Source of the DNA: Candidatus Aminicenantes bacterium
Lineage (GTDB): Bacteria; Acidobacteriota; Aminicenantia; Aminicenantales; UBA4085
Direction of reading: 5' to 3'
Assembly (NCBI GenBank): GCA_963848835.1
Contig: CAWKFB010000017.1
Coordinates: forward strand, 89,647-153,646
Length of the DNA: 64,000 bases
The position numbers and the translations under genes are program-made. Shown piece by piece: positions 1 to 64,000 of the stretch (positions within the stretch are counted from its first letter, which is position 1; the number at the start of each line of letters is the position of its first letter). The notes under the pieces were generated by a model. It was not told the DNA's origin. It did no database searches and saw nothing but the letters and a program-made list of their open reading frames with translations.

Positions 1-657
1 CCTGGAATAGGGCGGCAGGATCTTGATCAGGTCCGCGCCGGCCCGGACCTGGACGCGGACGGCCTTGCGGAACTCGTCCGGACCATCGGCCTCGTAAGCC
101 ATCGGGAAGCGCGACGTCCCGTGCCCTCCCGAGGCGTTGATCCGCTCGACCACGACGATCGGCCGCGAGCCGACGAGAAAGCCGTCCCGGAAGGCCCGCT
201 TGGCCATGGCCCCGACGTTCTTGTAGGCCCCGCCGTCCATGACCGTGGTGATCCCGCCCATCAAGTGGCGATGCAGAAACCACGACGCGCGGAACGATGA
301 GATCGACTCGTTGAGCAGGAAAGGCTGCTCCCGAGTGTCCGGGTAGCTCATGTGGAAATGGGCGTCGATCAGCCCGGGAACGACGGTCCGGCCTTTGGCG
401 TCAAGGACCTCGGCGTTCGGCGGGATGGCGGCTTCCCGATCGGGACCGGCGTAGGTGAACCGCGAGCCGACGATGATGACGGCGGCGTCCGCGAGAGGAG
501 GAGCGTCCGTTCCGTCGACGAGACGGGCATGGCGGATGACGATCGGCGGAGAGGCGGCGGGAGCGGTCTGCCCGAGCAGCTCCGTTGATAAAGCTCCCCA
601 ACCCGCCGCGATCAAGAACGCGATCAATAACATCTTGCGGATGCGTTTGTCAGTCAC
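1..657 (-). CDS. Amidohydrolase-superfamily metallo-hydrolase, secreted. Only the 5' part is present (219 codons); the gene runs off the window start.
   Basis: My translation of the minus strand from GTG 657 gives VTDKRIRKMLLIAFLIAAGWGALS (signal peptide), then GRTVVPGLIDAHFHMSYPD (HxH metal motif), and stays open to nt 1. AAGGAG lies 7 nt upstream of the GTG. Confidence 0.7.
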   Translation of the reverse strand, partial: MTDKRIRKMLLIAFLIAAGWGALSTELLGQTAPAASPPIVIRHARLVDGTDAPPLADAAVIIVGSRFTYAGPDREAAIPPNAEVLDAKGRTVVPGLIDAHFHMSYPDTREQPFLLNESISSFRASWFLHRHLMGGITTVMDGGAYKNVGAMAKRAFRDGFLVGSRPIVVVERINASGGHGTSRFPMAYEADGPDEFRKAVRVQVRAGADLIKILPPYSR

Positions 658-701
658 GGTTACGCTCCTTTGTCCCTCAAAAGACGCGCCGGGACTCACG
701 T

Positions 702-730
702 TATATAGCGCAGCGGGGAAGGCGGGTCAA
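702..730 (-). promoter_or_regulatory. Putative sigma70-type promoter for the amidohydrolase gene
   Basis: The minus strand reads TTGACC (730..725), a 17-nt spacer, then TATATA (707..702). This lies about 45 nt upstream of GTG 657. Confidence 0.4.
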
Positions 731-767
731 ATGGCCGTCTGCGCCTTCGCAAATCTTCAATAACGGC

Positions 768-3700
768 TCACCTGATCGCGGCCAGGCGTTTCCGGGCGTC
801 GGCGACCTCGGGGAAGCCGGGATCGGCGTCTTTCCAGAGGTCGAGGAACTTCATATAGTTCTCCGCCGCCTTGCTCTTATCGCTGAGCTTGTCGAACACC
901 TGCCCGAGCTTATAGAAAGCCCTGGCATAGATATCGCCGGAGTTCTGCCGGCCGATCGTCAGCAACGTGATGTTCTCGTACTGCTCCCGCGCCTTGGCCC
1001 AATCCCCGGCCTTGACGTAGGCCGAGGCCAATGTATCGAGCATAAAAGCGTCTTTTTCGTAACGGCCGGATGGAAGCGATCGGACGGCCCGCGCGAGGAA
1101 GTCGATGGCACCGACGACGTTGTTCCGCTCCAGCTCGATGGCGCCCATGAGATGCTCGTAGAGACGGACCGCTTTCCGGTTCATCCCCTTCTCGATGAGC
1201 GCTTTCAGCTCGGTGGCCGTCTTTTCGGCATCGCCCGTCCGCCTCAAACCGAGATAAACGAATCCTTGAAGATGCAGCGCTTTCCGTTTGTAGTCGAAAT
1301 CCAATCTCCCGCCGTCGACGGCGTAGGCTTTGCGGCATTCCTCGAGCGCCATCTCCGGCCGGCCATAGGCCAAAAAGCTTTGAGCCAGGCTCGTACGGAG
1401 ATTCCATTCAACCTCGCCGTTTTTGGAGATCCGGGCCTGTTCGATCAAGGCGGCCATTTCCTTGCCGAGATACTCGGGTTGGCCTTTCAGCTGACCGAGA
1501 TGCCAAAGGCCCAACGCGCCCCCAGCCACAGATCTCCTTGACTTCTCGCTCATCATGGATCGAAACTCCGCCTCCGCTCCGACGAGATCGCCCCTGAAGA
1601 TTTGGAGTCTTCCGGACAAGATCCTGTTTTCCAAGTCCGCCGGCCCGAGCATCCGGGCCGCCTCAAGCTCCCGGCCGGCGTCGTCGAGCCGCCCCTGACT
1701 GATATGGAGATCAGCCAGGCCTCGGTGGCCCGCCGCCGTGTTCTCGATCTCGCGGAGATATTTTTCCAGGACCTCCTGGGCTTGGAGGGGCATGTCTTTC
1801 GCTAGATAGACTCCCGACATATGCGTGTATGCCGCGGAGAAGCGATATCGGGCATCTACGCATTTCTCGTAATATTTCAGCGCCTCGTCCCACTCCTCGA
1901 TCATTTCATAGACGACGGCCATCGGGTAGCAGAACAACGGATCGTCGGGATAGAGCTCCAGACCCTTTCGCCCCGCTTCGATGGCTTTCCCCCACTCCGG
2001 CTCCGGCCGGTACCAGGCGTAGTGCATGAGCTGGAAGTAGTGCCGGTCCTTCTCCGAGATCCTTTCAGGCAACTTTTGAACGAGCTCGAGCGTCTTCGCC
2101 GCGTACTTCCGGGCTTCGGGGTAATCATAGATATTGTTGTAAGCGGAACTCAAGGCCCGGTAAGCGGCGATGAATTCGGGATCGATGGCAATGGCCTTTT
2201 GGAGGAGGGGGATCGCCTTCATGTATTCCGTCCGGAAATGATACTTCCGGGATTCGACGTAGTAGCTCCAGGCTTCGGCGGACGGGGTCGAGATGTCGCC
2301 GATGCTCTTGTCGATGTCGCCGGCCAGCTGGGCCGGGGTGAGGTTCAGGTCCGCCTTGATCTTCCGGGTGATTTCATGGACCTTGGCCATGATCTCGTCG
2401 AAATTCCGGCCGGACACCTGGATGGGCGAGACGACGTCGCGCGAGCGCGGCTTCTGGCAGGTCGCGTTGATGATGATCTCCGCGCCCGTCTTGAGGTAGC
2501 TCCCGTGGACGGTGTATTGGGCGCCGCCCTCGTCCGCGATCTTGACGAGGTCGCCGGTCGAATACGAGGGGGCGTTCAGGAGACCTGTTTTTTGGAGAAT
2601 TCCGTAAATATCGCTGTCGCTCAGGACACTCAGGAATTTCGACTGGGCCAGGTCCGTGATCAGAAGGTCACGGATTCCCGTGCTCCAATTGTCCAGGCTT
2701 TTGTCGCCGGTCTTGTTCTCGAAATTCACGACGGCGACCGTCGGTTTGGCGGAGGGCCGAAGAGCGATCTTCTTGCCGGGTAAAACGGTGAGGACGACGA
2801 ACACGGCGGCCCCGAGCGCGAGGACGGCCAGGGCCGGGATGAGCAGCTTGCGCGGGGTGAAGGAAACCGTGACCTGCCGCGACGTGCTGATCTTCGTCTC
2901 CGGCACGACCCGCTCGGTCGTCGGGATGCCCTTCTCGATCCGCTCGAGCTCGGCTCCTAACTCCGCAGCCGTCTGGTAGCGCTTGTCTTTGTCCTTCTGG
3001 AGACATTTGAGGATGACCCCGGCGAGGTCGTCCGGGATGGACGGATTGAAAGACTTCGGGCTCTGCGGCGCCTCGCCCTTGTGCTTCATGGCGACGCTCA
3101 GCGCCGTCTCGCCCTCGAACGGCACCCGTCCCGTCGCCATCTCATACAGCATCACGCCCAGGGAATAGATGTCCGAGCGCGCGTCGACCTCTTTCGCTTC
3201 CGCCTGCTCCGGGCTCATGTATTCCGGGGTCCCGATCATCACCCCGGCGCCCGTGACGCCCTTCCCGACAAGCGACCGGGCGATCCCGAAGTCCATGATC
3301 TTGGCCCGGCCGCCTTTGTCGATCATGACGTTCTGCGGCTTGAGGTCCCGATGCACGATCCCCAAGCTGTGCGCCTCGGCCAGGCCGTCCGAGATCTGCC
3401 TTCCCACGCTCAGGACCATCCCCATCCCGAGCATCCCGCTCATCCGGATCATGCTCTTGAGGTCCTCGCCCGAGACGTACTCCATCGTGATGAAGTGGGC
3501 GCCCTCGGCCTCGCCCAAGTCGAACATCCGGCAGATATTCCGATGCCCGATCTTGCGGGCCAGCTTGAGCTCGTTGGAGAAGCGTTCCAGGGTTTCGGGA
3601 TCCGAGGCGACCTCCGGCCTGATGAGCTTGAGGGCGATCTTCTCCTTGATCTTGGTGTCGAAGACCTTATAGACCCGGCCCATTCCGCCGCGGCCCAGCT

Positions 3701-3884
3701 CCTCGATGATTTGGTATCGGCCGGCGAACGTCGCGCCCGTTACGAGCTCTCGAACGGGCGTCTTCATCGTTTCGGTGTGGAGGGAAGCGCCTGCAACGGA
3801 GGCACCGGCCGAGAGCGCCGCCCCGCATTCCCCGCAGAACTTGAGGGTATCGGGATTATCCGCGCGGCACTTCGGGCACTCCAT
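768..3884 (-). CDS. Ser/Thr protein kinase with an N-terminal zinc ribbon, one TM helix, a TolB-N-like ectodomain and a long TPR array
   Basis: This is ORF 768..4079 trimmed to ATG 3884 (MECPKCRADNPDTLKFCGECG), which has GGAAGGG upstream. Kinase motifs are [21 protein letters not shown] and [12 protein letters not shown] helix (LLIPALAVLALGAAVFVVLTVL) is followed by TPR-like repeats to the C-terminus. Confidence 0.9.
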   Translation of the reverse strand: MECPKCRADNPDTLKFCGECGAALSAGASVAGASLHTETMKTPVRELVTGATFAGRYQIIEELGRGGMGRVYKVFDTKIKEKIALKLIRPEVASDPETLERFSNELKLARKIGHRNICRMFDLGEAEGAHFITMEYVSGEDLKSMIRMSGMLGMGMVLSVGRQISDGLAEAHSLGIVHRDLKPQNVMIDKGGRAKIMDFGIARSLVGKGVTGAGVMIGTPEYMSPEQAEAKEVDARSDIYSLGVMLYEMATGRVPFEGETALSVAMKHKGEAPQSPKSFNPSIPDDLAGVILKCLQKDKDKRYQTAAELGAELERIEKGIPTTERVVPETKISTSRQVTVSFTPRKLLIPALAVLALGAAVFVVLTVLPGKKIALRPSAKPTVAVVNFENKTGDKSLDNWSTGIRDLLITDLAQSKFLSVLSDSDIYGILQKTGLLNAPSYSTGDLVKIADEGGAQYTVHGSYLKTGAEIIINATCQKPRSRDVVSPIQVSGRNFDEIMAKVHEITRKIKADLNLTPAQLAGDIDKSIGDISTPSAEAWSYYVESRKYHFRTEYMKAIPLLQKAIAIDPEFIAAYRALSSAYNNIYDYPEARKYAAKTLELVQKLPERISEKDRHYFQLMHYAWYRPEPEWGKAIEAGRKGLELYPDDPLFCYPMAVVYEMIEEWDEALKYYEKCVDARYRFSAAYTHMSGVYLAKDMPLQAQEVLEKYLREIENTAAGHRGLADLHISQGRLDDAGRELEAARMLGPADLENRILSGRLQIFRGDLVGAEAEFRSMMSEKSRRSVAGGALGLWHLGQLKGQPEYLGKEMAALIEQARISKNGEVEWNLRTSLAQSFLAYGRPEMALEECRKAYAVDGGRLDFDYKRKALHLQGFVYLGLRRTGDAEKTATELKALIEKGMNRKAVRLYEHLMGAIELERNNVVGAIDFLARAVRSLPSGRYEKDAFMLDTLASAYVKAGDWAKAREQYENITLLTIGRQNSGDIYARAFYKLGQVFDKLSDKSKAAENYMKFLDLWKDADPGFPEVADARKRLAAIR

Positions 3885-3996
3885 CGTTTCCCTTCCTCTC
3901 GCCTTGAATGAACGGATGATATGGGGAAACCGGTATCCTGTCAATTCCGATCGATTCCATTGGTCAGAGGGCCGGTGATTCGGGTACAATCGCTCC

Positions 3997-5671
3997 ATGC
4001 CTTCCGATACGCAGGTCATCTTCAGCATGAGCGGGGTGGGCCGGGTCCATCCGCCCAACCGCCAGGTCCTCAAAGACATCTCCCTCGGCTTCTACTATGG
4101 GGCCAAGATCGGCGTCCTCGGGCTGAACGGGTCCGGGAAATCCACGCTGTTGCGGATCATCGCCGGAGTGGACAAGGATTTCATCGGCGAGCTCGCCATG
4201 AGCAAAGGATATACAGTCGGCCTGCTCGAACAGGAGCCGCACCTCGATCCCGCCAAGACCGTCATCGAGATCGTCCGGGAGGGCGTCCAGCCGATCGTCG
4301 ACATTCTCGCCCGCTACGACGCCGTGAACGAGAAGTTCGCCCTGCCCGACGCCGACATGGAAGCCTTGTGCGCCGAGCAGGCCAGGCTCCTCGAAGAGAT
4401 CGAGCGCCACGACGCCTGGAACCTGGACAACCATCTCGAGATCGCCATGGAGGCGCTCCGCTGCCCGCCTCCCGATACGCCGGTGACCGTCCTTTCGGGA
4501 GGAGAGCGGCGCCGGGTGGCTTTAACGCGCCTCCTGCTCATGGAGCCGGACATCCTCCTCCTGGACGAGCCGACGAACCATCTCGACGCCGAATCCGTGG
4601 CCTGGCTCGAGCGCCATCTCCAGGAATACAAGGGCACGGTCATCGCCGTGACCCACGACCGCTATTTCCTGGACAACGTCGCCGGCTGGATCCTCGAGCT
4701 CGACCGGGGCATGGGCATCCCCTGGAAGGGCAACTACTCGTCCTGGCTCGAGCAGAAGAGCGCCCGCCTGGCCGTGGAGGAGAAGACCGAGAGCCGCCGG
4801 CAGCGGACGCTGGCCCGCGAGCTCGAATGGATCCGCATGTCGCCCAAGGCCCGCCAGGCCAAGGGCAAAGCCCGCGTCAACGCCTACGAGGACCTGCTCG
4901 GGAAGGACTTCGAAAAGGTCCGGGACGAGCAGGAGATCCCCATCCCCCCGGGCCCGCGGCTGGGAGACCTCGTCGTCGCCTTCGAGGACGTGTCCAAGGG
5001 ATACGGGGACCGCCTGCTCATCGACGGCCTGACCTTCAGCATCCCCGCGGGATCGATCGTCGGGGTCATCGGCCCGAACGGCGCGGGGAAGACGACCCTG
5101 CTCCGAATGATCACGGGCGCGGAAGCCGCCGGACAACGGCCGCATCAAGATCGGCGAAACCGTGAAGCTCGCCTACGCCGACCAGTCCCGGACCCTCGAC
5201 GCGGCGAAATCGGTCTACGAAGAGATCTCGGGCGGAGCCGACATCATGACGGTCGCCGGCCGGACGATGAACGCGCGGGCTTATTGCGCCTCGTTCGGAT
5301 TCTCCGGGACGGACCAGCAGAAGAAGGTCGGCTCGCTCTCGGGCGGCGAAAGGAACCGGGTCCACCTGGCCAAGGCCCTCTCCGAAGGCGCGAACGTGCT
5401 GCTCCTCGACGAGCCGACCAACGACCTCGACGTCAACACCCTTCGCGCCCTCGAGGATGCCCTGACGAGCTTCGCCGGATCGGCCGTGGTGGTCAGCCAC
5501 GACCGCTGGTTCCTCGACCGCGTCGCGACGCACATCCTGGCCTTCGAGGAGGACGGGACGGTCCAGTGGATCTTCGGAAACTTCTCCGAGTACCACGAGA
5601 ACCTTAGGAAGCGCCGCGGGACGGCGGCCGACCAACCGCACCGGCTGAAGTACCGGACCCTTAAGCGCTGA
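3997..5671 (+). pseudogene. ettA: ABC-F translation factor EttA, interrupted by one apparent +1 frameshift near 5116-5125. This may be an assembly indel rather than a true pseudogene.
   Basis: ORF 3997..5607 is EttA-like up to [18 protein letters not shown] and then loses sense. The +1 frame from about 5123 reads [23 protein letters not shown] and continues as ORF 5162..5671. Two Walker A motifs (GLNGSGKST, GPNGAGKTT) and two LSGGE signatures are present. Confidence 0.85.
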
Positions 5672-5756
5672 CCGGCCGGGCGCCCGCCCGGAGCGTTCGT
5701 TGACTCGGTTCCCGATCCCTGATAACCTGAGTGACAACAGATGAAGGTGTGAGGCC

Positions 5757-8465
5757 ATGCCCGTCGCCTGCCCGAAGTGCCGCATCTCCAACCCGGAGAC
5801 CTCCCGTTTCTGCTCCGGCTGCGGGACGGTGCTTCCGGCCGCGGAGGTCACCGAAACCCTCCAGACCTCCGAGCGCGAGCTTGCGACCGGCGCGATCATC
5901 GCCGGCCGCTACCAGGTCATCGAAGAGCTCGGCCACGGCGGCATGGGCCGCGTCTATAAGGTTCAGGACACCAAGGTCGGCGAGAAGGTCGCCCTGAAGG
6001 TCCTTCGGCCCGAAGCCGGACTCGACAAGAAAGCCCTCGAGCGCTTCACCAACGAGCTGAAGCTCGCCCGCAAGATCCGCCACAAGAACGTCTGCCAGAT
6101 GTTCGACCTCGGCGAGGACGCCGGAACGCTCTACATCACCATGGAGTACGTCCACGGCGAGGACCTCAAGCAGATCATCCGAAAGATGGGACGGCTGTCG
6201 CCGGGCCAGGCGGTCGGGATCGCCCTCCAGGTCTGCGACGGCCTCGCCGAAGCCCACAAGCTGGGGGTCATCCATCGCGACCTCAAGCCGCAGAACATCA
6301 TGCTGGACGAGGACGGGAACGCCCGGATCATGGACTTCGGCATCGCCCGCTCGCTTTCGGGGAAAGGGATCACGGGCGCCGGCGTCATGATCGGGACGCC
6401 CGAGTACATGAGCCCCGAGCAGGTGGAAGGGATGGACGTCGATCCGCGCTCGGACATCTATTCCCTCGGCGCCGTTCTTTACGAGATGACGACAGGCCGC
6501 GTGCCGTTCGAGGGCGACACGCCTTTCACGATCGGGGTGAAACACAAGAGCGAGCTCCCGAAAGACCCTCGAGCTCTCAACCCCGGCCTTCCGGAGGACT
6601 TGAGCCACGTCATCCTCCGCTGCCTGGAGAAGGACCGGGAGAAGCGATACGCGAGCGCCGCCGGCCTGCGCGCCGAGCTGGACAAGATCGGACAGGGCGT
6701 CCCGGCCGCTGAGCGGGCGGTCCCCGTCCGCAAGACCGCGACCTCACGGGAAATCACGCTCAAGTTCGCCCCGCGGAGGCTCATCCTTCCCGGGGCCGTC
6801 CTGGCCGCGCTGGCCGCGGCCGGCCTCTTCGTCCTGCTCAAGCCGCACGCTCCCCCCGTCGATCCGAAGCGAGTCGTTGTCCTGCCCTTCGAGAACAAGA
6901 CCGGCGACCCAAAGCTCGAAAACATCGGTTTCATGGCCTCCGACTGGATCACCCAGGGATTGATGCAGATGCAGGGAGTCGCCGTCTCGTCCGTCCCGGA
7001 CGCCGAAGCGCTCAAGAGCCTCAAAGAGGACAAGGACAAGGTCCGGCTGATCTCCCGGGCGACTCAAGCGGGAAAGGTCGTCACCGGAGCCTATTACCTC
7101 GAAGCGGAGACCCTGCGGTTCGCCGCCCAGGTCCACGACGCCCTTCAGGGAGGGCTCCTGAGCGCCGTCGAACCGGAGAGCGGCGCCGTCCAGGAGCCGG
7201 TCAAGATCATCGAAACCATGCGGCAAAAGGTCATGGGAACCGTGGCCGCCCTGCTCAACGCGGAAGTCCCTCTGAAATTCCTGATCCGATTCCCGAATCT
7301 TCGGGCTTACCAGGCCTATGCGGAAGGATGGAAGGTCTTTAATCGCAGCGATTGGCGAAAGGCCATCGAATTCTTCGATCAGGCCAATCAAGCGGACCCG
7401 GATTTCATCACCCCGCGCATTTTCGCGGCCATCGCCTACTCCAATCTCCGCGAATATGCCCGAGCGGAAGAGGTCATCCGCAAAATCGATGCCGTCAAGG
7501 ATCGATTGGTTCCTTGGCAAGTCATTCTTCTGGAAAGCCTACAGGCCCAATTGCGAGGAGATGGGATCGGTCAATACAGGGCGGACAAGCGCCTCTACGA
7601 AGTCGACCCCCATGCCTTTAGCGCCTACGGCCTGGGCTGGAGCGCGGTCAGGATCAATCGCCCCCGCGAAGCCGTTCAGGTCCTCAAGACGATCGATCCC
7701 GAGTCCCCTATGATCAAAGATTGGATCGGCTACTGGGCCTTTTATACGTTCGCTTACCACATGCTCGGGGATTATCGGAAAGAGCTGGCCGTGGCGCGCC
7801 AAGCGCGGAAATATTATCCCGACTGGCGGTTGCCCGTCTTCTACGAAACTCGCGCCCAGGCCGCGTCCGGAAAGATTAAGGAGATCGAGCGCCTCATCCG
7901 GGAGAGCCAGACTCTTCCCCCCGATGGGGTCCATGATCTTCGGTTTTACTATGTCGGAGCAGGCCGGATGCTCCGCGCCCACGGCTTCCGGAAAGAATCC
8001 CTGGAGTTCATGGACCGGGCTCTCGAATGGCTTCGCGGCCGGCCCGATTCGGAAAAGAAGACCCAGGCTTATCGACGCAACCTGGCCGAGTGCTTTTACG
8101 AAGCGGAGAAATGGGCCGAGGCCAAGACGGAATACGAAGCCTTGGCCAAGGAATTTCCGAACAATCTCGGGTATTTGTCCTTTCTCGGGAATATCGCCGC
8201 CAAGCGGGGAGACCGGGAGGAGGCCCTGAGGATCTCGGACGAGATCGGCAAGGTCGAACGGCCCTATCTCTTCGGCTCGATCCCCTATTACCAAGCGTGC
8301 ATCGCTTCGCTTCTCGGCGAAAAAGAAAAGGCCGTCAAGCTCCTCCAGGAATCCATCGCCCGCGGGGAAGTTTTCGGTCCGGGTGGCCGACTCTACCCCA
8401 ATCTAGCCTTGGAGCCGCTCGCCGACTACCCGCCCTTCAAGGAATTCATCAAGCCCAAAGGATGA
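5757..8465 (+). CDS. Ser/Thr protein kinase with zinc ribbon, kinase domain, TM helix, ectodomain and TPR repeats; a paralog of 768..3884
   Basis: 902-aa ORF. It has an N-terminal [19 protein letters not shown], then [21 protein letters not shown] and GTPEYMSPE. The kinase domain is clearly paralogous to the first kinase by eye. A TM helix ([20 protein letters not shown]) is followed by a TPR-like C-terminal half. Confidence 0.9.
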
Positions 8466-8468
8466 ATC

Positions 8469-10020
8469 TTATTTCGTCGTCTTCCGCGGGATGCGGGCGT
8501 CGCTCATGGCCGCGTTGTAGGCGAAGGCGGCCATGATGACCGCGTTCTTCATCAGGTCCTCGGGCAGGAGGGTGTCGTAGAAGTCCATGTTGGCGTGGCC
8601 GCCGAAGCCGACGCCGGTCCTGGAGGAACTGGAATCCCGGGAGGTTGACCCGGTCGAAGGAGACGTGGTCGGTGCTGCCGACGCTCTGGATCGTGAGCGT
8701 CGTGAAGCCCATATCGCGGAACGGTTTCATCCATTCGGCGAACATCGGCCGGACGAACTCGTTGCCCTGCAGGTTGACGCCCCGGAACGCGCCCGGCGCC
8801 GTAGTCCTGGTTGAAGTAGACCGAGAACTTGTCGTACTCGGGCTTCTTCCCGATCTTCGGGTCTTTGGGATCGCCGAAGTGCTTCAAGACGTACTCGCGC
8901 GAGCCGTGGAGGCCCTGCTCCTCGCCTCCCCAGAAGGCGACGCGGATCGTCCGCCGGGGCTTGAGCGCCGATCGCCTTGAGGATGCGGGCCGCCTCGAGC
9001 GCGACGGCGCAGCCGCCGGCGTCGTCGCTCGCGCCGGGGCTGGCGTGCCAGGAGTCGAAGTGGGCGCCCATCATGACGACCTCGTCCTTGAGGTCGTTCC
9101 CGGGATCTCGCCGATGACGTTGGCCGCCTTCTCGACCGAGTCGCCGATGCGGTTGCGGCACCTCGACCTCGATCTTGACCGGGATGCCCCGCCGCAGGAT
9201 CCGGACCATCCGGTTGTAGTGCTCGGGCGTCACCTGCGACGAGGGGCATCGAGGCGAGGTCCTTCTCCCGCGACCAGCGGTCGGCGTTCACGCCCGGCCG
9301 GCCGAAGCCGCGGACGACGCCGAACGCTGCCGCTGTCGCACTGAAGGACGACCGTCGCGCCCTCGGCCTTGTAGAAGGCGATCTTATCCTCGGGCCGGAC
9401 GACGTCGGGATTGGGCGGGACGGGCGGCTTCGCCGCCGGCACCGGCGGCGATCACGGTCTCCTCGAGCCGCTTGAGCTCCTCGTCGGTGCGCCGTGTGAC
9501 GCCCTGGGGCATGGCGGCGGGATCGATGGGCCACAGGCGGCGACGCCAGGACGGCCATCCCCTTCAGCTTGCCCTTGAACTTCTCGAGGTCCTTTTTCGT
9601 CTGGATCTCCGCGATCACGGCTGGCAGGTCATCTTCCCGTTCGTCCCGGGCGTGTAGGCGAGCGGGAAGCCCATCATGTACTGGTAGTCGGGCTCGAGCA
9701 TGTGGAGCGAGAAATACTCGTTGTCCCAGGCTACCCCGTAATCCATGAACGGCTCGATGACGACGTTCGAAAAGCCCGACTTTCTCCATCTTGTCCTTGG
9801 CCCAAACTTGCGCCCTCTGCATGTCCCGGGACAGGGTCAGCCTGGCGCCCAGAACGTCGGTCATATAGCCAACGATGTCCATGACCTGGGAGCGCTGGAA
9901 GCCTTCCTCCCGGATCCTGGCAACCATGTCGGACGGGGAGCTTTGCCGGGCGGGAGAAAGAACGGCCAGGGAGACGAAGATGATCGCCATGGCGATCGAG
10001 GATCGGTGAAGTCGCATCAT
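8469..10020 (-). pseudogene. M28-family aminopeptidase, secreted, broken by at least about 10 frame changes
   Basis: Recognisable pieces lie in all three minus frames. ORF 8884..10020 holds the N-terminal signal peptide plus AVIAEIQTKKDLEKFKGKLKGMAVLASPP. ORF 9230..9442 holds PEDKIAFYKAEGATVVLQ. ORF 8727..9233 holds [34 protein letters not shown]. My translation gives [22 protein letters not shown] 8449..8745 holds [18 protein letters not shown]. The stop is TAA at 8471..8469. Confidence 0.8.
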
Positions 10021-10064
10021 CGGCCACCTCCGGAATCGGATGATCGGTGTATTCTACTACAAAT

Positions 10065-11407
10065 TCAGACGGACTTTTCGATGATGTTGATGCCGATCTT
10101 CTCGAGCAGCGGATAGGGCAGCTCGCCCCCGATCATGATGAAGACGAAATCGTTCTCGATCTCAGCGCTGCGGTCGTCGGTCGACACGACCACGGATTTG
10201 GGCTTGATCTCCTTGACCGCGCTCTGGAAACGAACGTTGATCGTCTTCTGCTTGACGGCGGCGTCGATCTTTTCCCTGTTCCGCGCTTTGGCCAGAGGAA
10301 ATCCTTCCCCCCGGACGACGAGGGTGACCGGGCATCCCTGGCTGGCCAAGGCCAGCGCCGCCTCGAGGCTCGCATCCCCTCCTCCGACGATCGTGATGGA
10401 GCGGCCCCGGAATTCCTGGGCGTCCGACAACATGTAGAACACCTTGGCAAGGTCTTCTCCGGGGACCTTCAGCTTGCGGGGCTCGCCCCGCGTTCCCAAG
10501 GCCAGGATGATCTTATCGCAGGGAATTTCCCGCCCGCCGGCCGAAACGATGAAACGCTCCCCTTCTTTCTGACCGCTTCGAGCCTGGCCCCGGTGATGAT
10601 CGGGACCGCAGTCTTTTCCAGGATCCGGTCCCACACCTCAAGGAGCTTTTCCCGGGTCGTGTCGCCGACCCAGATCGGACCGACCAGGGGCATGTCCAAC
10701 GGCTCGGCCATGACGATCTTCCGTTTCGGAAAATTCTTGATCGTGTTGGCCGCGGCGTCCTTTTCGAGACACGTCGCCGGAAGGCCGAACTTCCGCGAGC
10801 TCAGGAAGGCCGAAAGGCCGGCCGGGCCCGCCCCGACGATCACGAGATGGGGCAAACGGGCGGGAAAGACGCCGCGCATGATGACGTTCAGGACCGCCCG
10901 GCCCTGATTGATCGATTCCTTGATCAGCCCCGCGCCGGCCAGCGTGCCGATGATGTAGATCCCGGGGACGTTGGTCTCGAAGTTCTCGTCGATCTGGGGG
11001 GCGCGGACCTTCAGCTTCTGACCGTATTCGATCAGCTGGTTGGCTCCGGTCGGACAGGCCTTTTCGCATTCGCCGCAGCCGTCGCAGAGGCGCGGGTCGA
11101 GAAGGGTCGACTTCCCGGAGATGATCACGAGCGTCTTGTTCTTCTTGCAGGTGAGCACGCACGTCCCGCAGCCGACGCAGACGCCCCGGTTGATGCTCGG
11201 GTACATCTTCCGGCCCGTGGGATGGCGGCTCTCGATCCGGCTGATATCCGCCTCCGACAGGCCGGACAGCGGGACGATCTGGTGGACCAGGAGCCTGGCT
11301 CTCCGGAGCTTCCGGATCTCCCAGCGGACGAAGGGGAGAAAGACGACGAGAAAGAGGAACGCTCCGATCAGGAAGAGAAGGACGCGATGGTCGGTCAGAA
11401 GATCCAT
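10065..11407 (-). CDS. Membrane-anchored 2x[4Fe-4S] ferredoxin domain fused to a thioredoxin-reductase-like FAD/NAD(P) oxidoreductase. One apparent frameshift near 10565-10575.
   Basis: ATG 11407 overlaps the upstream stop (TGATG). The product starts MDLLTDHRVLLFLIGAFLFLVVFLPFV (TM helix) followed by RWEIRKLRRAR. It contains CVGCGTCVLTC and CDGCGECEKACP, VIVGAGPAGLSAF (FAD GxGxxG) and ITIVGGGDASLEAALAL (NAD(P) GxGxxA). The frame switches from ORF 10469..12217 to ORF 10065..10634. Confidence 0.75.
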
Positions 11408-12217
11408 CAGTGCCCCATAGAGACCGTGACATAGACGTGGACGGCGAGGAGAAGGAACATCAGGACGACGAAGGGAATGTGGAAGAGATGCCAGAAATGG
11501 AGCAACTTCAGGGTTTTTTCGAGGAGCTGTTTCCTCCGCAGCAAGCCCTGGCGAGCCAGGATCAGCTTGAGGAGCTGCTTCCGGTCCCTGGCTTCGACGC
11601 TCCTCTCCGCTTTGAGGACTTTGTTCAGGCGGGCCCCGAACGCGCCGGGGCGGCAGGGCGCCGAGCCCTTCCCGGTCCGTCCCGGCCATCAGGTCCCAGA
11701 ACCGATGGGCGGGAGGAAGGAACTTCCGGATCTCGAAGGTCAGGCGGATCTCCTCGGCCTCGAGCTCGATCCGGCTGAGCTCCATCCCGGACAGGGAGCG
11801 GGGGATCATCCGGTAGATGTACCTCCCGACGACGCCGCTCGCGACGACGACGACCATCGCACCGAAGCAGAGGCCGACGAGGCCGCCGATCTTGAAGACC
11901 GCATGGAACAAGACGAGAGCGGGGCCGGCCAGGCCGAAGAAGATATGGACGTTCAGCCAAGCGTCCAGGTTTCCCCAACCGCGCATGAACCGCAGCCTCT
12001 TCCGCAGGGAGTAGGCGAGGAGGAGGATCATGAACAGGGCCCCGATGATCCCCAGCAGATGGCCCAGCGTTCCGCTTTGTCGCAGAAGCGGGTGGAGGGC
12101 GTGCCGGACCCTTTTCGCGGCCGGGGCCGTATAGTAGTCCCAGCCATAGACGCTCAGGCCGACCAGGCCGAGGAGGACGGCCGCGTAGGCGGCGGCGAAA
12201 AACGGCTTCGCCTTCAT
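11407..12217 (-). CDS. His-rich integral membrane protein of about 5 TM helices, possibly haem-b binding. One apparent frameshift near 11640-11665.
   Basis: The N-terminus of ORF 10469..12217 has TM helices with His residues (LGHLLGIIG, WLNVHIFFG, LVLFHAVF). After about 11650 the sensible reading moves to another frame: AFGARLNKVLKAERS...LLHFWHLFHIPFVVLMFLLLAVHVYVTVSMGH*. The stop TGA is at 11409..11407. Confidence 0.6.
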
Positions 12218-12230
12218 CGCCCCCGGCCGA

Positions 12231-15200
12231 TCATGGGTTCCCTCGAGGATGGCAGGAGAAGCAGTTCGCCGAGTTGTAGACGTACCCCGACCGGCCCCGA
12301 TGCTCCGAGTCCGTTGAGCTCCGCGTATGGCAGGTCAGGCAGGTGAAAACCCGGTAGTTCGCCGCGTCGGGATGGCAAGCCGTGCAGGCGTTTCCGGAAT
12401 GGCGGCCCGAAGAGATGGGAAAGGCGGTATGGTTGAACGTCCCCTGCGTCCAGGACGTGTCCGTGGCCCGATGGCAGGTCGAACAGGCCGTCGAAAATCC
12501 GGAGGCAACGTGGTTGGGATTCCGGGTTTGATCGTAGCTCGACCGGTGGCAGCCGTAGCAGTCGCGCGGCGTGCCCCGATAGACTCCGTTGATATGGCAG
12601 GCGGCGCAGGGCTGGGCGGCGTGGACGCCGACCAGGGCGAACGTCGAAGAGTGATTGAACGTTCCCTGAGTCCAGAGGCGTGTCCGTGGCCCGATGGCAG
12701 GTCTCGCAGACCGTCGAGAAGCCCGGAAGCGGCGTGGTTGGGATTCCGGGTCTGATCGTAATTCGTCCGGTGGCAGCCGTAGCAATCGCGGGGCGTGCCC
12801 TTGTAGATCCCGTTGACGTGACAGGCGGCGCAGGGCTGGGCGGCGTGGACGCCGACCAGGGCAAACGTCGCGGCGTGATTGATGCCCGGCCTGGGTCCAG
12901 AGCGTATCCGTGGGCCGATGGCAGGTGTCGCAGGCCGTCGAGAAGCCCGACGCGGCATGGTTGGGATTCTTGGTCTGATCGTAGCTCGACCGGTGGCAGC
13001 CGTAGCAGTCGCGCGGCGTGCCCCGATAGACTCCGTTGATATGGCAGGCGGCGCAAGGCTGGGCGGCGTGGAGGCCGACCAGGGCGTATGAGGTCGCGTG
13101 ATTGAATGACCCCTGGGTCCAGAGCGTATCCGTGGCCCGATGGCAGGTGTCGCAGGCCGTCGAGAATCCCGACGCGGCATGGTTGGGATTCTTGGTCTGA
13201 TCGTAGCTCGACCGGTGGCAGCCGTAGCAGTCGCGCGGCGTGCCCCGATAGACTCCGGTGATATGGCAGGCGGCGCAAGGCTGGGCGGCATGGACGCCGA
13301 CCAGGGCATATGAGGTCGCGTGATTGAATGACCCCTGGGTCCAGAGCGTATCCGTGGGCCGATGGCAGGCATCGCAAGCCGTCGAGAAGCCCGCGGCGGC
13401 GTGGCTGGGATTCTTGGTCTGATCGTAGCTCGACCGGTGGCAGCCGTAGCAGTCGCGCGGCGTGCCCCGATAGACTCCGGTGATATGGCAGGCGGCGCAA
13501 GGCTGGGCGGCATGGACGCCGACCAGGGCATATGAGGTCGCGTGATTGAATGACCCCTGGGTCCAGAGCGTATCCGTGGGCCGATGGCAGGCATCGCAAG
13601 CCGTCGAGAAGCCCGCGGCGGCGTGGCTGGGATTCTTGGTCTGATCGTAGCTCGACCGGTGGCAGCCGTAGCAGTCGCGTGAAGTCCCTTGATAAACCCC
13701 GGTTGCGTGGCAGGCGGCGCAGGGCTGGGCGGCGTGGACGCCGACCAGGGCGTACTTCGAGGCATGATTGAAGACGCCCCGGGCCCAGGACGGATCGGCG
13801 GCTTTGTGGCAGGTTTCGCACGAAGTCGGAAATCCCGCCGCGCCGTGAGCGGGATTCTGGGTCCGGTCGAAATCCGTCCGATGGCAGCCGATGCATGCGT
13901 TCGGGGTGCCCTTGTAGACGGAGTTCACGTGACACGCGCCGCACGCCTGCGCGGCGTGGACGCCGACGAGAGGATAGGCCGAGCCATGATTAAAGAATCC
14001 CCGGTCCCAGCCGGAGTCGGTCGGCTTATGGCAAACCTCGCAGACCGTCGGGAACCCCGCGGCCGCGTGCTCGGGCTGCTTGGTCCGCTCGTAGTCGGGC
14101 CGGTGGCAGCCGAAGCAATCCCGAGCCGTTCCCCGAAAGACGTTGTTCTTGTGGCAGGCGGCGCAGGCCTGGCCGGCGTGGGTCCCGACGAGCGGATAGC
14201 TCGCGTTGTGGTCGAACCTCCCCTGGGTGAAGGCGGCGTCGGCCGGATTGTGGCAGATCTGGCAGAGGGTCGGAAAGCCGGACGAGGCGTGCGGCGGATT
14301 CCGAGTCCCGGCGTAATCCTGACGGTGACAGGAAAAGCAATCCGAGGACGTACCGACGAAAGTCCCGCCCTTATGGCAGCTCGAACATCCGAGCGAGGCG
14401 TGGCGGCCGTTCAAGGCGAGGCCGGTTCGCGCGCCGTGGTCCCACTTAGCCCCCGTCCACGCGAGCGGCTTGTGGCATTCTTCGCACTGGGCTCCCAACC
14501 GGGTCCTGTAAGGATCGTCCTGACGCCGGATCCAGTGGCAGCTGTTACAGTCCTTGGGCGTCCCCTTGACCACTCCGTCTCGGTGGCACGAGGCGCAGGG
14601 AACGGAGATGTGCCGGCCTTCGAGCCGGTATTCGGTCTGCTGGTGGAAGGACACCGCGGTGCTGGTCCACGAGGCTGTTGTGTGGCAGGAGGCGCAGGCT
14701 TCCTTCAATGCCCCTTGATGCGGGTCCTTGTGGCAGGTCGAACAGGCTTGGGCGTCGGGCCGGAGAGCTCCCGGCGGCCGCGACCGCTTGAGCCGCGGGG
14801 TCTCGGCGGTGTGGCAGGCCGCGCAATCCACGGCCGCGTGGCGGCCCGTCAGGGGATATTCGGTTTTGGCGTGATCAGAAGCCCGGTGGCATCCGGAGCA
14901 TTTCGAAGCGGTAGGCTTGTAGCGGATCACAAGCCCGGGCCGGCCGGTTTCTCCGGCCGCCGCGCGGGGGTGGCATTTATCGCAGGATGTCGCCTCGTGA
15001 AAGACCTTGAGGGAAAAGGCGCTCTTTTCGTGAGAGAAGCCGGGGGCCGGCTTGAACCGGACGGCATCGTGACACGAGGCGCAGTTTGGTCCGAGCTGGC
15101 CGGCGTGCTCGTCCCGATGGCAGGAAGCGCAGGCGTTCGAGAGCGGACGATAACGGACGGCCGCGGCCGTCACGCCGCCGGGCGGAGGCGCCTCCTTCGT

Positions 15201-16466
15201 GTGGCATTTGCCGCAATTCAGGGCCGCGTGGGCTCCTTCCAGCCGGTAGGTGGAGTCCTTCTGATGATCGAATGCGGAATAAGCGCGGCCGAAACCCGCC
15301 GTCGTGTGGCAGGATTCGCAGGCCTTATTGAATTGACCAAGATGGATGTCTTTGTGGCAATCGAGGCAGGCGGTCCCGAGCGGGCGGTACCGGACGAGGT
15401 CAGGCCCCTCTTCCGCTTTATGGCACTTGGCGCAGGCCACCGAGGCGTGCTTTCCGGTCAACGGGTACCGTGAGCGTTGATGGTCGGTTTTCGCTTTTTT
15501 AAACGTCGTTTCGTCGTGGCAGGCGGCGCAGTCGGCCGCGAATTGGCCGCGGTGGGGATCGGCCGCGTGGCACGTCCGGCAGGTTTCGCCGGGGACCTTG
15601 TCGAGCTTCCCGTTCTTGTGGCACTGGGCGCACTTGAGCGCCGCGTGCTTGCCCTTCAAAGCGAACTTCGACTTGGCATGGCCGGGCGTGCCGGACTTCC
15701 AGGACGCGTCGTTGTGGCATTGGGCGCAGGTTTTTCCGAAGGAGGGCAGGTGAGGGTCCTTATGGCAGTCGGCGCAGGCGCCGAATTTCAGCCCTTTCCA
15801 CTTTTTCGCCGGATGGCACTTCAGGCAGGCGACGCTCCGGTGCGCTCCCTGGGGGCGATAAGCGGCCCGGGAATGATCGAAGTCCGCCTCTTTCAAGGGC
15901 CGGTCGACGGAATGGCAGACCGAGCAATCGCGGGGGCCGAACTGGCCTTTGTGCGGATCGTCGTGGCAGCCCGAGCAGCGCGTATCCTTGACCAGGTAGG
16001 AGACCGTCGTCTTCGTCGAAGGAGCGGTCCGGACGTTGTGGCACTTGAGGCACTCCCTGACGGTCGTGTGCTTCCCGGTCAAGGGCGCGCCGGTCTTGGA
16101 GTGGTCGAAGGTCCTGGGATTCCAGTCGATCAGCCCGAAGTCCGTCCCTTGATGATCGGGGTGGCAGGTCGCGCAGCCGCTCTTTTTATCCTGATGGAAT
16201 CCCCGGCCGGCGGCGATCCGGGCGGCCAGGTCTTTGTGGCAGGCCAGACATTTTTCCTCGACCGACTTGGTTCCGGGCGTATGGCACTTGCCGCAGCTCG
16301 TCAGGTCGGAGAGGTCGGAGTGGGCGCGGCTGAGCTTCCCGGGAGAAATGAGGAGGGCTGCTTCCTGGGCGGCCAACGGGGCTGCAGTCGCCCCAAAGAG
16401 CAAGAAGGCCAGGATTCCCGGCCAGATCGCTTGCCGCGCGGCGATATATCGCTTTTTCGTTTTCAT
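12231..16466 (-). CDS. Giant secreted multihaem c-type cytochrome (1411 aa as read), a polymer of c7-like modules
   Basis: It has a signal peptide (MKTKKRYIAARQAIWPGILAFLLFGATAAPLAAQ). I count 53 CXXCH motifs in the ORF as written, plus 3 more in a 71-codon out-of-frame stretch. The module F[DN]Hx5-6LxGxHx3-4CxxCH recurs throughout. Confidence 0.9.
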   Translation of the reverse strand: MKTKKRYIAARQAIWPGILAFLLFGATAAPLAAQEAALLISPGKLSRAHSDLSDLTSCGKCHTPGTKSVEEKCLACHKDLAARIAAGRGFHQDKKSGCATCHPDHQGTDFGLIDWNPRTFDHSKTGAPLTGKHTTVRECLKCHNVRTAPSTKTTVSYLVKDTRCSGCHDDPHKGQFGPRDCSVCHSVDRPLKEADFDHSRAAYRPQGAHRSVACLKCHPAKKWKGLKFGACADCHKDPHLPSFGKTCAQCHNDASWKSGTPGHAKSKFALKGKHAALKCAQCHKNGKLDKVPGETCRTCHAADPHRGQFAADCAACHDETTFKKAKTDHQRSRYPLTGKHASVACAKCHKAEEGPDLVRYRPLGTACLDCHKDIHLGQFNKACESCHTTAGFGRAYSAFDHQKDSTYRLEGAHAALNCGKCHTKEAPPPGGVTAAAVRYRPLSNACASCHRDEHAGQLGPNCASCHDAVRFKPAPGFSHEKSAFSLKVFHEATSCDKCHPRAAAGETGRPGLVIRYKPTASKCSGCHRASDHAKTEYPLTGRHAAVDCAACHTAETPRLKRSRPPGALRPDAQACSTCHKDPHQGALKEACASCHTTASWTSTAVSFHQQTEYRLEGRHISVPCASCHRDGVVKGTPKDCNSCHWIRRQDDPYRTRLGAQCEECHKPLAWTGAKWDHGARTGLALNGRHASLGCSSCHKGGTFVGTSSDCFSCHRQDYAGTRNPPHASSGFPTLCQICHNPADAAFTQGRFDHNASYPLVGTHAGQACAACHKNNVFRGTARDCFGCHRPDYERTKQPEHAAAGFPTVCEVCHKPTDSGWDRGFFNHGSAYPLVGVHAAQACGACHVNSVYKGTPNACIGCHRTDFDRTQNPAHGAAGFPTSCETCHKAADPSWARGVFNHASKYALVGVHAAQPCAACHATGVYQGTSRDCYGCHRSSYDQTKNPSHAAAGFSTACDACHRPTDTLWTQGSFNHATSYALVGVHAAQPCAACHITGVYRGTPRDCYGCHRSSYDQTKNPSHAAAGFSTACDACHRPTDTLWTQGSFNHATSYALVGVHAAQPCAACHITGVYRGTPRDCYGCHRSSYDQTKNPNHAASGFSTACDTCHRATDTLWTQGSFNHATSYALVGLHAAQPCAACHINGVYRGTPRDCYGCHRSSYDQTKNPNHAASGFSTACDTCHRPTDTLWTQAGHQSRRDVCPGRRPRRPALRRLSRQRDLQGHAPRLLRLPPDELRSDPESQPRRFRASRRSARPAIGPRTRLWTQGTFNHSSTFALVGVHAAQPCAACHINGVYRGTPRDCYGCHRSSYDQTRNPNHVASGFSTACSTCHRATDTSWTQGTFNHTAFPISSGRHSGNACTACHPDAANYRVFTCLTCHTRSSTDSEHRGRSGYVYNSANCFSCHPRGNP
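12512..14288 (-). repeat. Tandem coding repeats of 222 nt (74 codons), about 8-9 units. Each unit is a tri-haem module (CxxCH x3).
   Basis: The unit is AAGFSTACDACHRPTDTLWTQGSFNHATSYALVGVHAAQPCAACHITGVYRGTPRDCYGCHRSSYDQTKNPxH. By eye, nt ~13184-13457 recur identically at ~13406-13679 (offset 222). Flanking units are progressively more diverged. Confidence 0.9.
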
Positions 16467-16538
16467 TATCGATTCGGGACGCGACGATGACCGAACGAGG
16501 TCCGCGTCGCTTTTCCAATTTCCTATTCCTACTTAATC

Positions 16539-16567
16539 AGTAAAACCGATAGATTAGATAAAGTCAA
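16539..16567 (-). promoter_or_regulatory. Possible sigma70-type promoter for the cytochrome operon
   Basis: In an AT-rich gap, the minus strand reads TTGACT (16567..16562), a 17-nt spacer, then TTTACT (16544..16539). This lies about 75 nt upstream of ATG 16466. Confidence 0.25.
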
Positions 16568-16630
16568 GCCTGATTTTTTGAAAAAAGGAATATGGAACGA
16601 TCTTTTTTCGAGAGGACCGAAGAACGCCGG

Positions 16631-18526
16631 CTATGGGGCCGGCGGCTTGGCCGGTCTTTGCGTCAGAAGCTTGTTGGCCCGCTCAACCGCCGATCGGTCC
16701 ATCTTCACCTGCGCCCGGTCATACGTCATGAGGCCGTTGACCTCGATCTCGACGTCGCTCGTCTGGGTGTAGATCGCCGCGCTGAGACCGTGCGAGCGGA
16801 TAAGGAGGCGAAGCTGTCCCTGGAGGGCAAGGAAAGCCTCGGTCAGAGAGGCCGGATTCTCGAAGCTCTTGTATCCCCAGTTTTTCTCGTCCTGCCAGGT
16901 ATGGCCCTTGACGGGCAGTCCGAGCCCGCCGTACTCCCCCAGGACAATGGCCCGCTTGTCCTCGGGCCTGGGCGCGTCCGGCCCCGGGTACTTGTGCATA
17001 TCGCTCACGTCGCCCGCCCCGCGGTCGGCCCAGCCGCTGGCGTTGTCGACGAGGCGCGTCGGGTCCCAGCTCCGGATGAGCTCGACGATCCGGGCCGTGT
17101 CCCACTGTCCCCAGCCTTCGTTGTAGGGAACCCACATCACGATCGAGGGATGGTTGATCAATCCCCGGACCATGGCTTCGAGCTCCTTTTCGAACTGGGC
17201 CGCCGATTCCGGGGATCTCTGGATGTCGGCTCCGTCGTCGCGGATGAAGGCGTCGCCGCTCGGCATGTCCTGCCAGACGAGCAAGCCGAGCTTGTCGCAC
17301 CAGTAATACCAGCGGTCGGGCTCGATTTTGACGTGCTTGCGGGCCATGTTGAACCCGAGCCTCTTGGCCGTTTCGATGTCGTATCTGAGGGCTTCGTCCG
17401 TGGGCGCCGTGTAAAGCCCGTCCGGCCAGAATCCCTGGTCGAGCGGACCGAGCTGGAAGAGCGCTTCTCCGTTGAGAAGGATCCGGGTGAACCCGGATTT
17501 GTCCTTCCCGAGCGAGATCTTGCGCATCCCGAAATAGGATTCGACCCCGTCGACCCGTCGGCCGTCCTGGAACAGCGTCACCCGCAGTCCGTAGAGAAAG
17601 GGCGTTTCCGGAGTCCACAATTCCGGCTTGCGGATCTTGAGGACGGCGGGCGCGTCGAGAGGCTGCCGCGCCGAGGCGACGACGCTCCGGCCGTCGAGGA
17701 CCTCGACGAGGATCTCCTTCATGAGCGTCGTCCGGCCGGCCGCGTGGACCCGGATTTTCACCTCGGAGGCGTCGGTATCGGGAGTGATCACGAGCCGGTC
17801 GACGCGGAAGCCGTTCACCGGCTCGAGCCAGACGGTCCGCCAGATGCCGGTCGAGGGAGTGTACCAGATGCCGCGGGGGGAGCGCACCTGCTTGCCTCGC
17901 GGCTGCGTCCCGGCGTCGGTCGGATCCCAGACCGCGACGACAAGCTCCTGCTCGCTTTGCGGCTCGAGGGCGGGAGTGACGTCGACCGTGAAGCCGTCGT
18001 AGCCGCCGCGGTGGGAGGCGAGCTCACGCCCATTGACCCAGACGGTGGATTCCCAATCCACGGCCCCGAAATGGAGGAGAACGGTCTTGCCCCGCCAGCC
18101 GGCCGGAACGGTGAACATCCGCCGGTACCAGAGACGCTCGGTTTCGCCGATCATGCGCCGGACGCCCGAAAGCGCCGATTCGACGGGGTACGGCACCAGG
18201 ATCCTTCCTTCCCAGCGTTCCGGCCGGGCCGCGTCCTTGGGTTCGATCGCGTAATCCCAGAGCCCGTTGAGATTGGTCCAGTCCGGACGGACCATCTGGG
18301 GACGCGGGTATTCCGGGAGAGGATGGGCCGGGTCCACGTCCTTGGCCCAGCGCGTGAGAAGCGGCGCGGGAGCCGGTTTCCAAGGGGCGCTTCCCGCGCT
18401 TTGGGACGCGCCGGCCGCGGCCGAAAAGGATTGGAGGGCGAATAGACCGCCCAAAAGGAGGCCCGCCGCGCGCTTCGGCCGTCCCCCCGCAAAGGAATCT
18501 CGCATCATAGCCGCCCCATTTTTCAT
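16631..18526 (-). CDS. Glycoside hydrolase family 2 (beta-galactosidase/beta-mannosidase-like), secreted
   Basis: 631-aa ORF with an N-terminal hydrophobic signal region. GH2-like blocks are [34 protein letters not shown] and [17 protein letters not shown] (NE acid/base motif). Confidence 0.85.
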
Positions 18527-18637
18527 GACGGAATCTCAGCTCCTTGACGGATCAGGTTCGATTCCCCGAGTCGATCCATATGAGTATTCCAGAGGCCGGG
18601 CGAAGTCAAGGAACCGGAGCCGTTGGCGATCCGCGCC

Positions 18638-18666
18638 TTGACCCTACGGGGGGCCGATGTTATTTT
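18638..18666 (+). promoter_or_regulatory. Possible sigma70-type promoter for the UvrA-like gene
   Basis: TTGACC (18638-18643), a 17-nt spacer, then TATTTT (18661-18666). ATG is at 18684, which would give a very short leader. Confidence 0.35.
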
Positions 18667-18683
18667 AAGTCGCTTCAAGACTC

Positions 18684-21600
18684 ATGCATTCTCTCCTCAT
18701 CCGCCACGCGGCCGAAAACAACCTGAAGGGCGTCGATGTCGACATCCCCCACGGCCGGATGACCGTCGTCACCGGCGTATCCGGCTCGGGAAAATCCTCC
18801 CTCGTCTTCGACGTCATCTACCGCGAAGCCCGGCGCCGCTATCTCGAGACTTTCTCGTCCTACGCCCGCCAGTTCATGGGCAAGCTCCGTCGGCCCGACG
18901 TGGGCCTGGTCAGCGGCCTCTCCCCCGCCGTCGCCGTCTCCCAAAAGGCCGCCGCGGCCGGCCCCCGGTCCACGGTCGGAACGCTGACCGGGATCCACGA
19001 CGATCTCCGGCTCCTCTTCGCCCGCCTGGGAACCGCGCCCGAGGGGATCCGGCTCTCGCGGCGGATGTTCTCCTTCAACTCGGCCGAGGGGGCATGCCCC
19101 GCCTGCCGCGGGCTCGGCGTCGAGGACCGCATCGACCCCGATCTCCTCGTCTCCGATCCCGGCAAAACCCTCCGCCAGGGAGCGCTGTCCCTGACGACCC
19201 CGAACGGCTACATCATCTATTCCCAGGTCACCATCGAGGTGCTGGACGAGGTTTGCCGGGCCCATGGATTCTCGGTCGATATTCCCTGGCGCGAGCTGAC
19301 CGAAGCCCAGCGCGGGATCGTCCTCAACGGGAGCGGCCGCGTCCGCATCCGCTTCGGAAAGCATCCGCTCGAATCGCGGCTCCGCTGGAAAGGGATCACG
19401 GCCAAGCCGCGCGAAGAAGGATTCTACAAGGGCATCCTTCCGGTGATGGAGACGATCCTGAGGTCCAAGCGGAACGACAACATCCTCCGCTTCGCCCGGA
19501 CGCTCCCCTGCCGCGCCTGCGGCGGCCGCCGCCTCCGGCCCGAATCCCTCCGCGTGACCGTGGAGGACCGCTCCATCGCCGACCTCTCCGCGTTGAGCCT
19601 GGGCGATCTGGCCGCCCGCGTCCGGGCCATGGATTTCGGAACGCCGGCGGCCGATCGGGCCGCCGGAGAGGCCGTCCGCGCCTCCATTCTCGGCAAGACC
19701 GGCCTGCTCGAGCGCCTCGGCCTCGGCTATCTCCGGCTCGACCGGGCAGCGGACTCGCTTTCGGGGGGCGAGTCCCAGCGCATCCGCCTCACCGCTCAAG
19801 CCGGAAGCGGACTGCGGGGCATGCTCTACGTCCTCGACGAGCCGACCGCGGGGCTCCATCCCGCCGACACCGCCCGGCTCCTGGAGGTGCTGGGCGAGCT
19901 CCGCGACAACGGCAACACGGTCCTTGTCGTCGAGCACGACGAGGACGTGATGCGGGCGGCGGACCATCTGATCGACCTCGGCCCCGGACCGGGAGAGGAG
20001 GGCGGCAGGGTTCTGTATCAAGGCCCGGCGCGCGATCTCCTCAAGATCCCTCGCGGGTCGAGCCCGACCCGGGATTTTCTCGCCGGCGATAGGAAACCAG
20101 CGGCACATTCCCTGGGCCGGCCGGGAACGGGGCGCATCCTCGTCAGGGGGGCGCGCCTGCACAACCTGCGCGATTTGGAGGTCGAGTTCAGGCTCGGCGC
20201 CCTCAACGTAGTCACGGGTGTCTCGGGGGCGGGCAAAACAACGCTGGTCCGTCATGTTCTGGCCGAGCGGCTCCGGACAGGCCGATCCGGACCCGGTCCC
20301 GACGCCGACGGCGTCCTCGTCGAAGGGACCGTGGGACGGGTGATCGAGATCGACCGCTCTCCGATCGGCCGGACGCCGCGCTCCAACCCGGCAACCTATA
20401 CGAAGATCTCCGACCGGGTCCGCGACCTCTTCGCCGCGCTGCCCGAATCCCGGGACCGCGGCTTCGGGAAGGGCCGCTTTTCCTTCAATGTGACCGGCGG
20501 CCGGTGCGAAACCTGCCGTGGCGCCGGCCTCCTCCAGATCGGGATGCATTTCCTGGGCGACGTAGACGTCGTCTGCCCGGCCTGCGAAGGCCGCCGCTTC
20601 AATGACGCGACCCTCGCGGTGCGGGACCGCGGGAAGAGCATCCACGACGTCCTCGAAATGAGCGTCTCGGAAGCGGCCGCATTCTACCGCGACGCGGTCC
20701 GGCTCGCGGCCGACCTCGAGGTCCTAAAGCACCTCGGCCTGGGCTATCTCAAGCTGGGACAGGGTTCGACGACCCTTTCGGGCGGCGAAGCCCAGCGGAT
20801 CAAGCTGGCCTCCGAGCTGCGCCGGGCCGGATCGGCGCCCGCGCTCATCATCCTCGAGGAGCCGACGACCGGATTGCACCGGGCGGACATCGAACACCTT
20901 CTCGCCGCCCTCCAGGAGATCGTTTCCCGCGGCGGGACGATCATCGCCATCGAGCACCACCCCGACGTCATCCGCGCCGCCGACCATATCGTGGATCTCG
21001 GTCCGGGAAGCGGCGAAGACGGCGGCCGTCTCGTCGCCTGCGGAAGGCCGGACGCGATCGCGGCTTGCGCGGCCTCGGCGACGGGGCGCGCGCTCCGGGG
21101 GGAATTCGCGTCGGAAGCCCTCCGCGCGGCGGGGGTTCGGGGCCGTCCGGACGCCGAAGGACCGATCATCCTCGAAGGCGTTTCGACCCATAACCTCCGC
21201 GGCATCGACGTCCGCATCCCCTTCCGGAAATTCACGGCCGTCAGCGGGCCATCGGGCGGGGGCAAATCCTCGCTTGTCTTCGATACGCTGTACGCCGCAT
21301 CCCGGCAAAAGTACATCGAAAGCTTCTCCGCTTACGTGCGGGCGCTCATCGACAAGGGCGGACGGGCCGATTTCGCATCGGCCCGCGGATTGACCCCGCC
21401 GGTCGCGGTCGGCCGCGCCTCCTCCGCGTCCCATCCGCGTTCGACAGTCGGGACGATGACCGAGATCTACGACTATTACCGGCTGTTGTACGCGCGCGCG
21501 GGCGTCCCCCCTCCCGAGCGGACCGGCCGGACGCTCTCGGCGTCGATGTTCTCCTTCAACCATGATCAGGGCGCCTGCCCCGGATGCAAGGGCCTCGGGA

Positions 21601-23588
21601 CGATGACCGTCGCCGACCCGGACCGGCTGATCACGGACCCGAAGAAGTCCCTCCTGGCCGGAGCGATGGACGGGACGAAAACCGGCCGGTTCTACGGCGA
21701 TCCGGACGGCCAGCACGCCGCCGCCCTGCAGGCGGCCGGGGCCGCGGCCGGATTCGATTTTTCCAGGGCTTACGCGGACCTGACCGCGGAGGAACGGTCC
21801 GCCGCCCTCGACGGCACCGGAGATCGCGTCTACGATATCGTCTGGTCCTATCGGCGGGGAAAGCGGGCGGGCGATTTCGCCTTCCGCGGCCCTTGGAAAG
21901 GCTTCGCCGCCCTGGTCGCGGAAGAATACGAACGCAAGCACGCCGATCGCCGCGGCGAAGCGATGCGGGTTCTGATGAAGGACGGACCCTGCCCCCGCTG
22001 CGGCGGCCGGCGCCTCAATCCCGCCGCTCTCGCGGTCACGTATCGCGGGCTCGGGATCGCCGATCTCTCCGCCCTGACCGTGGCGCAAAGCCTCGCCTTT
22101 TTTGCCGGCGGAGGAAGTCCCGCCGCGCCGATGGACGCCCGGACCGCGGCCGTGACCGCCGCCGTCCAGGGAGAGATCATCCGGCGTCTCGGGCTCATCC
22201 GCGATGTCGGCCTGGATTATCTCAGCCTCGACCGCGCTTCCGGCGGCCTTTCGGGTGGAGAAGCTCAACGCCTCCGGCTGGCCGGGCTCCTCGGGGTCAG
22301 GCTCACCGGCGTCACCTTCGTCCTGGACGAGCCGACGCTCGGGCTCCATCCCCGGGACACGGCGAAGCTCGTCGGCATGCTCCGCGAGCTCACGGCGGAG
22401 GGCAACACGGTCGTCGCCGTCGAGCACGACCTCGAGGTCATCCGGGCCGCCGACCACGTCCTCGACCTGGGACCCGGCGCGGGCCGGAACGGAGGGAGGA
22501 TCGTTGCCGAAGGCGCTCCCGCCGAAATCGAGCGGTCTTCGGACTCCGTGACCGGGCCTTATCTCGCCCGCCGCGCGCGGACACCCGTCCCGCTTCAAGG
22601 AATCTCCGGGCCTCCGATCGAAATCAAGGGCGCCCGGGCGAACAATCTCCGCTCCGTCGACGTCTCGATCCCGACGGGCGTGCTGACGGCCGTGACCGGA
22701 GTCTCCGGGAGCGGCAAGTCCAGCCTCGTCTTCGACGTGCTCCTGGCTTCGGCCCAAGCCGGGCGGGCGGCTTCCTGCGCCGACATCCGCGGGCTCGAGC
22801 GATTCGAGAGGATCATTCCGGTCGGGAGCGAAGCCCCTCCCGAGAGCGCGGCGAGCATCCCCCTGACCTATCTTGGCCTTTTCGACGCGATTCGGGCTCT
22901 GTTCGCGGATTCACCGGACGCGCGGGCGCGGGGTCTCGGCAAATCCCATTTTTCCTTTCTCACCCGCGAGGGACGCTGCGAAGTCTGCGGCGGAACCGGC
23001 CGCGAAACGGTGAGCCTGGACCACCTGGCCGACGTCTCGGTCCCCTGCGAAGCCTGCGGCGGGAACCGCTTCCATCCCAGGGTTCTCGAGGTCCGCGTCT
23101 CGGGGCGGACGATCGCCGATATCCTCCGGATGACGGCGGCGGAGGCGGCGACAGCCCTATCAGGCTTGCCGAAGGTCGCCGCAAGCCTTTCCCTTCTCTC
23201 CGGGATCGGCCTGGATTATCTCGAGCTCGGCCAATCTCTTGATACGCTTTCGGCGGGCGAGCGGCAGCGACTGAAGCTCGCCGCCGAGCTGCTCCATCCG
23301 CCGTCCGGGAAGGCCCTCTATCTCTTCGACGAGCCGACGAGCGGACTTCACCCAACGGATGTGGAGCGGCTTTTACGGCTCTTCGCGAAGCTCCTCGCCG
23401 CGGGTCACACGATCGTTGCCGTGGAGCACGATCTCGAGCTCATCTCCCGGGCCGGCCATGTCATCGACCTGGGTCCGGAGGGAGGCGACAAAGGCGGGAA
23501 GCTCGTCATCCAAGGGCCGCCGGAAGCCGTCACGGCATGCCCGTCCTCTTATATGGGCGCAGCCCTCAAAACGTATTGGGGCCGCTGA
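18684..23588 (+). CDS. Tandem-duplicated UvrA-like ABC ATPase with four nucleotide-binding domains
   Basis: 1634-aa ORF. It has four Walker A motifs (GVSGSGKSS, GVSGAGKTT, GPSGGGKSS, GVSGSGKSS) and four ABC signatures (LSGGESQR, LSGGEAQR x2, LSAGERQR). CxxC zinc-module pairs occur in each half (e.g. CPACRGLG, CRACGGRR, CETCRGAG, CPACEGRR). Confidence 0.9.
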   Translation: MHSLLIRHAAENNLKGVDVDIPHGRMTVVTGVSGSGKSSLVFDVIYREARRRYLETFSSYARQFMGKLRRPDVGLVSGLSPAVAVSQKAAAAGPRSTVGTLTGIHDDLRLLFARLGTAPEGIRLSRRMFSFNSAEGACPACRGLGVEDRIDPDLLVSDPGKTLRQGALSLTTPNGYIIYSQVTIEVLDEVCRAHGFSVDIPWRELTEAQRGIVLNGSGRVRIRFGKHPLESRLRWKGITAKPREEGFYKGILPVMETILRSKRNDNILRFARTLPCRACGGRRLRPESLRVTVEDRSIADLSALSLGDLAARVRAMDFGTPAADRAAGEAVRASILGKTGLLERLGLGYLRLDRAADSLSGGESQRIRLTAQAGSGLRGMLYVLDEPTAGLHPADTARLLEVLGELRDNGNTVLVVEHDEDVMRAADHLIDLGPGPGEEGGRVLYQGPARDLLKIPRGSSPTRDFLAGDRKPAAHSLGRPGTGRILVRGARLHNLRDLEVEFRLGALNVVTGVSGAGKTTLVRHVLAERLRTGRSGPGPDADGVLVEGTVGRVIEIDRSPIGRTPRSNPATYTKISDRVRDLFAALPESRDRGFGKGRFSFNVTGGRCETCRGAGLLQIGMHFLGDVDVVCPACEGRRFNDATLAVRDRGKSIHDVLEMSVSEAAAFYRDAVRLAADLEVLKHLGLGYLKLGQGSTTLSGGEAQRIKLASELRRAGSAPALIILEEPTTGLHRADIEHLLAALQEIVSRGGTIIAIEHHPDVIRAADHIVDLGPGSGEDGGRLVACGRPDAIAACAASATGRALRGEFASEALRAAGVRGRPDAEGPIILEGVSTHNLRGIDVRIPFRKFTAVSGPSGGGKSSLVFDTLYAASRQKYIESFSAYVRALIDKGGRADFASARGLTPPVAVGRASSASHPRSTVGTMTEIYDYYRLLYARAGVPPPERTGRTLSASMFSFNHDQGACPGCKGLGTMTVADPDRLITDPKKSLLAGAMDGTKTGRFYGDPDGQHAAALQAAGAAAGFDFSRAYADLTAEERSAALDGTGDRVYDIVWSYRRGKRAGDFAFRGPWKGFAALVAEEYERKHADRRGEAMRVLMKDGPCPRCGGRRLNPAALAVTYRGLGIADLSALTVAQSLAFFAGGGSPAAPMDARTAAVTAAVQGEIIRRLGLIRDVGLDYLSLDRASGGLSGGEAQRLRLAGLLGVRLTGVTFVLDEPTLGLHPRDTAKLVGMLRELTAEGNTVVAVEHDLEVIRAADHVLDLGPGAGRNGGRIVAEGAPAEIERSSDSVTGPYLARRARTPVPLQGISGPPIEIKGARANNLRSVDVSIPTGVLTAVTGVSGSGKSSLVFDVLLASAQAGRAASCADIRGLERFERIIPVGSEAPPESAASIPLTYLGLFDAIRALFADSPDARARGLGKSHFSFLTREGRCEVCGGTGRETVSLDHLADVSVPCEACGGNRFHPRVLEVRVSGRTIADILRMTAAEAATALSGLPKVAASLSLLSGIGLDYLELGQSLDTLSAGERQRLKLAAELLHPPSGKALYLFDEPTSGLHPTDVERLLRLFAKLLAAGHTIVAVEHDLELISRAGHVIDLGPEGGDKGGKLVIQGPPEAVTACPSSYMGAALKTYWGR

Positions 23589-23599
23589 CCGCTTTGAGC

Positions 23600-23622
23600 G
23601 CGCGGCCGGAATCCGGGCGCGC
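23600..23622. terminator. GC-rich hairpin between convergent genes; possible bidirectional terminator
   Basis: The sequence gcgcg-g-ccgg aat ccgg-g-cgcgc forms 9 bp with one G.G mismatch. There is no U-tract. Confidence 0.25.
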
Positions 23623-23631
23623 CGCGTCCGA

Positions 23632-24021
23632 TCAGAGCTTGGCTTTGATCCCGTCCAGGGCTTTCTGGGGGGACATGGCCCCGAACTGGAACTCGAGCGC
23701 GTCCCCGGATTTCAGCTTGAGAAGAAGCGCCTTCTGGAGAAAGCCCTTTTTTACGATCGCGGCATCCCCGATATCGCCGAACGGGATGGCCGCGTGATCC
23801 GCCAGCTTCTCAAAAGGCTGGGCCGGATTGATGACCCGGTAAGCCGCGGCGATCTTGGCCGCGGCGTTCTTCTCGAGAGAAATTCCCGCCTGAAAACGGA
23901 CATATCTGTCCGTGACATAGATCTTCCCCGTGATCTTCTCCGAGTTCGGGCTGGGATCGCCCATGAAGACCGACCAGGATCCGACGATTTCTTCGCCTTG
24001 TTCCAGCCAGGGTTCAGCCAT
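23632..24021 (-). CDS. Hypothetical 129-aa protein; I suspect a PH/GRAM-like fold
   Basis: An intact ORF in a gap with no competing gene. The pattern ITGKIYVTDRYVRFQ resembles bacterial PH/GRAM-type domains. I cannot assign a family without a search. Confidence 0.45.
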   Translation of the reverse strand: MAEPWLEQGEEIVGSWSVFMGDPSPNSEKITGKIYVTDRYVRFQAGISLEKNAAAKIAAAYRVINPAQPFEKLADHAAIPFGDIGDAAIVKKGFLQKALLLKLKSGDALEFQFGAMSPQKALDGIKAKL

Positions 24022-24059
24022 GACTCTCTCCCGTGAATATCGTTCGAAGCCCGCCGCGC

Positions 24060-24479
24060 TTACCGGATGGCCGCCATGGCCTCCTGGTATTTCTGCTGGG
24101 CCTCCATGACCTTCGGATCCGAAGCATAGGTCCCCATCTTCCCCATGGCGCCCATCATCTTGCCCATGACCGCGGTGACTCTGTCCGTCAGAGGCTTGAG
24201 CTCCGCGGGCGGATTTTCCTGGTCCTTAAGCTCCGGGTACTTTTCGCCGATTTCCTTCATTTTCGGACCCAGCTGAGTCATGACCTTCGTCACGGCGGTC
24301 AGCGCGGCCGCGACATCGTCGGCGCTCGCGGCCTTGTCCAGGGCGGCGACGAACTGCTCGTTGCCGACGACGAATTTTTCCATGACGTCCTTGGCGTCGG
24401 CGTATTTTCCGCCGCCCTTGCAGGCGACCAGGCCAAAGGCGAAGAAGACGACGAGCGCGAACAAAGCGAATTTCTTCAT
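24060..24479 (-). CDS. Small lipoprotein, function unknown
   Basis: MKKFALFALVVFFAFGLVAC carries a lipobox (LVAC). The rest is Lys/Ala/Met-rich and looks helical. Confidence 0.6.
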   Translation of the reverse strand: MKKFALFALVVFFAFGLVACKGGGKYADAKDVMEKFVVGNEQFVAALDKAASADDVAAALTAVTKVMTQLGPKMKEIGEKYPELKDQENPPAELKPLTDRVTAVMGKMMGAMGKMGTYASDPKVMEAQQKYQEAMAAIR

Positions 24480-24596
24480 GAATGCCCTCCTCGGGAATAG
24501 ATCAGATAGGTCCTACTTATCATAGAAGCAGCCTTCCGCACAAACGCTCAAAGCAAATTCCCGCCCGCCCGTCGTCCCTCTTCGGGCCGCCGCGGC

Positions 24597-26945
<2,349 letters not shown>

Positions 26946-26984
26946 TCAAGGCGACGGACGGCCCATGGGGGTGCGAAATCCGGC

Positions 26985-27695
26985 TCATGGCGCGGGCGCG
27001 GACGGCGCTCCTCCGGCGTGCGCCCGGCGTTCCCTGAGCACGATGATGAACAGCGCGCCCGCCAGGACGATGGCCAGATGGCACATCACCGAAGGCATCA
27101 GGCTCCCCGGCTCTTCGGGAGCCATAAGCCCGATGGCAAACGCGGGAAGAACGAAGCCGAGGATCCCGGCCTGAAGGAGGGCCAGATGCTTCCGGAGGAC
27201 CATATCGCGCGTCTTGCCCATCCCGTAAGCCGTTCCGAAGATGATCCCGGCCAGCCCGGCCTGGTAAAAAACTCCATATGCAATGTCAAACGGCGCGGTC
27301 GGATAATATTTGGCCACGACGAGCTCGCAGATCGACCGGCTGATGACGTCGGGATGAACCAGGATCCAGACCGAGAATCCCAAAGCCAGGACGGTCTCGA
27401 CCCACGCCGCCGCCCGGGCCGGGACGGCGGCGGATCCGCTGAGCCGCGCCGTCAGCCACAAGCCGAGCGGCGGGAGCCAGGTGATATCGAGATAAGCGAG
27501 CACGGACCAGAGCTTGAGCCCCGGCTGGCCGCAAACCAGGACTTCAGCGAACTGATACCCGGCCAGGAGGAGGAGGATCGTTCCGACCGGCCGGAGGATG
27601 CGCTTCCGGCCCCGGCTCAAGCCGGAGAAAACCCACGCCGCCGCTGCGATTTCGAGGCCCCCCGTCACGATCGCCAGGATCGGCGAATACCCCAT
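26985..27695 (-). CDS. Polytopic membrane protein, function unknown
   Basis: 236-aa ORF with about 6-7 hydrophobic segments. I recognise no family motif. Confidence 0.5.
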   Translation of the reverse strand: MGYSPILAIVTGGLEIAAAAWVFSGLSRGRKRILRPVGTILLLLAGYQFAEVLVCGQPGLKLWSVLAYLDITWLPPLGLWLTARLSGSAAVPARAAAWVETVLALGFSVWILVHPDVISRSICELVVAKYYPTAPFDIAYGVFYQAGLAGIIFGTAYGMGKTRDMVLRKHLALLQAGILGFVLPAFAIGLMAPEEPGSLMPSVMCHLAIVLAGALFIIVLRERRAHAGGAPSAPAP

Positions 27696-27769
27696 GAAGG
27701 CATTCTATGGGAATCGCCTTCCCGCGTCCATCGTTTATGATACGCCCGGCCGAAGGAGGTTGCGCCCCC

Positions 27770-27799
27770 TTGACGCGGGTCGGGGTGCAGGAATATTCT
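27770..27799 (+). promoter_or_regulatory. Possible sigma70-type promoter for the aminotransferase/OCD pair
   Basis: TTGACG (27770-27775), an 18-nt spacer, then TATTCT (27794-27799). GGAGG and ATG 27823 follow. Confidence 0.3.
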
Positions 27800-27822
27800 C
27801 ATCCGGGGAACGGAGGTCGATC

Positions 27823-28954
27823 ATGCCCGAATTTCAGCCTTTCGTCATGGAACGGATGATGTCCAAGTTCGAGAAAGCCGTCGACTACAACCTCTCGGAG
27901 AGCGGGGTCCACCCTCTCACCCTGCGAGAGCTCTTCCGGAACGATCGCGCCGGCGCTCTCCAACCTGCTGTCCCTGGAGATGGATTACGCTCACGCCAAC
28001 GGCATCCCGGAGCTCCGCGAGAATATCGCGGCCATGTATCCGGGCGCCGGGCCGGACAACGTCCTGGTGACCGTCGGGGCCATCGAGGCCAACTACGACA
28101 TCCTCTGGAGCGTCGTCAAGGCCGGGGACGAGGTCGTGGTCATGCTCCCGAACTACATGCAGATCTGGGGGCTGGCGAAGAACCTCGGCCTCGCGCTCAA
28201 GACCTTCACCCTCGACGAACGGAACGGCTGGGCGCCCGACCTCGAGGGATTGAAGAAGGCCGTGACGGGAAAGACGAAGCTGATCGCGGTCTGCAATCCC
28301 AACAATCCGACGGGATACATCCTCAAGAAAGAGGAGATGGAGGCGATCGTCGATATCGCCCGCGAAACCGGGGCCTGGATCCTCGCCGACGAGGTCTATG
28401 CCGGGGCCGAGCGCGTGGCCGAAGAACAGACTCCCACCTTCTACGGGAAGTACGAAAAGGTCCTCGCCGTCGGGAGCCTGAGCAAGGCCTACGGCCTGCC
28501 GGGGCTCAGGATCGGTTGGGCCGTCGGGCCGGCTGACGTGGTCGACGCGCTCTGGTCGAGGCACGAATACCTGACCTTGAGCGCGACGATGCTTTCCAAC
28601 CATCTGGCCGCCTATGCCCTCTCCCCTGCCGTCCGCCCCCGGCTCATCGAGCGCGCCCGCGGCTTCATCCGCCGCGGCTACCCCGTCCTCGAACAATGGA
28701 TGGCCGAGCACAAGGGCGTCCTCAGCGCCACTCCGCCGCAGGCCGCGGCGATCGCCTTCGTCAAGTACCGTCTGGACATCCCGTCGACCCGCTTCGTCGA
28801 GCGGCTGCGGGAGGAGAAGAAAGTGCTCATCGTCCCCGGGGAGCATTTCGGGCTCGACGGATTCGTCCGGATCAGCTACGGGCTGCCTCACGAATACCTG
28901 AAGCCGGCCCTCGGCCGGATCCACGATCTGATCGCGGAGCTGGGGCCGAAATAA
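27823..28954 (+). CDS. Class I/II PLP-dependent aminotransferase. One apparent +1 frameshift near 27943-27958.
   Basis: ATG 27823 is preceded by GGAGG. The product starts MPEFQPFVMERMMSKFEKAVDYNLSESGVHPLTLRELFRND, then shifts frame into ORF 27980..28954 (LSNLLSLEMDYAHANGIPELR...). It contains CNPNNPTG and the PLP-lysine block SLSKAYGLPGLRIGW. Confidence 0.8.
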
Positions 28955-28975
28955 GTCCGGACCGCGAGACCGACC

Positions 28976-29914
28976 GTGAAGATCGCGACGCTCGCCGAGA
29001 TCAAGGCGGTTCTTCCCTCGCTCGACCTCATCCCGGCGATCGAGCGCGGCTTCGTCGCCTATTCCTCCGGCCGGGCGGTCGTCCCTCCGGTCGGCGAGCT
29101 GATCCTGGAGCGGGGCGAGGTCCACATCAAATACGGCTACATCCGCGGAGATGATTTCTACGTCATCAAGATCGCCTCCGGATTCTACGGCAATTCCGCC
29201 CTGGGATTGCCCTCGGGCAACGGATGCATGCTTCTTTTCGACCAGAAGACCGGAGAGCCGGCCGCGGTTCTTCTCGACGAGGGCCATCTGACCGACGTCC
29301 GGACCGGAGTCGCGGGCGCGGTGGCGGCCAAGCATCTCGCCCCGAAGAAAGTGGAGCGGATCGGCATCGTCGGCGCCGGGACCCAAGCCCGCCAACAGCT
29401 GACCTGGCTATCCCGCGTCACGGCCTGCCGGGACGTCTTAACCTGGGGACCGATCCCGGCCGAGCTCGAGGCTTATAAGCGCGAGATGGAAGCGCGCGCG
29501 TTCGCCGTGGAGACGACCATGGACGCGGGCCGAATCCTCCGGGAATGCAACCTCATCGTCACGGCGACGCCCTCGAAATCGCCGCTTCTCTTCGCCGCCG
29601 ACCTGCGGCCGGGAACCCACATCACCGCGGTCGGATCCGACACGCCGGACAAACAGGAGCTCGACTCGGAAATCCTCGTCCGGGCCGATGTGGTCGTGGC
29701 CGACAGCCGCGCTCAATGCCGTCTCCGCGGCGAGATCCACAAAGCACTCGAAGCGGGCCGGATCACGGAGGACAAGTGCGTCGAGCTCGGCGACGTCATC
29801 TCCCGCAAGGCGACCGGCCGGACATCAGACGGCCAGATCACCGTCGCCGACCTGACAGGCGTCGCCGTTCAGGATATCGAGATCGCCGTCGCGGTCTTTC
29901 GCGCCCTCGGGTGA
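28976..29914 (+). CDS. Ornithine cyclodeaminase/mu-crystallin family NAD-dependent enzyme
   Basis: 312-aa ORF with a GTG start. It has a Rossmann motif (IGIVGAGTQARQQL), and the overall layout is typical of the OCD/mu-crystallin family. Confidence 0.8.
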   Translation: MKIATLAEIKAVLPSLDLIPAIERGFVAYSSGRAVVPPVGELILERGEVHIKYGYIRGDDFYVIKIASGFYGNSALGLPSGNGCMLLFDQKTGEPAAVLLDEGHLTDVRTGVAGAVAAKHLAPKKVERIGIVGAGTQARQQLTWLSRVTACRDVLTWGPIPAELEAYKREMEARAFAVETTMDAGRILRECNLIVTATPSKSPLLFAADLRPGTHITAVGSDTPDKQELDSEILVRADVVVADSRAQCRLRGEIHKALEAGRITEDKCVELGDVISRKATGRTSDGQITVADLTGVAVQDIEIAVAVFRALG

Positions 29915-29946
29915 TCGATCGCGGCCCTAAAGAAGGAGTCACCGTC

Positions 29947-31095
29947 ATGAAAACAAAGGGACGGCCCAAGATCCTCCTCGCCTGGACGGCCGGCATCGTA
30001 CTTCTGGGAGTCCTTTCATCGACTCTCCCGCCGGCCTCGGCCCAAGTTCCACCCGCTGCCGCGCCGGTCTTTCCCGGCCCGGCCTGGGAACGCATCGAAA
30101 AACCCGAAGCGGCCGGATTTTCGTCCGCCCGCCTGGCCGCCCTGCGGGCCTGGCTCGAATCGATCGACACGACGGCGATGATGGTCTCCGTCGGCGGAAG
30201 ATCGCTCTTCGAATACGGCGACCTGAGCCATCTGAGCTACCTGGCTTCGGTCCGCAAGAGCGTCCTGGCCATCCTCTACGGGAAATACGTGGAGAACGGA
30301 ACAATCGATCTCCGGAAGACCCTCAAGGACATCGGGCTGACCGAGGTCGACGAGCTGATGCCGATCGAGCTCAGCGCCACGATCGAGAACCTGATCACCG
30401 CCCGCTCGGGGGTCTATCACCCGGCCTCCAATTCGGGAGACAGCACGGCCAGCGCTCCGCCCCGCGGGTCGCAGCGCCCGGGGACCTATTTCCTCTACAA
30501 CAACTGGGACTTCAACGCCGCCGGGGCGGCCTTCGAGATCCTGACGGGGAAGGACATCTACGACGCCCTGGAAGCCGACCTAGCCCGGCCGATCGGGATG
30601 CAGGATTTCGACCGGGCCAAGCAGCGGAAATCCGGGGACCTGAAGCGGTCGAAGTACCCGGCCTACCACATGTATCTATCGACGCGCGATATGGCCCGAA
30701 TCGGGCTCCTGATGCTGCGCGACGGCCGATGGGCCGGGCAGCCCGTCGCATCGAAGGAGTGGATCGGCCGCATCAGAAGTCTCTTCACGCCGCTGAACGA
30801 GATGAATCCGCCGGGCAGCCGCGCCCTCGGGACGGGGAACCGCTGGGGATACGGCACCATGTGGTGGGTCTGGGACGCGCCGAATTCGCCGGGGCCCTTT
30901 CAGAGGGCTTATACCGGCATGGGAGCGGGCGGACAGTACATCACGATCCTGCCGGAGCTGGACATGGTGATCGCCCACAAGACCGATACCGGACAGATCT
31001 CGCCCCACGGCGACGGCAAGCGCACGCGGTCCGTGACCCTCCGGGACTATGACGCGGCGCTCCGGATCCTGATCTCGGCCGCCGGGAGCCGCTGA
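29947..31095 (+). CDS. Secreted beta-lactamase-fold serine hydrolase
   Basis: This is ORF 29545..31095 trimmed to ATG 29947 (MKTKGRPKILLAWTAGIVLLGVLSSTLPPASA, a signal peptide). It has an SxxK motif (SVRKS). Confidence 0.75.
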   Translation: MKTKGRPKILLAWTAGIVLLGVLSSTLPPASAQVPPAAAPVFPGPAWERIEKPEAAGFSSARLAALRAWLESIDTTAMMVSVGGRSLFEYGDLSHLSYLASVRKSVLAILYGKYVENGTIDLRKTLKDIGLTEVDELMPIELSATIENLITARSGVYHPASNSGDSTASAPPRGSQRPGTYFLYNNWDFNAAGAAFEILTGKDIYDALEADLARPIGMQDFDRAKQRKSGDLKRSKYPAYHMYLSTRDMARIGLLMLRDGRWAGQPVASKEWIGRIRSLFTPLNEMNPPGSRALGTGNRWGYGTMWWVWDAPNSPGPFQRAYTGMGAGGQYITILPELDMVIAHKTDTGQISPHGDGKRTRSVTLRDYDAALRILISAAGSR

Positions 31096-31127
31096 GCCGC
31101 CTCGCCGGGTTCCCTTTCCCGGGGCGC

Positions 31128-32348
31128 TCATTCGGACCGGAGCGCCTCGATCGGCGAAAGGCGCGAAGCCCGGCGGGCGGGGAAGACCCCGAAGAAGATC
31201 CCGATGGCCGCCGAGAACGTCACGGCCAGGACGACGGCCCAGGGCGTGATCACGACGGGAAGCTCCGGGAAAGCGAGGCGCGCTCCCCCCAGGGCCCCGA
31301 AGCTCAAGACTATCCCGGCCAGGCAGCCGAGGAGCGAGAGGACGACGGATTCGACCAGGAACTGGATCAGGATGTCCCGGGACCGGGCCCCCGTCGCCTT
31401 GCGCAAGCCGATCTCCCGCGTCCGCTCGCTGATCGAGGCGAGCATGATGTTCATGATCCCGATCCCGCCGACGACGAGGGAGATCGCGGCGATCGCGACC
31501 AGGGTGAAGGTCAGCGTGCTGAGGATCGAATTGAGGGTCGAGAGCATCTCATTCTGGGAGATGATGGTGATGTCTTCGACGCCGTTGTGGCGCGTCTTGA
31601 TCAATTCCTTGATCGCCGCCGAGGCTGTCCCGACCTCGCCGCTCGAGCGGGCCCGGACGAGGATCTCGGCCAAAGCGTCCGTGTTGAACAGCCGCTGGGC
31701 CGCGGTCAGGGGCAGGTAGACCTGATCGTCGAAATCGACCCCGAAGGTGCTCCCCTTCTCCTCCATGGCCCCGATGACCCGGAACTGCGTCCCCATCACC
31801 TGGACGAATTTGCCGAGGGGGTTCTCGTTTCCGAACACTTCCGTCCGGACCTTGCTTCCGAGGACCGCGATCCTCCGCTCCGAGTCGACGTCGTCCGGAC
31901 TCAGGAACCGGCCGACTTCGGTAAAGATGTCCCGGACATAAGGGAATTCCGGTCCCGTGCCCGAGATCATGGTGTTCCTCGAGACGCTCCCGTACTTGAT
32001 CAGCCCGAAGCCGAAGACGACCGGCGCGGTCCCGCCGACCGAAGGGATGCGCTTGCGGACGGCCTCGGAATCGGCCGAGGTCAGCTTGTGCCGGATGGCC
32101 GCCCCGACGATCCAGCTCGTGTTCACGGTCTCCCGCTTTCCGGGCGTGACGATGAGGAGGTTGCTGCCCATGCCGGCGAACTGATCCCCGACGAAGCCCC
32201 GGGCGCTGTGGCCGAGCGAGACGAGCGAGATGACGGCGAAAACCCCGACGACGATCCCGACCATGGTCAGGGCGCTGCGGAGCTTGTTCTCGGCCAGGAC
32301 GGAGAAGGCGACCCGGACGGACTCGCGGATGTTGAGCTCGCCGCTCAT
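31128..32348 (-). CDS. MacB-type ABC transporter permease (FtsX family with periplasmic domain); no ATPase domain
   Basis: This is ORF 31128..32576 trimmed to ATG 32348 (MSGELNIRESVRVAFSVLAENKLRSALTMVGIVVGV). A large periplasmic loop is followed by the FtsX block GGIGIMNIMLASISERTREIGLRKATGA. Confidence 0.85.
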   Translation of the reverse strand: MSGELNIRESVRVAFSVLAENKLRSALTMVGIVVGVFAVISLVSLGHSARGFVGDQFAGMGSNLLIVTPGKRETVNTSWIVGAAIRHKLTSADSEAVRKRIPSVGGTAPVVFGFGLIKYGSVSRNTMISGTGPEFPYVRDIFTEVGRFLSPDDVDSERRIAVLGSKVRTEVFGNENPLGKFVQVMGTQFRVIGAMEEKGSTFGVDFDDQVYLPLTAAQRLFNTDALAEILVRARSSGEVGTASAAIKELIKTRHNGVEDITIISQNEMLSTLNSILSTLTFTLVAIAAISLVVGGIGIMNIMLASISERTREIGLRKATGARSRDILIQFLVESVVLSLLGCLAGIVLSFGALGGARLAFPELPVVITPWAVVLAVTFSAAIGIFFGVFPARRASRLSPIEALRSE

Positions 32349-32356
32349 GCCGTTCT

Positions 32357-33610
32357 TCAGAGCTCGCGGGCCCGCTCGACCACGCGCAGGCCGTCCTGGA
32401 GCCGGACGTTCTCGGGCGGGACGGCGATCCGGTCGCCGGCGGCGAGGCCCGAAGTGACCTCGGTCCACTCCCAATTGGACAGGCCGGTCTCGACCGCGGT
32501 CTCCCGGATCGTCCCGCCGGCGACGAGATAGACGAACTTGCCCCGGGGACGGACGAGGATCGAGGCCGTCGGACACGCCACGGCCGCCGTCCGGGAGGAG
32601 ATCAGGACCTCGGCGTTCGCGGACATGCCGGGGACGACGCCGGCGACGCGCTCCGGCCCGAGCGCGATCTTCACCCGCGCCGTCCGGTTCTGGTCCAGGG
32701 CCCGGGAAATGAACGGGTAGACCTCGACAACCTTCCCTTCGAGCTCCCGCCGGCCGACGGCCTCGAAGGCCAGGGTCGCGGTCTGTCCGATCTTGAGCTT
32801 GCCGTAATCGTTCTCATCCACGTCGATCACGACGAACATGCGCCGATCGTCGGCGAGCTCGAGCTGCCCCGGGGAGGCGGCGAGCGTCGCGCCGGGAGAC
32901 ATGAGCGCCGCGGCCCCGGAGGCCGCGGCCGAGGCTTCCGGACGTCCCGCCGCGGCCGCCAGCGAGCCGCCCGCGAACGCCGCCGGCGCGATCCCGCCCC
33001 ACATCTGGCCGGGGACGAGGTCGCATTCCAGGACGATCGCGTCGAAGGGGGCCCGGACTTCGGTCTTGCGGCGGGACGCGGAAGCGACGTCGCGATGGAC
33101 CCGCGCCTGTTTCAGCGCGGATTCGGCGGCCGACTCCTCGGCCGTCGCCAGGTCGCGGGCCATCTTGGCCGTCTCGAGCTGTTGGACGGTCATCGAGTCG
33201 GCCTCGAACAGCCGGCGGGCCCGGTCGAAATCGTTCCGGACCTGGGAGGCGTGGACTTTCGCTTCCGCGAGACGCGCTTCGAACAACGGAACCGCGGCGT
33301 CAAGCGTCCGGAGCTGGTCCCGGAAATCGGTGTCGTCGAGGACGACGAGAATCTGGCCCGCTTTGACCCGTTCCCCGCGCCGCGCCCGGACCTCGAGGAC
33401 CCGGCCGGAGATCTCAGCCTGCAGGCTGACCCGCCTCTCGGGCTCGACGAAGCCGGTCGCGACGCCGGTGACGGTCTCGTCGATGGCCATCGGCCGGACG
33501 ATCCAGACGGCGACGGGGACCGGATCGGAGCGGAGGGAGGAAAGGACGATGAACGCCGCGCCGGCGACGACGAGAACGATGATGAGCCCGATCAGCAGCT
33601 TTTTCGGCAT
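32357..33610 (-). CDS. Efflux membrane-fusion (periplasmic adaptor) protein, HlyD/MacA family
   Basis: 417-aa ORF with an N-terminal TM helix (LLIGLIIVLVVAGAAFIVL), a coiled-coil hairpin region and a beta-barrel C-terminus. It stops 8 nt before the permease start. Confidence 0.85.
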   Translation of the reverse strand: MPKKLLIGLIIVLVVAGAAFIVLSSLRSDPVPVAVWIVRPMAIDETVTGVATGFVEPERRVSLQAEISGRVLEVRARRGERVKAGQILVVLDDTDFRDQLRTLDAAVPLFEARLAEAKVHASQVRNDFDRARRLFEADSMTVQQLETAKMARDLATAEESAAESALKQARVHRDVASASRRKTEVRAPFDAIVLECDLVPGQMWGGIAPAAFAGGSLAAAAGRPEASAAASGAAALMSPGATLAASPGQLELADDRRMFVVIDVDENDYGKLKIGQTATLAFEAVGRRELEGKVVEVYPFISRALDQNRTARVKIALGPERVAGVVPGMSANAEVLISSRTAAVACPTASILVRPRGKFVYLVAGGTIRETAVETGLSNWEWTEVTSGLAAGDRIAVPPENVRLQDGLRVVERAREL

Positions 33611-33617
33611 GGTTTTC

Positions 33618-35192
33618 TCACCAGTTCTTCCCCAGGTCGGCGAGCAGGGCGGCGTGCATCTCGACGCCGTCCCACAGGTTCTGGAGCCGGATATTCTCGT
33701 CCGGGCCGTGCTGGTTGTTGTCGTGATTGGCGATCGGGAGGAGGGCGATCGGCAGGCCGAGCACCCGGGCGAACATCTCCATCGGGATGCTCCCCCCGGA
33801 AGCCGGCAGCTGGACGAGCCTTCCCCCCGTCGCGGCGTCGAGCGTCCGGACGAGGGCCCGGGCGAACGGGGAACTCATGGGCTCCCGGTAGCCCGGGTAG
33901 CCGCCTTCCCACGTCATCTGAATGAACCTGGGGGCCTGCTTGCGCTGCTCTTCCGAAAGCGGACCGTTGACGATCTCGAAGCCCATCGCCCGGACGGCCC
34001 GTTCGAAGGAATCCCTGACCCGGGCCGGAGATTGATCGGGGACGAGCCTAAAATCGATCGAGGCCGTCGCCTCGGCGGGGACGGCGTTCTGAGCTTTGGC
34101 ACCGATATTTCCCGACCTCAATCCGCGAACGTTGAGGGCCGGACGCATGATCCGTTCCTCGACGCGGACCCCGCCGCCTTCGGTCCAGCCCAGCTTGAAC
34201 TCGCGGCGGAGCTCTTCGTCCACGGGCGGAGCCGCCGCGAGGGCTTGTCTCTCCTCTTCGGACAGCGGCCGGACGTCGTCATAGAAGCCCGGGATATTGA
34301 CGGTCCCATCGTCCGCCCGGAGCGAGCCGAGGATGCGGGAGAGGATCGCGGCCGGGTTGGGAGCCCAATTCCCATAATGGCCGCTATGGAGGGGCCGGTC
34401 CGGGCCGAAGACGGTCATTTCCAGCCCGACGACTCCGCGCGCCCCGAATACGATCATGGGCCGACGCGTCTGGTGGACCGGACCGTCGCACAGGATCATG
34501 CCGTCGGCCCGGAAGAGGTCCGGCTTGCCGACAAGGAAAGCCTGGAGATGAGGCGAACCCTGCTCTTCTTCGCCCTCGAAGAGATACCTCACGTTCACCG
34601 AGAGGGGCTTTTTCCGCTCTTTCAGAATGTCGAGCGCGGCCAGGGCGGCGACGATCGTCCCCTTGTCGTCGCTCGCGCCCCGTCCGTACAAGCGCCATTC
34701 CCCGGACCTGTCGGGCGACAGCCCCACGAGTCCGGCTGTTTTGGCGCCGGAGGCGATCGTCCCCATCCTCAGGACCGGCTTCCAAGGATCGTCCGTCCAG
34801 GCCGTCGGATCGACCGGCTGGCCGTCGTAATGGGCGTAGATGAGGAGGGTTTTTTTCGCACCCGGCGTTTTGATTTCCCCAACGACGAGAGGCGGGCCGC
34901 CCTCGATCTCGAGGATCCTGGACGGGATCCCCCGGTCCCGCATCATCCCGGCCAGATGGACGGCGTTGCGCAGGATGTTCTTCCGATCGGTCGCGACATT
35001 CGGGATGGCCATGAAGCCGATGAGCTCGCGCACGACGGATCTCATCCGGTCGCGGCCCAGGCTTCGCGCCGCCGGATCTCCGTTCGGCCGCCCTTCGCCG
35101 GATGCGGCGAACGCGATCAGGAAGAGTGAGGCGGCCGCGGCCCCCATGCGTCGGCCTCGGCCTCGTTTCCGAACATCTATGGCTCCGGGCAT
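33618..35192 (-). CDS. M20-family metallopeptidase (dipeptidase/deacylase-like), secreted
   Basis: 524-aa ORF with a signal-like N-terminus. M20 motifs are YGRGASDDKG and FEGEEEQGS. Confidence 0.8.
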   Translation of the reverse strand: MPGAIDVRKRGRGRRMGAAAASLFLIAFAASGEGRPNGDPAARSLGRDRMRSVVRELIGFMAIPNVATDRKNILRNAVHLAGMMRDRGIPSRILEIEGGPPLVVGEIKTPGAKKTLLIYAHYDGQPVDPTAWTDDPWKPVLRMGTIASGAKTAGLVGLSPDRSGEWRLYGRGASDDKGTIVAALAALDILKERKKPLSVNVRYLFEGEEEQGSPHLQAFLVGKPDLFRADGMILCDGPVHQTRRPMIVFGARGVVGLEMTVFGPDRPLHSGHYGNWAPNPAAILSRILGSLRADDGTVNIPGFYDDVRPLSEEERQALAAAPPVDEELRREFKLGWTEGGGVRVEERIMRPALNVRGLRSGNIGAKAQNAVPAEATASIDFRLVPDQSPARVRDSFERAVRAMGFEIVNGPLSEEQRKQAPRFIQMTWEGGYPGYREPMSSPFARALVRTLDAATGGRLVQLPASGGSIPMEMFARVLGLPIALLPIANHDNNQHGPDENIRLQNLWDGVEMHAALLADLGKNW

Positions 35193-35286
35193 CCGGCTTC
35201 TCCTTTATGCCAAGAGTTTATGGGAGAAAACCGGGAATGTAAACAGTCCGAACGCGGAGAGTACCCTGCTTCGGAGCTCCGGGGGG

Positions 35287-35736
35287 TCAGGCGACGGGCC
35301 GGGACGGAGGCCCGGACGCCCTCGCACCGGTCCGTCGCTTCCGGATCGCGTCCAGGCTCCACGGCCCCGCTCCGGCGATCGACAGATAGAGCCAGAGGAA
35401 ACAATAAAGAGCCGCCGGCTCGCCGCCGTTCAGAGTCGGCCAGAAGCTCCGGGGAAGATGGACCTGGAAATAGGCAACGGCCATTTCTCCCGCCAGAACG
35501 AAGGCGACGGGACGAGTGAAGAGGCCGATAAGGAGGAGCAGGCCGCCGAACGTCTCGAGGACGCCGGCCAGCCCCGTCTGGGAAAGCAGGGTGACCGTCC
35601 CCCCGGCCTTCGAGGCCGCGGCCGGAAAGGCAAAGAGCTTCATCGTGCCGTGGAGCATGAACATAACCGCGGCGACGATCCGGAGGAGGCTCCGAAGCCG
35701 GTCCGCCCAAGTCGATCCTTCCCGCATTTCAGTCAA
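35287..35736 (-). CDS. DoxX-family membrane protein
   Basis: 149-aa ORF with 4 TM segments. The pattern LLRIVAAVMFMLHGTMKLF...GLLLLIGLFTRPVA is typical of DoxX. Its start overlaps the upstream SDR stop by 8 nt. Confidence 0.75.
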   Translation of the reverse strand: MTEMREGSTWADRLRSLLRIVAAVMFMLHGTMKLFAFPAAASKAGGTVTLLSQTGLAGVLETFGGLLLLIGLFTRPVAFVLAGEMAVAYFQVHLPRSFWPTLNGGEPAALYCFLWLYLSIAGAGPWSLDAIRKRRTGARASGPPSRPVA

Positions 35737-36583
35737 GATGCCCTCCGTAATTGTCCAGGCCGGAGAGCCGGACGCTCTCCGCCCAGAATCGTTCCTGAAG
35801 GTCGATGTCGGCCTGGAACGGGGCTTTGATGATCTTGCCGTCGTGAAGGAGCTCGCCGGTGACCGCAGCGAACCTGTCCTCGACGGCGAGCGCGATCACC
35901 CCCTCAGCCGCGCGCTCCGGAGTCCGGGAAAACGGGCGAAGAACGACCCGGGACAGGAACCGCACCATGAGGGGAGCGTGCTTCGTAAGAGAAGTCCAGG
36001 TCACGCCCGGATGGCAGGCATTGGCGGTGATGCCGCGCGCCTTGCCCCTCCGGGCGAGGACGTAGGTAAAGAGAAGATTCTCCGCTTTGGACGCCCCGAA
36101 CGCCCGGGCCGCGCTGAACCGCCGCTGCCCTTGAAGATCGCCCAGGTCCGGCTTGACCGTCGACGGCGCCGTCAAGGTGATGATCCGAGAGGGCGCTCCG
36201 GCTTCGAGCCGGTCCAGGAGAAGATTCGTCAGAAGAAACGGGCCGAGGTGATTCGTGGCGAACATCAGCTCCAGGCCCTCCGGCGTCACCGTTCGCTTAT
36301 CCATCAAAACGGCCGCGGCGTTGACCAGGAGATTCAAGCGATCGGTCCTTTTCCGGATCTCTTCCGCCGCCGCTCGAACCGACGCGGGGGAGCTCAAATC
36401 GCAATGAAGGAACTCGAGCCGGCCGTTCCCGCCGGCCGAGCGGGACGCGTCCCTGAGGGGAGTCCGGGACAGACAGATCACCGACATGCCGGCCTCCGCG
36501 AGCCCGGCCGCCGTCGCTCCGCCGATCCCTCCCGAAGCGCCGGTGACGAGAGCGATACGGCCTGGGAATCCGGACATGGTCAT
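35729..36583 (-). CDS. Short-chain dehydrogenase/reductase family protein; the catalytic Tyr position appears to be Phe
   Basis: This is ORF 35729..36643 trimmed to ATG 36583, which forms an ATGA overlap with the upstream stop. It has the TGASGGIG cofactor motif. Where YxxxK is expected, the sequence reads AFGASKAENLLFT. Confidence 0.75.
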   Translation of the reverse strand: MTMSGFPGRIALVTGASGGIGGATAAGLAEAGMSVICLSRTPLRDASRSAGGNGRLEFLHCDLSSPASVRAAAEEIRKRTDRLNLLVNAAAVLMDKRTVTPEGLELMFATNHLGPFLLTNLLLDRLEAGAPSRIITLTAPSTVKPDLGDLQGQRRFSAARAFGASKAENLLFTYVLARRGKARGITANACHPGVTWTSLTKHAPLMVRFLSRVVLRPFSRTPERAAEGVIALAVEDRFAAVTGELLHDGKIIKAPFQADIDLQERFWAESVRLSGLDNYGGHLD

Positions 36584-37260
36584 CCCCGAACGATCTTGAA
36601 GTTGAACGCCGGATCCCCGAAGATCCCCCACAGCCGGATCCATACCGGCAGCATCATCTCCGCGCCGCGGCAGCCCGTGATGTCCCCGAAGTCGATGATC
36701 GCCTTCCAGCCGTAGGCGTGGGCGATCCCGACAACCCGGGCTTTCGCCTCCGCGTCGTTGCCGCAGACGAAGAGATGGTGGTCGGCGCCGGCGAGGCTGC
36801 CGGGATCGACCTGGAGGGAGGCGCTCAACGTGTTGAACGATTTGACCACCTTCGCCTTGGGGAGCGCCTGTTGGATCCGTTCGCCCAGGGATTCGGTGTT
36901 GGAGACAAAAAGCGTCGGCGGCATTCCGTGGGAGAAGTCGAGCGGGTTCGCGATATCGACGAGAACCTTTCCGGCGGTCTCTTTCCCGAGATTTCCCAGG
37001 ACTCCTAGGACGGCTGCGCCCTCGATCGCTTCGATAACGATCTCGCCGGCCGCCGCGGCTTCCGCGAACGGCGCGATCCTGATCCGCGCGTGCTCTTTAA
37101 GCCACGCGTCCATCGGAGGAAGCCCCCGGCCGTTCCCGTTCTGCCGCGCCATGGTGCCGATGACGTCCCGCGTCCCTATGACCACGTCGTTCCCGAGGGC
37201 GGCCAGCTTCTCCGCGTGCGCCCGGCCGACTATGCCCGTGCCCAGGACCCCGATCTTCAT
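36580..37260 (-). CDS. NADP oxidoreductase, coenzyme-F420-dependent-type family (NpdG/pyrroline-5-carboxylate-reductase-like Rossmann protein)
   Basis: 226-aa ORF. The Rossmann motif is MKIGVLGTGIVGRAHAEKLAALGNDVVIGTRD. The size and C-terminal half fit the F420_oxidored-type family. Confidence 0.7.
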   Translation of the reverse strand: MKIGVLGTGIVGRAHAEKLAALGNDVVIGTRDVIGTMARQNGNGRGLPPMDAWLKEHARIRIAPFAEAAAAGEIVIEAIEGAAVLGVLGNLGKETAGKVLVDIANPLDFSHGMPPTLFVSNTESLGERIQQALPKAKVVKSFNTLSASLQVDPGSLAGADHHLFVCGNDAEAKARVVGIAHAYGWKAIIDFGDITGCRGAEMMLPVWIRLWGIFGDPAFNFKIVRG

Positions 37261-37290
37261 CCGCGCCTCCTTGGGAGTGGTGGCCCGTCA

Positions 37291-38031
37291 TCAGCTCAGT
37301 CCGTAGACGGGGATCGCGGCGCCGCTCGTGACCGAGCCCGCGTCCGATATGAGGTAAAGAACAACGTCCGCGATGGCTTCGGCGCTCGTCCAGTTCGAAT
37401 AATCCGCCCCGGGATTATGGGCCCGGTTGTCGGGCGAATCGATCGTTCCCGGAAGGATGCAGTTGGCGGTGATCCCGTGCTTCAGCGTTTCCGCGGCGAT
37501 CACTTCCGTCAGGATGACGACGCCGGCCTTGGCCACCGTGTAAGCCCCGTTCTTGACGCGGTTCTTTTTTTCGACGGCCTGGCGGGCGCCAACGCATACG
37601 ATCTTGCCGGATTTCGCCTTGATCATGGCCGGAAGCACGGCCCGGGAGCACAGGAACGCCGTTTTCAGGTTCAAGTCGAGGAGATATGCCCAATCTTCCG
37701 GCGAGGTCGCCGCGACCTCGGCGCCGCCGCGCCAGCCGCCGGCGATGTTCAACAAAGCGTCGATCCGGCCGTAGTGCTTGAGGACGGCGCCGATAAGCTC
37801 GGACACTTCATCCTCCCGGGTCAGATCGGCCCGGAATCCGCCCAGGGCCGTTCTCTCTCCGCCGAGGGAGTCGATGAGGCCTTGGAGTTTCTCCTCGGTT
37901 CGATAGACGGCGGCGACGACGGCTTCCGCGTCGAGGAGACGTTTGATGACCGCTTTGCCCAATCCGCCCGTCGCCCCGGTAACAAGGACGACTTTTTTTC
38001 GGATGGATTCGAGGAAATTCCGCTCGGGCAT
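37291..38031 (-). CDS. Short-chain dehydrogenase/reductase (classical SDR)
   Basis: This is ORF 37291..38106 trimmed to ATG 38031, with AAGGAG 9 nt upstream. It has the TGATGGLG motif and a YxxxK motif (AYTVAKAG). Confidence 0.85.
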   Translation of the reverse strand: MPERNFLESIRKKVVLVTGATGGLGKAVIKRLLDAEAVVAAVYRTEEKLQGLIDSLGGERTALGGFRADLTREDEVSELIGAVLKHYGRIDALLNIAGGWRGGAEVAATSPEDWAYLLDLNLKTAFLCSRAVLPAMIKAKSGKIVCVGARQAVEKKNRVKNGAYTVAKAGVVILTEVIAAETLKHGITANCILPGTIDSPDNRAHNPGADYSNWTSAEAIADVVLYLISDAGSVTSGAAIPVYGLS

Positions 38032-38361
38032 TATGGAGACTCCTTTTCCCGGCAAAGCCGCGGCGACCCGCGATTCCCAAATGCCGAGGCAGCTGAAAGA
38101 ATCCAAAAATCATGCCAATCGGCTTAATACGCCCCATTCTGAAAAAGGGGGCCCAAAGGGCATTCCGGCGTTCGGATTCGTCCAAAGGCGCGGGAAATCG
38201 TCCTGTTCAACGGGAATCCGGGCGAGCTCCCACGGTAGGGCAGGGTTCATTTCTCTTAGATCCGGCTCAGGGCGCTCCCGATCGGCTGGCACGAATATTG
38301 CCAAATAAAGGAGCGCGGCGTGGCGCCGCACATTCGTTCGTTCCATCCTAAGGAGAAGATT

Positions 38362-38991
38362 ATGAAAAAGCCCGCTCTCGTTCTTTCGGCCGTCTTGATC
38401 GTCGCTCTATGTGTTTCCGCCCCGGCGTTCGCCCAGGCGGGGGCGTCCATGAAGCCGGCGCCGCAGGACAAGCCCATGACGGAAAAAATGATGCAGGACA
38501 TGTTCATGAAATACGGCCTGCCCGGAAAATCCCACGAGTTCCTGAAAAAATTCGTCGGGACTTGGGACATGGAGGTCAAATCCTGGATGAAGCCCGGGGA
38601 CCCGCCCGCAGCGAGCACGGGAACACAGACGAACCAGCTCATCCTCGGCGGGCGGTACGTCGAGATCAAGCTGGAGATCATGATGGGCACGATGAAGCTG
38701 ACCGGGATGGAGATCCTCGGCTACGATCTCTTCCGGAACACGTACACGAATTTCTACATCGACGACTCGACCACGGCGTTCACGGTCGTCACGGGAGGCT
38801 TGGATCCCTCGGGCATGGCCCTGACCCAGACCGGGATGTCGCCCGACATCATGACCGGGAAGATGCAGAAGATCCGCGCCGTGACGACCTTCCTCGCGGA
38901 GGGCAAGTACAGGTTCGAGATCTTCATGGTTCCCCCGGACGGCAAGGACTTCAAGAGCCTGGAGTTCCTGGCCACGAAGAGGTTGAAGTGA
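38362..38991 (+). CDS. Secreted DUF1579-like protein
   Basis: ATG 38362 is preceded by AAGGAG. It has a signal peptide (MKKPALVLSAVLIVALCVSAPAFA). The blocks HEFLKKFVGTWDMEVK and ILGGRYV resemble DUF1579 proteins; this is from recall and is unverified. Confidence 0.6.
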   Translation: MKKPALVLSAVLIVALCVSAPAFAQAGASMKPAPQDKPMTEKMMQDMFMKYGLPGKSHEFLKKFVGTWDMEVKSWMKPGDPPAASTGTQTNQLILGGRYVEIKLEIMMGTMKLTGMEILGYDLFRNTYTNFYIDDSTTAFTVVTGGLDPSGMALTQTGMSPDIMTGKMQKIRAVTTFLAEGKYRFEIFMVPPDGKDFKSLEFLATKRLK

Positions 38992-39008
38992 AGACGAAGG
39001 GAGACGAT

Positions 39009-39392
39009 ATGAAACCGAAAAAGACGCAGGCGTCCAAGGCGCCGAAGACGACGGCGGACAAGCCCTGCCCCGAAGACCTGAACCTGCCCCGGCCGTCGCG
39101 TGAGGATTACGCGGGGACCGTCGAGGAGCAGATCGCCGATTTCGAGGAAACGCTCGACGGTTACGAGACGGACATGGAATCCACAGGCTGGGACGACCTG
39201 AGCGAGTTCCGCAACCGGATCGACGATCTGCGCGCCCGGCTGAAGAGCCTCCGCAGCCAATCGGAGGAGCTCGCGGACGCGGAGGATGCGGAGTGGCCGG
39301 CTCTCCACGAGGACATGGAAAAGGCGCTCCTCGACATGTCCGACGCCATGAGGGACATTGCGGTCGAGCTCGGGCAGGTCCTGCCGGAGTGA
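39009..39392 (+). CDS. Hypothetical acidic, coiled-coil-like 127-aa protein
   Basis: ATG 39009 is preceded by AAGGGAG and lies in the frame of ORF 38409..39392. It has a basic N-terminus followed by a Glu/Asp-rich helical region. I recognise no family. Confidence 0.4.
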   Translation: MKPKKTQASKAPKTTADKPCPEDLNLPRPSREDYAGTVEEQIADFEETLDGYETDMESTGWDDLSEFRNRIDDLRARLKSLRSQSEELADAEDAEWPALHEDMEKALLDMSDAMRDIAVELGQVLPE

Positions 39393-39439
39393 AACGTCCG
39401 GCCCGGGACGGAGGATGAAATCATCGGAAAGGAGAAAGG

Positions 39440-39814
39440 GTGATGAATAAGATATTCATGTTCGAGCTGCCGGTGGCCAATATGAAGCGGGCCGCGGCGT
39501 TCTACAAGAAAGCGTTCGGCTGGAAGATCGTGCCGTGGAACGGCTCGTACGGCATCCAGTCCGTTCCGGAGGACGCCAACTGGGTCCCGAAGGTGAAGGG
39601 CGCGATCAACGGCGAGATGTACCGGCGGGCGTCCAAAAAGGAAGCCCCCATCCTCGTCGTCCTCGTGCCTTCGATCAACCGGGCCGTCGCCGGCGTGATC
39701 AAGGCGGGAGGCAAGGTGGTTTTGAAGAAGGAGCCCTACGAGGATTGGGGCTGGTACGCCCGGGTCAAGGACCCCGAAGGGAACGTCTTCGGCCTCTGGG
39801 AACACGCGAAATAA
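39440..39814 (+). CDS. VOC (glyoxalase/bleomycin-resistance) family protein
   Basis: 124-aa ORF. The blocks FELPVANMKRAAAFYKKAFGW and ARVKDPEGNVFGLWE are typical VOC beta-alpha-beta-beta-beta modules. Confidence 0.75.
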   Translation: MMNKIFMFELPVANMKRAAAFYKKAFGWKIVPWNGSYGIQSVPEDANWVPKVKGAINGEMYRRASKKEAPILVVLVPSINRAVAGVIKAGGKVVLKKEPYEDWGWYARVKDPEGNVFGLWEHAK

Positions 39815-40085
39815 GGTTCCCCGGTCCCGCCCGCGCCGCGGGCGGAGGCTCCTGGCGGAAAGCCGTTCGTTTCCGAATGGCCGGCGCAGATCTATGGTAT
39901 AAATATCCGGACCGCCGGCGCGGCCCCGGGCCGGCGCGAACGACTGAGAAGGAGCGAAGCATGAAAGCGCAGCGTTTCCTGGTCCAGGGGTCCTACGGTC
40001 CCCTGCGGGAGGGCGAGGCCGAGCGGGCGAAAGCTTGGGGCGCCGCCCTGGCCGGATCGATATCCTGATCACCGTGCGGGAAAAG

Positions 40086-41195
40086 ATGGACATCTACCGA
40101 CGCTTGGCCGCGCATCTCGACGATCTCCCGGCCGGCTTTCCGCGGACCCAGAGCGGCGTCGAGCTCAGGATCCTGCGCCGGCTCTTCACCGAGGACGAAG
40201 CGGCGATGGCCGTCTTGCTGAGCGTCCTGCCCGAAGGACCCGACTCCGTCGCCGTCCGGGCCGGCCTTCCGATCGGCGAAACGGCGCGGCGGCTCGAAGC
40301 GATGTCGCGCAAGGGACTGATCTACCGGATGCCGGACGAGGGCGGCGGCTTCCGCTACATGGCCAATCAGTACGTCATCGGCATCTGGGAATATCAGGTC
40401 GCCCGGCTCAGCCCGGAGCTCATCCGGGACATGGACGAGTACATGGACACCTTGCTGCTGGAAGGCCCATGGAAAAAAACGCCCCAGCTTCGGGTCGTCC
40501 CCGTCATGCAGGCGCTTCCGACGCGCCTTGAGATCCTCGCCCACGAGAGGGCGGCGGACCTCGTCCGCGAGCGCGACCGCTTCCTCATCGCCCCCTGCAT
40601 CTGCCGCCGCGAGCGAAAGATCGCCGGCCAGGGGTGCGACAAGCTCGAGGACGCCTGTCTGATCATGGGCGGCGGCGTCGACTACTACGAGCAGAACGGC
40701 ATGGGTCGGATCATCGGCCTCGAGGAGGCCCTTGCCCTCTTGAAGCGGGCCGAGAACGAAGGGCTCGTCCTCCAGCCGAGCAACGCCCGGAAGATCTCCA
40801 ACATCTGCATGTGCTGCGGCTGCTGCTGCGGCGTCCTGCGGACGATCAAGAAGCATCCGCTCCCGGCCGATTTCGTCTCTTCGCCCTTCCGCGCCGTCCT
40901 CGACCGGGAAAAATGCGAAGACTGCGGCTTCTGCCTGACCCGCTGCCCGATGGACGCTCTCGGCCGGGACGCGGAGGGGGTGATGGCGGTCGATCCCGGC
41001 CGCTGCATCGGCTGCGGATTGTGCGTTCCGACCTGCGGCGGGGGAAGCCTCGGCCTCGTCCGGAAACCGGACGGGGAACAGCGGGACGTCCCCGCGACCT
41101 TCACCCGGACCTACATCGAGATGGCCCGCCGCCGCGGCAAGCTGAAGCCGGTCAAGCTCGCCCAGGCCTGGGTCCGGACGAAGATCAAGGCCTAG
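40086..41195 (+). CDS. Cys-rich Fe-S protein with an N-terminal winged-helix-like region and a C-terminal 2x[4Fe-4S] ferredoxin domain
   Basis: This is ORF 40035..41195 trimmed to ATG 40086 (MDIYRRLAAHLDDLPAGFP). It contains CICRRERKIAGQGC, CMCCGCCCG, CEDCGFCLTRCP and CIGCGLCVPTCG. Confidence 0.7.
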   Translation: MDIYRRLAAHLDDLPAGFPRTQSGVELRILRRLFTEDEAAMAVLLSVLPEGPDSVAVRAGLPIGETARRLEAMSRKGLIYRMPDEGGGFRYMANQYVIGIWEYQVARLSPELIRDMDEYMDTLLLEGPWKKTPQLRVVPVMQALPTRLEILAHERAADLVRERDRFLIAPCICRRERKIAGQGCDKLEDACLIMGGGVDYYEQNGMGRIIGLEEALALLKRAENEGLVLQPSNARKISNICMCCGCCCGVLRTIKKHPLPADFVSSPFRAVLDREKCEDCGFCLTRCPMDALGRDAEGVMAVDPGRCIGCGLCVPTCGGGSLGLVRKPDGEQRDVPATFTRTYIEMARRRGKLKPVKLAQAWVRTKIKA

Positions 41196-41210
41196 CGCGG
41201 ACTCGGCTCC

Positions 41211-42566
41211 CTATTTCAGGAAGACCTCCAGCACCGGGATCTCGACCGGCGGCTTCCGGACGGGAAGCGTCAGCGACAGGTCCGCCGCCCCCTCCCCTCT
41301 CCCGGCGCTCATCCGGACCTCCGACGCGTCGTGGAGGAACTGGACGTATTTCACCTTGCCGGCCATGCCGGTGAGGGTGAGCCTGTCGAGCGGATAGGCG
41401 AGCAGATGGACGTAAAGCCGGTTCGTCGCCGGATTCCAGGTCAGCAGCGTATTCGGCGGAGCGACGAATCCCGCGGGGGCTTCGGTGCATCCGTAGACCG
41501 ACCGGCCGTTCAGCCGCGTCCAATCCCCCATTGCCTTCAGGCTGGCCTGAGCCCGGTCATCGAAGGTCCCGCGGGCTGTCGGCCCGACGTTGAGCAGGAG
41601 ATTCCCGCCCTTGCCGACCGATTCGACGAGGAGCTCGAGGAGCTGGGCCGGGCTCTTCCACGTGGCTTCATCGCGGTAATAGCCCCAGGATCCTGAGAAG
41701 GTCTGGCACGTCTCCCAGGGGACCTTCCTGCCGTTCCGCTCGGGCCACCGGGCCACCTTGACCTGCTCGGGGGTCGTGAAGTCCCATCCGCCTTCCACAT
41801 CGGTGAGGTCGAGCCGGTCGTCGACGATGATCCCCGGCTGAAGCGACCGGGCGAGCTTGAGGAGGTTCTCGGAATCCCAATCCGCCCGGCCTTTCCCGTT
41901 CTTTCCGGGAAACGAGAAATCGAACCAGATGATGCTGATCTCCCCGTAGTTCGTGAGCAGCTCCCGGACCTGGTTCTTCATATATTCGCGGTACTTGGCC
42001 ATGTCCTTTCCCGCGTTCAGCTTCTCGTATGCGGCGTCGCTCTCGACGCGCAGCGGATGGTTCCGGTCGATCGTATAATCGGGATGATGCCAGTCGATGA
42101 GCGAATAGTAGAAGCCGACTTTGAGCCCCTCGGCGCGGAACGCTTCGACGTATTCCTTGATCAGGTCCTTCCCGACGGGCGTGTTCGTCGCCTTGTAGTC
42201 GGTGTATTTTGAATCCCAGAGGCAGAAACCCTCGTGGTGCTTGGCGGTCAGGACGGCGTACTTCATCCCGGCGGCCTTGGCCATCCGGGCCCATTCTTTC
42301 GGGTTGTAGAGATCGGGATTGAAGAGCTCGAAATACTTCTGGTACTGCTCGTTCGTCATCCGCTCCCGGTTCTTGACCCATTCGTGCCGCGCGGGCAGGG
42401 CATAAAGCCCCCAATGGATGAACATCCCGAACCGCGCTTCGGTCCACCATTTCATCCGCTGGGCTTTCTGGATCTCGGTCTCTTTCGGGAGCTGGCCGGC
42501 CGCGGTCCCGGCGACCATCGTCCCGACGAGCGCCAGGACCAGGAGCCGCAGGACTTTCGATTTCAT
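41211..42566 (-). CDS. Alpha-L-fucosidase, GH29, secreted
   Basis: 451-aa ORF with a signal peptide. GH29 blocks are RFGMFIHWGLYA, AKHHEGFCLWDS and GFYYSLIDW. Confidence 0.9.
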   Translation of the reverse strand: MKSKVLRLLVLALVGTMVAGTAAGQLPKETEIQKAQRMKWWTEARFGMFIHWGLYALPARHEWVKNRERMTNEQYQKYFELFNPDLYNPKEWARMAKAAGMKYAVLTAKHHEGFCLWDSKYTDYKATNTPVGKDLIKEYVEAFRAEGLKVGFYYSLIDWHHPDYTIDRNHPLRVESDAAYEKLNAGKDMAKYREYMKNQVRELLTNYGEISIIWFDFSFPGKNGKGRADWDSENLLKLARSLQPGIIVDDRLDLTDVEGGWDFTTPEQVKVARWPERNGRKVPWETCQTFSGSWGYYRDEATWKSPAQLLELLVESVGKGGNLLLNVGPTARGTFDDRAQASLKAMGDWTRLNGRSVYGCTEAPAGFVAPPNTLLTWNPATNRLYVHLLAYPLDRLTLTGMAGKVKYVQFLHDASEVRMSAGRGEGAADLSLTLPVRKPPVEIPVLEVFLK

Positions 42567-42607
42567 GGATCCCTCCTCGTTTTCGTTCTTATTTTAGGGC
42601 CCTGCGG

Positions 42608-44335
42608 TCAAACGCCGTCGCCGGTGTATTTCGTGAGCAGCTTCAGGCGGAGCTCGCGGTAGAGCTTGACGAGCTTCTCCATCCGGGAGACCGTGAGGCC
42701 GGTCAGGTATTTCACTGCCGCGCCGCGGTCCTTCTCCAGGAGCCCGACGGCTTGGGCGTCGATCCCGGACTGCTCGGCGAAAAAGGCGTTTTCGACCGGA
42801 TCGCGCGCGTCGCGTAAATCTTTGACGGCGGCCTGCCAGCGCAGGAGCATGAGCTTCTCGACGAAGTCAACCGCCCAGCGGGCCGAGTCCTCGCTGTAGG
42901 CGAAATAATCGTAGGTCTTGTAGAGCGGCGAGACATCGGCGACGCCCGCATAGACGGGGACGTACGGGCTGACGAATGGATTGTCGACGTAGAACCAGTA
43001 GATGCCCCCGACCGCGTCGGGCAGCCAGGCGCGGAGCTGGGCGACCATGCCGTAACCCTCGGTGGCGATCGTCCGGTGATGGCGGATCCTCAGCACCCGC
43101 TCGAGGTCGGGCGGGATGAACGAGGAAGCCACGGGGCTCTTGGCCATCTTCCCCACGCCGGCCGGGACCATCCAGGCCGGGTCCCAGGTCATGTCATAGA
43201 TCGTGTCCTCGAAGGTCGAGCGCTGGAAGGCGATGACGTCCTGGACCGAAACCTTCTTTTCCGGCCTGAAAGAGAAGGGGTAGAACGCCGCTCCCTCGAT
43301 CTCCTGAGCGTAAAGCGTGCCCGGCCCGGCGGCGTCCTTCAGAGACCGTTTCGGCCATCTCTTCAGCGACGGAGCGAGCGTGCTCGAGACGAGCCACATC
43401 CGGCTGAGATTGCCTTCCCGGATCGGGGGAGCATAGGCCTCCTGCCAGAGGAACGGCCGGCCGCTCTTCGGATCGTACCAGCCCCGTTCGACGGCGGCCG
43501 TCATGTAGTTGGGCGAGACGAGCACATCCGGGTCCCGGGGATCAAGCTCGCGGATCCGGAAATAGTTGGCGATGACGACGACATGATCGTCGGGGACGCG
43601 CCGGGCCGCCCAGATCGCTCCCGGCTTGCCGCTCGCGGGCGTCCACTCGGGGCCGACGCTGCAGATTTCCATGACCCAGAGCTCGCGGGGATCGGCGATG
43701 CAGAGCGCTTCGGATCCACCGCAGGAGGGCAGGAAGCCGTATTTTTCGACGAGTCCGCCGATGAGCTTGACCGCTTCGCGCGCGGCGGTGCAGCGCTCGA
43801 GGGCGAAGACCTGGGCCTGCTCGACGGTCATGATCTGGCGGGTCAGGCCTTCGACGTAAGGGACGTCGAGCTCGGCCCGCTGCGAGCAGGTGCTTTCGCC
43901 GATGGCCAGCTGCTTCTCGTTCATCTGGGAGTAGCCGGTATGGAAATATCCGAACGTCCTCTCGACCTGAGGGATTTGGCCGATCACTTTGCCGAAATCA
44001 CCGAGCGGAAGCGGCCGGCGGTCGTCCGAGGAGCCGAAGTACGCCATCCCCCAATGAACCGGGGCTGACGCGCCTTTCGGAAAGCTCCGACCGGGGATGA
44101 CCTGGATGCGGCACTCGGAGCAGCCATCGGTATGGGACGTGAGGACCGAGCCGTCGACGGTCGCTCCGCGGCCGGCGCCGATGACCGTGCAGCCCTCGGG
44201 ATCGGACGCCGCGAACGTCGCGGTTCCGATCGCGGAGGCGACGGCGCGCGCCGGCGAAGCCGCAGGAGCGGCGGCGAGGGCAAAAACGAGTAAAATCCAG
44301 AATCCGCCTCGGAGGATCTTTGCAGTGACGGTCAT
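42608..44335 (-). CDS. C69-family dipeptidase, secreted
   Basis: 575-aa ORF. A signal peptide is followed by GCTVIGAGRGATVDGSVLTSHTDG, which matches the N-terminal Cys nucleophile pattern of peptidase C69. Confidence 0.75.
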   Translation of the reverse strand: MTVTAKILRGGFWILLVFALAAAPAASPARAVASAIGTATFAASDPEGCTVIGAGRGATVDGSVLTSHTDGCSECRIQVIPGRSFPKGASAPVHWGMAYFGSSDDRRPLPLGDFGKVIGQIPQVERTFGYFHTGYSQMNEKQLAIGESTCSQRAELDVPYVEGLTRQIMTVEQAQVFALERCTAAREAVKLIGGLVEKYGFLPSCGGSEALCIADPRELWVMEICSVGPEWTPASGKPGAIWAARRVPDDHVVVIANYFRIRELDPRDPDVLVSPNYMTAAVERGWYDPKSGRPFLWQEAYAPPIREGNLSRMWLVSSTLAPSLKRWPKRSLKDAAGPGTLYAQEIEGAAFYPFSFRPEKKVSVQDVIAFQRSTFEDTIYDMTWDPAWMVPAGVGKMAKSPVASSFIPPDLERVLRIRHHRTIATEGYGMVAQLRAWLPDAVGGIYWFYVDNPFVSPYVPVYAGVADVSPLYKTYDYFAYSEDSARWAVDFVEKLMLLRWQAAVKDLRDARDPVENAFFAEQSGIDAQAVGLLEKDRGAAVKYLTGLTVSRMEKLVKLYRELRLKLLTKYTGDGV

Positions 44336-44366
44336 TTCATCCTCAAGAAAGATGGGCCTGACGGGC

Positions 44367-44792
44367 TCAGCGCCAGAGCGCGAGGATGACGGCCGCGCCC
44401 GTCTGATAAACGATCTGGTATCCCGAAACGATGAGCCAAAGTCCGAAGGGCTTGTGCTCGAAAAGATGAGTCGTGGCGAAGGCCATGGCGGATATGCCGA
44501 CCCCGGTCCACAAACCTAGCCTGAGACCTCCCCAGACGCTGGTCAGGTTGAGGCTCCAGGCGAGCACATCCAAGACGAGGGCCGTGACGAGCGCGGCCGC
44601 GAAGGTCAGCAGATAGGTCCGGGCCATGCGCGACGCCGGGACGGTCTTGACCTTCTCGTCAGTCCAACCCGTGTATCCGGCCCATATCTTGCCGAACAGG
44701 GGGCCGTACCAGATGAAGCCGATGACGAGCGAGACCGCCCCGCAGACGAGGATAGCCGGGATGTTCAAACGGTAAATCGTTCCCTGGAGCAT
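44367..44792 (-). CDS. DUF1761-like small membrane protein
   Basis: 141-aa ORF with 4 TM segments. The block FIWYGPLFGKIW is typical of DUF1761; this is from recall and is unverified. Confidence 0.6.
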   Translation of the reverse strand: MLQGTIYRLNIPAILVCGAVSLVIGFIWYGPLFGKIWAGYTGWTDEKVKTVPASRMARTYLLTFAAALVTALVLDVLAWSLNLTSVWGGLRLGLWTGVGISAMAFATTHLFEHKPFGLWLIVSGYQIVYQTGAAVILALWR

Positions 44793-44999
44793 GATGTCCT
44801 CCTTTTTGACGCCGCTTCATCTGGGAAAAACCGGCTACCGGTGATGATCGGCGTCGCTGCGGACAAGAATAAGTGCCGTCCCGGGCGATGTCAAGAACGG
44901 AGAGCGGGTGAAAACGGGGATCCTCTCCTGATCGAGGAGTCCTTCATCGGGGCGGATCGAGGGAGGCTCCACAATCCGGATCCGGCTCCATTTCCTCTA

Positions 45000-45008
45000 T
45001 GATATAAT
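45000..45008 (+). promoter_or_regulatory. Perfect extended -10 element (TGnTATAAT) in an AT-rich gap
   Basis: The sequence tgaTATAAT lies at 45000-45008, about 135 nt upstream of ATG 45142. I see no convincing -35 element. Confidence 0.3.
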
Positions 45009-45141
45009 ATTTTATTGAGGATGAAATCCAAAATTGCGTTCGATCCATGATCGTTAGAGGGGTCCTTCGCATCATCCTAAGCTCGGCGAACTGCCGGGTC
45101 GCCCGGAGCATCACGGAACGATTTCGAGGAAAACAACGACA

Positions 45142-46170
45142 ATGAGCAAGAATATCGTGTTGGGAGGCCTGTTTTCGGTTTTCTTTTTTCTGGCCGTTGC
45201 GCCGCTCGGTCAAGCGGCCGAGACCGAAACGAGATACCCGCGGCTGAGCCTGAAGCTCACGGGGGGATTCGGGATCCCGGCCGGCGGAGACCTGGAGACG
45301 CTCCGGAAGGATACGCAGGCGCTATTCCTTTCCCTGGCCGGGACGGACCATTTCAAGGCCGCGTTCGATTGGAAACGGCTTCCGGCCGCTCCCGAGGTCG
45401 GCGCCGAGTTGATCCTGAGCCTCGGCCCGCACGTCGGCCTGGGTCTCGGCTCCGGATATCTCTTCGGCTCGAGAAGCCAGGGGGCCTTTTCCTACACCTA
45501 CAGCATCGCCCAGTTTCTCCAGGGCTCAGGGTATTCGCAGGACGATCACGCCTCCTATGTTCAGGATTTCAAGTTCCGGGCCGTCCCCGTCCGGGCGGAC
45601 ATCTATCTCTTCAACGATTTCGGGAGGTTCACGGTCTACGCGTACGGCGGCGCCGAGCTGTGCTTCGCTTCGCTCGACCATATCTATTCGATGACGGCCG
45701 CGCTGCAGGACAAAGGGCTTTCCACATACGCGCCGCACACGGAGCACGACGTCGACCTGATCTCGACGGTCCGAGAGACGGCCAGAAGCCAGGCGCTCGG
45801 CGGCCGGGCCGGGCTCGGCCTCGAGGTCAAGCTGGCCGGACCTCTCTCTCTCGGCGTCGAAGTCACGGGTCGGATCCTCCGGCTCAACACTTGGACCGGC
45901 GAGGGAACGATCGACGGCCAAACCCGCGTCCGGGATTGGATGGACGGCCTGGGCTGGTACAACGACAAGACATCTTCGGAATCCTTCGTCTCGTCGGGAA
46001 AGTGGCTCTACGCATTCGATTTCGATCCGTCTTTGCGCTACCTGTATACCTTTGAGAATTTGCTGGTCGAGAGCCCAAAACCCCCGTCCTCGACCTATTT
46101 CAAGTCCCGCGACGCGACGATCGACCTCGGCGGCGTCGGAGCGCAGATCAGCGTTCATATCCGGCTTTGA
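45142..46170 (+). CDS. Secreted hypothetical protein, possibly an outer-membrane beta-barrel
   Basis: 342-aa ORF with a signal peptide (LGGLFSVFFFLAVAPLGQAAE). Alternating Gly/aromatic-rich strands (e.g. GLGLGSGYLFG, GRAGLGLEVKLAG) suggest a barrel. I recognise no family. Confidence 0.5.
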   Translation: MSKNIVLGGLFSVFFFLAVAPLGQAAETETRYPRLSLKLTGGFGIPAGGDLETLRKDTQALFLSLAGTDHFKAAFDWKRLPAAPEVGAELILSLGPHVGLGLGSGYLFGSRSQGAFSYTYSIAQFLQGSGYSQDDHASYVQDFKFRAVPVRADIYLFNDFGRFTVYAYGGAELCFASLDHIYSMTAALQDKGLSTYAPHTEHDVDLISTVRETARSQALGGRAGLGLEVKLAGPLSLGVEVTGRILRLNTWTGEGTIDGQTRVRDWMDGLGWYNDKTSSESFVSSGKWLYAFDFDPSLRYLYTFENLLVESPKPPSSTYFKSRDATIDLGGVGAQISVHIRL

Positions 46171-46445
46171 AAGCCCGAGGATTCGTCCGCCCGGCCGGCA
46201 GGCGCCGTGGTAACATATCCTCCGTTGTGACTCATCCTTTTCCATTGATTTCAATCACCTAGAGAATTTCCCGTTTCATCCCTCCGGCCGAAGCGAATCC
46301 GCCCCGGACTTCCCGTATCGTGGCGGTGCGCGGCGGCGATCCCAATCGTCCGCCGGCAAACGTCTCATATGCTGGTACATGGTCATGACGGTCGGGATCA
46401 TTTCGGACCTGACCCTCGACGCGAAGTACCTCTGGAGGTTCTGAC

Positions 46446-47300
46446 ATGACGACCATCAAGGCTTTTGTCCGCCGGCGGCCGCTCTCGACCTACGGCCTTC
46501 TCACTTTCGCCCTCTCCTGGGGCGGTTTCCTCCTCGCCCTGGGGCCCGGCGGCTTCCCGGGGACCAAGGAAAAAATGGAGACCTTGTTCGCCGGAGCGTG
46601 CATTGCGATGCTCGTCGGCCCGAGCGTCTCGGGCGTCCTCCTGACCGCGGCCGTGAGCGGAAAAGCAGGCCTGCGAGAGTTCCGGTCCCGTCTGTTCAAG
46701 GGGCGGGTCGGCGCCCGCTGGTATGCCGCGGCGCTCTTGACCGCTCCTCTCCTGCTGGCGGCCATCCTCCTCGCCCTTTCGCTTCATTCCCCCGTATTCC
46801 GCCCCGGCATCTTGACAGCCGCGGACAAGCCGGCTCATCTGATGTTCGGTCTCATCGTAGGGCTCGCGGCCGGCGTCTTCGAAGAGCTGGGCTGGACGGG
46901 GTTCGTCCTCCCACGGCTGAGGCGGCGCTTTGGCGTCTTGACCGCCGGGCTGGTCTTGGGCATCCTATGGGCGGTGTGGCACGAGCTCGCGGCCTACTGG
47001 GCCAGCGGGACCTCCTCGGGACCGCTCTCCCTGGCCGCTTACCTGCTCGATCCGTTCCTGCTTCTGGTGGGCTTCAGGATGCTCATGGTGTGGGTTTACG
47101 ACCGGACGGGGAGCCTGTTCGTGGCGATGCTCATGCACGTGAGCCTCACGGCCAGCGTCCGGATCTTCAGCCCGCTCGCGATGACGGCCGCGAATCTCCT
47201 GACGCTCGACCTCAGTTGGGCTGCAGCCATGTGGATAATCGTCGCCGCCCTCGCCGCGGCCGGGAGACGGCGGCTCGCACCGCAACCGCTCGAGAAATGA
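46446..47300 (+). CDS. CPBP-family intramembrane glutamic endopeptidase (CAAX protease-like)
   Basis: 284-aa polytopic ORF with GGAGG upstream. The motifs are FEELGWTGF (EExxxR-like) and ILWAVWH. Confidence 0.8.
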   Translation: MTTIKAFVRRRPLSTYGLLTFALSWGGFLLALGPGGFPGTKEKMETLFAGACIAMLVGPSVSGVLLTAAVSGKAGLREFRSRLFKGRVGARWYAAALLTAPLLLAAILLALSLHSPVFRPGILTAADKPAHLMFGLIVGLAAGVFEELGWTGFVLPRLRRRFGVLTAGLVLGILWAVWHELAAYWASGTSSGPLSLAAYLLDPFLLLVGFRMLMVWVYDRTGSLFVAMLMHVSLTASVRIFSPLAMTAANLLTLDLSWAAAMWIIVAALAAAGRRRLAPQPLEK

Positions 47301-47418
47301 CCAAGGAGACTTTTCATGTGCCGGGAGGCCTTCGGAAACGGTGGCCCGGCCCCGGTTTGACATCCTCGGCTTCGGCGGTTAGGCTTTATCCCAGCTCAGA
47401 CGAGGAGTCCCTGCAGCG

Positions 47419-48552
47419 ATGCCGCGATTCAGCGTGCCGGTGAAAACGCCGAAACCCGACATCGGCCGTTTCCTCGCCGCCATGAGGGGGGATGTCGTGC
47501 CGGAGAAGGTCCCCCTCGTGGAATACCTGATCGACAATGCCGTCATGCGGCCTATCCTGGAAGAACTGATGGGCCGCCGCTGGGTGGACACCTCCGCCAA
47601 GACCGAATACATGGGCAGGCAAATGGACATGTCGGCGGAGAGCTTGGCCACCGTCAATGCCTGGCTTGATAACCAGATCGCCTTCTGGTACCACATGGGC
47701 TACGACTTCATCCGGGCGGAGATCAGCCTGCCTCTCCCCGCCGTTTCGCATATCGCGCCCGACACGGCCCGCGGGAACGAGGCGGCTAACCGCGCCTGGC
47801 AAGGCCTCCAACCGGGCTTGATCCAGAACTGGGAGGACCTCGAGAAGTACCCCTGGCCGATGGTCGGCGACAACGATTTCTATATCCACCGCTACATCGG
47901 CGAGCATCTGCCGGACGGTTTGGGCTTCCTCACCTGCCATGCGGGAGGCGTCTTCGAGCATGTCTCCCGGCTCATGGGCTTCGAGGGGCTTTGCCTCAAC
48001 CTCGTCGACGACCCGGCCCTCGTGAAGGCGGTCGCGGACAAGCTGGGCGGGATCATCGCCGAATACAACCGGCGCCTTCTCGAGATCCCGGGGATCGCCG
48101 TCATCTTCCAGGGCGAGGACTTCGGCTACAACACCCAGACGCTGATCTCCCCGGCCGACGTCCGCCGCTATTTCCTGCCCTGGCACAAGCGGTACGCGGA
48201 GGCGTGCCACGGGCGCGGGATCCCTTATTACATGCACTCCTGCGGCTGCGTGGATCCGATCATGGACGACCTGATCGAGACGGTCCGCGTGGACGGAAAG
48301 CACTCTTTTCAGGACAACGTGCTCCCCGTCTGGGAGGCGAAGAGAAGATACGGCGGCAGGATCTGCATTCTCGGCGGGGTCGACGTCCACAAGCTGGCCA
48401 CCCTGGACGAGAAGGGCCTGCGGGGGTATGTCCGGAAAATCATCGATTCCTGCGCGCCCGGAGGGCGGTTCGCCCTTGGAGCGGGCAACTCGATCCCGAG
48501 CTACATCCCGGTCGAGAATTATCTCATTATGCTCGACGAGGCCCGCCGCTAA
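47419..48552 (+). CDS. Uroporphyrinogen-decarboxylase (URO-D) family protein, MtaA/CmuA-like
   Basis: 377-aa ORF. The overall URO-D-like TIM-barrel pattern includes IFQGEDFGYNTQTLISP, YYMHSCGC and RFALGAGNSIP. Substrate unknown. Confidence 0.7.
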   Translation: MPRFSVPVKTPKPDIGRFLAAMRGDVVPEKVPLVEYLIDNAVMRPILEELMGRRWVDTSAKTEYMGRQMDMSAESLATVNAWLDNQIAFWYHMGYDFIRAEISLPLPAVSHIAPDTARGNEAANRAWQGLQPGLIQNWEDLEKYPWPMVGDNDFYIHRYIGEHLPDGLGFLTCHAGGVFEHVSRLMGFEGLCLNLVDDPALVKAVADKLGGIIAEYNRRLLEIPGIAVIFQGEDFGYNTQTLISPADVRRYFLPWHKRYAEACHGRGIPYYMHSCGCVDPIMDDLIETVRVDGKHSFQDNVLPVWEAKRRYGGRICILGGVDVHKLATLDEKGLRGYVRKIIDSCAPGGRFALGAGNSIPSYIPVENYLIMLDEARR

Positions 48553-48561
48553 TCGGGCTTC

Positions 48562-50916
48562 TCACTTCAAGGTGACGGCGAGATAGACCGACGACCGGCC
48601 GTACGTCTCGTAGAAAGGCTTCAAGGCCGCGTCCCCGGCGCTGAAGCGCAGGATCCCGGGATCGCCGGTGATGGACCGGCCGATATCGCGGATATCCAGG
48701 GTTACGGGACGCCAGTCGGTCCGCGGACCGGACTCTTCGGCCGCCAACAGGACGGGACCGTAGAAGACGCTGGCGAGGTTGGGCCGGTCCATGACGGGAT
48801 CCAGGGAGAAACCGAGCGGCATGCGGATCTCGATCACGTCCTTGTCGCGCCAATTCTTGCCCAGGGTGAGGTAAGTGCCGGGCACGGCCCGGACCGCCTG
48901 GCGCTTTCCGTTGATCGAGACGAAATAGCCGCGGGTGGCCCAGCGCGGCACCCGGACCTTGAGCTCGAACCGTCCGCCGCCTTCGATCTCGAGCCGCGCG
49001 GCGTCGGCATACGGAAAATCGGTTCTCTGCCGGACGACGAGCTTCCGCTCGGGCCAGCTCAACGTGGACGGGATGAAAAGGTTGACGTAGAGGGACTGCC
49101 CGTCCGCGCCCCGGAAGTAGATGGTGTCCTGGAGCTTGGTGTTGCTCTCGAGCGCGGTGCCGTTGCAGCAGCTGAACCCGCCCATGTTGGCGTTGCCGAA
49201 CTGCTTCTGGGCCCCGGGATTGAGCGGAACGTGGTAGGTATTGCCCGGGTCGCTCTCGGCCACGGAGGCCAGGATGTGGTTGTAGAGTCCCCTCTCGTAA
49301 TGGTCCATGAATCCGGCGTCCGGATCGAACAGAAAGAGCTGGCGGTCGAGCTTGAGGAGATTGTAGGTCGCGCACGTCTCGTTCTGCCCGCCCGGATTGA
49401 AGCCGTTCTCGAAGAGCGTATCGGGCTCGGCGGTGAAGCACTCGGCGTTGTTCGGGGTGCGGGCGCCGGCGACGCCGCCGATGCTGTACATGTAGCTCCC
49501 GGTCACGATGTTCCAGAAATTGTCGGCGATCCGGTAATAGGGGAGCTCCCGGGTGTCCCGGTAGGTCTCGAGCGCTCCGATGATCTGAGGGATGTGCTGG
49601 TTGGCGTGCTTGCCCCGGATCGTGTCGACGTTCTTGGCCAGGCCGTGGCCGCGCTCCGCGTCGCCGAAGAAGAAGCTGATGTTGTCGAAGAGCTTCGCCG
49701 TCTCGAGGAAGGGCTTTTCCCCGGTCAGCCGGGAGAGGCGGGCCAGGACTTCGTTCATCCCGCCGTACTCCCCGGCGATGTACCGGTTCCACATGCTGAT
49801 GCGCGTCTCGGTCGGCAGGACCTTGAGCCGGGCGTGAACCCAGCCGGCCATGTCCCTGGCGATCTCGAGCGCCTTGACGTTGCCGCCGACCTCATAGCAA
49901 TCGAGCAGCCCGGCGAGGATCTTGTGGAGGGTGTAATACGGGGCCCAGATCTGGCTGTCCTGGGTCCCGTAAGTCGCGCCCTGTTCGAGCATGATGAACT
50001 GGTCGGGAGGATAAGCGCTGATGAACCCAAGCCCCCAATTCCAATAATCCGTCCGGATGGCCTCGGCCCGGAGGTTCGAGTCGTAACCGGCCCGGCCCGG
50101 GCCGGGAGGCACCGCGGTCGGGTCGGGGTTCGAGGGTCCCCCCTCCTGCGCCGGACGGCCCGATTTCCGGGAGAGGTCGTAAAGCGTGTCGATGAGATAG
50201 TTCATCTTGCGGAGGAACTCGGCCCGGAGGGCCTCATCGTGGGTCGTTCCGGCGTAAGCCTGGGCGATGGCGGACAGATAATGCCCGGTCGCGTGGCCGC
50301 GGAGTCGGGTCGTTTGGTTGTCCCAGCCGCCGAGCGGCTTGACGCCCTCGGGCTGTTTTTGCCCGAAAGCGTCCCGGAAATTGTAGAGGAAGCGGTCGGG
50401 GTCGGTGGCCGCCAGGCCGCGGAGGAACTTGTCGCGGTTCTTGATGAACGGCGTGTCCCGTCCCTGGGTGTCCCGGTCCAGGACGACCTGGCCGAGCGGG
50501 AAGGGCTCGACCTGTCGGACCGGAGCGAGCGGGGTTTTCGAGGCCGCCTTGACGGTCACAACCGCCTTGGGTTCGAAGGCCGTGCCCGGGACCTTTCCGG
50601 TGACGGTGAAGGAGCCCGGGGAAAGCGCCTGGGCGTTGTCCTTGGGGGACGGCCAAACGACCCGGACTTCCGGGCCTTGGACGCCCCCTTCATAAGCGGC
50701 CGGGATGGTCCGCGGCAGCCGGGGGAGCTCGCCGACGACCGTTTCCGCTTTTATGTCGGGAACGCCGACCAACGGGACGGCGGTGTACAGCATGGGGTCG
50801 ATCGCCGGCGGCGGGGCGGGGGCCCGGCGGGCCTGACCCTGCCCGAGCCCCGGCGCGGGCGGGAGGGCGGCGAACATCACGGCGGCCAGAAGGATGAACA
50901 CTTTTGTTTTCGACAT
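48562..50916 (-). CDS. GH127/GH146-like (DUF1680) glycoside hydrolase, secreted
   Basis: This is ORF 48562..51222 trimmed to ATG 50916 (MSKTKVFILLAAVMFAALPPAPG). Family blocks are RLRGHATGHYLSAIAQAY, ETCATYNLLKL and FSCCNGTALES (Cys cluster as in beta-L-arabinofuranosidases). Confidence 0.8.
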   Translation of the reverse strand: MSKTKVFILLAAVMFAALPPAPGLGQGQARRAPAPPPAIDPMLYTAVPLVGVPDIKAETVVGELPRLPRTIPAAYEGGVQGPEVRVVWPSPKDNAQALSPGSFTVTGKVPGTAFEPKAVVTVKAASKTPLAPVRQVEPFPLGQVVLDRDTQGRDTPFIKNRDKFLRGLAATDPDRFLYNFRDAFGQKQPEGVKPLGGWDNQTTRLRGHATGHYLSAIAQAYAGTTHDEALRAEFLRKMNYLIDTLYDLSRKSGRPAQEGGPSNPDPTAVPPGPGRAGYDSNLRAEAIRTDYWNWGLGFISAYPPDQFIMLEQGATYGTQDSQIWAPYYTLHKILAGLLDCYEVGGNVKALEIARDMAGWVHARLKVLPTETRISMWNRYIAGEYGGMNEVLARLSRLTGEKPFLETAKLFDNISFFFGDAERGHGLAKNVDTIRGKHANQHIPQIIGALETYRDTRELPYYRIADNFWNIVTGSYMYSIGGVAGARTPNNAECFTAEPDTLFENGFNPGGQNETCATYNLLKLDRQLFLFDPDAGFMDHYERGLYNHILASVAESDPGNTYHVPLNPGAQKQFGNANMGGFSCCNGTALESNTKLQDTIYFRGADGQSLYVNLFIPSTLSWPERKLVVRQRTDFPYADAARLEIEGGGRFELKVRVPRWATRGYFVSINGKRQAVRAVPGTYLTLGKNWRDKDVIEIRMPLGFSLDPVMDRPNLASVFYGPVLLAAEESGPRTDWRPVTLDIRDIGRSITGDPGILRFSAGDAALKPFYETYGRSSVYLAVTLK

Positions 50917-51004
50917 GGCGGGTGACCTCTTTGATTTCAACGCGTCGCGACCCGAATTAATAGCACATCGGGCCGCCGCCGTCCACGCCGGACCGAAGCG
51001 GCGC

Positions 51005-52132
51005 TCAGTCGCGGGCGAGGCGGAAGCCCAGGACGTCGAAATGATGGTAGTGGATGCTGCGGAACGGCGCGCGGAGGCAGACCGTCTCGTGCGTCCACGA
51101 GCCGCCCCGGACGATGTGATGAAACTCGTACAATCCATATGTTTCATCGCAGTCCGAGCTTCCCTTGGGATCGACCGCCGGCTCCGGTGAATAGGGAGCG
51201 TAGCATTCCCGGACCCACTCATACACGTTCCCGATCATGTCGTAGAGGCCGAACGCATTCGGCGCCTTGCCGCCGACCTCGTGGGTCGTGCCGCCGCAAT
51301 TCGCCGGATACCAGGCGATCGCATCCAGATCTCCATACCGGTCGCCCGTCGTCCCCGCCCGGCAGGCATACTCCCACTCCGCCTCGGTCGGCAGCCGGTA
51401 GCGCTTTCCCGTCATGTCGTTGAGGTTGTCGATATAGATCTGGACGGCCTGCCAGGTCACGTTTTCGACGGGGAGCCGCGAGCCCTTGAACATGGACGGA
51501 TTCGAGCCCATGACGGAGATCCACTCCGCCTGCGTCACCTCGTATTTTCCGATCTCGAAGCTCGAGAGGGTCACCTGATGAACAGGCTTTTCATCATCCA
51601 GGGCCTCGCTCGATTCGGAGCCCATCATGAACATCCCGCCTGGAATGCGGACCATCGCGGGTTCCTTGACTAAATACGGGCTCAAGGTCGCGGCGACCTC
51701 GGCGATCCGCCCCGCCTCGACCGTGACGGACTGCTCGTACTCGTCATATCCCGAAAGCCTCAAAGTGAGCGTGTGGAGTCCCGTGGGAATGTTGATGAGG
51801 GTCGTATCCGAGGCCGCGCCGGTGTCCTTGCCGTTCAGCAAGATCCCGGCTCCGGGCGGAGCGGACGTGACGCGGATGCTTCCCGTCGGCGTGTTTGGCT
51901 GAGTCGCGTCATCCTTTTTCTTCAAAAGGAGGATGGCGACGACGACCCCGGCGGCGACGATCCCGCCCACGAGGAGCCAGGGGAACGGCTTCTTCTCGAT
52001 TTCGGCCGTCGATTTCGATTTGCCGGCCAGAGCGACGGGCTTGCTTGCGGATTGGCCGAAGACGAGGACGCCCGCGGCCGCCAAGGCGACAATCAGGAGT
52101 GCGGCAATGGTCCGCTTCGGGAGGAACATCAT
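51005..52132 (-). CDS. Membrane-anchored protein with a PEGA domain and a formylglycine-generating-enzyme-like (SUMF1/FGE-sulfatase) domain
   Basis: 375-aa ORF with two N-terminal hydrophobic segments. It has a PEGA-like block (GSIRVTSAPPGAGILLNGKDTG) and FGE-family blocks (YRLPTEAEWEYACRAGT, GNVYEWV, RGGSW). Confidence 0.8.
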   Translation of the reverse strand: MMFLPKRTIAALLIVALAAAGVLVFGQSASKPVALAGKSKSTAEIEKKPFPWLLVGGIVAAGVVVAILLLKKKDDATQPNTPTGSIRVTSAPPGAGILLNGKDTGAASDTTLINIPTGLHTLTLRLSGYDEYEQSVTVEAGRIAEVAATLSPYLVKEPAMVRIPGGMFMMGSESSEALDDEKPVHQVTLSSFEIGKYEVTQAEWISVMGSNPSMFKGSRLPVENVTWQAVQIYIDNLNDMTGKRYRLPTEAEWEYACRAGTTGDRYGDLDAIAWYPANCGGTTHEVGGKAPNAFGLYDMIGNVYEWVRECYAPYSPEPAVDPKGSSDCDETYGLYEFHHIVRGGSWTHETVCLRAPFRSIHYHHFDVLGFRLARD

Positions 52133-52304
52133 TTAGCGGACGTGCAAAGAACGGGCCAGGATTTCGACGCCGTTTGCCCCTGAAATGGGAACGCCGGCGG
52201 CAGGATCATAAAGAATCCTTACATATTGGCACAGGTATGGTAAATTCCTTTTCCGCCCGATACAATGCCCCCCTGTGAATAACCATTCGGGCCAGGGAGG
52301 CGTC

Positions 52305-53675
52305 ATGAACAATCCCAGTCGGAGCCCTATCGTACTCGCGGCCTTAGCCGTCGGGACTGCTATCCTCCTTTTACTTTCCCCCTTGGCCGCGGAGAAACCC
52401 GAAGACGTTCCCAACCCGCTGGCCTCGGCAGGCATTTACGTGGGCGACAACGCCTCGATCCTGGGGGCCGAATACGTTTCCCTGATCGACGGGGTCTGCC
52501 GGCGCCTTAAAGACGCCACCACGGTCGAAATGGCGGTCATCACCATCCGGAACCTCGGCGGAACCACGGTCGAGGACTTCGCCGAACGGCTGTTCAAACG
52601 ATTCGGCATCGGCGTCAAGGGCAAGGACAACGGCGTTCTGATCCTCTGCGCCGTCGAGGACCGGGCCGTCCGGATCGAGGTCGGATACGGCCTCGAGCCG
52701 GTCCTCCCGGACGCCCTCGCGAGCCGGATTCTGGACGAGGAAGGCGTCCCTTTCCTTGCCAAAAACGATTTCGGGAGGGGTCTCTTCGCGGTGGCCAAGG
52801 CGACGGCGGCGAAAATCGCCGCCGCCGGGGGGACCGCCTTCGAGACGAGCGACCCCGCCGCGTGGCCCGCCCAGCCGATCATGGCCCGGCCCGAAGCGCA
52901 AGAAACGGGACCGGAGGCCGACCCGGCCGTCAAGAGATCGGCCGCGGGACCGCTGATTCTCGCCGGCTTGGCCGCTCTCTGGGGAATGCTCGGCATGGGG
53001 AGCGTCTACGGAAAATACCGGAAAACTCGCGGCAAAGCCCCCCGAGCCAAGGCTATCTCTCGAGCCAACGGCGTGGCGGCTCTCCTCTGGACGGGTTCCG
53101 CCGCCGGAGCAGCCGGCTTGGCCGCCGCTCGAAGTCCGTTCGGCGCCACGATTCTATCCCTCCTCTCGCCCGCCGGGGTCACGGTCGGGCTGGGGTACTT
53201 CCGCCGCATGCTCCGCCGCCGGCTGGAAACCTACCGCCTCCCCTGCTCGCAGTGCGGCGCGGCCATGGACCTGACTCCGGAAGATCAGGATGATGCCCTG
53301 CTCGCCGTCGAGGAAGCGGCGGAAGAGAAGGCCGGAGGGATGGACTATGAGGTCTGGACCTGTCCGTCCTGCCGGTTCCAGGAGCGGCTCTCAGTCAAGC
53401 TCCCAGGCGCCGCCGCATGCCCCAAGTGCCATCGCCGGACGCTGAAGGAGACCAAGACCACCATGGTCGCCGCCACGACCAGCCACGGCGGAAGGGTTCG
53501 GGAGGACCGAAATTGCCTGAACCCGAATTGCGGCTTCAGCGATACCCGCGAGCACGACACGCCCCGACTGGCCTCTCCGAGCACCTCGTCGGGGACCGGC
53601 GGGCATTCCAGCGGCTCACGCTCGTCGTTCGGAGGCGGCCGCTCGGGCGGGGGCGGCGCCTCGCGGCGCTTCTGA
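52305..53675 (+). CDS. TPM-domain (YgcG-like) membrane protein with C-terminal zinc-ribbon motifs and a Gly/Ser-rich tail
   Basis: ATG 52305 is preceded by GGGAGG. It has a signal peptide, then TPM blocks (EMAVITIRNLGGTTVEDFAERLF, NGVLILCAVEDRAVRIEVGYG) and TM helices. CSQCG, CPSC, CPKC and CLNPNC follow, and the tail reads GGGRSGGGGASRRF. Confidence 0.75.
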   Translation: MNNPSRSPIVLAALAVGTAILLLLSPLAAEKPEDVPNPLASAGIYVGDNASILGAEYVSLIDGVCRRLKDATTVEMAVITIRNLGGTTVEDFAERLFKRFGIGVKGKDNGVLILCAVEDRAVRIEVGYGLEPVLPDALASRILDEEGVPFLAKNDFGRGLFAVAKATAAKIAAAGGTAFETSDPAAWPAQPIMARPEAQETGPEADPAVKRSAAGPLILAGLAALWGMLGMGSVYGKYRKTRGKAPRAKAISRANGVAALLWTGSAAGAAGLAAARSPFGATILSLLSPAGVTVGLGYFRRMLRRRLETYRLPCSQCGAAMDLTPEDQDDALLAVEEAAEEKAGGMDYEVWTCPSCRFQERLSVKLPGAAACPKCHRRTLKETKTTMVAATTSHGGRVREDRNCLNPNCGFSDTREHDTPRLASPSTSSGTGGHSSGSRSSFGGGRSGGGGASRRF

Positions 53676-53709
53676 CGATCAGGGAGCGCGCCGCGGCGGC
53701 CGCTCCGCA

Positions 53710-54828
53710 TCAAATCAGGACGAGGCCGTCCTCGGCCCGGCAGAGTTTTTCCACCCTGAGGCCGATGAGGCGGATGCGCTTGCGCTTCGGATTCTCGCGC
53801 GAATCGAGGAACGGGAGGAGGAGGCTCAACCCGGCGGCGAAGAGGTCCAGGACCGAAGCCAGGGGGACCTTGGCCGTCCGGGACCGCGATTTCGTCTCGA
53901 AGTCCGCGAACCGGACGGTCAGGACGACCGTCCGGAAGGAATCGAACCCGGACTCGCGGAGCCGCTCGAACACGCTCCCGGCCATCTCCTTGAGCCGCGA
54001 AGCGAGGAGCTCGGCTTCGATCGTGTCCTCGAGGAACGTCTCCTGCTCCCCGATCGACTTGACATCCCCCGACTCCTCGACCGGATCATCGTCGCGGCCG
54101 CGGGCCATTTCGTCGACGCCCTCGCCCCACTTCCCGAAGATCTCACGGAGCTTCTCCGGGTTCAAAGTCTTGAGCTGACGGACCGTCCGGACCCCCATCC
54201 GGTTGAGTGCCTGCTCCGTCTTGGGGCCGATCCCGGGAAGCTTCCTGACAGAAAGCGGTTCGAGGAACGCCTCGGCTTCCTCTTCGAGGATGACGGTCAG
54301 CCCATCAGGCTTCCGGACGTCGGAGGCGATCTTGGCGATGAGCTTGTTCGGGCCGATGCCGATCGAGGCGGTCAAGGCTTCTTTCTCCCGTATCTCGCCC
54401 TTGAGCGAGCGGGCGAGCTCCTCGGCCTCAGGATAGGAGCCCGTAAAGCCGAGGTCCATATACATCTCGTCGAGGCCGGCCCGTTCGATGACCGGGACGC
54501 GCGCTTGGACGAGGCCCACGATCGCGCGCGAGGCGCGGACATATTTCTCGAAGTCCGGGGCGACGAAGACGACGGGAGGAAGGCCGCGGCGGCGGGCCTG
54601 CTCGGACAATCCCCAGGCCCAGGAGATCGGCAGGGCGGAATGGAGCCCGTAGGCCCGGGCTTTGTAGTTGGCCGTGGCCACGACGCCCCGCCCCTGCCCG
54701 CCGCGCGGATCGGCGCCGACGGCGATCGGCTTGCCGCGAAGGCGGGGATTGTCCCGCTCCTCGACCGCGGCAAAGAAGGCGTCCATGTCGAGATGGGCGA
54801 TGATCCTCATGAAAAACAAGAATGACAT
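53710..54828 (-). CDS. dinB: DNA polymerase IV (Y-family translesion polymerase)
   Basis: 372-aa ORF. Motifs are IAHLDMDAFFAAVE, TASIGIGPNKLIAKIAS and LPGIGPKT. GGAG lies upstream of ATG 54828. The alternative start ATG 54810 (MRIIAHLD) fits homologs better. Confidence 0.9.
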   Translation of the reverse strand: MSFLFFMRIIAHLDMDAFFAAVEERDNPRLRGKPIAVGADPRGGQGRGVVATANYKARAYGLHSALPISWAWGLSEQARRRGLPPVVFVAPDFEKYVRASRAIVGLVQARVPVIERAGLDEMYMDLGFTGSYPEAEELARSLKGEIREKEALTASIGIGPNKLIAKIASDVRKPDGLTVILEEEAEAFLEPLSVRKLPGIGPKTEQALNRMGVRTVRQLKTLNPEKLREIFGKWGEGVDEMARGRDDDPVEESGDVKSIGEQETFLEDTIEAELLASRLKEMAGSVFERLRESGFDSFRTVVLTVRFADFETKSRSRTAKVPLASVLDLFAAGLSLLLPFLDSRENPKRKRIRLIGLRVEKLCRAEDGLVLI

Positions 54829-54931
54829 GACTTCTCCAGCGTGTAAAGCCGGTAACCTTTTTCCCTCTGTCGGTGTATTATGGATGAAGGGTTCGGCATG
54901 CCCTTATCGTTCGCACGGAGGAGACAGGAGA

Positions 54932-56440
54932 ATGAAAAAAGCGCTGCTCGTCCTCGCGATCCTCGCCTTCGCGGTCTCGGCCTCGGCCCAGAGCTGGTTC
55001 AAGGGCTCCCTCGACGAGGCCGTCGCCCAGGCCAAGACGGAGAAGAAGCTCGTCCTTCTCGATTTCTACTCAGGGGGTTGAGGGGCCTGCAAACTGCTGG
55101 GTCAGCAGTTCTACTCCGCTCCCAAGTTCCAGGATTTCCTCGGCCGGAACTTCGTTATGTTCCGGGCCGACAGCGATGAGGCGGCCGGGACCGCCGTTTT
55201 CACCAAGTTCAAGATCAACGCCACGCCGACCGTAATGTTTCTCGACGGGAACGGCGACGAGGTCGATTGGACCGTCGGCTACGGCCCCCCTCCGGAGAAA
55301 TTCCAGGACAAGCTGGCCAAGATCGTGGCCGGAGGCGAGACGTTCAAGGACCTGAGCGCGGCCCGGGCCAAGAGCCCCAAGGACGCGGCGGTCGCCTTCA
55401 AGCTGGCCCGCAAATGGGCCGACCGCTTCGACAACGAAAAGACGATGGCCCTTTACAAGGAGGTCATCGCCCTCGATCCCGGCGGCCGGGCCGGGAGCTA
55501 CACGAACGACCGGACGAAGGTGACGGTCCCCTACACCGAGTTCGCCGCCCTGCAGGTCGCGGCCCAGGGACTCTCGGCGAACCCGCCGACCGTCAAGCCC
55601 GTCCGCGATTTCCTGGCCAAGTACCCGGAAAGCCCTCTCACCAAGGACGCCTACGGGCGCATGTCCGAATACTACGGCCGGACGGCTCCCAAGGAGGAAG
55701 CCGGGCCGTTCTTCGAGGAGTACGCGGCCCGGTTTCCCGAGGACCCGGCCATCATCGAACAGTGGCTGGCGCGCATCATCCGCGACAAAGGCCCCTACGA
55801 AAAAGGCGTCGAGCTCTCCGAAAAGATCCAGAAAGCGCGACGCGGACCGTCGCTCCCCGACCCCTACCAGAACGTGGCCGAGCTCTACCTGGCTAAAGGC
55901 GACAAGGAGAAAGCCGACGAGGTCTACGGCAAGAGCTTCATGGAAAACCAAGTGTATTACCTGGCTTACAACCTGATCAACTACGCCAATTTCTGGGCCG
56001 GAAAGGACGCCAACAAGGAAAGCGCCCTGGCCATGGCCGAGAAGGCCCTGGCGATGCAGCCGGACAACTCCTATTTCCAGCAGCTGGTGGCCGGAGTCTA
56101 CCTCAAGCTGGGACTCGAGGACAAAGCCATGGGCCTCTTCGGCCCCGCCTATGCGGCCAAGAATAACGGCGATCCGGACGCCCTGTCGAGCTATGCTTCC
56201 TTCTGGAGCGGCCAGGGGAAGAATCTCGAGGGGGCGCAGGCTGCGGCCCGGAGGGCTGTCGAGCTCAAGCCGGCTCAATATTACGGCTGGGTGACCCTGA
56301 GCGGCGTCCTGGCGAAGACGAAGAATCCGGCCGAGGCCGTCAAAGCCATGGAGAAGGCCGTCGAGCTCGCGCCCGAGTCCATCAAGGAATACTACAAGAA
56401 GTCGCTGGAAAAGCTGAAAGCGGAAGCCGGAAAGAAATAG
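54932..56440 (+). CDS. Secreted thioredoxin-fold + TPR protein with in-frame UGA (55079-55081) read as selenocysteine; UxxC redox motif
   Basis: ORF 54668..55081 (from ATG 54932, with GGAG upstream) and ORF 55157..56440 are in the same frame. The only interruption between them is TGA 55079. Read-through gives MKKALLVLAILAFAVSASA...KKLVLLDFYSGG-U-GACKLLGQQF...ATPTVMFLDGNGDEV. The UGA sits at the first Cys position of the WCxxC motif. Confidence 0.7.
55092..55110 (+). promoter_or_regulatory. Candidate bacterial SECIS hairpin
   Basis: AACUGCUG (55092-55099), GGU (55100-55102), CAGCAGUU (55103-55110). This is a perfect 8-bp stem that begins at the 11th nt after the UGA and has a G-containing apical loop. 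Confidence 0.6.
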
Positions 56441-56463
56441 GGAGGCCGGACCTGCCGGCCTCC
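56441..56463. terminator. Perfect 9-bp GC hairpin between convergent genes; likely bidirectional terminator
   Basis: GGAGGCCGG, ACCTG, CCGGCCTCC lie immediately after the TAG of 54932..56440 and 23 nt from the stop of the tricorn gene. There is no clear U-tract. Confidence 0.45.
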
Positions 56464-56485
56464 CTCTCGAAGCGTCCTGAACGGT

Positions 56486-59400
56486 CTACTTTTTCCGCTT
56501 GTCCGGATAGGCCGGGGGCTTCGGCACTTCGACGGGGTCCTTGGCGATGAGCTCCTGGAGGTGCTTGACCGCCGCCTCGAGCTGGGCATCCTTACCCCCG
56601 AACGTCGCGTGCGGAAGGTTGTCCACGACGATGTCGGGATCGACGCCGTGCCCCTCGATCAGCCAGACCCTCTCCGGTCCGAAGACCCCCGTCTCGGCAG
56701 CCGAGGCGAGGCCGCGATCGACGAGGACGTTGCTCGAGCTCAGCCAGATCTCCCCGCCCCATGTCCGGGTCCCGATAACCTTGCCGAGGCCGAGGCGCCG
56801 GAAGCCCTCGCTGAAGGCTTCGCCGTCCGAAGCGGTGAACTCGTTGCACAGGACGACCATGTGGCCCCGGAAGGCGTGCTGCATGTTCCAGGTCGTCGCC
56901 CCGACCCGGTCCTGCCAGTAGAACCAGGCCTTGCGAAGGAGCTTCTCGAGGATCCAGGAGTCGATGTTCCCGCCCCGGTTGTGCCGGACGTCGACGATCA
57001 AACCCTTCCGGTCGAAGACGGGGTAGTAGCTCTTGACCCACTCGGTATAGTTGCCCCCGCCCATGGCCCGGAGGTGAACGTAACCGATGTCGCCCTTGCC
57101 GAGCTTCTCGGCCTCGAGGCGCCGCGTGTACTCCCACTCCGCGTAGCGGAGGTCGCTCTCGGCCCCGGGCGAGATGGGGACGACAATGGCCTTGAAGCCC
57201 GCCCCGCCCTTTCCGGGCTTGACCTCGAGAAGGACCTGGGTCCCGGCCGTGTTCCGGAGGAGGAGCGGGAGATCGGCCGCCTCCAGGGCCCGGGCCCCGT
57301 TGACGGCGACGATGACATCGCCGTCCGCGATCCCAAGGCCAGGCTTGGCCAGCGGCGAGCCGACCTCGAGGTAGTTCGGATCGGACCGGTAGATGTGCTC
57401 GATGCGGTATCCCCCGGCCGCCTCGTCCCGGACGAGCCTGGCCCCGAGCGAGGCCGGCGTGACGGACTCGGTCCCGCGGCGGCTGTCGCCGCCCCGGACG
57501 AATGTGTGGAGCGCCGAAAGCTCCCCGACGAGGTGGGCCAGAAGGTCGTTGAGCTCGTCCCGATCGCTGACCCGCTCGACGAACGGCTTGTACCGCGCCA
57601 GGAGGCCGTCGTAGTCGACGTTGTGGAGGTTCCGGTCATAGAAGTAGTCCCGCTCCATGCGCCAGGCGTCGACGAACATCTGCCGCCACTCCTCGCGCGG
57701 ATCGACGGGGAAGGTCCAGCGGGAGAGGTCGACTCGTTTTTCGGCGAGGTTAGGAGGCGCGGAGGCGGCGGCATCGATGACGAACATCTCCGAACCGCGT
57801 TGGAAGAGGAGCTTCTTGCCGTCGGCCGACAGCTCGAAAGACCGGACGTCCTCGAGCAGGACCTTGGCCTGGACGTTTCGCGCGCCGATCTCGATCGTCT
57901 TGATCCTGGGGCGGCCGGCGGCCTGGCTCTCGGAATCGGAGACGAAGATGAATTTGTCGTTGAGGACGAGACCGCCGTAGGTCCCGGCCGGGACGGGGAC
58001 CTCATGGACCCGGGACGGGATCCCGGCGAGCTCGATCTTGACCTCGGGGACCGCGGGCTTTTCGGGCTTCGCCGCCGGTTTCTCGGCCGGCTTGTCGGCT
58101 GTCTTTTCGCCCGGCTTCTCCGCCGGGACCTCCGGCTTGGCCGCGGGCTCCTTGACCTCGCCCTGGAGCTCGTCGGCCGGGGCGAACGGGAAGCGCTCCT
58201 TGGCCTGCAGGCTCACGGCGTAGATCTTGGTCGTCTTGTCGAAATAGGGCTCGGGTTGGCGCGGCCCCCAGGGGCTCCCGACGGCGCTCTGAAAATATCG
58301 GTCGGAAAGGAAATAAAGCCACTTGCCGTCCCGGCTCCAGGCCGGGTTGTAGCTGTCCACGCGGTCGTCCGTGAGCGCCGTCGTCTCGCCCGCGGCGACA
58401 CTGTAGAGCATGACCCGGCTGAAGCCGTTTTTCGCGCCGTCGGCGTAGGCCAGCCAGCGCCCGTCGTAGGACCAAGCCAGGTCCGACGGCATCCCCGCAT
58501 CGGAGACGGCGATCCGCTTCGTCGTCTTGGCCTCGATGTCGTGGACCCAGAGCTGGTAATCCTTGTCGGCGAAGGCGATCCGCTTGCCGTCCGGGGAAGG
58601 CAAGCCGTCGAAGCGGAGGACCTTGGCGCCGGAGGTGAGAGCTTCTCCGGCGCCCGTCCCGTCGGCCGGGAAGCGCTGGAACTCCCACTCGCCGCTCGCG
58701 TCCGAGAGGATGACGACGGACTTGCCGTCGGGCATGAAGCGCGCCGAGCGGCGGCGGACCCCCCCCTTCCGATCGACAGCGGCCAAACGGCCGGGGCCGG
58801 CGGGAGCGACGAAGACGCGGCCCCGCGAAACCAGGGCGACCTTGTCGCCGCTCGGTGAGAGGTGGGCCGAGGTCAGGTACTCGAGCGGGCGCGTCAGCCA
58901 CTTTTCCCTCATCTGGTCGAAGTCGGAGGGCAGGACGATGTCGATCCCGGCGTCCTTGCCGGACGCGATGTCGAAGACGCGGAGGTCCGAAACGAGCTGA
59001 TAGACGATCCGGCCGCCGGCGAGGGACGGCGAGCTGGCGTCGAGCTCCTTGTGGAAAGTGTGCTGTTTGAGGCCGCCGCCCTTAAGGTCCATCGACCACA
59101 GGTTCATGATCCCGTCGCGGTCGGTCACGAAATAAACGCGGCCGTTCCAGACCATCGGCTCCTTGCTCGTCCCGGGGTAGTCGGCCGTGAGGGGAACGGC
59201 TTCGGCCGTCCCGCCGAGCTCGTACTTCCAGAGGTTCTGGGCCGTTCCGCCCGCGTAGCGCTTGGTGTAGCTGCCCTGGAACGGGAGGCGGGTGAAGTAG
59301 AGGGTCTTCCCGGTGGGATCGAAGGCCCCGTCGGCCGCCTGGCCGAGCGGAATGACGGTCTCGCCGCGGCCCGGATCTACGAGGACGAGCCGGGCGTCGG

Positions 59401-59842
59401 GGAGGCCGGAGTACTTCTGGGTGGAGGTGATGATCTTCGCCTCGGGCGTCCAGCCGACGACGGCGACGCTCTGTCCCGAGAACGTCCGCCGGACCGGGAG
59501 CCCGCCGGCGACCGGCATGGTGTAGACTTCGGTCGGCCCCTCGTACTGGGCCGTGAAGGCGATCGTCGCGCCGTCGGGGGAGATCGCCGCCTGACTCTCG
59601 ACACCCGGATGCGTCGTCAGCCTCCGGGCGATCCCTCCCCCGGCGCCGACGGACCAGAGATCGCCTTCCGCAGTGAAGACGACGAGATCGCCGTGGACGG
59701 CGGGGAAGCGATAATAGCCTTCGCGGCCCGCGGAGGGCGCCGCGGAGCCGAAGGCCGGTCCGCCGCTCCCTCCGACGAGGATGAGGACCGCGGCCAAAAC
59801 GACAAAGCCGGAGAGGAACGCCGCCAGCCGGTTTCTTTTCAT
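56486..59842 (-). CDS. Tricorn-protease homolog (S41 family; beta-propeller, PDZ and S41 peptidase domains), secreted
   Basis: 1118-aa ORF with AAGGAGG upstream. It has a signal peptide, PD40/propeller-like repeats (e.g. WNGRVYFVTDRDGIMNLWSM), and an S41 block (VDVRHNRGGNIDSW). Confidence 0.9.
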   Translation of the reverse strand: MKRNRLAAFLSGFVVLAAVLILVGGSGGPAFGSAAPSAGREGYYRFPAVHGDLVVFTAEGDLWSVGAGGGIARRLTTHPGVESQAAISPDGATIAFTAQYEGPTEVYTMPVAGGLPVRRTFSGQSVAVVGWTPEAKIITSTQKYSGLPDARLVLVDPGRGETVIPLGQAADGAFDPTGKTLYFTRLPFQGSYTKRYAGGTAQNLWKYELGGTAEAVPLTADYPGTSKEPMVWNGRVYFVTDRDGIMNLWSMDLKGGGLKQHTFHKELDASSPSLAGGRIVYQLVSDLRVFDIASGKDAGIDIVLPSDFDQMREKWLTRPLEYLTSAHLSPSGDKVALVSRGRVFVAPAGPGRLAAVDRKGGVRRRSARFMPDGKSVVILSDASGEWEFQRFPADGTGAGEALTSGAKVLRFDGLPSPDGKRIAFADKDYQLWVHDIEAKTTKRIAVSDAGMPSDLAWSYDGRWLAYADGAKNGFSRVMLYSVAAGETTALTDDRVDSYNPAWSRDGKWLYFLSDRYFQSAVGSPWGPRQPEPYFDKTTKIYAVSLQAKERFPFAPADELQGEVKEPAAKPEVPAEKPGEKTADKPAEKPAAKPEKPAVPEVKIELAGIPSRVHEVPVPAGTYGGLVLNDKFIFVSDSESQAAGRPRIKTIEIGARNVQAKVLLEDVRSFELSADGKKLLFQRGSEMFVIDAAASAPPNLAEKRVDLSRWTFPVDPREEWRQMFVDAWRMERDYFYDRNLHNVDYDGLLARYKPFVERVSDRDELNDLLAHLVGELSALHTFVRGGDSRRGTESVTPASLGARLVRDEAAGGYRIEHIYRSDPNYLEVGSPLAKPGLGIADGDVIVAVNGARALEAADLPLLLRNTAGTQVLLEVKPGKGGAGFKAIVVPISPGAESDLRYAEWEYTRRLEAEKLGKGDIGYVHLRAMGGGNYTEWVKSYYPVFDRKGLIVDVRHNRGGNIDSWILEKLLRKAWFYWQDRVGATTWNMQHAFRGHMVVLCNEFTASDGEAFSEGFRRLGLGKVIGTRTWGGEIWLSSSNVLVDRGLASAAETGVFGPERVWLIEGHGVDPDIVVDNLPHATFGGKDAQLEAAVKHLQELIAKDPVEVPKPPAYPDKRKK

Positions 59843-59958
59843 GACGCCTCCTTCATCGCGGGACGGATCGGTGCGCGAGACGATATCTTATACGCAGGGG
59901 AATGCGGATTTCAATGGACCGCCGCCCCCGGCCGGGCTGATGCGAATGCGCGCGCAGG

Positions 59959-61191
59959 CTAGGACTTGGCGCTCGGTTTGGGTTCCGGAATCCCCAGGCT
60001 GATCCGGTTCCAGAAGCCGCCGAGGACGACGGCCAGGAGCGGGTAGAGCCGCATCGGCAGGACGCCGGCGACGAGACCGGCCAGACTGAGCAGCCCCGAG
60101 GCCACTCCCTTGGTCGACCTGTAGATCAGGGCGTCGATCGTCAGCTTGCCCCGGTAGCGGGCGGTGAACGGGAGAGGGACGTAGAGCACTTCCTTGGAAG
60201 CCCGGAAGACCGAGTAGTCCACGGTCTTCGAGAGGAACAGGGCGGCTCCCAGCACCGGGAGGATGGGCCAGAAGACGCCGACCAGGGCGGCGGCTCCGTA
60301 CAACAGCGGGATGGCGGCCAGGATGATCCGGACCGGGAAGCGGCGCAGCAGCCGGGAACACAGCCCCAGCTGGAGAACGAAGGCGACGGCGTTGACGCCT
60401 CCCCAGAAGTAGCCGAGGAAAGCCGTGCGAGGCTCCTGGAGCGGCATGGCCGCCTGCAGGCTGCGGTGGAAGGAGATGTCGAAGAGGACCGAGATCGACT
60501 GCGAAGCGACGACGATCAGAGCCAGGCGGCCGAGCGTGGGATCGGACCGCAGCAGGTCCCAGGCGAAGTGGTCGGCGAGCCGTTCCGGCTGCCGGTCGGC
60601 GGCCGTCCGCTCCGGTCCGGCCTTGCGGAACGCCCGCCGGCTCAGCAACGCCGCGGCGGCGGTCAGGGCCGCGGCGCCGACGACGATGAGCTCCGAGCCG
60701 ATCCGCTCGGACAGCAGGCCGGTGAGCAGTCCGCCCGTGACCGAGCCCGCCGTCGTGACGGCGATGATGATGCCGTTCCAACGTTTGCCGTCATCGGTCT
60801 TGAACAGGCTGTTGATGAAAGCCCAGGACTGCTCGACGATCAGCACGATATACGCCTGGGCGAAGACGTAGAGCGCGAAAGCACTGCCGGGAACGCCGCC
60901 CCGGGCGGCGAGGGCGGCACCGGCCAGCAGCAGCGCCGAAACGACCAGGGTGAGGCCGTACGTGGCGGAGGGGCCGACGCGGCGGAGGAGCCAGCTGACG
61001 GCGAAGGTGAGGACGATCATCGCCGGCGGCACCAGGATCAGCGCTTCGGTCAGCCGGCTGCCCGGATGGTGGGCCAGGAAGATGGACGACGCCGCGGAGC
61101 GGACCATTTCGTAGCCCATCAGGGCCAGGGTGGCGGCGCCGAGGAGGGTCGCCACCGCGGGAAGGAGCTTGGGCCGATCGCTCATCCCCAC
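59959..61191 (-). CDS. TLC/Npt-type (ATP:ADP antiporter-like) MFS-fold transporter homolog
   Basis: 410-aa polytopic ORF. By my recall, these blocks resemble the TLC family: YIVLIVEQSWAFINSLFKTDDGKRWNGIIIAVTTAGSVTGG and SKEVLYVPLPFTARYRGKLTIDALIYRSTKG. Substrate unknown. Confidence 0.55.
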   Translation of the reverse strand: MGMSDRPKLLPAVATLLGAATLALMGYEMVRSAASSIFLAHHPGSRLTEALILVPPAMIVLTFAVSWLLRRVGPSATYGLTLVVSALLLAGAALAARGGVPGSAFALYVFAQAYIVLIVEQSWAFINSLFKTDDGKRWNGIIIAVTTAGSVTGGLLTGLLSERIGSELIVVGAAALTAAAALLSRRAFRKAGPERTAADRQPERLADHFAWDLLRSDPTLGRLALIVVASQSISVLFDISFHRSLQAAMPLQEPRTAFLGYFWGGVNAVAFVLQLGLCSRLLRRFPVRIILAAIPLLYGAAALVGVFWPILPVLGAALFLSKTVDYSVFRASKEVLYVPLPFTARYRGKLTIDALIYRSTKGVASGLLSLAGLVAGVLPMRLYPLLAVVLGGFWNRISLGIPEPKPSAKS

Positions 61192-61250
61192 AATTTACCA
61201 CATAATGCCGCCTTTTTCGCCGGCCTGGGGTCAAGGAGGAGGGGAAAGAT

Positions 61251-62661
61251 TCACTTGGCCTTGACGGCCTTGTAATCCGTCGCCATCGAGCGGTAAAGAA
61301 GATGGGAGATCCTCCCCCGCTCATCCTTGACGAACGTCACCCGGCCGCCGAACGTCCGGTCGTAAAATTGCGTCCCGGTCATCGGCACGAGCCAGGATAA
61401 TCCGCCCGAGCTCCAGCGCATGGCCAAATGACCTCCGCTCTCCTGAACGGTCAGCACGCCATTCGGCAGGAAAAAGTCCGGACCGCCCTTGTAAACCCCC
61501 AGGTACGCCGCCGTCGTCCCGAAATCGATCTTTAGGTTCATCTTCACGCCGAACATTTCATAAGGCTCGCCGAAGGCGATCTTCGCGATATCCTCGATCA
61601 TGAAGCTCGCGGCGCCGGAGTAGTTGTTGCTCAAGACGATGACGCAGGCGTCGTCGTCGACGTAACGCTGGATCTCGCCCTGGAAGCCGGGGCTCCGTCC
61701 GCTCATCCGGACGCACTTTCGGTCGAGCCGCTTGCCGATGAACCATCCGTAGCCCACGGATCCATCCACGTGGGGGGTGAAGATCGCTCTCGAGCGATGC
61801 CCGCGAGAGGATCTTTTCCGAATACAGGGCCCGGTCCCAGGCGTAGAGGTCCCCGATCGTCGTGTAGATCGACCCGTTCCCGGTCTTGATGGTCCAGTCG
61901 AGGTAGGGGGTCTTCTCGAGACCGTCATACCCCGCCGGCGTGTAGCCCGAAGCGGCGTTCCTGACCAGCGCCGCGGCATCGCCGTCGTGGGCCGTGTCCT
62001 TCATTCCGAGGGGATCGAAGATGCTCTCCCTCAAAAAATCGCCGTAGCTCCGGCCGGAAGCTTTCTCGACGATGAAGGCGAGGACATTATAGTTCGAGTT
62101 GCTGTATTCATAGCGCGCCCCGGGCTCGAAATTCAGCGGCCGGTTCTTGAAGAATCCGATCAGGCTCGCGGGGGTCTGGGGGAAGCGAGACCACTGCTCA
62201 TACTCGGGAAAATTGTTGACGTTCGGGATTCCCGACGTGTGCACGAGGAGGTGATGAATCGTCATCTTCTCGCCGTTCGGGTAATCCGGGAGATATTTCG
62301 ACAGCGGATCCTGGACTTTAAGCGCGCCCCGCTCCTCGAGAATCATGACCGCCGCGGCGGTGAACGTCTTCGAGATCGAGGCGATATGGAATTTCGTCCG
62401 CGGCGTGTTCGGGACGTCGAGCTCGTAATTCGCCATGCCGAAGCCCTTGGCCAGCAGGACGCGGCCTCCCCGGGCGATCAGGATCGCGCCGTTGAAGGCT
62501 TTGATGTCGAGGTAGGGCTTGACGTAGGCGTCGACCTTCGCCTCGATATCGGATCCTCTCGCGGCCTGGCCCGCGCTTGCCGAAAATCCCTGAACCCAGC
62601 CGGCTCCGGCCATGAGGGAGAGAACGGCACCGAAGATGAGCGCGCAATTGATCTTTTTCAT
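61251..62661 (-). CDS. Secreted beta-lactamase-fold serine hydrolase (class C/DD-peptidase-like). One apparent frameshift near 61785-61800.
   Basis: ORF 61558..62661 has a signal peptide, an SxxK motif (SISKTF) and YEYSNSNY. After ...YSEKILSRASLE the sensible reading moves to ORF 61251..61979 (IFTPHVDGSVGYGWFIGK...). Confidence 0.8.
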
Positions 62662-62833
62662 GGTTTCTATATATCGATACGGCTGGATTCGAAATCGGTT
62701 TGCGCGAGCGCTCCCTCCAACCGCCGAAGCCGCCGCGAGAGAGCCTTGACATCATGAAAAAGAGGGCCTGAGTTCGGCGATATCAGCGGACAGGACCCTG
62801 ACGCCATGAACATCGGCCCCGACGAGGGTGGAC

Positions 62834-64000
62834 ATGAATGAAATCGCGGCGGCCGAACCGGCCGCGAGCAGCCCGGCGAGAAGATACGACCTGGATTGGC
62901 TCCGCGTCGCGGCCTTCGCCGGGGTCTTCTTTTATCACAGCGCCCGCTTCTTCAACAGCAACGGCTGGCACGTCAAGAACGCCCAAACCAGCGCCGCGGC
63001 GGACATCCTCACCGGATTCTTCGAGCCGTGGGGCATGCCGCTCATCTTCGCCGTCTCCGGTGCGAGCATCTTCTTCGCCCTGCGTCCCGGCGGAGCCGCC
63101 CGCTTCCTGCTCGAACGGGGCCTGCGTCTGCTCGTGCCCATGGCCCTGGGCATCCTCATCCTCGCTCCGCCGCAGATCTATCTGGAGCGCCTGACGCATG
63201 GCGATTTCCGCGGCACCTTCCTGGAGTTTTTGCCTCGCTACTTCAAGAGCGACCTCGCCTGGACGGGCGTCCATCTCTGGTATCTGGAATATCTCTTTCT
63301 CTTCACTCTCTTCCTCACCCCGCTGTTCGCTTGGTTGAAGCGTCCTTCCGCCCAACACGCGCTCGGCCCTCTCGGCCGATTCTCCGCCCGGCGGGGCGGG
63401 ATCTTCCTTTGGGCGGTCCCGTTCGTCCTCGTCGCCGGCTTGGTGGATCCGTTCGGCCTGCTGAAGCCGGCGCCGGCCGAAGCGCTCGTCCGCCTGGTCA
63501 TGTTCCCGCTCTTTGTCGTCTGCGGCTTCCTGATCTTCGCCGATGACGGCATCCAGCGGGCGATCATCCGGCAAAGATGGGCTTCTCTCGTCCTGGCCCT
63601 GGTCCTCTCGCTCATGCCGCCGATCGTCTCGAAGGGAATCGAGGATTGGGGATGGAAGCTCGACCGGCCGGGCTACATATTGATCATGGCCGCGGGGGGA
63701 TTTCTCATCTGGTCATACCTGCTCGCGTTCATCGGTTTCGCGATGCGCCGCGCGAACGTCAACAGCCGTCGGCTGGCCTACGCCAACGAGGCCGTCCTGC
63801 CGTTCTACATCCTCCATCAACCTGTGATCCTGTCCATCGGCTATTTCGTCGTCCACACGAATCTCCCGATAGCGGTGAAATACCTTCTGATCGCCCTGCC
63901 GGCGTTCGCCGTCACCCTGGGGCTGTACGAGTTCGCCGTCCGCCGTTGGAATCCGGCCCGGCGCCTCTTCGGCCTCAAGCCGCGGGATCCCGCCGGATCC
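62834..64000 (+). CDS. Acyltransferase-3 family membrane protein. Only the 5' part is present (389 codons); the gene runs off the window end.
   Basis: This is my translation and is not in the ORF track. ATG 62834 follows GAGG and an in-frame TGA at 62807. The product reads MNEIAAAEPAASSPARRYDLDWLRVAAFAGVFFYHSARFF... It is polytopic and open to nt 64000. Confidence 0.7.
   Translation, partial: MNEIAAAEPAASSPARRYDLDWLRVAAFAGVFFYHSARFFNSNGWHVKNAQTSAAADILTGFFEPWGMPLIFAVSGASIFFALRPGGAARFLLERGLRLLVPMALGILILAPPQIYLERLTHGDFRGTFLEFLPRYFKSDLAWTGVHLWYLEYLFLFTLFLTPLFAWLKRPSAQHALGPLGRFSARRGGIFLWAVPFVLVAGLVDPFGLLKPAPAEALVRLVMFPLFVVCGFLIFADDGIQRAIIRQRWASLVLALVLSLMPPIVSKGIEDWGWKLDRPGYILIMAAGGFLIWSYLLAFIGFAMRRANVNSRRLAYANEAVLPFYILHQPVILSIGYFVVHTNLPIAVKYLLIALPAFAVTLGLYEFAVRRWNPARRLFGLKPRDPAGS

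What the first reader, a model, noticed from the sequence alone, without database searches (positions are those of the whole stretch)
10065..16466. Three-gene operon: a ~56-haem cytochrome, a His-rich membrane protein and a membrane-anchored FeS flavoprotein; candidate trans-envelope electron conduit
**Gene arrangement (all minus strand).**
- A secreted 1411-aa cytochrome (53 CXXCH as read, 56 if the shifted repeat is repaired) ends at 12231.
- A ~270-aa polytopic protein starts 14 nt downstream, at 12217. It carries conserved His in several TM helices (LGHLLG, NVHIFFG, LFHAVF, HFWHLFHIPF, AVHVYV).
- The stop of that gene overlaps (TGATG at 11405-11409) the start of a protein with one TM helix, two [4Fe-4S] motifs and a TrxR-like FAD/NAD(P) domain.
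- The positive patch after that TM helix (RWEIRKLRRAR) suggests the FeS/flavin part is cytoplasmic.

**Inference.**
- The arrangement suggests cytoplasmic NAD(P)H or ferredoxin passing electrons to the FeS-flavoprotein, then to a haem-b-type membrane relay, then to a very long periplasmic or extracellular haem wire.
- In function this would be a split NOX/ferric-reductase-like module coupled to a c7-polymer cytochrome.
- Polymers of c7-type domains are known from Geobacter (e.g. the dodecahaem GSU1996). This gene partnership is not one I recognise as a described system.
Basis: inference. Interest (0 to 1): 0.7.

Follow-up and report, generated by a model that had tools for sequence, protein, structure and literature searches.

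The report
Flavoprotein, haem-b relay, giant cytochrome operon
The three genes are a real unit found in hundreds of bacterial species, and they most likely pass electrons from cytoplasmic NAD(P)H across the inner membrane to a very long haem chain; neither the membrane protein nor the partnership appears to have been described.

Summary
On the minus strand lie three genes:
- a Sec-exported cytochrome of 1411 aa, with 53 CXXCH as read and 56 after repair;
- a membrane protein (MEMB) of about 270 aa;
- a membrane-anchored FeS flavoprotein (FLAVO) of 447 aa.

All three carry single-base frame errors. These look technical, because dN/dS stays at 0.1-0.25 on both sides of each shift.

MEMB matches no Pfam or NCBIfam model and no PDB sequence or fold. 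It has four invariant His, arranged as H-x13-H on TM3 and again on TM5, which is the classic pattern for two stacked b-haems.

FLAVO has an N-terminal anchor, a positively charged (inside) patch, two FeS motifs and a circularly permuted YpdA/TrxR-like FAD/NAD(P)H domain that lacks the thiol Cys.

At least 595 species genomes hold a MEMB homolog. In 69 informative loci, 64 have FLAVO downstream and 65 have multihaem cytochromes downstream. The usual operon is MEMB, FLAVO, a 20-haem cytochrome, a larger cytochrome, then a predicted outer-membrane beta-barrel. The window's cytochrome is that 20-haem protein with a long C-terminal extension. The window has no barrel gene.

Best reading: a quinone-independent NAD(P)H-to-cytochrome transmembrane module. 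Donor, direction and haem binding are inferred, not shown.

The parts
12231..16466 (-). Sec-exported multihaem cytochrome c, 1411 aa. It has 53 CXXCH as read and 56 after repair. Residues 1-528 form a 20-haem module; the rest is made of triheme repeats.
   Evidence: ORF. CXXCH count and signal peptide. Pfam Cytochrome_C7 at 194 bits in 13 stretches. TIGR04257 at 45.3 bits against a cutoff of 40. Collinear with the 530-aa 20-haem cytochrome of Saccharicrinis, 32% identity, E 1e-79.
12433..13751 (-). Tandem array inside the cytochrome gene: 222-nt units (74 aa, 3 haems), 5.9 copies, 90% matches. The haem number is therefore sensitive to assembly.
   Evidence: Tandem Repeats Finder. The ortholog in L001 has 1320 aa and 53 CXXCH.
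12678..12890 (-). One repeat copy read through the two other frames. Three single-base shifts sum to zero, and three further CXXCH motifs are hidden here.
   Evidence: Three-frame translation. Overlapping ORFs 12335-13765 and 12214-13944.
11407..12217 (-). MEMB: a 5-TM membrane protein, 270 aa as repaired, predicted N-in/C-out. It belongs to an unannotated family. It is the candidate di-haem-b transmembrane relay.
   Evidence: Reconstruction. 79% identical to the intact 273-aa P0001. No Pfam or NCBIfam hit. AF2 model of P0001 at pLDDT 84 with five long helices plus a cytoplasmic helical insert. K+R counts per loop.
11903..11947 (-). TM3 His pair: H91 (11945-11947) and H105 (11903-11905), with H-x13-H spacing. 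Both are invariant in the family.
   Evidence: Alignment A1. Coordinates.
11437..11481 (-). TM5 His pair, equivalent to H246 and H260 of P0001 (11479-11481 and 11437-11439), with H-x13-H spacing. Both are invariant in the family.
   Evidence: Alignment A1. Coordinates.
11634..11640 (-). Site of a 1-nt insertion relative to the ortholog, which shifts the MEMB frame.
   Evidence: DNA alignment to L001. The junction is RRVR|ARLNK.
11405..11409 (-). TGATG: the MEMB stop overlaps the FLAVO start by 1 nt. The TGA replaces CGA of the ortholog and removes the conserved C-terminal RWIF.
   Evidence: W271 is conserved in at least 90% of family members.
10065..11407 (-). FLAVO: a membrane-anchored FeS flavoprotein, 447 aa as repaired.
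   Evidence: Pfam Fer4 families plus Pyr_redox_3 at 138 bits. Closest solved structures are YpdA/Bdr 7A76 and 7A7B.
11327..11383 (-). N-terminal TM anchor of FLAVO (residues 9-27), followed by RWEIRKLRRAR.
   Evidence: The anchor and the positive patch after it are conserved in 65 of 65 homologs.
11051..11179 (-). Two CxxCxxCxxxC motifs, CVGCGTCVLTCK and CDGCGECEKACP, forming a 2x[4Fe-4S] ferredoxin-like domain.
   Evidence: In most other lineages the second Cys of each motif is Thr or His.
10362..10972 (-). Flavin domain. The C-terminal-type FAD motif NVPGIYIIGTLAGAG (10928-10972) lies before the first GxGxxG (10814-10843). The second dinucleotide site is GGGDASLE (10362-10394).
   Evidence: Residues 140-172 align to residues 280-313 of Bdr while residues 188-446 align to 6-273, which indicates a circular permutation.
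10559..10568 (-). Site of a 1-nt deletion relative to the ortholog (A4 to A3), which shifts the FLAVO frame.

Best explanation
The three genes encode an inner-membrane electron-transfer module that links the cytoplasmic pyridine-nucleotide pool to a periplasmic haem chain without using quinones.

**Proposed path.**
1. FLAVO is held at the membrane by one N-terminal helix, with its redox domains in the cytoplasm. It takes a hydride from NAD(P)H onto FAD and passes single electrons through its two FeS clusters.
2. MEMB is a 5-TM protein. It binds two b-haems between TM3 and TM5, through the pairs H91/H246 on the cytoplasmic side and H105/H260 on the periplasmic side. These haems carry the electrons across the membrane. 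The basic helical insert of about 105 residues between TM4 and TM5 is the likely docking surface for FLAVO.
3. The electrons enter the 20-haem N-terminal module of the exported cytochrome and run along its triheme repeats.
4. In most other lineages the chain continues through a second large cytochrome and an outer-membrane beta-barrel to the cell surface. This window has the two cytochromes fused and no barrel gene.

**Likely role.** The hosts are peptide- and sugar-degrading anaerobes, so the probable role is disposal of NAD(P)H electrons to extracellular or periplasmic acceptors.

**Shown here.** Gene content, domain content, conserved residues, predicted topology and conserved synteny.

**Inferred.** Haem b binding, NAD(P)H as donor, physical contact between the parts, and outward direction of flow.
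For: **MEMB.**
- It has four invariant His arranged as H-x13-H on two helices that run in the same direction.
- Predicted topology is N-in/C-out, with K+R-rich loops 2 and 4.
- The model of the ortholog P0001 has pLDDT 84.
- Its only Pfam signals, all sub-threshold, are to haem-b membrane families: DUF4405 in 24 of 32 members, Ferric_reduct in 6 and Ni_hydr_CYTB in 5.

**FLAVO.**
- Fer4 plus Pyr_redox_3/2.
- The nearest structures are YpdA/Bdr (E 6e-31), then TrxR-type ferredoxin-NADP reductases.
- The Bdr thiol Cys in GGGPCGL is Ala here (GAGPAGL).
- All 65 homologs have the anchor followed by a positive patch, and none has a Tat motif.

**Synteny.**
- Close relatives carry the intact trio.
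- Of 69 species-level loci with at least 3 kb downstream of MEMB, 64 have FLAVO downstream and 60 of these have it within 900 nt.
- 65 of the 69 have downstream cytochromes with at least 8 CXXCH.
- 41 of 53 loci with at least 7.5 kb downstream have the barrel X536.
- A 43%-identical FLAVO paralog again sits directly after a MEMB homolog (hhalign E 6e-51) and next to two multihaem cytochromes.

**Other parts.**
- X536 models as a beta-barrel of more than 20 predicted strands. It matches outer-membrane barrels at E about 1e-9, and 347 hits reach E <= 1e-3.
- The window cytochrome's N-terminus is collinear with the 20-haem cytochrome.
- MEMB and FLAVO overlap: by 1 nt here and by 13 nt in L001.
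Against: - No experiment bears on any step.
- No haem b, flavin or FeS content has been measured.
- MEMB has no significant sequence or fold match to any characterised cytochrome b, and the model's coordinates could not be inspected for His geometry.
- Eight of the 80 genome loci have no FLAVO match; in most of these MEMB is directly followed by cytochromes. MEMB can therefore work with another donor, possibly quinol.
- The window copy has frame errors in all three genes and a premature stop in MEMB.
- The window has no outer-membrane partner.
- Outward electron flow would dissipate membrane potential, so it conserves no energy by itself (my reasoning).
Confidence: 0.6

Rival explanations
1. 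MEMB is a quinol:cytochrome c oxidoreductase, a functional analog of CymA, ImcH or CbcL. It takes electrons from menaquinol and passes them to the multihaem cytochromes. FLAVO would then feed the quinone pool or tune the system, rather than donating directly to MEMB.
For: - Eight of the 80 genome loci have no FLAVO match, including Caldithrix abyssi and Vicinamibacterales MAGs; in most of these MEMB is directly followed by cytochromes.
- Di-haem b proteins with this His pattern often have quinone sites (general knowledge of NarI, FdnI and cytochrome b).
- All characterised inner-membrane entry points to extracellular electron transfer in Gram-negatives are quinol oxidases (PMC6295460 title and abstract).
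Against: - MEMB and FLAVO are adjacent or overlapping in 60 of 69 loci and stay paired at 43% FLAVO identity.
- FLAVO is itself membrane-anchored and carries FeS clusters suited to one-electron delivery.
- MEMB has a large conserved cytoplasmic insert that a simple quinol oxidase would not need.
- No quinone-site motif could be tested.
Confidence: 0.2
2. The same architecture runs inward. Electrons taken up by the cytochromes from Fe(II), reduced humics, a partner cell or a cathode cross MEMB and reduce NAD(P)+ or ferredoxin through FLAVO. This would resemble the Tmc/Hmc complexes of sulfate reducers or reverse electron flow.
For: - TrxR-type ferredoxin-NADP reductases are reversible, and they appear among the PDB hits.
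- Tmc/Hmc give a precedent for a cytochrome c to cytochrome b to cytoplasmic FeS path (my knowledge).
- Nothing in the sequences fixes the direction.
Against: - Inward electron movement works against the membrane potential, and NAD(P)+ reduction needs a low-potential donor (my reasoning).
- The window and close relatives encode glycoside hydrolases and many peptidases, which fits organotrophic fermenters rather than lithotrophs.
Confidence: 0.1
3. MEMB and FLAVO are a maturation aid for giant cytochromes. They would supply reductant across the membrane to keep haem iron or apocytochrome CXXCH thiols reduced during attachment.
For: - FLAVO's nearest relatives are disulfide reductases (YpdA/Bdr).
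- In Saccharicrinis a ResB-CcsA fusion lies immediately upstream.
- A small TPR protein with weak CcmH/CycH-TPR similarity sits between MEMB and FLAVO in 14 loci.
Against: - ResB/CcsA is adjacent in only 5 of 81 loci.
- FLAVO lacks the Bdr active Cys and has no CxxC in the flavin domain.
- FLAVO's catalytic domains are cytoplasmic.
- The cluster consistently ends with an outer-membrane barrel, which fits a working conduit.
Confidence: 0.05
4. In this particular genome the operon is dead. The frameshifts and the premature stop are real mutations, and the genes are pseudogenes.
For: - Five single-base frame disruptions and one nonsense change fall within the three genes.
- The neighbouring M28 peptidase gene has about 15 indels.
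- The frameshift-fused 582-aa ORF is present as such in the public protein collection, so the errors are in the deposited contig.
Against: - dN/dS against the ortholog is 0.25 before and 0.12 after the MEMB shift, 0.25 and 0.18 for FLAVO, and 0.15 for M28 despite its indels.
- Nucleotide identity of the indel-rich M28 gene is 0.83, the same as the intact GH2 gene at 0.833. Real decay with 15 indels should bring many extra substitutions.
- The indels are mostly insertions and are clustered in one stretch, as expected from a poorly polished region.
Confidence: 0.12

Closest known systems
NOX / FRE / STEAP / MsrQ-Fre (ferric-reductase-domain systems)
   Same: - A cytoplasmic NAD(P)H flavoprotein feeds two b-haems stacked across the membrane.
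- The haems are held by two His pairs on two helices with about 13-residue spacing.
- The acceptor lies on the outer face.
- As in MsrQ-Fre, the reductase and the haem protein are separate polypeptides.
   Different: - There is no significant match to PF01794. Six of 32 members match sub-threshold, best E 0.01.
- MEMB has 5 TM helices rather than 6, plus a cytoplasmic insert of about 105 residues.
- The reductase is a permuted YpdA/TrxR-type flavoprotein with FeS clusters, not an FNR-type domain.
- The acceptor is a multihaem cytochrome c.
TmcABCD and HmcABCDEF transmembrane redox complexes of Desulfovibrio
   Same: A periplasmic multihaem cytochrome c, a membrane cytochrome b and a cytoplasmic FeS protein are encoded together and span the inner membrane without necessarily using quinone (my knowledge of these complexes).
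   Different: - The cytoplasmic subunit there is a CCG-domain, HdrD-like protein without flavin.
- The cytochrome b there is NarI/HdrE-like.
- Electron flow there is inward.
- No CCG domain or NarI-type match is found here.
Porin-cytochrome conduits (Pcc of Geobacter, MtrCAB of Shewanella)
   Same: - In most relatives the operon ends with large multihaem cytochromes and a beta-barrel of more than 20 predicted strands.
- A divergent Pcc cluster was noted in Ignavibacterium album, IALB_1838-1840 (PMC4245776). It may be the outer part of this operon; I did not test that.
   Different: - Pcc and Mtr are fed by quinol oxidases.
- No MEMB or FLAVO partner is described in that paper.
- The window has no barrel gene.
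- The barrel family has no Pfam model and no names.
YpdA/Bdr bacillithiol-disulfide reductase and TrxR-type ferredoxin-NADP reductases
   Same: FLAVO shares the two-Rossmann FAD/NAD(P)H fold and lacks the TrxR CxxC. The best PDB matches are 7A76 and 7A7B, and TIGR04018 is the best NCBIfam hit.
   Different: - The score is 168.8 against a cutoff of 339.9.
- The active Cys is replaced by Ala.
- The C-terminal FAD motif has moved to the front of the domain.
- A TM anchor and a two-cluster ferredoxin domain are added at the N-terminus.
Polymeric c7-type 'nanowire' cytochromes such as the dodecahaem GSU1996
   Same: The cytochrome is built of repeated triheme c7-like units. It matches Pfam Cytochrome_C7 in 13 stretches, and TIGR04257 above its cutoff.
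   Different: - It has 56 haems rather than 12.
- Its N-terminal 20-haem module is orthologous to a separate protein in other phyla.
- It is encoded with an inner-membrane module.

Membership tests
Ferric reductase domain superfamily (Pfam PF01794; NOX, FRE, MsrQ, STEAP) | Significant match to the Ferric_reduct profile | tested here: not met
   No hit at E <= 0.01 for the window protein. Six of 32 family members match sub-threshold, best E 0.01.
Ferric reductase domain superfamily (Pfam PF01794; NOX, FRE, MsrQ, STEAP) | Two bis-His haem sites formed by His pairs spaced 12-13 residues apart on two transmembrane helices | tested here: met
   H91-x13-H105 on TM3 and H246-x13-H260 on TM5, invariant in 32 of 32 sequences. 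This is a sequence pattern only; haem binding was not measured.
Ferric reductase domain superfamily (Pfam PF01794; NOX, FRE, MsrQ, STEAP) | Six-helix core fold | tested here: not met
   The model has five long membrane helices. There is no Foldseek match to NOX, STEAP or MsrQ better than E 6.
DUF4405 (PF14358), a putative haem-b membrane family | Score above the Pfam gathering threshold | tested here: inconclusive
   24 of 32 members match, best E 0.0018, and only over TM5. P0001 scores 14.7 bits against a cutoff of 26.7.
YpdA/Bdr family (TIGR04018) | Score above the NCBIfam cutoff | tested here: not met
   168.8 bits against a cutoff of 339.9.
YpdA/Bdr family (TIGR04018) | Conserved active-site Cys in the first GGGPCGL motif | tested here: not met
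   The window has GAGPAGL. The family consensus is G.GPAG in at least 90% of 66 sequences. The Bdr sequences in the alignment have GGGPCGL.
YpdA/Bdr family (TIGR04018) | FAD and NAD(P)H dinucleotide-binding motifs | tested here: met
   GxGxxG at residues 189-198 and GGGDASLE at the second site. Pyr_redox_3 at 138 bits.
Porin-cytochrome trans-outer-membrane conduit (Pcc/Mtr type) | Outer-membrane beta-barrel gene adjacent to the multihaem cytochromes | tested here: not met
   Neither tblastn nor an HMM built from 49 X536 sequences finds a homolog anywhere in the 64-kb window. In relatives it is met: 41 of 53 loci, with a barrel model and outer-membrane barrel fold matches.
c7-type polymer cytochromes (TIGR04257, PF14522) | Repeated triheme c7-like domains scoring above the cutoffs | tested here: met
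   PF14522 at 194 bits against a cutoff of 24.8, in 13 stretches. TIGR04257 at 45.3 bits against a cutoff of 40.
Tmc/Hmc-type transmembrane complexes | Cytoplasmic CCG-domain (HdrD-like) FeS subunit and a NarI/HdrE-type cytochrome b | tested here: not met
   No CCG domain in FLAVO and no cytochrome b family hit for MEMB.
Functional class: di-haem b transmembrane electron carrier | Bound b-type haems with bis-His ligation | not testable with these tools
   This needs expression, a pyridine haemochrome assay and spectroscopy.

The most novel reading that the evidence does not exclude
MEMB and FLAVO form a previously unrecognised, quinone-independent NAD(P)H:multihaem-cytochrome oxidoreductase built on a new family of di-haem-b membrane proteins. 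It would be the main inner-membrane entry point to extracellular electron transfer in Bacteroidota, Ignavibacteriota, Calditrichota and Aminicenantes-like Acidobacteriota, letting fermentative organisms dump reducing equivalents onto external acceptors.
Probability: 0.4. Interest if true: 0.85.

Novelty: new variant of a known kind. Interest (0 to 1): 0.72.

Why it matters
[quoted passage not shown] This module would be a direct wire from cytoplasmic NAD(P)H to periplasmic cytochromes.

- **It is widespread.** At least 595 species-level genomes carry it, and the membrane protein has 4701 50%-identity clusters.
- **Its hosts matter.** The phyla involved dominate sediments, sludge and subsurface habitats and are usually scored as fermenters.
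- **It is invisible to annotation.** Two of its components are labelled 'hypothetical' in the sampled public records.
- **It is easy to look for.** The gene order MEMB, FLAVO, 20-haem cytochrome, larger cytochrome, barrel gives a specific marker for metagenomes.
- **It can be tested.** Cultured carriers exist (Saccharicrinis strains).

Tried and rejected
- **PDB searches for MEMB found nothing.**
  - Foldseek gave a best E of 0.84, to unrelated helical proteins.
  - The profile search against PDB sequences matched only coiled coils, at E > 0.7.
- **Apparent fusion proteins were rejected as evidence.**
  - P0270 looked like MEMB fused to cytochrome c, and P0235 like a 2Fe-2S domain fused to MEMB.
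  - On reading the sequences, P0270 is a frameshift read-through of neighbouring genes; P0235, read only by eye, looks like one too.
- **The window's source contig could not be retrieved.** Exact look-ups of the GH2 protein and of the 582-aa ORF returned nothing.
- **The GC3 frame-track scan was too crude.** It could not separate frameshifts from ordinary gene boundaries across the window.
- **The GH2 control for dN/dS was set out of frame** by my coordinates and is not used.
- **The promoter and terminator scan was uninformative.** It found no promoter-like site, and terminator-like hits were at shuffle level.
I repeated it with database proteins.
- **Literature searches.** The library holds only open-access papers and bioRxiv preprints, so a description elsewhere cannot be excluded.

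Full report
**1. What is in the window**

All genes described here are on the minus strand.

- **Cytochrome.**
  - ORF 12231-16466 encodes a 1411-aa protein with an N-terminal signal peptide and 53 CXXCH motifs. These motifs hold 106 of its 107 Cys.
  - Pfam gives Cytochrome_C7 at 194 bits in 13 stretches. NCBIfam's c7 triheme 'nanowire' domain scores above its cutoff.
  - The C-terminal part contains a tandem array of 222-nt units (74 aa, three haems), 5.9 copies at 90% matches.
- One copy, at about 12678-12890, is read through the two other frames.
- **Membrane protein (MEMB).**
  - It starts at 12217, thirteen bases after the cytochrome stop.
  - Its N-terminal 190 or so residues are in one frame and its last 80 or so in another. 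Relative to the ortholog the window has one extra base at about 11634-11640.
  - It ends at TGA 11407-11409, which overlaps the next gene's ATG (TGATG).
  - In the ortholog that codon is CGA and the protein runs four residues further, RWIF.
- **Flavoprotein (FLAVO).** It runs 11407-10065, with one base missing at about 10559-10568.

**2. Are the frame errors real?**

The closest relative is a metagenome contig held as L001 and L002. It carries the same gene order, GH2, cytochrome, MEMB, FLAVO, M28 peptidase, with every gene intact.

- Against this ortholog the window's M28 gene has about 15 single-base indels, most of them insertions. Its nucleotide identity (0.83) nevertheless equals that of the intact GH2 gene (0.833).
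- dN/dS is 0.25 before and 0.12 after the MEMB shift, 0.25 and 0.18 for FLAVO, and 0.15 for M28.
- Many indels without extra substitutions, and purifying selection downstream of each shift, point to sequencing or polishing error in a local stretch rather than to decay.
- A very recent inactivation cannot be excluded.
- The frameshift-fused 582-aa ORF exists as such in the public protein collection, from a 160-kb NCBI/ENA contig. The errors are therefore in the deposited sequence.

**3. The membrane protein**

- *No known family.*
  - It has no Pfam or NCBIfam match.
  - A word-indexed search found 270 relatives. None of the 120 listed carries a Pfam domain, and the only names given are 'hypothetical protein'.
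  - An exhaustive profile search found 4701 50%-identity clusters at E <= 1e-3 and 999 at E <= 1e-30.
- *Conserved residues.* In an alignment of 32 diverse members the invariant residues include H91 and H105 on TM3 and H246 and H260 on TM5.
- *Structure.*
  - An AlphaFold model of the ortholog P0001 (pLDDT 84) shows five long helices and a helical insert of about 105 residues between TM4 and TM5.
  - The model has no Foldseek match in the PDB below E 0.8, and the profile finds no PDB sequence.
- *Topology.* Counts of K+R place the N-terminus, loop 2 (5.2 K+R) and the insert (23 K+R) in the cytoplasm, and the C-terminus outside. TM3 and TM5 then run in the same direction, so H91 can pair with H246 near the cytoplasmic face and H105 with H260 near the outer face.
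- *Weak family signals.*
  - At a permissive threshold the only recurrent Pfam signals are DUF4405 (24 of 32 members, best E 0.0018), Ferric_reduct (6) and Ni_hydr_CYTB (5).
  - To my knowledge, Ferric_reduct and Ni_hydr_CYTB are haem-b membrane families and DUF4405 is a putative one.
  - I take this as a hint of remote kinship, not as membership.

**4. The flavoprotein**

- *Domains.* Pfam finds two 4Fe-4S motifs (CVGCGTCVLTCK and CDGCGECEKACP) and Pyr_redox_3/2.
- *Nearest relatives.*
  - The best NCBIfam model is YpdA/Bdr, at 168.8 bits against a cutoff of 339.9.
  - The closest solved structures are the YpdA/Bdr proteins 7A76 and 7A7B (E 6e-31 and 3e-25). TrxR-type ferredoxin-NADP reductases follow.
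- *Two differences from Bdr.*
  - The Bdr Cys in GGGPCGL is Ala here (GAGPAGL).
  - The FAD motif that is C-terminal in Bdr (residues 280-313) aligns to residues 140-172, ahead of the first Rossmann motif. This indicates a circular permutation.
- *Anchor and orientation.*
  - All 65 full-length homologs have a hydrophobic helix starting near residue 7.
  - On average 0.25 K+R lie before it and 5.7 in the 15 residues after it, and none has a twin-arginine motif.
  - The FeS and flavin domains are therefore predicted to be cytoplasmic.
- *Variant cluster ligands.* In most other lineages the second Cys of each FeS motif is Thr or His, giving CxxTxxCxxxCP and CxGHGxCxxxCP. The window type keeps four Cys in each motif.

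**5. Synteny**

- A scan of one genome per species found at least 595 loci encoding a MEMB relative. The 80 best were fetched.
  - The closest is a Candidatus Aminicenantes MAG, at 54% identity.
  - Most of the rest are Bacteroidota, Ignavibacteriota, Calditrichota and Vicinamibacterales.
- I clustered all ORFs of these loci and counted.
  - Among 69 loci with at least 3 kb downstream of MEMB, 64 have FLAVO downstream on the same strand, and 60 of these have it within 900 nt.
  - 65 of the 69 have downstream cytochromes with at least 8 CXXCH.
  - Among 53 loci with at least 7.5 kb downstream, 41 have a fourth conserved protein, X536.
- The typical order is MEMB, FLAVO, a 20-haem cytochrome of about 530-550 aa, a cytochrome of 13-64 haems, then X536.
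- In the isolate Saccharicrinis sp. FJH54 the cluster is preceded by a ResB-CcsA fusion, but such adjacency occurs in only 5 of 81 loci.
- A FLAVO paralog only 43% identical again lies immediately after a MEMB homolog (hhalign probability 100%, E 6e-51) and beside two multihaem cytochromes.
- NCBI names the Saccharicrinis proteins 'hypothetical protein', 'NAD(P)-binding domain-containing protein' and 'hypothetical' or 'cytochrome c3 family protein'.

**6. The fourth component and the window's variant**

- *X536.*
  - It has a signal peptide, and 37 of 49 copies end in Phe, mostly as RF.
  - It has no Pfam match and only 'hypothetical' names among the 120 relatives listed, out of more than 2000 found.
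  - Its AlphaFold model (pLDDT 73) has a small N-terminal beta domain, a disordered linker and then more than 20 long predicted strands.
  - Foldseek matches it to outer-membrane barrels at E about 1e-9, including the FimD and PapC ushers, AlgE, TonB-dependent receptors and porins. There are 347 hits at E <= 1e-3.
- *The window.*
  - It has no X536 homolog anywhere in its 64 kb, and no other multihaem ORF.
  - Residues 1-528 of its cytochrome are collinear with the whole 530-aa 20-haem protein of Saccharicrinis (32% identity, E 1e-79), including the ISPGxL motif after the signal peptide.
  - The window's gene is thus the 20-haem protein extended by about 36 haems of triheme repeats, placed upstream of MEMB rather than downstream of FLAVO.
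  - Other Aminicenantes-like loci (L004, L005 and L006) keep the MEMB-FLAVO pair, with cytochromes of 15-27 haems on the opposite strand nearby.

**7. Mechanism**

- *Best-supported reading.* NAD(P)H reduces FAD in FLAVO. The FeS clusters pass single electrons to the cytoplasmic-side haem of MEMB. The second haem delivers them to the 20-haem module on the outer face, and the haem chain carries them onward.
- *Cofactor preference.* The Arg that follows the second Rossmann strand (VVRGEG here, YR in the consensus) suggests NADPH. That is my inference only.
- *Energetics.* Outward electron flow would be helped by the membrane potential and would dissipate it. This fits an electron-disposal role in fermenters rather than energy conservation (my reasoning).
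- *Context.* The neighbouring genes (GH2, GH127, and peptidases of families M28, M20, C69 and S41) fit an organotroph.
- *Alternatives.*
  - The main alternative is that MEMB oxidises quinol. The eight loci with no FLAVO match, most of which have MEMB directly followed by cytochromes, keep this open.
  - Reverse (inward) flow is possible on the same architecture.
  - A role in cytochrome maturation is unlikely. ResB/CcsA adjacency is rare, FLAVO has lost the thiol Cys, and its domains face the cytoplasm.

**8. Comparison with known systems**

- *NOX-like in logic.* The module resembles NOX or MsrQ-Fre: a flavoprotein, then two stacked b-haems, then an outside acceptor.
- *Tmc/Hmc-like in architecture.* It resembles Tmc/Hmc: a periplasmic multihaem cytochrome, a membrane cytochrome b and a cytoplasmic FeS protein.
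- *Not a member of either.* It fails the membership tests for both, and for YpdA/Bdr (see the membership table).
- *Outer half.* In relatives the outer half resembles porin-cytochrome conduits. Shi et al. listed a divergent Pcc cluster in Ignavibacterium album (IALB_1838-1840) without mentioning neighbouring oxidoreductase genes (PMC4245776).
- *Literature.* Seven completed full-text searches and six papers opened turned up no description of MEMB, FLAVO or their partnership. The library covers only open-access papers and bioRxiv preprints.

**9. Verdict**

The finding is a new variant of a known kind: a transmembrane electron module feeding multihaem cytochromes, built from an unannotated haem-b-like family and an unusual FeS flavoprotein, and widespread across several phyla. 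Biochemical proof is lacking, and this particular copy carries sequence errors and has no outer-membrane partner.

Noticed in passing
window 8469-10020 (-): The M28/M20 peptidase gene downstream of the operon carries about 15 single-base indels relative to its ortholog, mostly insertions outside long homopolymers. Even so, its nucleotide identity is 0.83 and its dN/dS is 0.15. It looks like a locally unpolished stretch of the assembly.
   Followed up: partly
window 3921-5607 (+): An ABC-F type gene (two ABC_tran domains) appears as two overlapping ORFs in different frames, 3921-5165 and 3997-5607. Its counterpart in L001 is a single 557-aa gene. This may be another frame error outside the operon.
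   Followed up: no
loci L008-L082, gene after the cytochromes (e.g. L033:14118-15731): X536 is a protein family of about 535 aa with more than 2000 members, no Pfam model and only 'hypothetical' names. It is predicted to be a large outer-membrane beta-barrel with an N-terminal beta domain and a conserved C-terminal RF.
   Followed up: yes
FLAVO homologs in L008-L084 (e.g. L014:6124-7473): In most Bacteroidota and Ignavibacteriota copies the two FeS motifs are CxxTxxCxxxCP and CxGHGxCxxxCP. The second Cys of each is replaced by Thr or His, which suggests 3Fe-4S clusters or His-ligated clusters. The window type keeps four Cys in each motif.
   Followed up: partly
loci L012, L013, L020, L023, L025 and others, between MEMB and FLAVO: In 14 loci, mainly Ignavibacteriota, a membrane-anchored TPR protein of about 198 aa is inserted between MEMB and FLAVO. 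It has weak similarity to the CcmH/CycH TPR domain. In 13 loci a DapF-like gene and a 100-aa gene precede MEMB.
   Followed up: partly
window 18684-23588 (+): A 1634-aa ORF contains several repeats of UvrA-like ATPase motifs (GVSGSGKSSLVFD). That is nearly twice the length of a standard UvrA. I judged this from the translation only and ran no domain search.
   Followed up: no
window 768-4079 (-) and 5757-8465 (+): Two large Ser/Thr protein kinases lie next to the operon region. The first has Pfam-confirmed Pkinase and C-terminal TPR domains. The second was read from its translation only.
   Followed up: no
window 24597-26819 (-) versus L001:1-2038: Monomeric isocitrate dehydrogenase, the ABC-F gene, GH2 and the operon are all shared with the L001 contig but in a different order. 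This indicates local rearrangement between close relatives.
   Followed up: no

What the first reader, a model, noticed from the sequence alone, without database searches (positions are those of the whole stretch)
54932..56440. Probable selenoprotein hidden as two ORFs: a secreted UxxC thioredoxin-fold/TPR protein with a SECIS-like hairpin
**What the sequence shows.**
- The ORF track ends one ORF at TGA 55079-55081 and starts the next at 55157. Both are in the same frame (78 nt apart), and no other stop lies between them.
- Reading through gives ...AKTEKKLVLLDFYSGG[TGA]GACKLLGQQFYSAPKFQDFLGRNFVMFRADSD...TPTVMFLDGNGDEV.

**Why this points to selenocysteine.**
- This is the layout of thioredoxin-like (DsbD-gamma/Thioredoxin_7-type) domains, whose active site is DFxAxWCxxCK.
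- The TGA falls exactly on the first Cys, giving U-G-A-C.
- Ten nt after the TGA a perfect 8-bp stem (55092-55099/55103-55110) closes a GGU loop. This matches the spacing and G-containing apical loop expected of bacterial SECIS elements.
- Global TGA recoding is excluded, because TGA terminates neighbouring genes (e.g. stops at 768-770 and 8463-8465).

**Why it is worth a second look.**
- The protein has a signal peptide and a roughly 400-aa TPR-like C-terminal region. That makes it an exported Sec-containing oxidoreductase with a protein-interaction scaffold.
- This architecture would be missed by standard gene callers.
Basis: partly seen in the sequence, partly recalled or inferred. Interest (0 to 1): 0.75.

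Follow-up and report, generated by a model that had tools for sequence, protein, structure and literature searches.

The report
Hidden secreted thioredoxin-TPR selenoprotein gene
Gene callers split this into a 49-codon stub and a "TPR protein", but it is one gene for a secreted thioredoxin-like enzyme whose active-site residue is selenocysteine; the UGA that encodes it, and the RNA hairpin behind it, are conserved in all 90 related genes examined, so it is an uncatalogued family of a well-known kind.

Summary
ATG 54932 to TAG 56440 is one reading frame with a single in-frame TGA (55079-55081). That TGA sits on the first Cys of the CxxC motif of a Thioredoxin_7/Thioredoxin_2 domain that spans it. 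I recovered 90 homologous gene copies: the window, two metagenome contigs and 78 loci from 69 species-representative genomes, nearly all Candidatus Aminicenantes, 43-75% identical. The codon is TGA in 90 of 90. A hairpin follows in the same register every time: a 7-bp core with no broken pair, three covarying pairs and a G-N-Y loop. Two of the compensatory changes cost an amino-acid change. In three relatives tRNA-Sec lies 3-4 kb downstream of the gene, next to selB; a fourth has selB at the locus edge. A genuine Cys (CQGC) homologue exists. TGA ends 22 of 30 Pfam-supported genes in the window, so there is no global recoding. All public protein entries for the family are truncated, or carry "W" from code-4 calls. 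The product is a signal-peptide-bearing U-G-A-C thioredoxin-fold oxidoreductase fused to about 370 aa of TPR superhelix. This architecture is absent from a 2026 catalogue of 119 prokaryotic selenoprotein families. Not tested: Sec machinery in this genome, and the biochemical role.

The parts
54917..54923 (+). Shine-Dalgarno-like GGAGGAG, 8 nt upstream of the start codon
   Evidence: Read directly from the sequence. Inferred; not tested.
54932..56440 (+). Complete selenoprotein gene: 502 codons plus TAG, with one Sec-UGA
   Evidence: Single frame with one internal TGA. The MKK start is conserved in 86 of 87 homologous copies. Pfam domains span the TGA.
54932..54991 (+). Signal peptide MKKALLVLAILAFAVSASA|Q (Sec/SPI type; A-S-A cleavage motif)
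   Evidence: Read from the sequence. The n/h/c-region pattern is conserved across the family alignment. AlphaFold2 gives low confidence for the equivalent N-terminus of P0030. No signal-peptide predictor was available, so this is inferred.
55001..55315 (+). Thioredoxin-fold domain of the DsbD-gamma / Thioredoxin_7 / Thioredoxin_2 type
   Evidence: Pfam E 2.8e-13 and 3.5e-13, both above the gathering scores. PDB phmmer best hit is 2kuc_A at E 4.6e-13; DsbD-gamma chains score about 2e-7.
55079..55081 (+). Sec codon UGA (residue U50) of the U-G-A-C motif
   Evidence: TGA in 90 of 90 homologous copies. It aligns with the first Cys of CxxC. In the AlphaFold2 model of homologue P0030, the equivalent residue 62 sits directly before helix 63-73 and after strand 52-58.
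55088..55090 (+). Resolving Cys53 (TGC), the only Cys in the 502-residue product
   Evidence: Invariant in 89 of 89 aligned copies. Cys count.
55092..55110 (+). SECIS hairpin: 8-bp stem in the window (7-bp conserved core 55093-55099 / 55103-55109) and loop GGU 55100-55102. It is built from the codons K-L-L-G-Q-Q-F.
   Evidence: Folds in the window sequence. RNAalifold predicts the same 7 pairs with none broken in 90 sequences. Compensatory changes: CG to UA, GC to CG and AU to CG; covariation 0.179 against 0.075 in shuffles, 0 of 500 shuffles as high. Codon entropy of the two stem Leu codons is 0.54 and 0.51 bits, against 1.18-2.14 bits at 22 other conserved Leu columns.
55223..55231 (+). T-P-T, the presumed cis-Pro loop of the thioredoxin active site
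   Evidence: Aligns with Y-P-T of 2kuc and of PDI. 'ATPT' is in the family consensus. The cis conformation is inferred.
55319..56437 (+). C-terminal all-helical TPR superhelix, about 370 aa
   Evidence: Pfam TPR_8, TPR_19, TPR_14 and TPR_2 above cutoff. The AlphaFold2 model of P0030 is helical except for one short beta-hairpin, mean pLDDT 91.4. Foldseek matches only generic TPR superhelices such as OGT and LbcA.
56439..56465 (.). GC-rich 11-bp hairpin just after the stop codon, between convergent genes (terminator-like)
   Evidence: The terminator scan calls it on the minus strand: 11 pairs, 9 of them GC. Function is inferred.

Best explanation
Window 54932-56440 is a single gene for a 502-residue exported selenoprotein.

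Decoding.
- The ribosome reaches UGA 55079. The mRNA hairpin at 55092-55110 acts as a bacterial SECIS: a 7-bp conserved core and a G-N-Y triloop, starting 10-11 nt after the UGA.
- The SECIS recruits SelB-GTP carrying Sec-tRNA(Sec), and selenocysteine is inserted instead of termination.
- The hairpin is made from the codons for K-L-L-G-Q-Q-F. The start of the active-site helix is therefore constrained at both the RNA and the protein level.

Product.
- A cleavable signal peptide sends the protein across the inner membrane.
- The mature protein has a DsbD-gamma/Thioredoxin_7-type thioredoxin fold. Its only redox centre is U50-G-A-C53, a selenol/thiol to selenenylsulfide couple.
- This is followed by about 370 aa of TPR superhelix.

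Shown here: the single ORF, the conserved UGA, the covarying hairpin, the thioredoxin fold with U at the CxxC nucleophile position, Cys homologues, and selB plus tRNA-Sec beside the gene in relatives.

Inferred:
- Actual Sec insertion in this organism.
- Export.
- The biochemical role. My best guess (about 0.45) is an extracytoplasmic thiol-disulfide reductase or isomerase. The Sec would attack disulfides or sulfenates of client proteins held by the TPR domain, as a soluble analogue of DsbD-gamma. One subclade has a stand-alone DsbD-alpha-like gene directly downstream, which fits this.
For: One frame, one TGA.

The Thioredoxin_2 and Thioredoxin_7 domains span the TGA. The TGA is the first Cys of CxxC in 2kuc, PDI and DsbD-gamma.

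Conservation of the TGA.
- It is TGA in 90 of 90 copies from 81 sources, down to 43% identity.
- The four 'full-length' database homologues that show W at this column actually have TGA in their DNA. Two were checked directly.

The hairpin.
- 7 pairs, none broken in 90 sequences.
- Compensatory CG to UA (10-11 sequences), GC to CG (10; this forces Q to E) and AU to CG (2; this forces F to V).
- The loop is always G-N-Y.
- Synonymous variation is suppressed in the stem codons.

Coding on both sides.
- Purifying selection holds on both sides of the TGA, and the internal Met is not conserved.
- The coding GC3 signature flanks only this TGA in the window, apart from one antisense site.

Sec machinery in relatives.
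- selB scores 372 bits on TIGR00475 in L047.
- tRNA-Sec is called by ARAGORN in L032, L047 and L078, and confirmed by Rfam RF01852 in L032 and L047.
- It lies 3-4 kb downstream of the homologous gene in all three. A selB fragment sits at the edge of L041.

Cys form. A true homologue, P0133 (CQGC), has a degenerate hairpin.

TGA is the ordinary stop of 22 of 30 Pfam-supported genes here.

Structure. In the AlphaFold2 model of a 49%-identical homologue (pLDDT 91.4), the U-equivalent residue sits directly before the helix that follows strand beta-1.

Neighbour. A DsbD_N gene (PF11412, 38 bits) lies directly downstream in six relatives.

The Sec insertion mechanism itself is established knowledge, summarised in PMC1794560.
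Against: - No selA, selB, selD or tRNA-Sec lies in the 64-kb window. The rest of the source genome could not be reached.
- The hairpin alone is not thermodynamically unusual (z = -0.65). Its 3-nt loop is at the small end for known bacterial SECIS elements.
- No Rfam family matches it.
- Only one Cys-form family member was found, which is unusually few for a selenoprotein family.
- There is no conserved gene neighbourhood around the window copy. The DsbD_N neighbour occurs in only 6 of 78 loci, so the proposed biochemical role rests on domain homology.
- There are no experimental data of any kind.
Confidence: 0.88

Rival explanations
1. The TGA is a real stop. The locus encodes a 49-residue secreted peptide and, separately, a TPR protein that starts at ATG 55157, as public annotation has it.
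For: Gene callers produce exactly this split. TGA is the commonest stop codon in the window.
Against: - The thioredoxin fold would be cut in two at its active site.
- The 25 codons between the TGA and ATG 55157 are under purifying selection. That Met is Leu in four of the five relatives compared.
- Downstream 'starts' differ between relatives.
- The TGA and the hairpin are conserved in 90 of 90 copies, with covariation.
Confidence: 0.02
2. The UGA is read through but not as selenocysteine. Possible routes are near-cognate or suppressor decoding as Trp, Cys or Gly, or a lineage-specific code change.
For: Some public pipelines translated it as W using code 4. Sec was not measured.
Against: - TGA terminates 22 of 30 Pfam-supported genes, some aligned to the last profile position, for example monomeric IDH at 734/734.
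- The recoded site is the redox nucleophile of a CxxC motif, and a Cys homologue exists.
- A position-specific covarying hairpin is what SelB needs and what general suppression does not need.
- selB and tRNA-Sec lie beside the gene in relatives.
Confidence: 0.03
3. The family is a true selenoprotein family, but the window's copy is a silent relic in a genome that has lost the Sec-decoding trait.
For: No Sec machinery lies within the 64 kb. One paralogue in a relative (L082) has TCA instead of TGA and is fragmented, so copies can decay.
Against: - The window copy is intact: start, signal peptide, perfect 8-bp hairpin, full-length frame and no frameshift.
- It shows purifying selection against relatives on both sides of the TGA.
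- A 64-kb sample of a genome expected to be about 4 Mb (from the related complete chromosomes) would usually miss the three or four sel genes.
Confidence: 0.05
4. Functional alternative. The protein is not a DsbD-gamma-like reductase but an extracytoplasmic chaperedoxin in the manner of CnoX/YbbN (Trx domain plus TPR holdase). It would protect client cysteines by forming mixed selenenylsulfides.
For: CnoX has the same two-module architecture, Trx then TPR (PMC10998233, PMC8129009). There is a weak sub-threshold hit to TPR_20 at residues 137-179 (E 0.082); from memory, that model covers the YbbN C-terminal TPR region. Some relatives carry PF14561 (TPR_20) in their precomputed Pfam lists.
Against: - No sequence match to any solved YbbN/CnoX chain. 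Foldseek finds only generic TPR superhelices.
- CnoX is cytoplasmic and works with GroEL, whereas this protein has a signal peptide.
- Its TPR region is about twice as long as that of CnoX (from memory).
Confidence: 0.2
5. Functional alternative. The protein is a cytochrome c maturation thioreductase that combines a CcmG/ResA-like Trx module with a CcmI/CycH-like TPR apocytochrome chaperone.
For: There is a weak hit to PF23914 TPR_CcmH_CycH (25.3 bits, cutoff 42). The genome encodes very large multihaem cytochromes, for example a 1411-aa protein at 12231-16466.
Against: - The hit is below the Pfam threshold.
- No ccm or res genes lie next to any copy examined.
- Tandem expansion to two or three copies per locus is not expected for a housekeeping maturation factor.
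Confidence: 0.1

Closest known systems
Sec-containing 'thiol:disulfide interchange protein' family (PF13098, UxxC; Kryukov & Gladyshev 2004; listed in PMC13188914 Table 1 and PMC1794560 Table 1)
   Same: Thioredoxin_2-type fold above the Pfam threshold. UxxC motif with Sec at the first position. The SECIS lies directly downstream, inside the coding sequence. A redox role is presumed.
   Different: - The known family is rare: 3 sequences, in Geobacter species, in the 2006 census. It is not listed with a TPR domain.
- The present family carries a 370-aa TPR superhelix, is found essentially in Aminicenantes, is tandemly expanded, and is Sec in 90 of 90 copies.
- Orthology with the listed representative (WP_011366075.1) could not be tested, because that sequence was not retrievable here.
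DsbD gamma domain and 2kuc-type Thioredoxin_7 proteins (Cys forms)
   Same: These are the best sequence relatives of the Trx module (2kuc_A E 4.6e-13; DsbD-gamma about 2e-7). They share the DF-x-x-x-W-C-x-x-C-K layout and an extracytoplasmic location. Cys-containing Trx_7+TPR proteins with WCGWC or WCGPC exist in other organisms (P0164, P0216).
   Different: - Sec replaces the nucleophilic Cys, and Gly (or Thr) replaces the preceding Trp.
- The protein is not fused to a DsbD beta membrane domain. The NCBIfam DsbD model scores 40-44 bits against a cutoff of 330.
CnoX/YbbN chaperedoxins (Trx domain + TPR domain)
   Same: The same two-module logic: a thioredoxin fold followed by a TPR client-binding domain (PMC10998233, PMC8129009).
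   Different: CnoX is cytoplasmic, uses Cys or SQHC, and has a shorter TPR. There is no detectable sequence relationship.
Trx7/PDZ domain selenoprotein (NF041199) and UGSC-containing selenoprotein (NF041046)
   Same: Trx7/PDZ is also a Thioredoxin_7-type selenoprotein with an added interaction domain. The UGSC family shares the U-G-S-C tetrapeptide seen in many members of the present family.
   Different: NF041199 has CxxU, not UxxC, and scores only 18.9 bits against a cutoff of 300. NF041046 gives no hit at all.
Canonical bacterial SECIS (E. coli fdhF type; bSECISearch consensus)
   Same: A hairpin starting 10-11 nt after the UGA, with a small apical loop that holds a conserved G (PMC1088965, PMC1794560). 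It is embedded in the coding sequence.
   Different: A very short, bulge-free 7-8-bp stem with a 3-nt loop. SelB binding was not tested.

Membership tests
Bacterial selenoprotein gene (SelB/SECIS-dependent UGA recoding) | In-frame UGA inside a conserved coding region, with conservation on both sides | tested here: met
   One TGA in the frame. TGA in 90 of 90 homologous copies. pN/pS is below 1 on both sides. Coding GC3 on both sides.
Bacterial selenoprotein gene (SelB/SECIS-dependent UGA recoding) | Stem-loop immediately downstream of the UGA, with G in a small apical loop, supported by covariation | tested here: met
   7-bp core with no broken pair in 90 sequences. Three pairs show compensatory changes. 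The loop is G-N-Y in every copy.
Bacterial selenoprotein gene (SelB/SECIS-dependent UGA recoding) | Homologues with Cys at the Sec column | tested here: met
   P0133 has CQGC and its DNA translates in table 11. Distant relatives have WCGPC or WCGWC.
Bacterial selenoprotein gene (SelB/SECIS-dependent UGA recoding) | selA, selB, selD and tRNA-Sec present in the same genome | not testable with these tools
   None in the 64-kb window. Walking along the contig failed. In relatives, selB plus tRNA-Sec lie next to the homologous gene (L032, L047, L078; selB fragment in L041).
Bacterial selenoprotein gene (SelB/SECIS-dependent UGA recoding) | Selenium demonstrated in the polypeptide | not testable with these tools
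   Needs 75Se labelling or mass spectrometry.
Thioredoxin-fold thiol-disulfide oxidoreductase (Pfam Thioredoxin_7 / Thioredoxin_2) | Domain match above the curated threshold | tested here: met
   PF13098 scores 50.5 bits and PF13899 49.9 bits, both against a cutoff of 27.
Thioredoxin-fold thiol-disulfide oxidoreductase (Pfam Thioredoxin_7 / Thioredoxin_2) | C/UxxC directly before helix alpha-1, after strand beta-1, plus a cis-Pro loop | tested here: met
   AlphaFold2 model of homologue P0030: U-equivalent residue 62 lies between strand 52-58 and helix 63-73, pLDDT above 84. T-P-T aligns with Y-P-T of 2kuc and PDI. The cis geometry itself is inferred.
Thioredoxin-fold thiol-disulfide oxidoreductase (Pfam Thioredoxin_7 / Thioredoxin_2) | Redox activity | not testable with these tools
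   Needs a biochemical assay.
[quoted passage not shown] | PF13098 domain with a UxxC motif | tested here: met
   Family definition from PMC13188914 Table 1.
[quoted passage not shown] | Orthology and shared architecture with the Geobacter representative | not tested
   The representative sequence was not retrievable. The catalogue lists no TPR-bearing selenoprotein: 'TPR' and 'tetratricopeptide' each occur 0 times in the review.
DsbD (NF001419) / TsoB (NF045694) | Full-length model score above the cutoff | tested here: not met
   44 bits against 330, and 42 bits against 805. Only the gamma-like domain matches.
Trx7/PDZ selenoprotein (NF041199) | Model score above the cutoff; CxxU motif | tested here: not met
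   18.9 bits against 300. The motif here is UxxC.
UGSC-containing selenoprotein (NF041046) | Model match | tested here: not met
   No hit even at E up to 10.
CnoX/YbbN chaperedoxin | Sequence or structural similarity to YbbN; cytoplasmic location | tested here: not met
   No YbbN chain among the PDB sequence hits shown or the top Foldseek hits. A signal peptide is present. TPR_20 scores only E 0.082.

The most novel reading that the evidence does not exclude
This would be an uncatalogued, lineage-wide selenoprotein family: exported Trx-TPR proteins that are essentially always Sec-dependent (90 of 90 copies) and tandemly expanded in Aminicenantes. On this reading they act as soluble, Sec-powered analogues of DsbD-gamma, or as extracytoplasmic chaperedoxins, and in one subclade they are encoded in a block with a stand-alone DsbD-alpha-like protein, selB and tRNA-Sec. 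That would make Aminicenantes a phylum with a substantial, so far unreported, envelope selenoproteome. It would also give a clean natural case of a SECIS dictating the amino-acid sequence (LL-x-QQ) at the start of a catalytic helix.
Probability: 0.4. Interest if true: 0.6.

Novelty: new variant of a known kind. Interest (0 to 1): 0.5.

Why it matters
**Annotation.** Every public protein entry found for this family is wrong. Entries are either truncated to a "tetratricopeptide repeat protein" lacking its catalytic half, or carry Trp at the Sec site because a short contig was called with genetic code 4. More than a hundred entries from at least 69 species are affected.

**Selenium biology.**
- The family is missing from the 119-family catalogue of 2026.
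- It belongs to a phylum for which I found no paper that mentions selenoproteins.
- It shows near-exclusive Sec use and tandem duplication. Both are unusual for a thioredoxin-fold family, where Cys forms normally dominate.

**RNA/protein co-constraint.** Q-to-E and F-to-V substitutions accompany the synonymous or neighbouring changes that keep the SECIS stem paired. This makes a compact example of an RNA structure shaping an enzyme's active-site helix.

**Physiology.** A secreted Sec-based oxidoreductase with a large client-binding scaffold implies that these anaerobes depend on selenium for envelope redox homeostasis. This could be tested in peat and sediment metaproteomes.

Tried and rejected
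- **Single-sequence folding.** The 52-nt segment after the TGA is not more stable than shuffles (z = -0.65), so I rejected it as evidence on its own.
- **Rfam and ARAGORN on the window.** Nothing found.
- **Exhaustive representative search.**
  - I used the 85 residues after the TGA instead.
- **Walking beyond the window to look for sel genes.**
  - Two edge proteins were not on record.
  - The look-up for P0001 returned only a 1.8-kb Logan contig without DNA.
- **Other selenoprotein genes in the window.**
  - The scan for TGAs with coding signal on both sides returned only the finding itself and one antisense site.
  - The split Fer4/pyridine-nucleotide oxidoreductase gene at 10.0-12.2 kb looked like a possible HdrA-type selenoprotein. 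It is a frameshift, not an in-frame TGA.
- **Conserved neighbourhood.**
  - ORF clustering over all loci was swamped by spurious GC-rich antisense ORFs.
  - The window's neighbours (DinB, tricorn-like protease, TPM, MFS) are not syntenic in relatives.
- **Function from the fold.** Foldseek and PDB sequence searches of the C-terminal region gave only generic TPR matches, and no CnoX/YbbN.
- **The 'Ser' variant P0121.** It is a true TCA codon in a fragmented tandem paralogue. It is not evidence for a third decoding.
- **Literature.** There are no papers combining Aminicenantes with selenoprotein, and only one unrelated paper with selenocysteine. No selenoproteome paper mentions tetratricopeptide.
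Full report
**1. The observation**

The + strand from ATG 54932 to TAG 56438-56440 is one frame of 502 sense codons with a single internal stop, TGA 55079-55081. The mechanical ORF list ends one ORF at that TGA and begins the next at ATG 55157, 78 nt further in the same frame.

Nucleotides 55092-55099 (AACTGCTG) pair perfectly with 55103-55110 (CAGCAGTT) around a GGT loop. The stem starts 10 nt after the TGA.

**2. Is it more than chance?**

- TGA is an ordinary stop in this genome. It ends 22 of 30 Pfam-supported ORFs, including the genes ending at 768-770 and 8463-8465. It also ends a monomeric isocitrate dehydrogenase gene that aligns to the last position of its profile.
- Among all TGAs in six frames, only 55079 (GC3 0.91 upstream, 0.84 downstream) and one antisense site inside a kinase gene are flanked for 45 codons on both sides by the GC3-high, GC2-low coding signature.
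- Perfect hairpins of 8 bp or more start at about 0.05% of positions. Only 3 of 1,538 TGA triplets have one within 5-20 nt with G early in the loop, and two of those three share one hairpin at 23.8 kb.
- The 52-nt segment after the TGA is not more stable than shuffled sequence (z = -0.65). The single sequence is suggestive, not decisive.

**3. What the read-through product is**

With Cys placed at the TGA, Pfam finds Thioredoxin_2 (residues 34-128, E 2.8e-13) and Thioredoxin_7 (24-105, E 3.5e-13). Both are above their gathering scores and both span the TGA. TPR_8, TPR_19, TPR_14 and TPR_2 hit in the C-terminal half.

Against solved structures, the best match is the Bacteroides "putative disulphide-isomerase" 2kuc (E 4.6e-13), followed by PDI domains and DsbD-gamma. 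In these alignments the TGA column is the first Cys of WCGPC or WCGHC.

Other features of the product:
- It has only one Cys, C53, so the motif is U50-G-A-C53.
- T-P-T at residues 98-100 aligns with the Y-P-T of 2kuc and PDI, which from general knowledge of the fold is the cis-Pro loop.
- The N-terminus MKKALLVLAILAFAVSASA|Q reads as a Sec-type signal peptide. This is an inference; no predictor was available.

An AlphaFold2 model of a 49%-identical full-length homologue (P0030, with a 53-sequence alignment) has mean pLDDT 91.4. It places the U-equivalent residue 62 between strand 52-58 and helix 63-73. From residue 133 on, the chain is helical except for one short beta-hairpin. Foldseek matches that part only to generic TPR superhelices such as OGT and LbcA.

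**4. Relatives**

A protein search returned 296 homologues. Almost all are 351-452 aa and cover only 70-89% of the query. They lack the N-terminus and are named "tetratricopeptide repeat protein"; the source names that give a taxon read Acidobacteriota or Aminicenantes.

Four entries looked full-length and carried W at the critical column. I fetched the DNA of two of them. The codon is TGA, and the tool reports that the gene does not translate to the deposited protein under table 11. These are code-4 calls on short contigs.

A scan of one genome per GTDB species gave 115 relatives. The best 78 loci were kept. They come from 69 assemblies, mostly labelled Candidatus Aminicenantes, and are 43-75% identical to the query.

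A motif scan of all sources found 90 gene copies, including tandem arrays of two or three. Every one has TGA at this column: none has Cys and none has any other codon.

Evidence against an independent downstream gene:
- The MKK start is conserved in 86 of 87 aligned copies.
- Against five relatives, pN/pS is 0.21-0.39 for the 29 codons before the TGA.
- pN/pS is 0.19-0.86 for the 25 codons between the TGA and ATG 55157.
- That Met is Leu in four of the five relatives.

An exhaustive search with the 85 residues after the TGA found one genuine Cys form of the family, P0133 (CQGC; its DNA translates under table 11). It also found more distant Cys-containing Trx+TPR and tandem-Trx proteins with WCGPC or WCGWC.

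**5. The hairpin is a conserved, covarying RNA element**

In all 90 copies a hairpin sits in exactly the same register. RNAalifold independently predicts a 7-bp stem (alignment columns 15-21 with 25-31). No pair is broken in any sequence, and three pairs show double changes.

Counted on distinct sequences:
- CG to UA: 10 sequences.
- GC to CG: 10 sequences.
- AU to CG: 2 sequences.
- AU to GU: 4 sequences.
- The covariation score is 0.179 against 0.075 in shuffles (0 of 500 as high). All slid controls are below 0.05.

The GC-to-CG change pairs a synonymous Leu change (CTG to CTC) with a non-synonymous Gln-to-Glu change (CAG to GAG). The AU-to-CG change turns Phe into Val. In these cases the protein yields to the RNA.

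The loop is always G-N-Y: GGU, GUU, GAU, GUC or GGC.

Codon entropy at the two stem Leu codons is 0.54 and 0.51 bits. At 22 other conserved Leu columns of the same genes it is 1.18-2.14 bits. The stem uses CTG, although CTC is the commonest Leu codon at most of the other Leu columns shown.

In the one Cys-form homologue the corresponding sequence (CTC CTG AGC CGG CAG) has an internal mismatch and no leading G in the loop. It is not predicted to fold. This resembles the "remnant SECIS" described for Cys forms derived from selenoproteins (PMC1794560).

The position (10-11 nt after the UGA) and the small G-containing loop match the described features of bacterial SECIS elements (PMC1088965, PMC1794560).

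**6. Sec machinery**

The window has no tRNA gene and no Rfam hit. About 40 ORFs scanned with Pfam include no SelA, SelB or SelD. I could not reach the rest of the source genome, so the machinery could not be checked for this organism.

In relatives the link is direct:
- ARAGORN finds tRNA-Sec (anticodon TCA) 3-4 kb downstream of the homologous gene in L032, L047 (chromosome CP070750.1) and L078.
- Rfam RF01852 confirms it in L032 and L047, at 72 bits against a gathering score of 47.
- The 645-aa ORF just upstream of the tRNA in L047 is SelB (TIGR00475, 372 bits, cutoff 242).
- tblastn finds SelB orthologues in L078, L032 and, cut by the locus end, L041.

The gene order in L047 is: selenoprotein, DsbD_N-like protein, MarR, selB, tRNA-Sec, glutamate dehydrogenase.

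**7. Mechanism**

Shown: one ORF, a conserved UGA at the CxxC nucleophile, a covarying hairpin at SECIS distance, Cys homologues, and Sec machinery in the clade.

From the established bacterial pathway, SelB-GTP carrying Sec-tRNA(Sec) is recruited by the SECIS (PMC1794560). It follows that UGA 55079 is decoded as selenocysteine.

Inferred: the protein is exported, the signal peptide is cleaved, and U50/C53 cycle between selenol/thiol and selenenylsulfide.

The role is the weakest link.
- The Trx module is most like DsbD-gamma and 2kuc-type Thioredoxin_7 proteins.
- In six relatives a stand-alone DsbD_N (alpha-domain-like) gene lies directly downstream on the same strand; it scores PF11412 at 38 bits in L047 and was found by tblastn in the other five.
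- I therefore favour (about 0.45) a reductive, DsbD-gamma-like thiol-disulfide reductase or isomerase whose TPR domain holds clients.
- A CnoX-like extracytoplasmic chaperedoxin (about 0.2) and a cytochrome c maturation thioreductase (about 0.1) remain open. Neither has more than sub-threshold domain hints.
- The window copy is monocistronic, between a divergent DinB-type polymerase gene and a convergent tricorn-like S41 protease gene. An 11-bp GC-rich hairpin follows the stop codon. Its neighbours are not conserved in relatives.

**8. Comparison with what is known**

A 2026 review lists 119 prokaryotic selenoprotein families (PMC13188914). The nearest entries are:
[quoted passage not shown] - "UGSC-containing protein" (NF041046).

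The review never mentions TPR. NCBIfam gives no model above its cutoff. DsbD scores 44 against 330, TsoB 42 against 805, and Trx7/PDZ 18.9 against 300. The UGSC model gives no hit.

I found no paper that mentions both Aminicenantes and selenoproteins. No selenoproteome paper mentions tetratricopeptide.

By domain and motif the protein fits the broad class of Sec-containing thioredoxin-fold oxidoreductases. By architecture, lineage and Sec exclusivity it is an uncatalogued family. I rate it a new variant of a known kind.

**9. Verdict**

- Confidence that this is a single selenoprotein gene with a functional SECIS is about 0.88.
- The remaining doubt is mainly that the Sec machinery of this particular genome was not seen and that nothing has been measured.
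- Interest is moderate (0.5). The mechanism is canonical and new Trx-like selenoproteins are not surprising.
- What raises it: the family is large, apparently always Sec, tandemly expanded, exported, fused to a big TPR scaffold, mis-annotated in every entry examined, and sits in a phylum with no reported selenoproteome.

Noticed in passing
window 10065-12217 (- strand), junction near 10640-10700: A 4Fe-4S ferredoxin plus pyridine-nucleotide-disulphide oxidoreductase gene is split between two reading frames. The N-terminal Rossmann motif is in the frame of ORF 10469-12217 and the rest of the Pyr_redox domain is in ORF 10065-10634. This is a frameshift (assembly indel or pseudogene), not an in-frame TGA.
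   Followed up: partly
window 3997-5671 (+ strand): An ABC-F-type ATPase also appears split. ORFs 3997-5607 and 5162-5671 overlap in different frames and both hit ABC_tran; the second has much higher GC3 (0.90). This may be a second frameshift in the window, which hints at indel errors in the assembly.
   Followed up: no
window 12231-16466 (- strand): A 1411-aa multihaem cytochrome with Cytochrome_C7 and c3 repeats and an MtrC/MtrF domain II/IV. This suggests extracellular electron transfer capacity.
   Followed up: no
window 18684-23588 (+ strand): An unusually long (1634 aa) UvrA-like protein with the UvrA DNA-binding domain and several ABC ATPase modules.
   Followed up: no
window 768-4079 (-) and 5757-8465 (+): Two large Ser/Thr protein kinases with C-terminal TPR regions flank the ABC-F gene.
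   Followed up: no
L047 7530-8102; also L078, L034, L037, L045, L080: A stand-alone DsbD N-terminal (alpha-domain-like) protein (PF11412, 38 bits in L047; found by tblastn in the others) is encoded directly downstream of the selenoprotein gene in six relatives. In L047 and L078 it is followed by MarR, selB and tRNA-Sec. L032 has MarR, selB and tRNA-Sec but no DsbD_N hit.
   Followed up: partly
L009, L010, L017, L022, L058, L059, L060, L082: The selenoprotein gene occurs as tandem arrays of two or three paralogues, each with its own TGA and hairpin. Several genomes also have copies at separate loci, for example PLMN01 (L003 and L017) and OY970261 (L005 and L079).
   Followed up: partly
L082 3118 (ENA contig_14953): The middle copy of a three-gene tandem array has TCA (Ser) instead of TGA. 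It keeps the hairpin but is broken into three short called genes. It is a decaying paralogue or an assembly error.
   Followed up: partly
L001 657, L002 968 (proteins P0101, P0113; also P0030, P0110): Public protein collections hold 'full-length' versions of this family with Trp at the Sec site, because short contigs were called with genetic code 4. A Sec/Cys-pair search that trusts these entries would miss the family.
   Followed up: yes
window 23839-23861 (+ strand coordinates): A perfect 8-bp GC-only inverted repeat, GCCGCGGC-N7-GCCGCGGC, lies inside a minus-strand ORF (23632-24021) that has no Pfam hit. It was the only other hairpin found near a TGA by the control scan.
   Followed up: no
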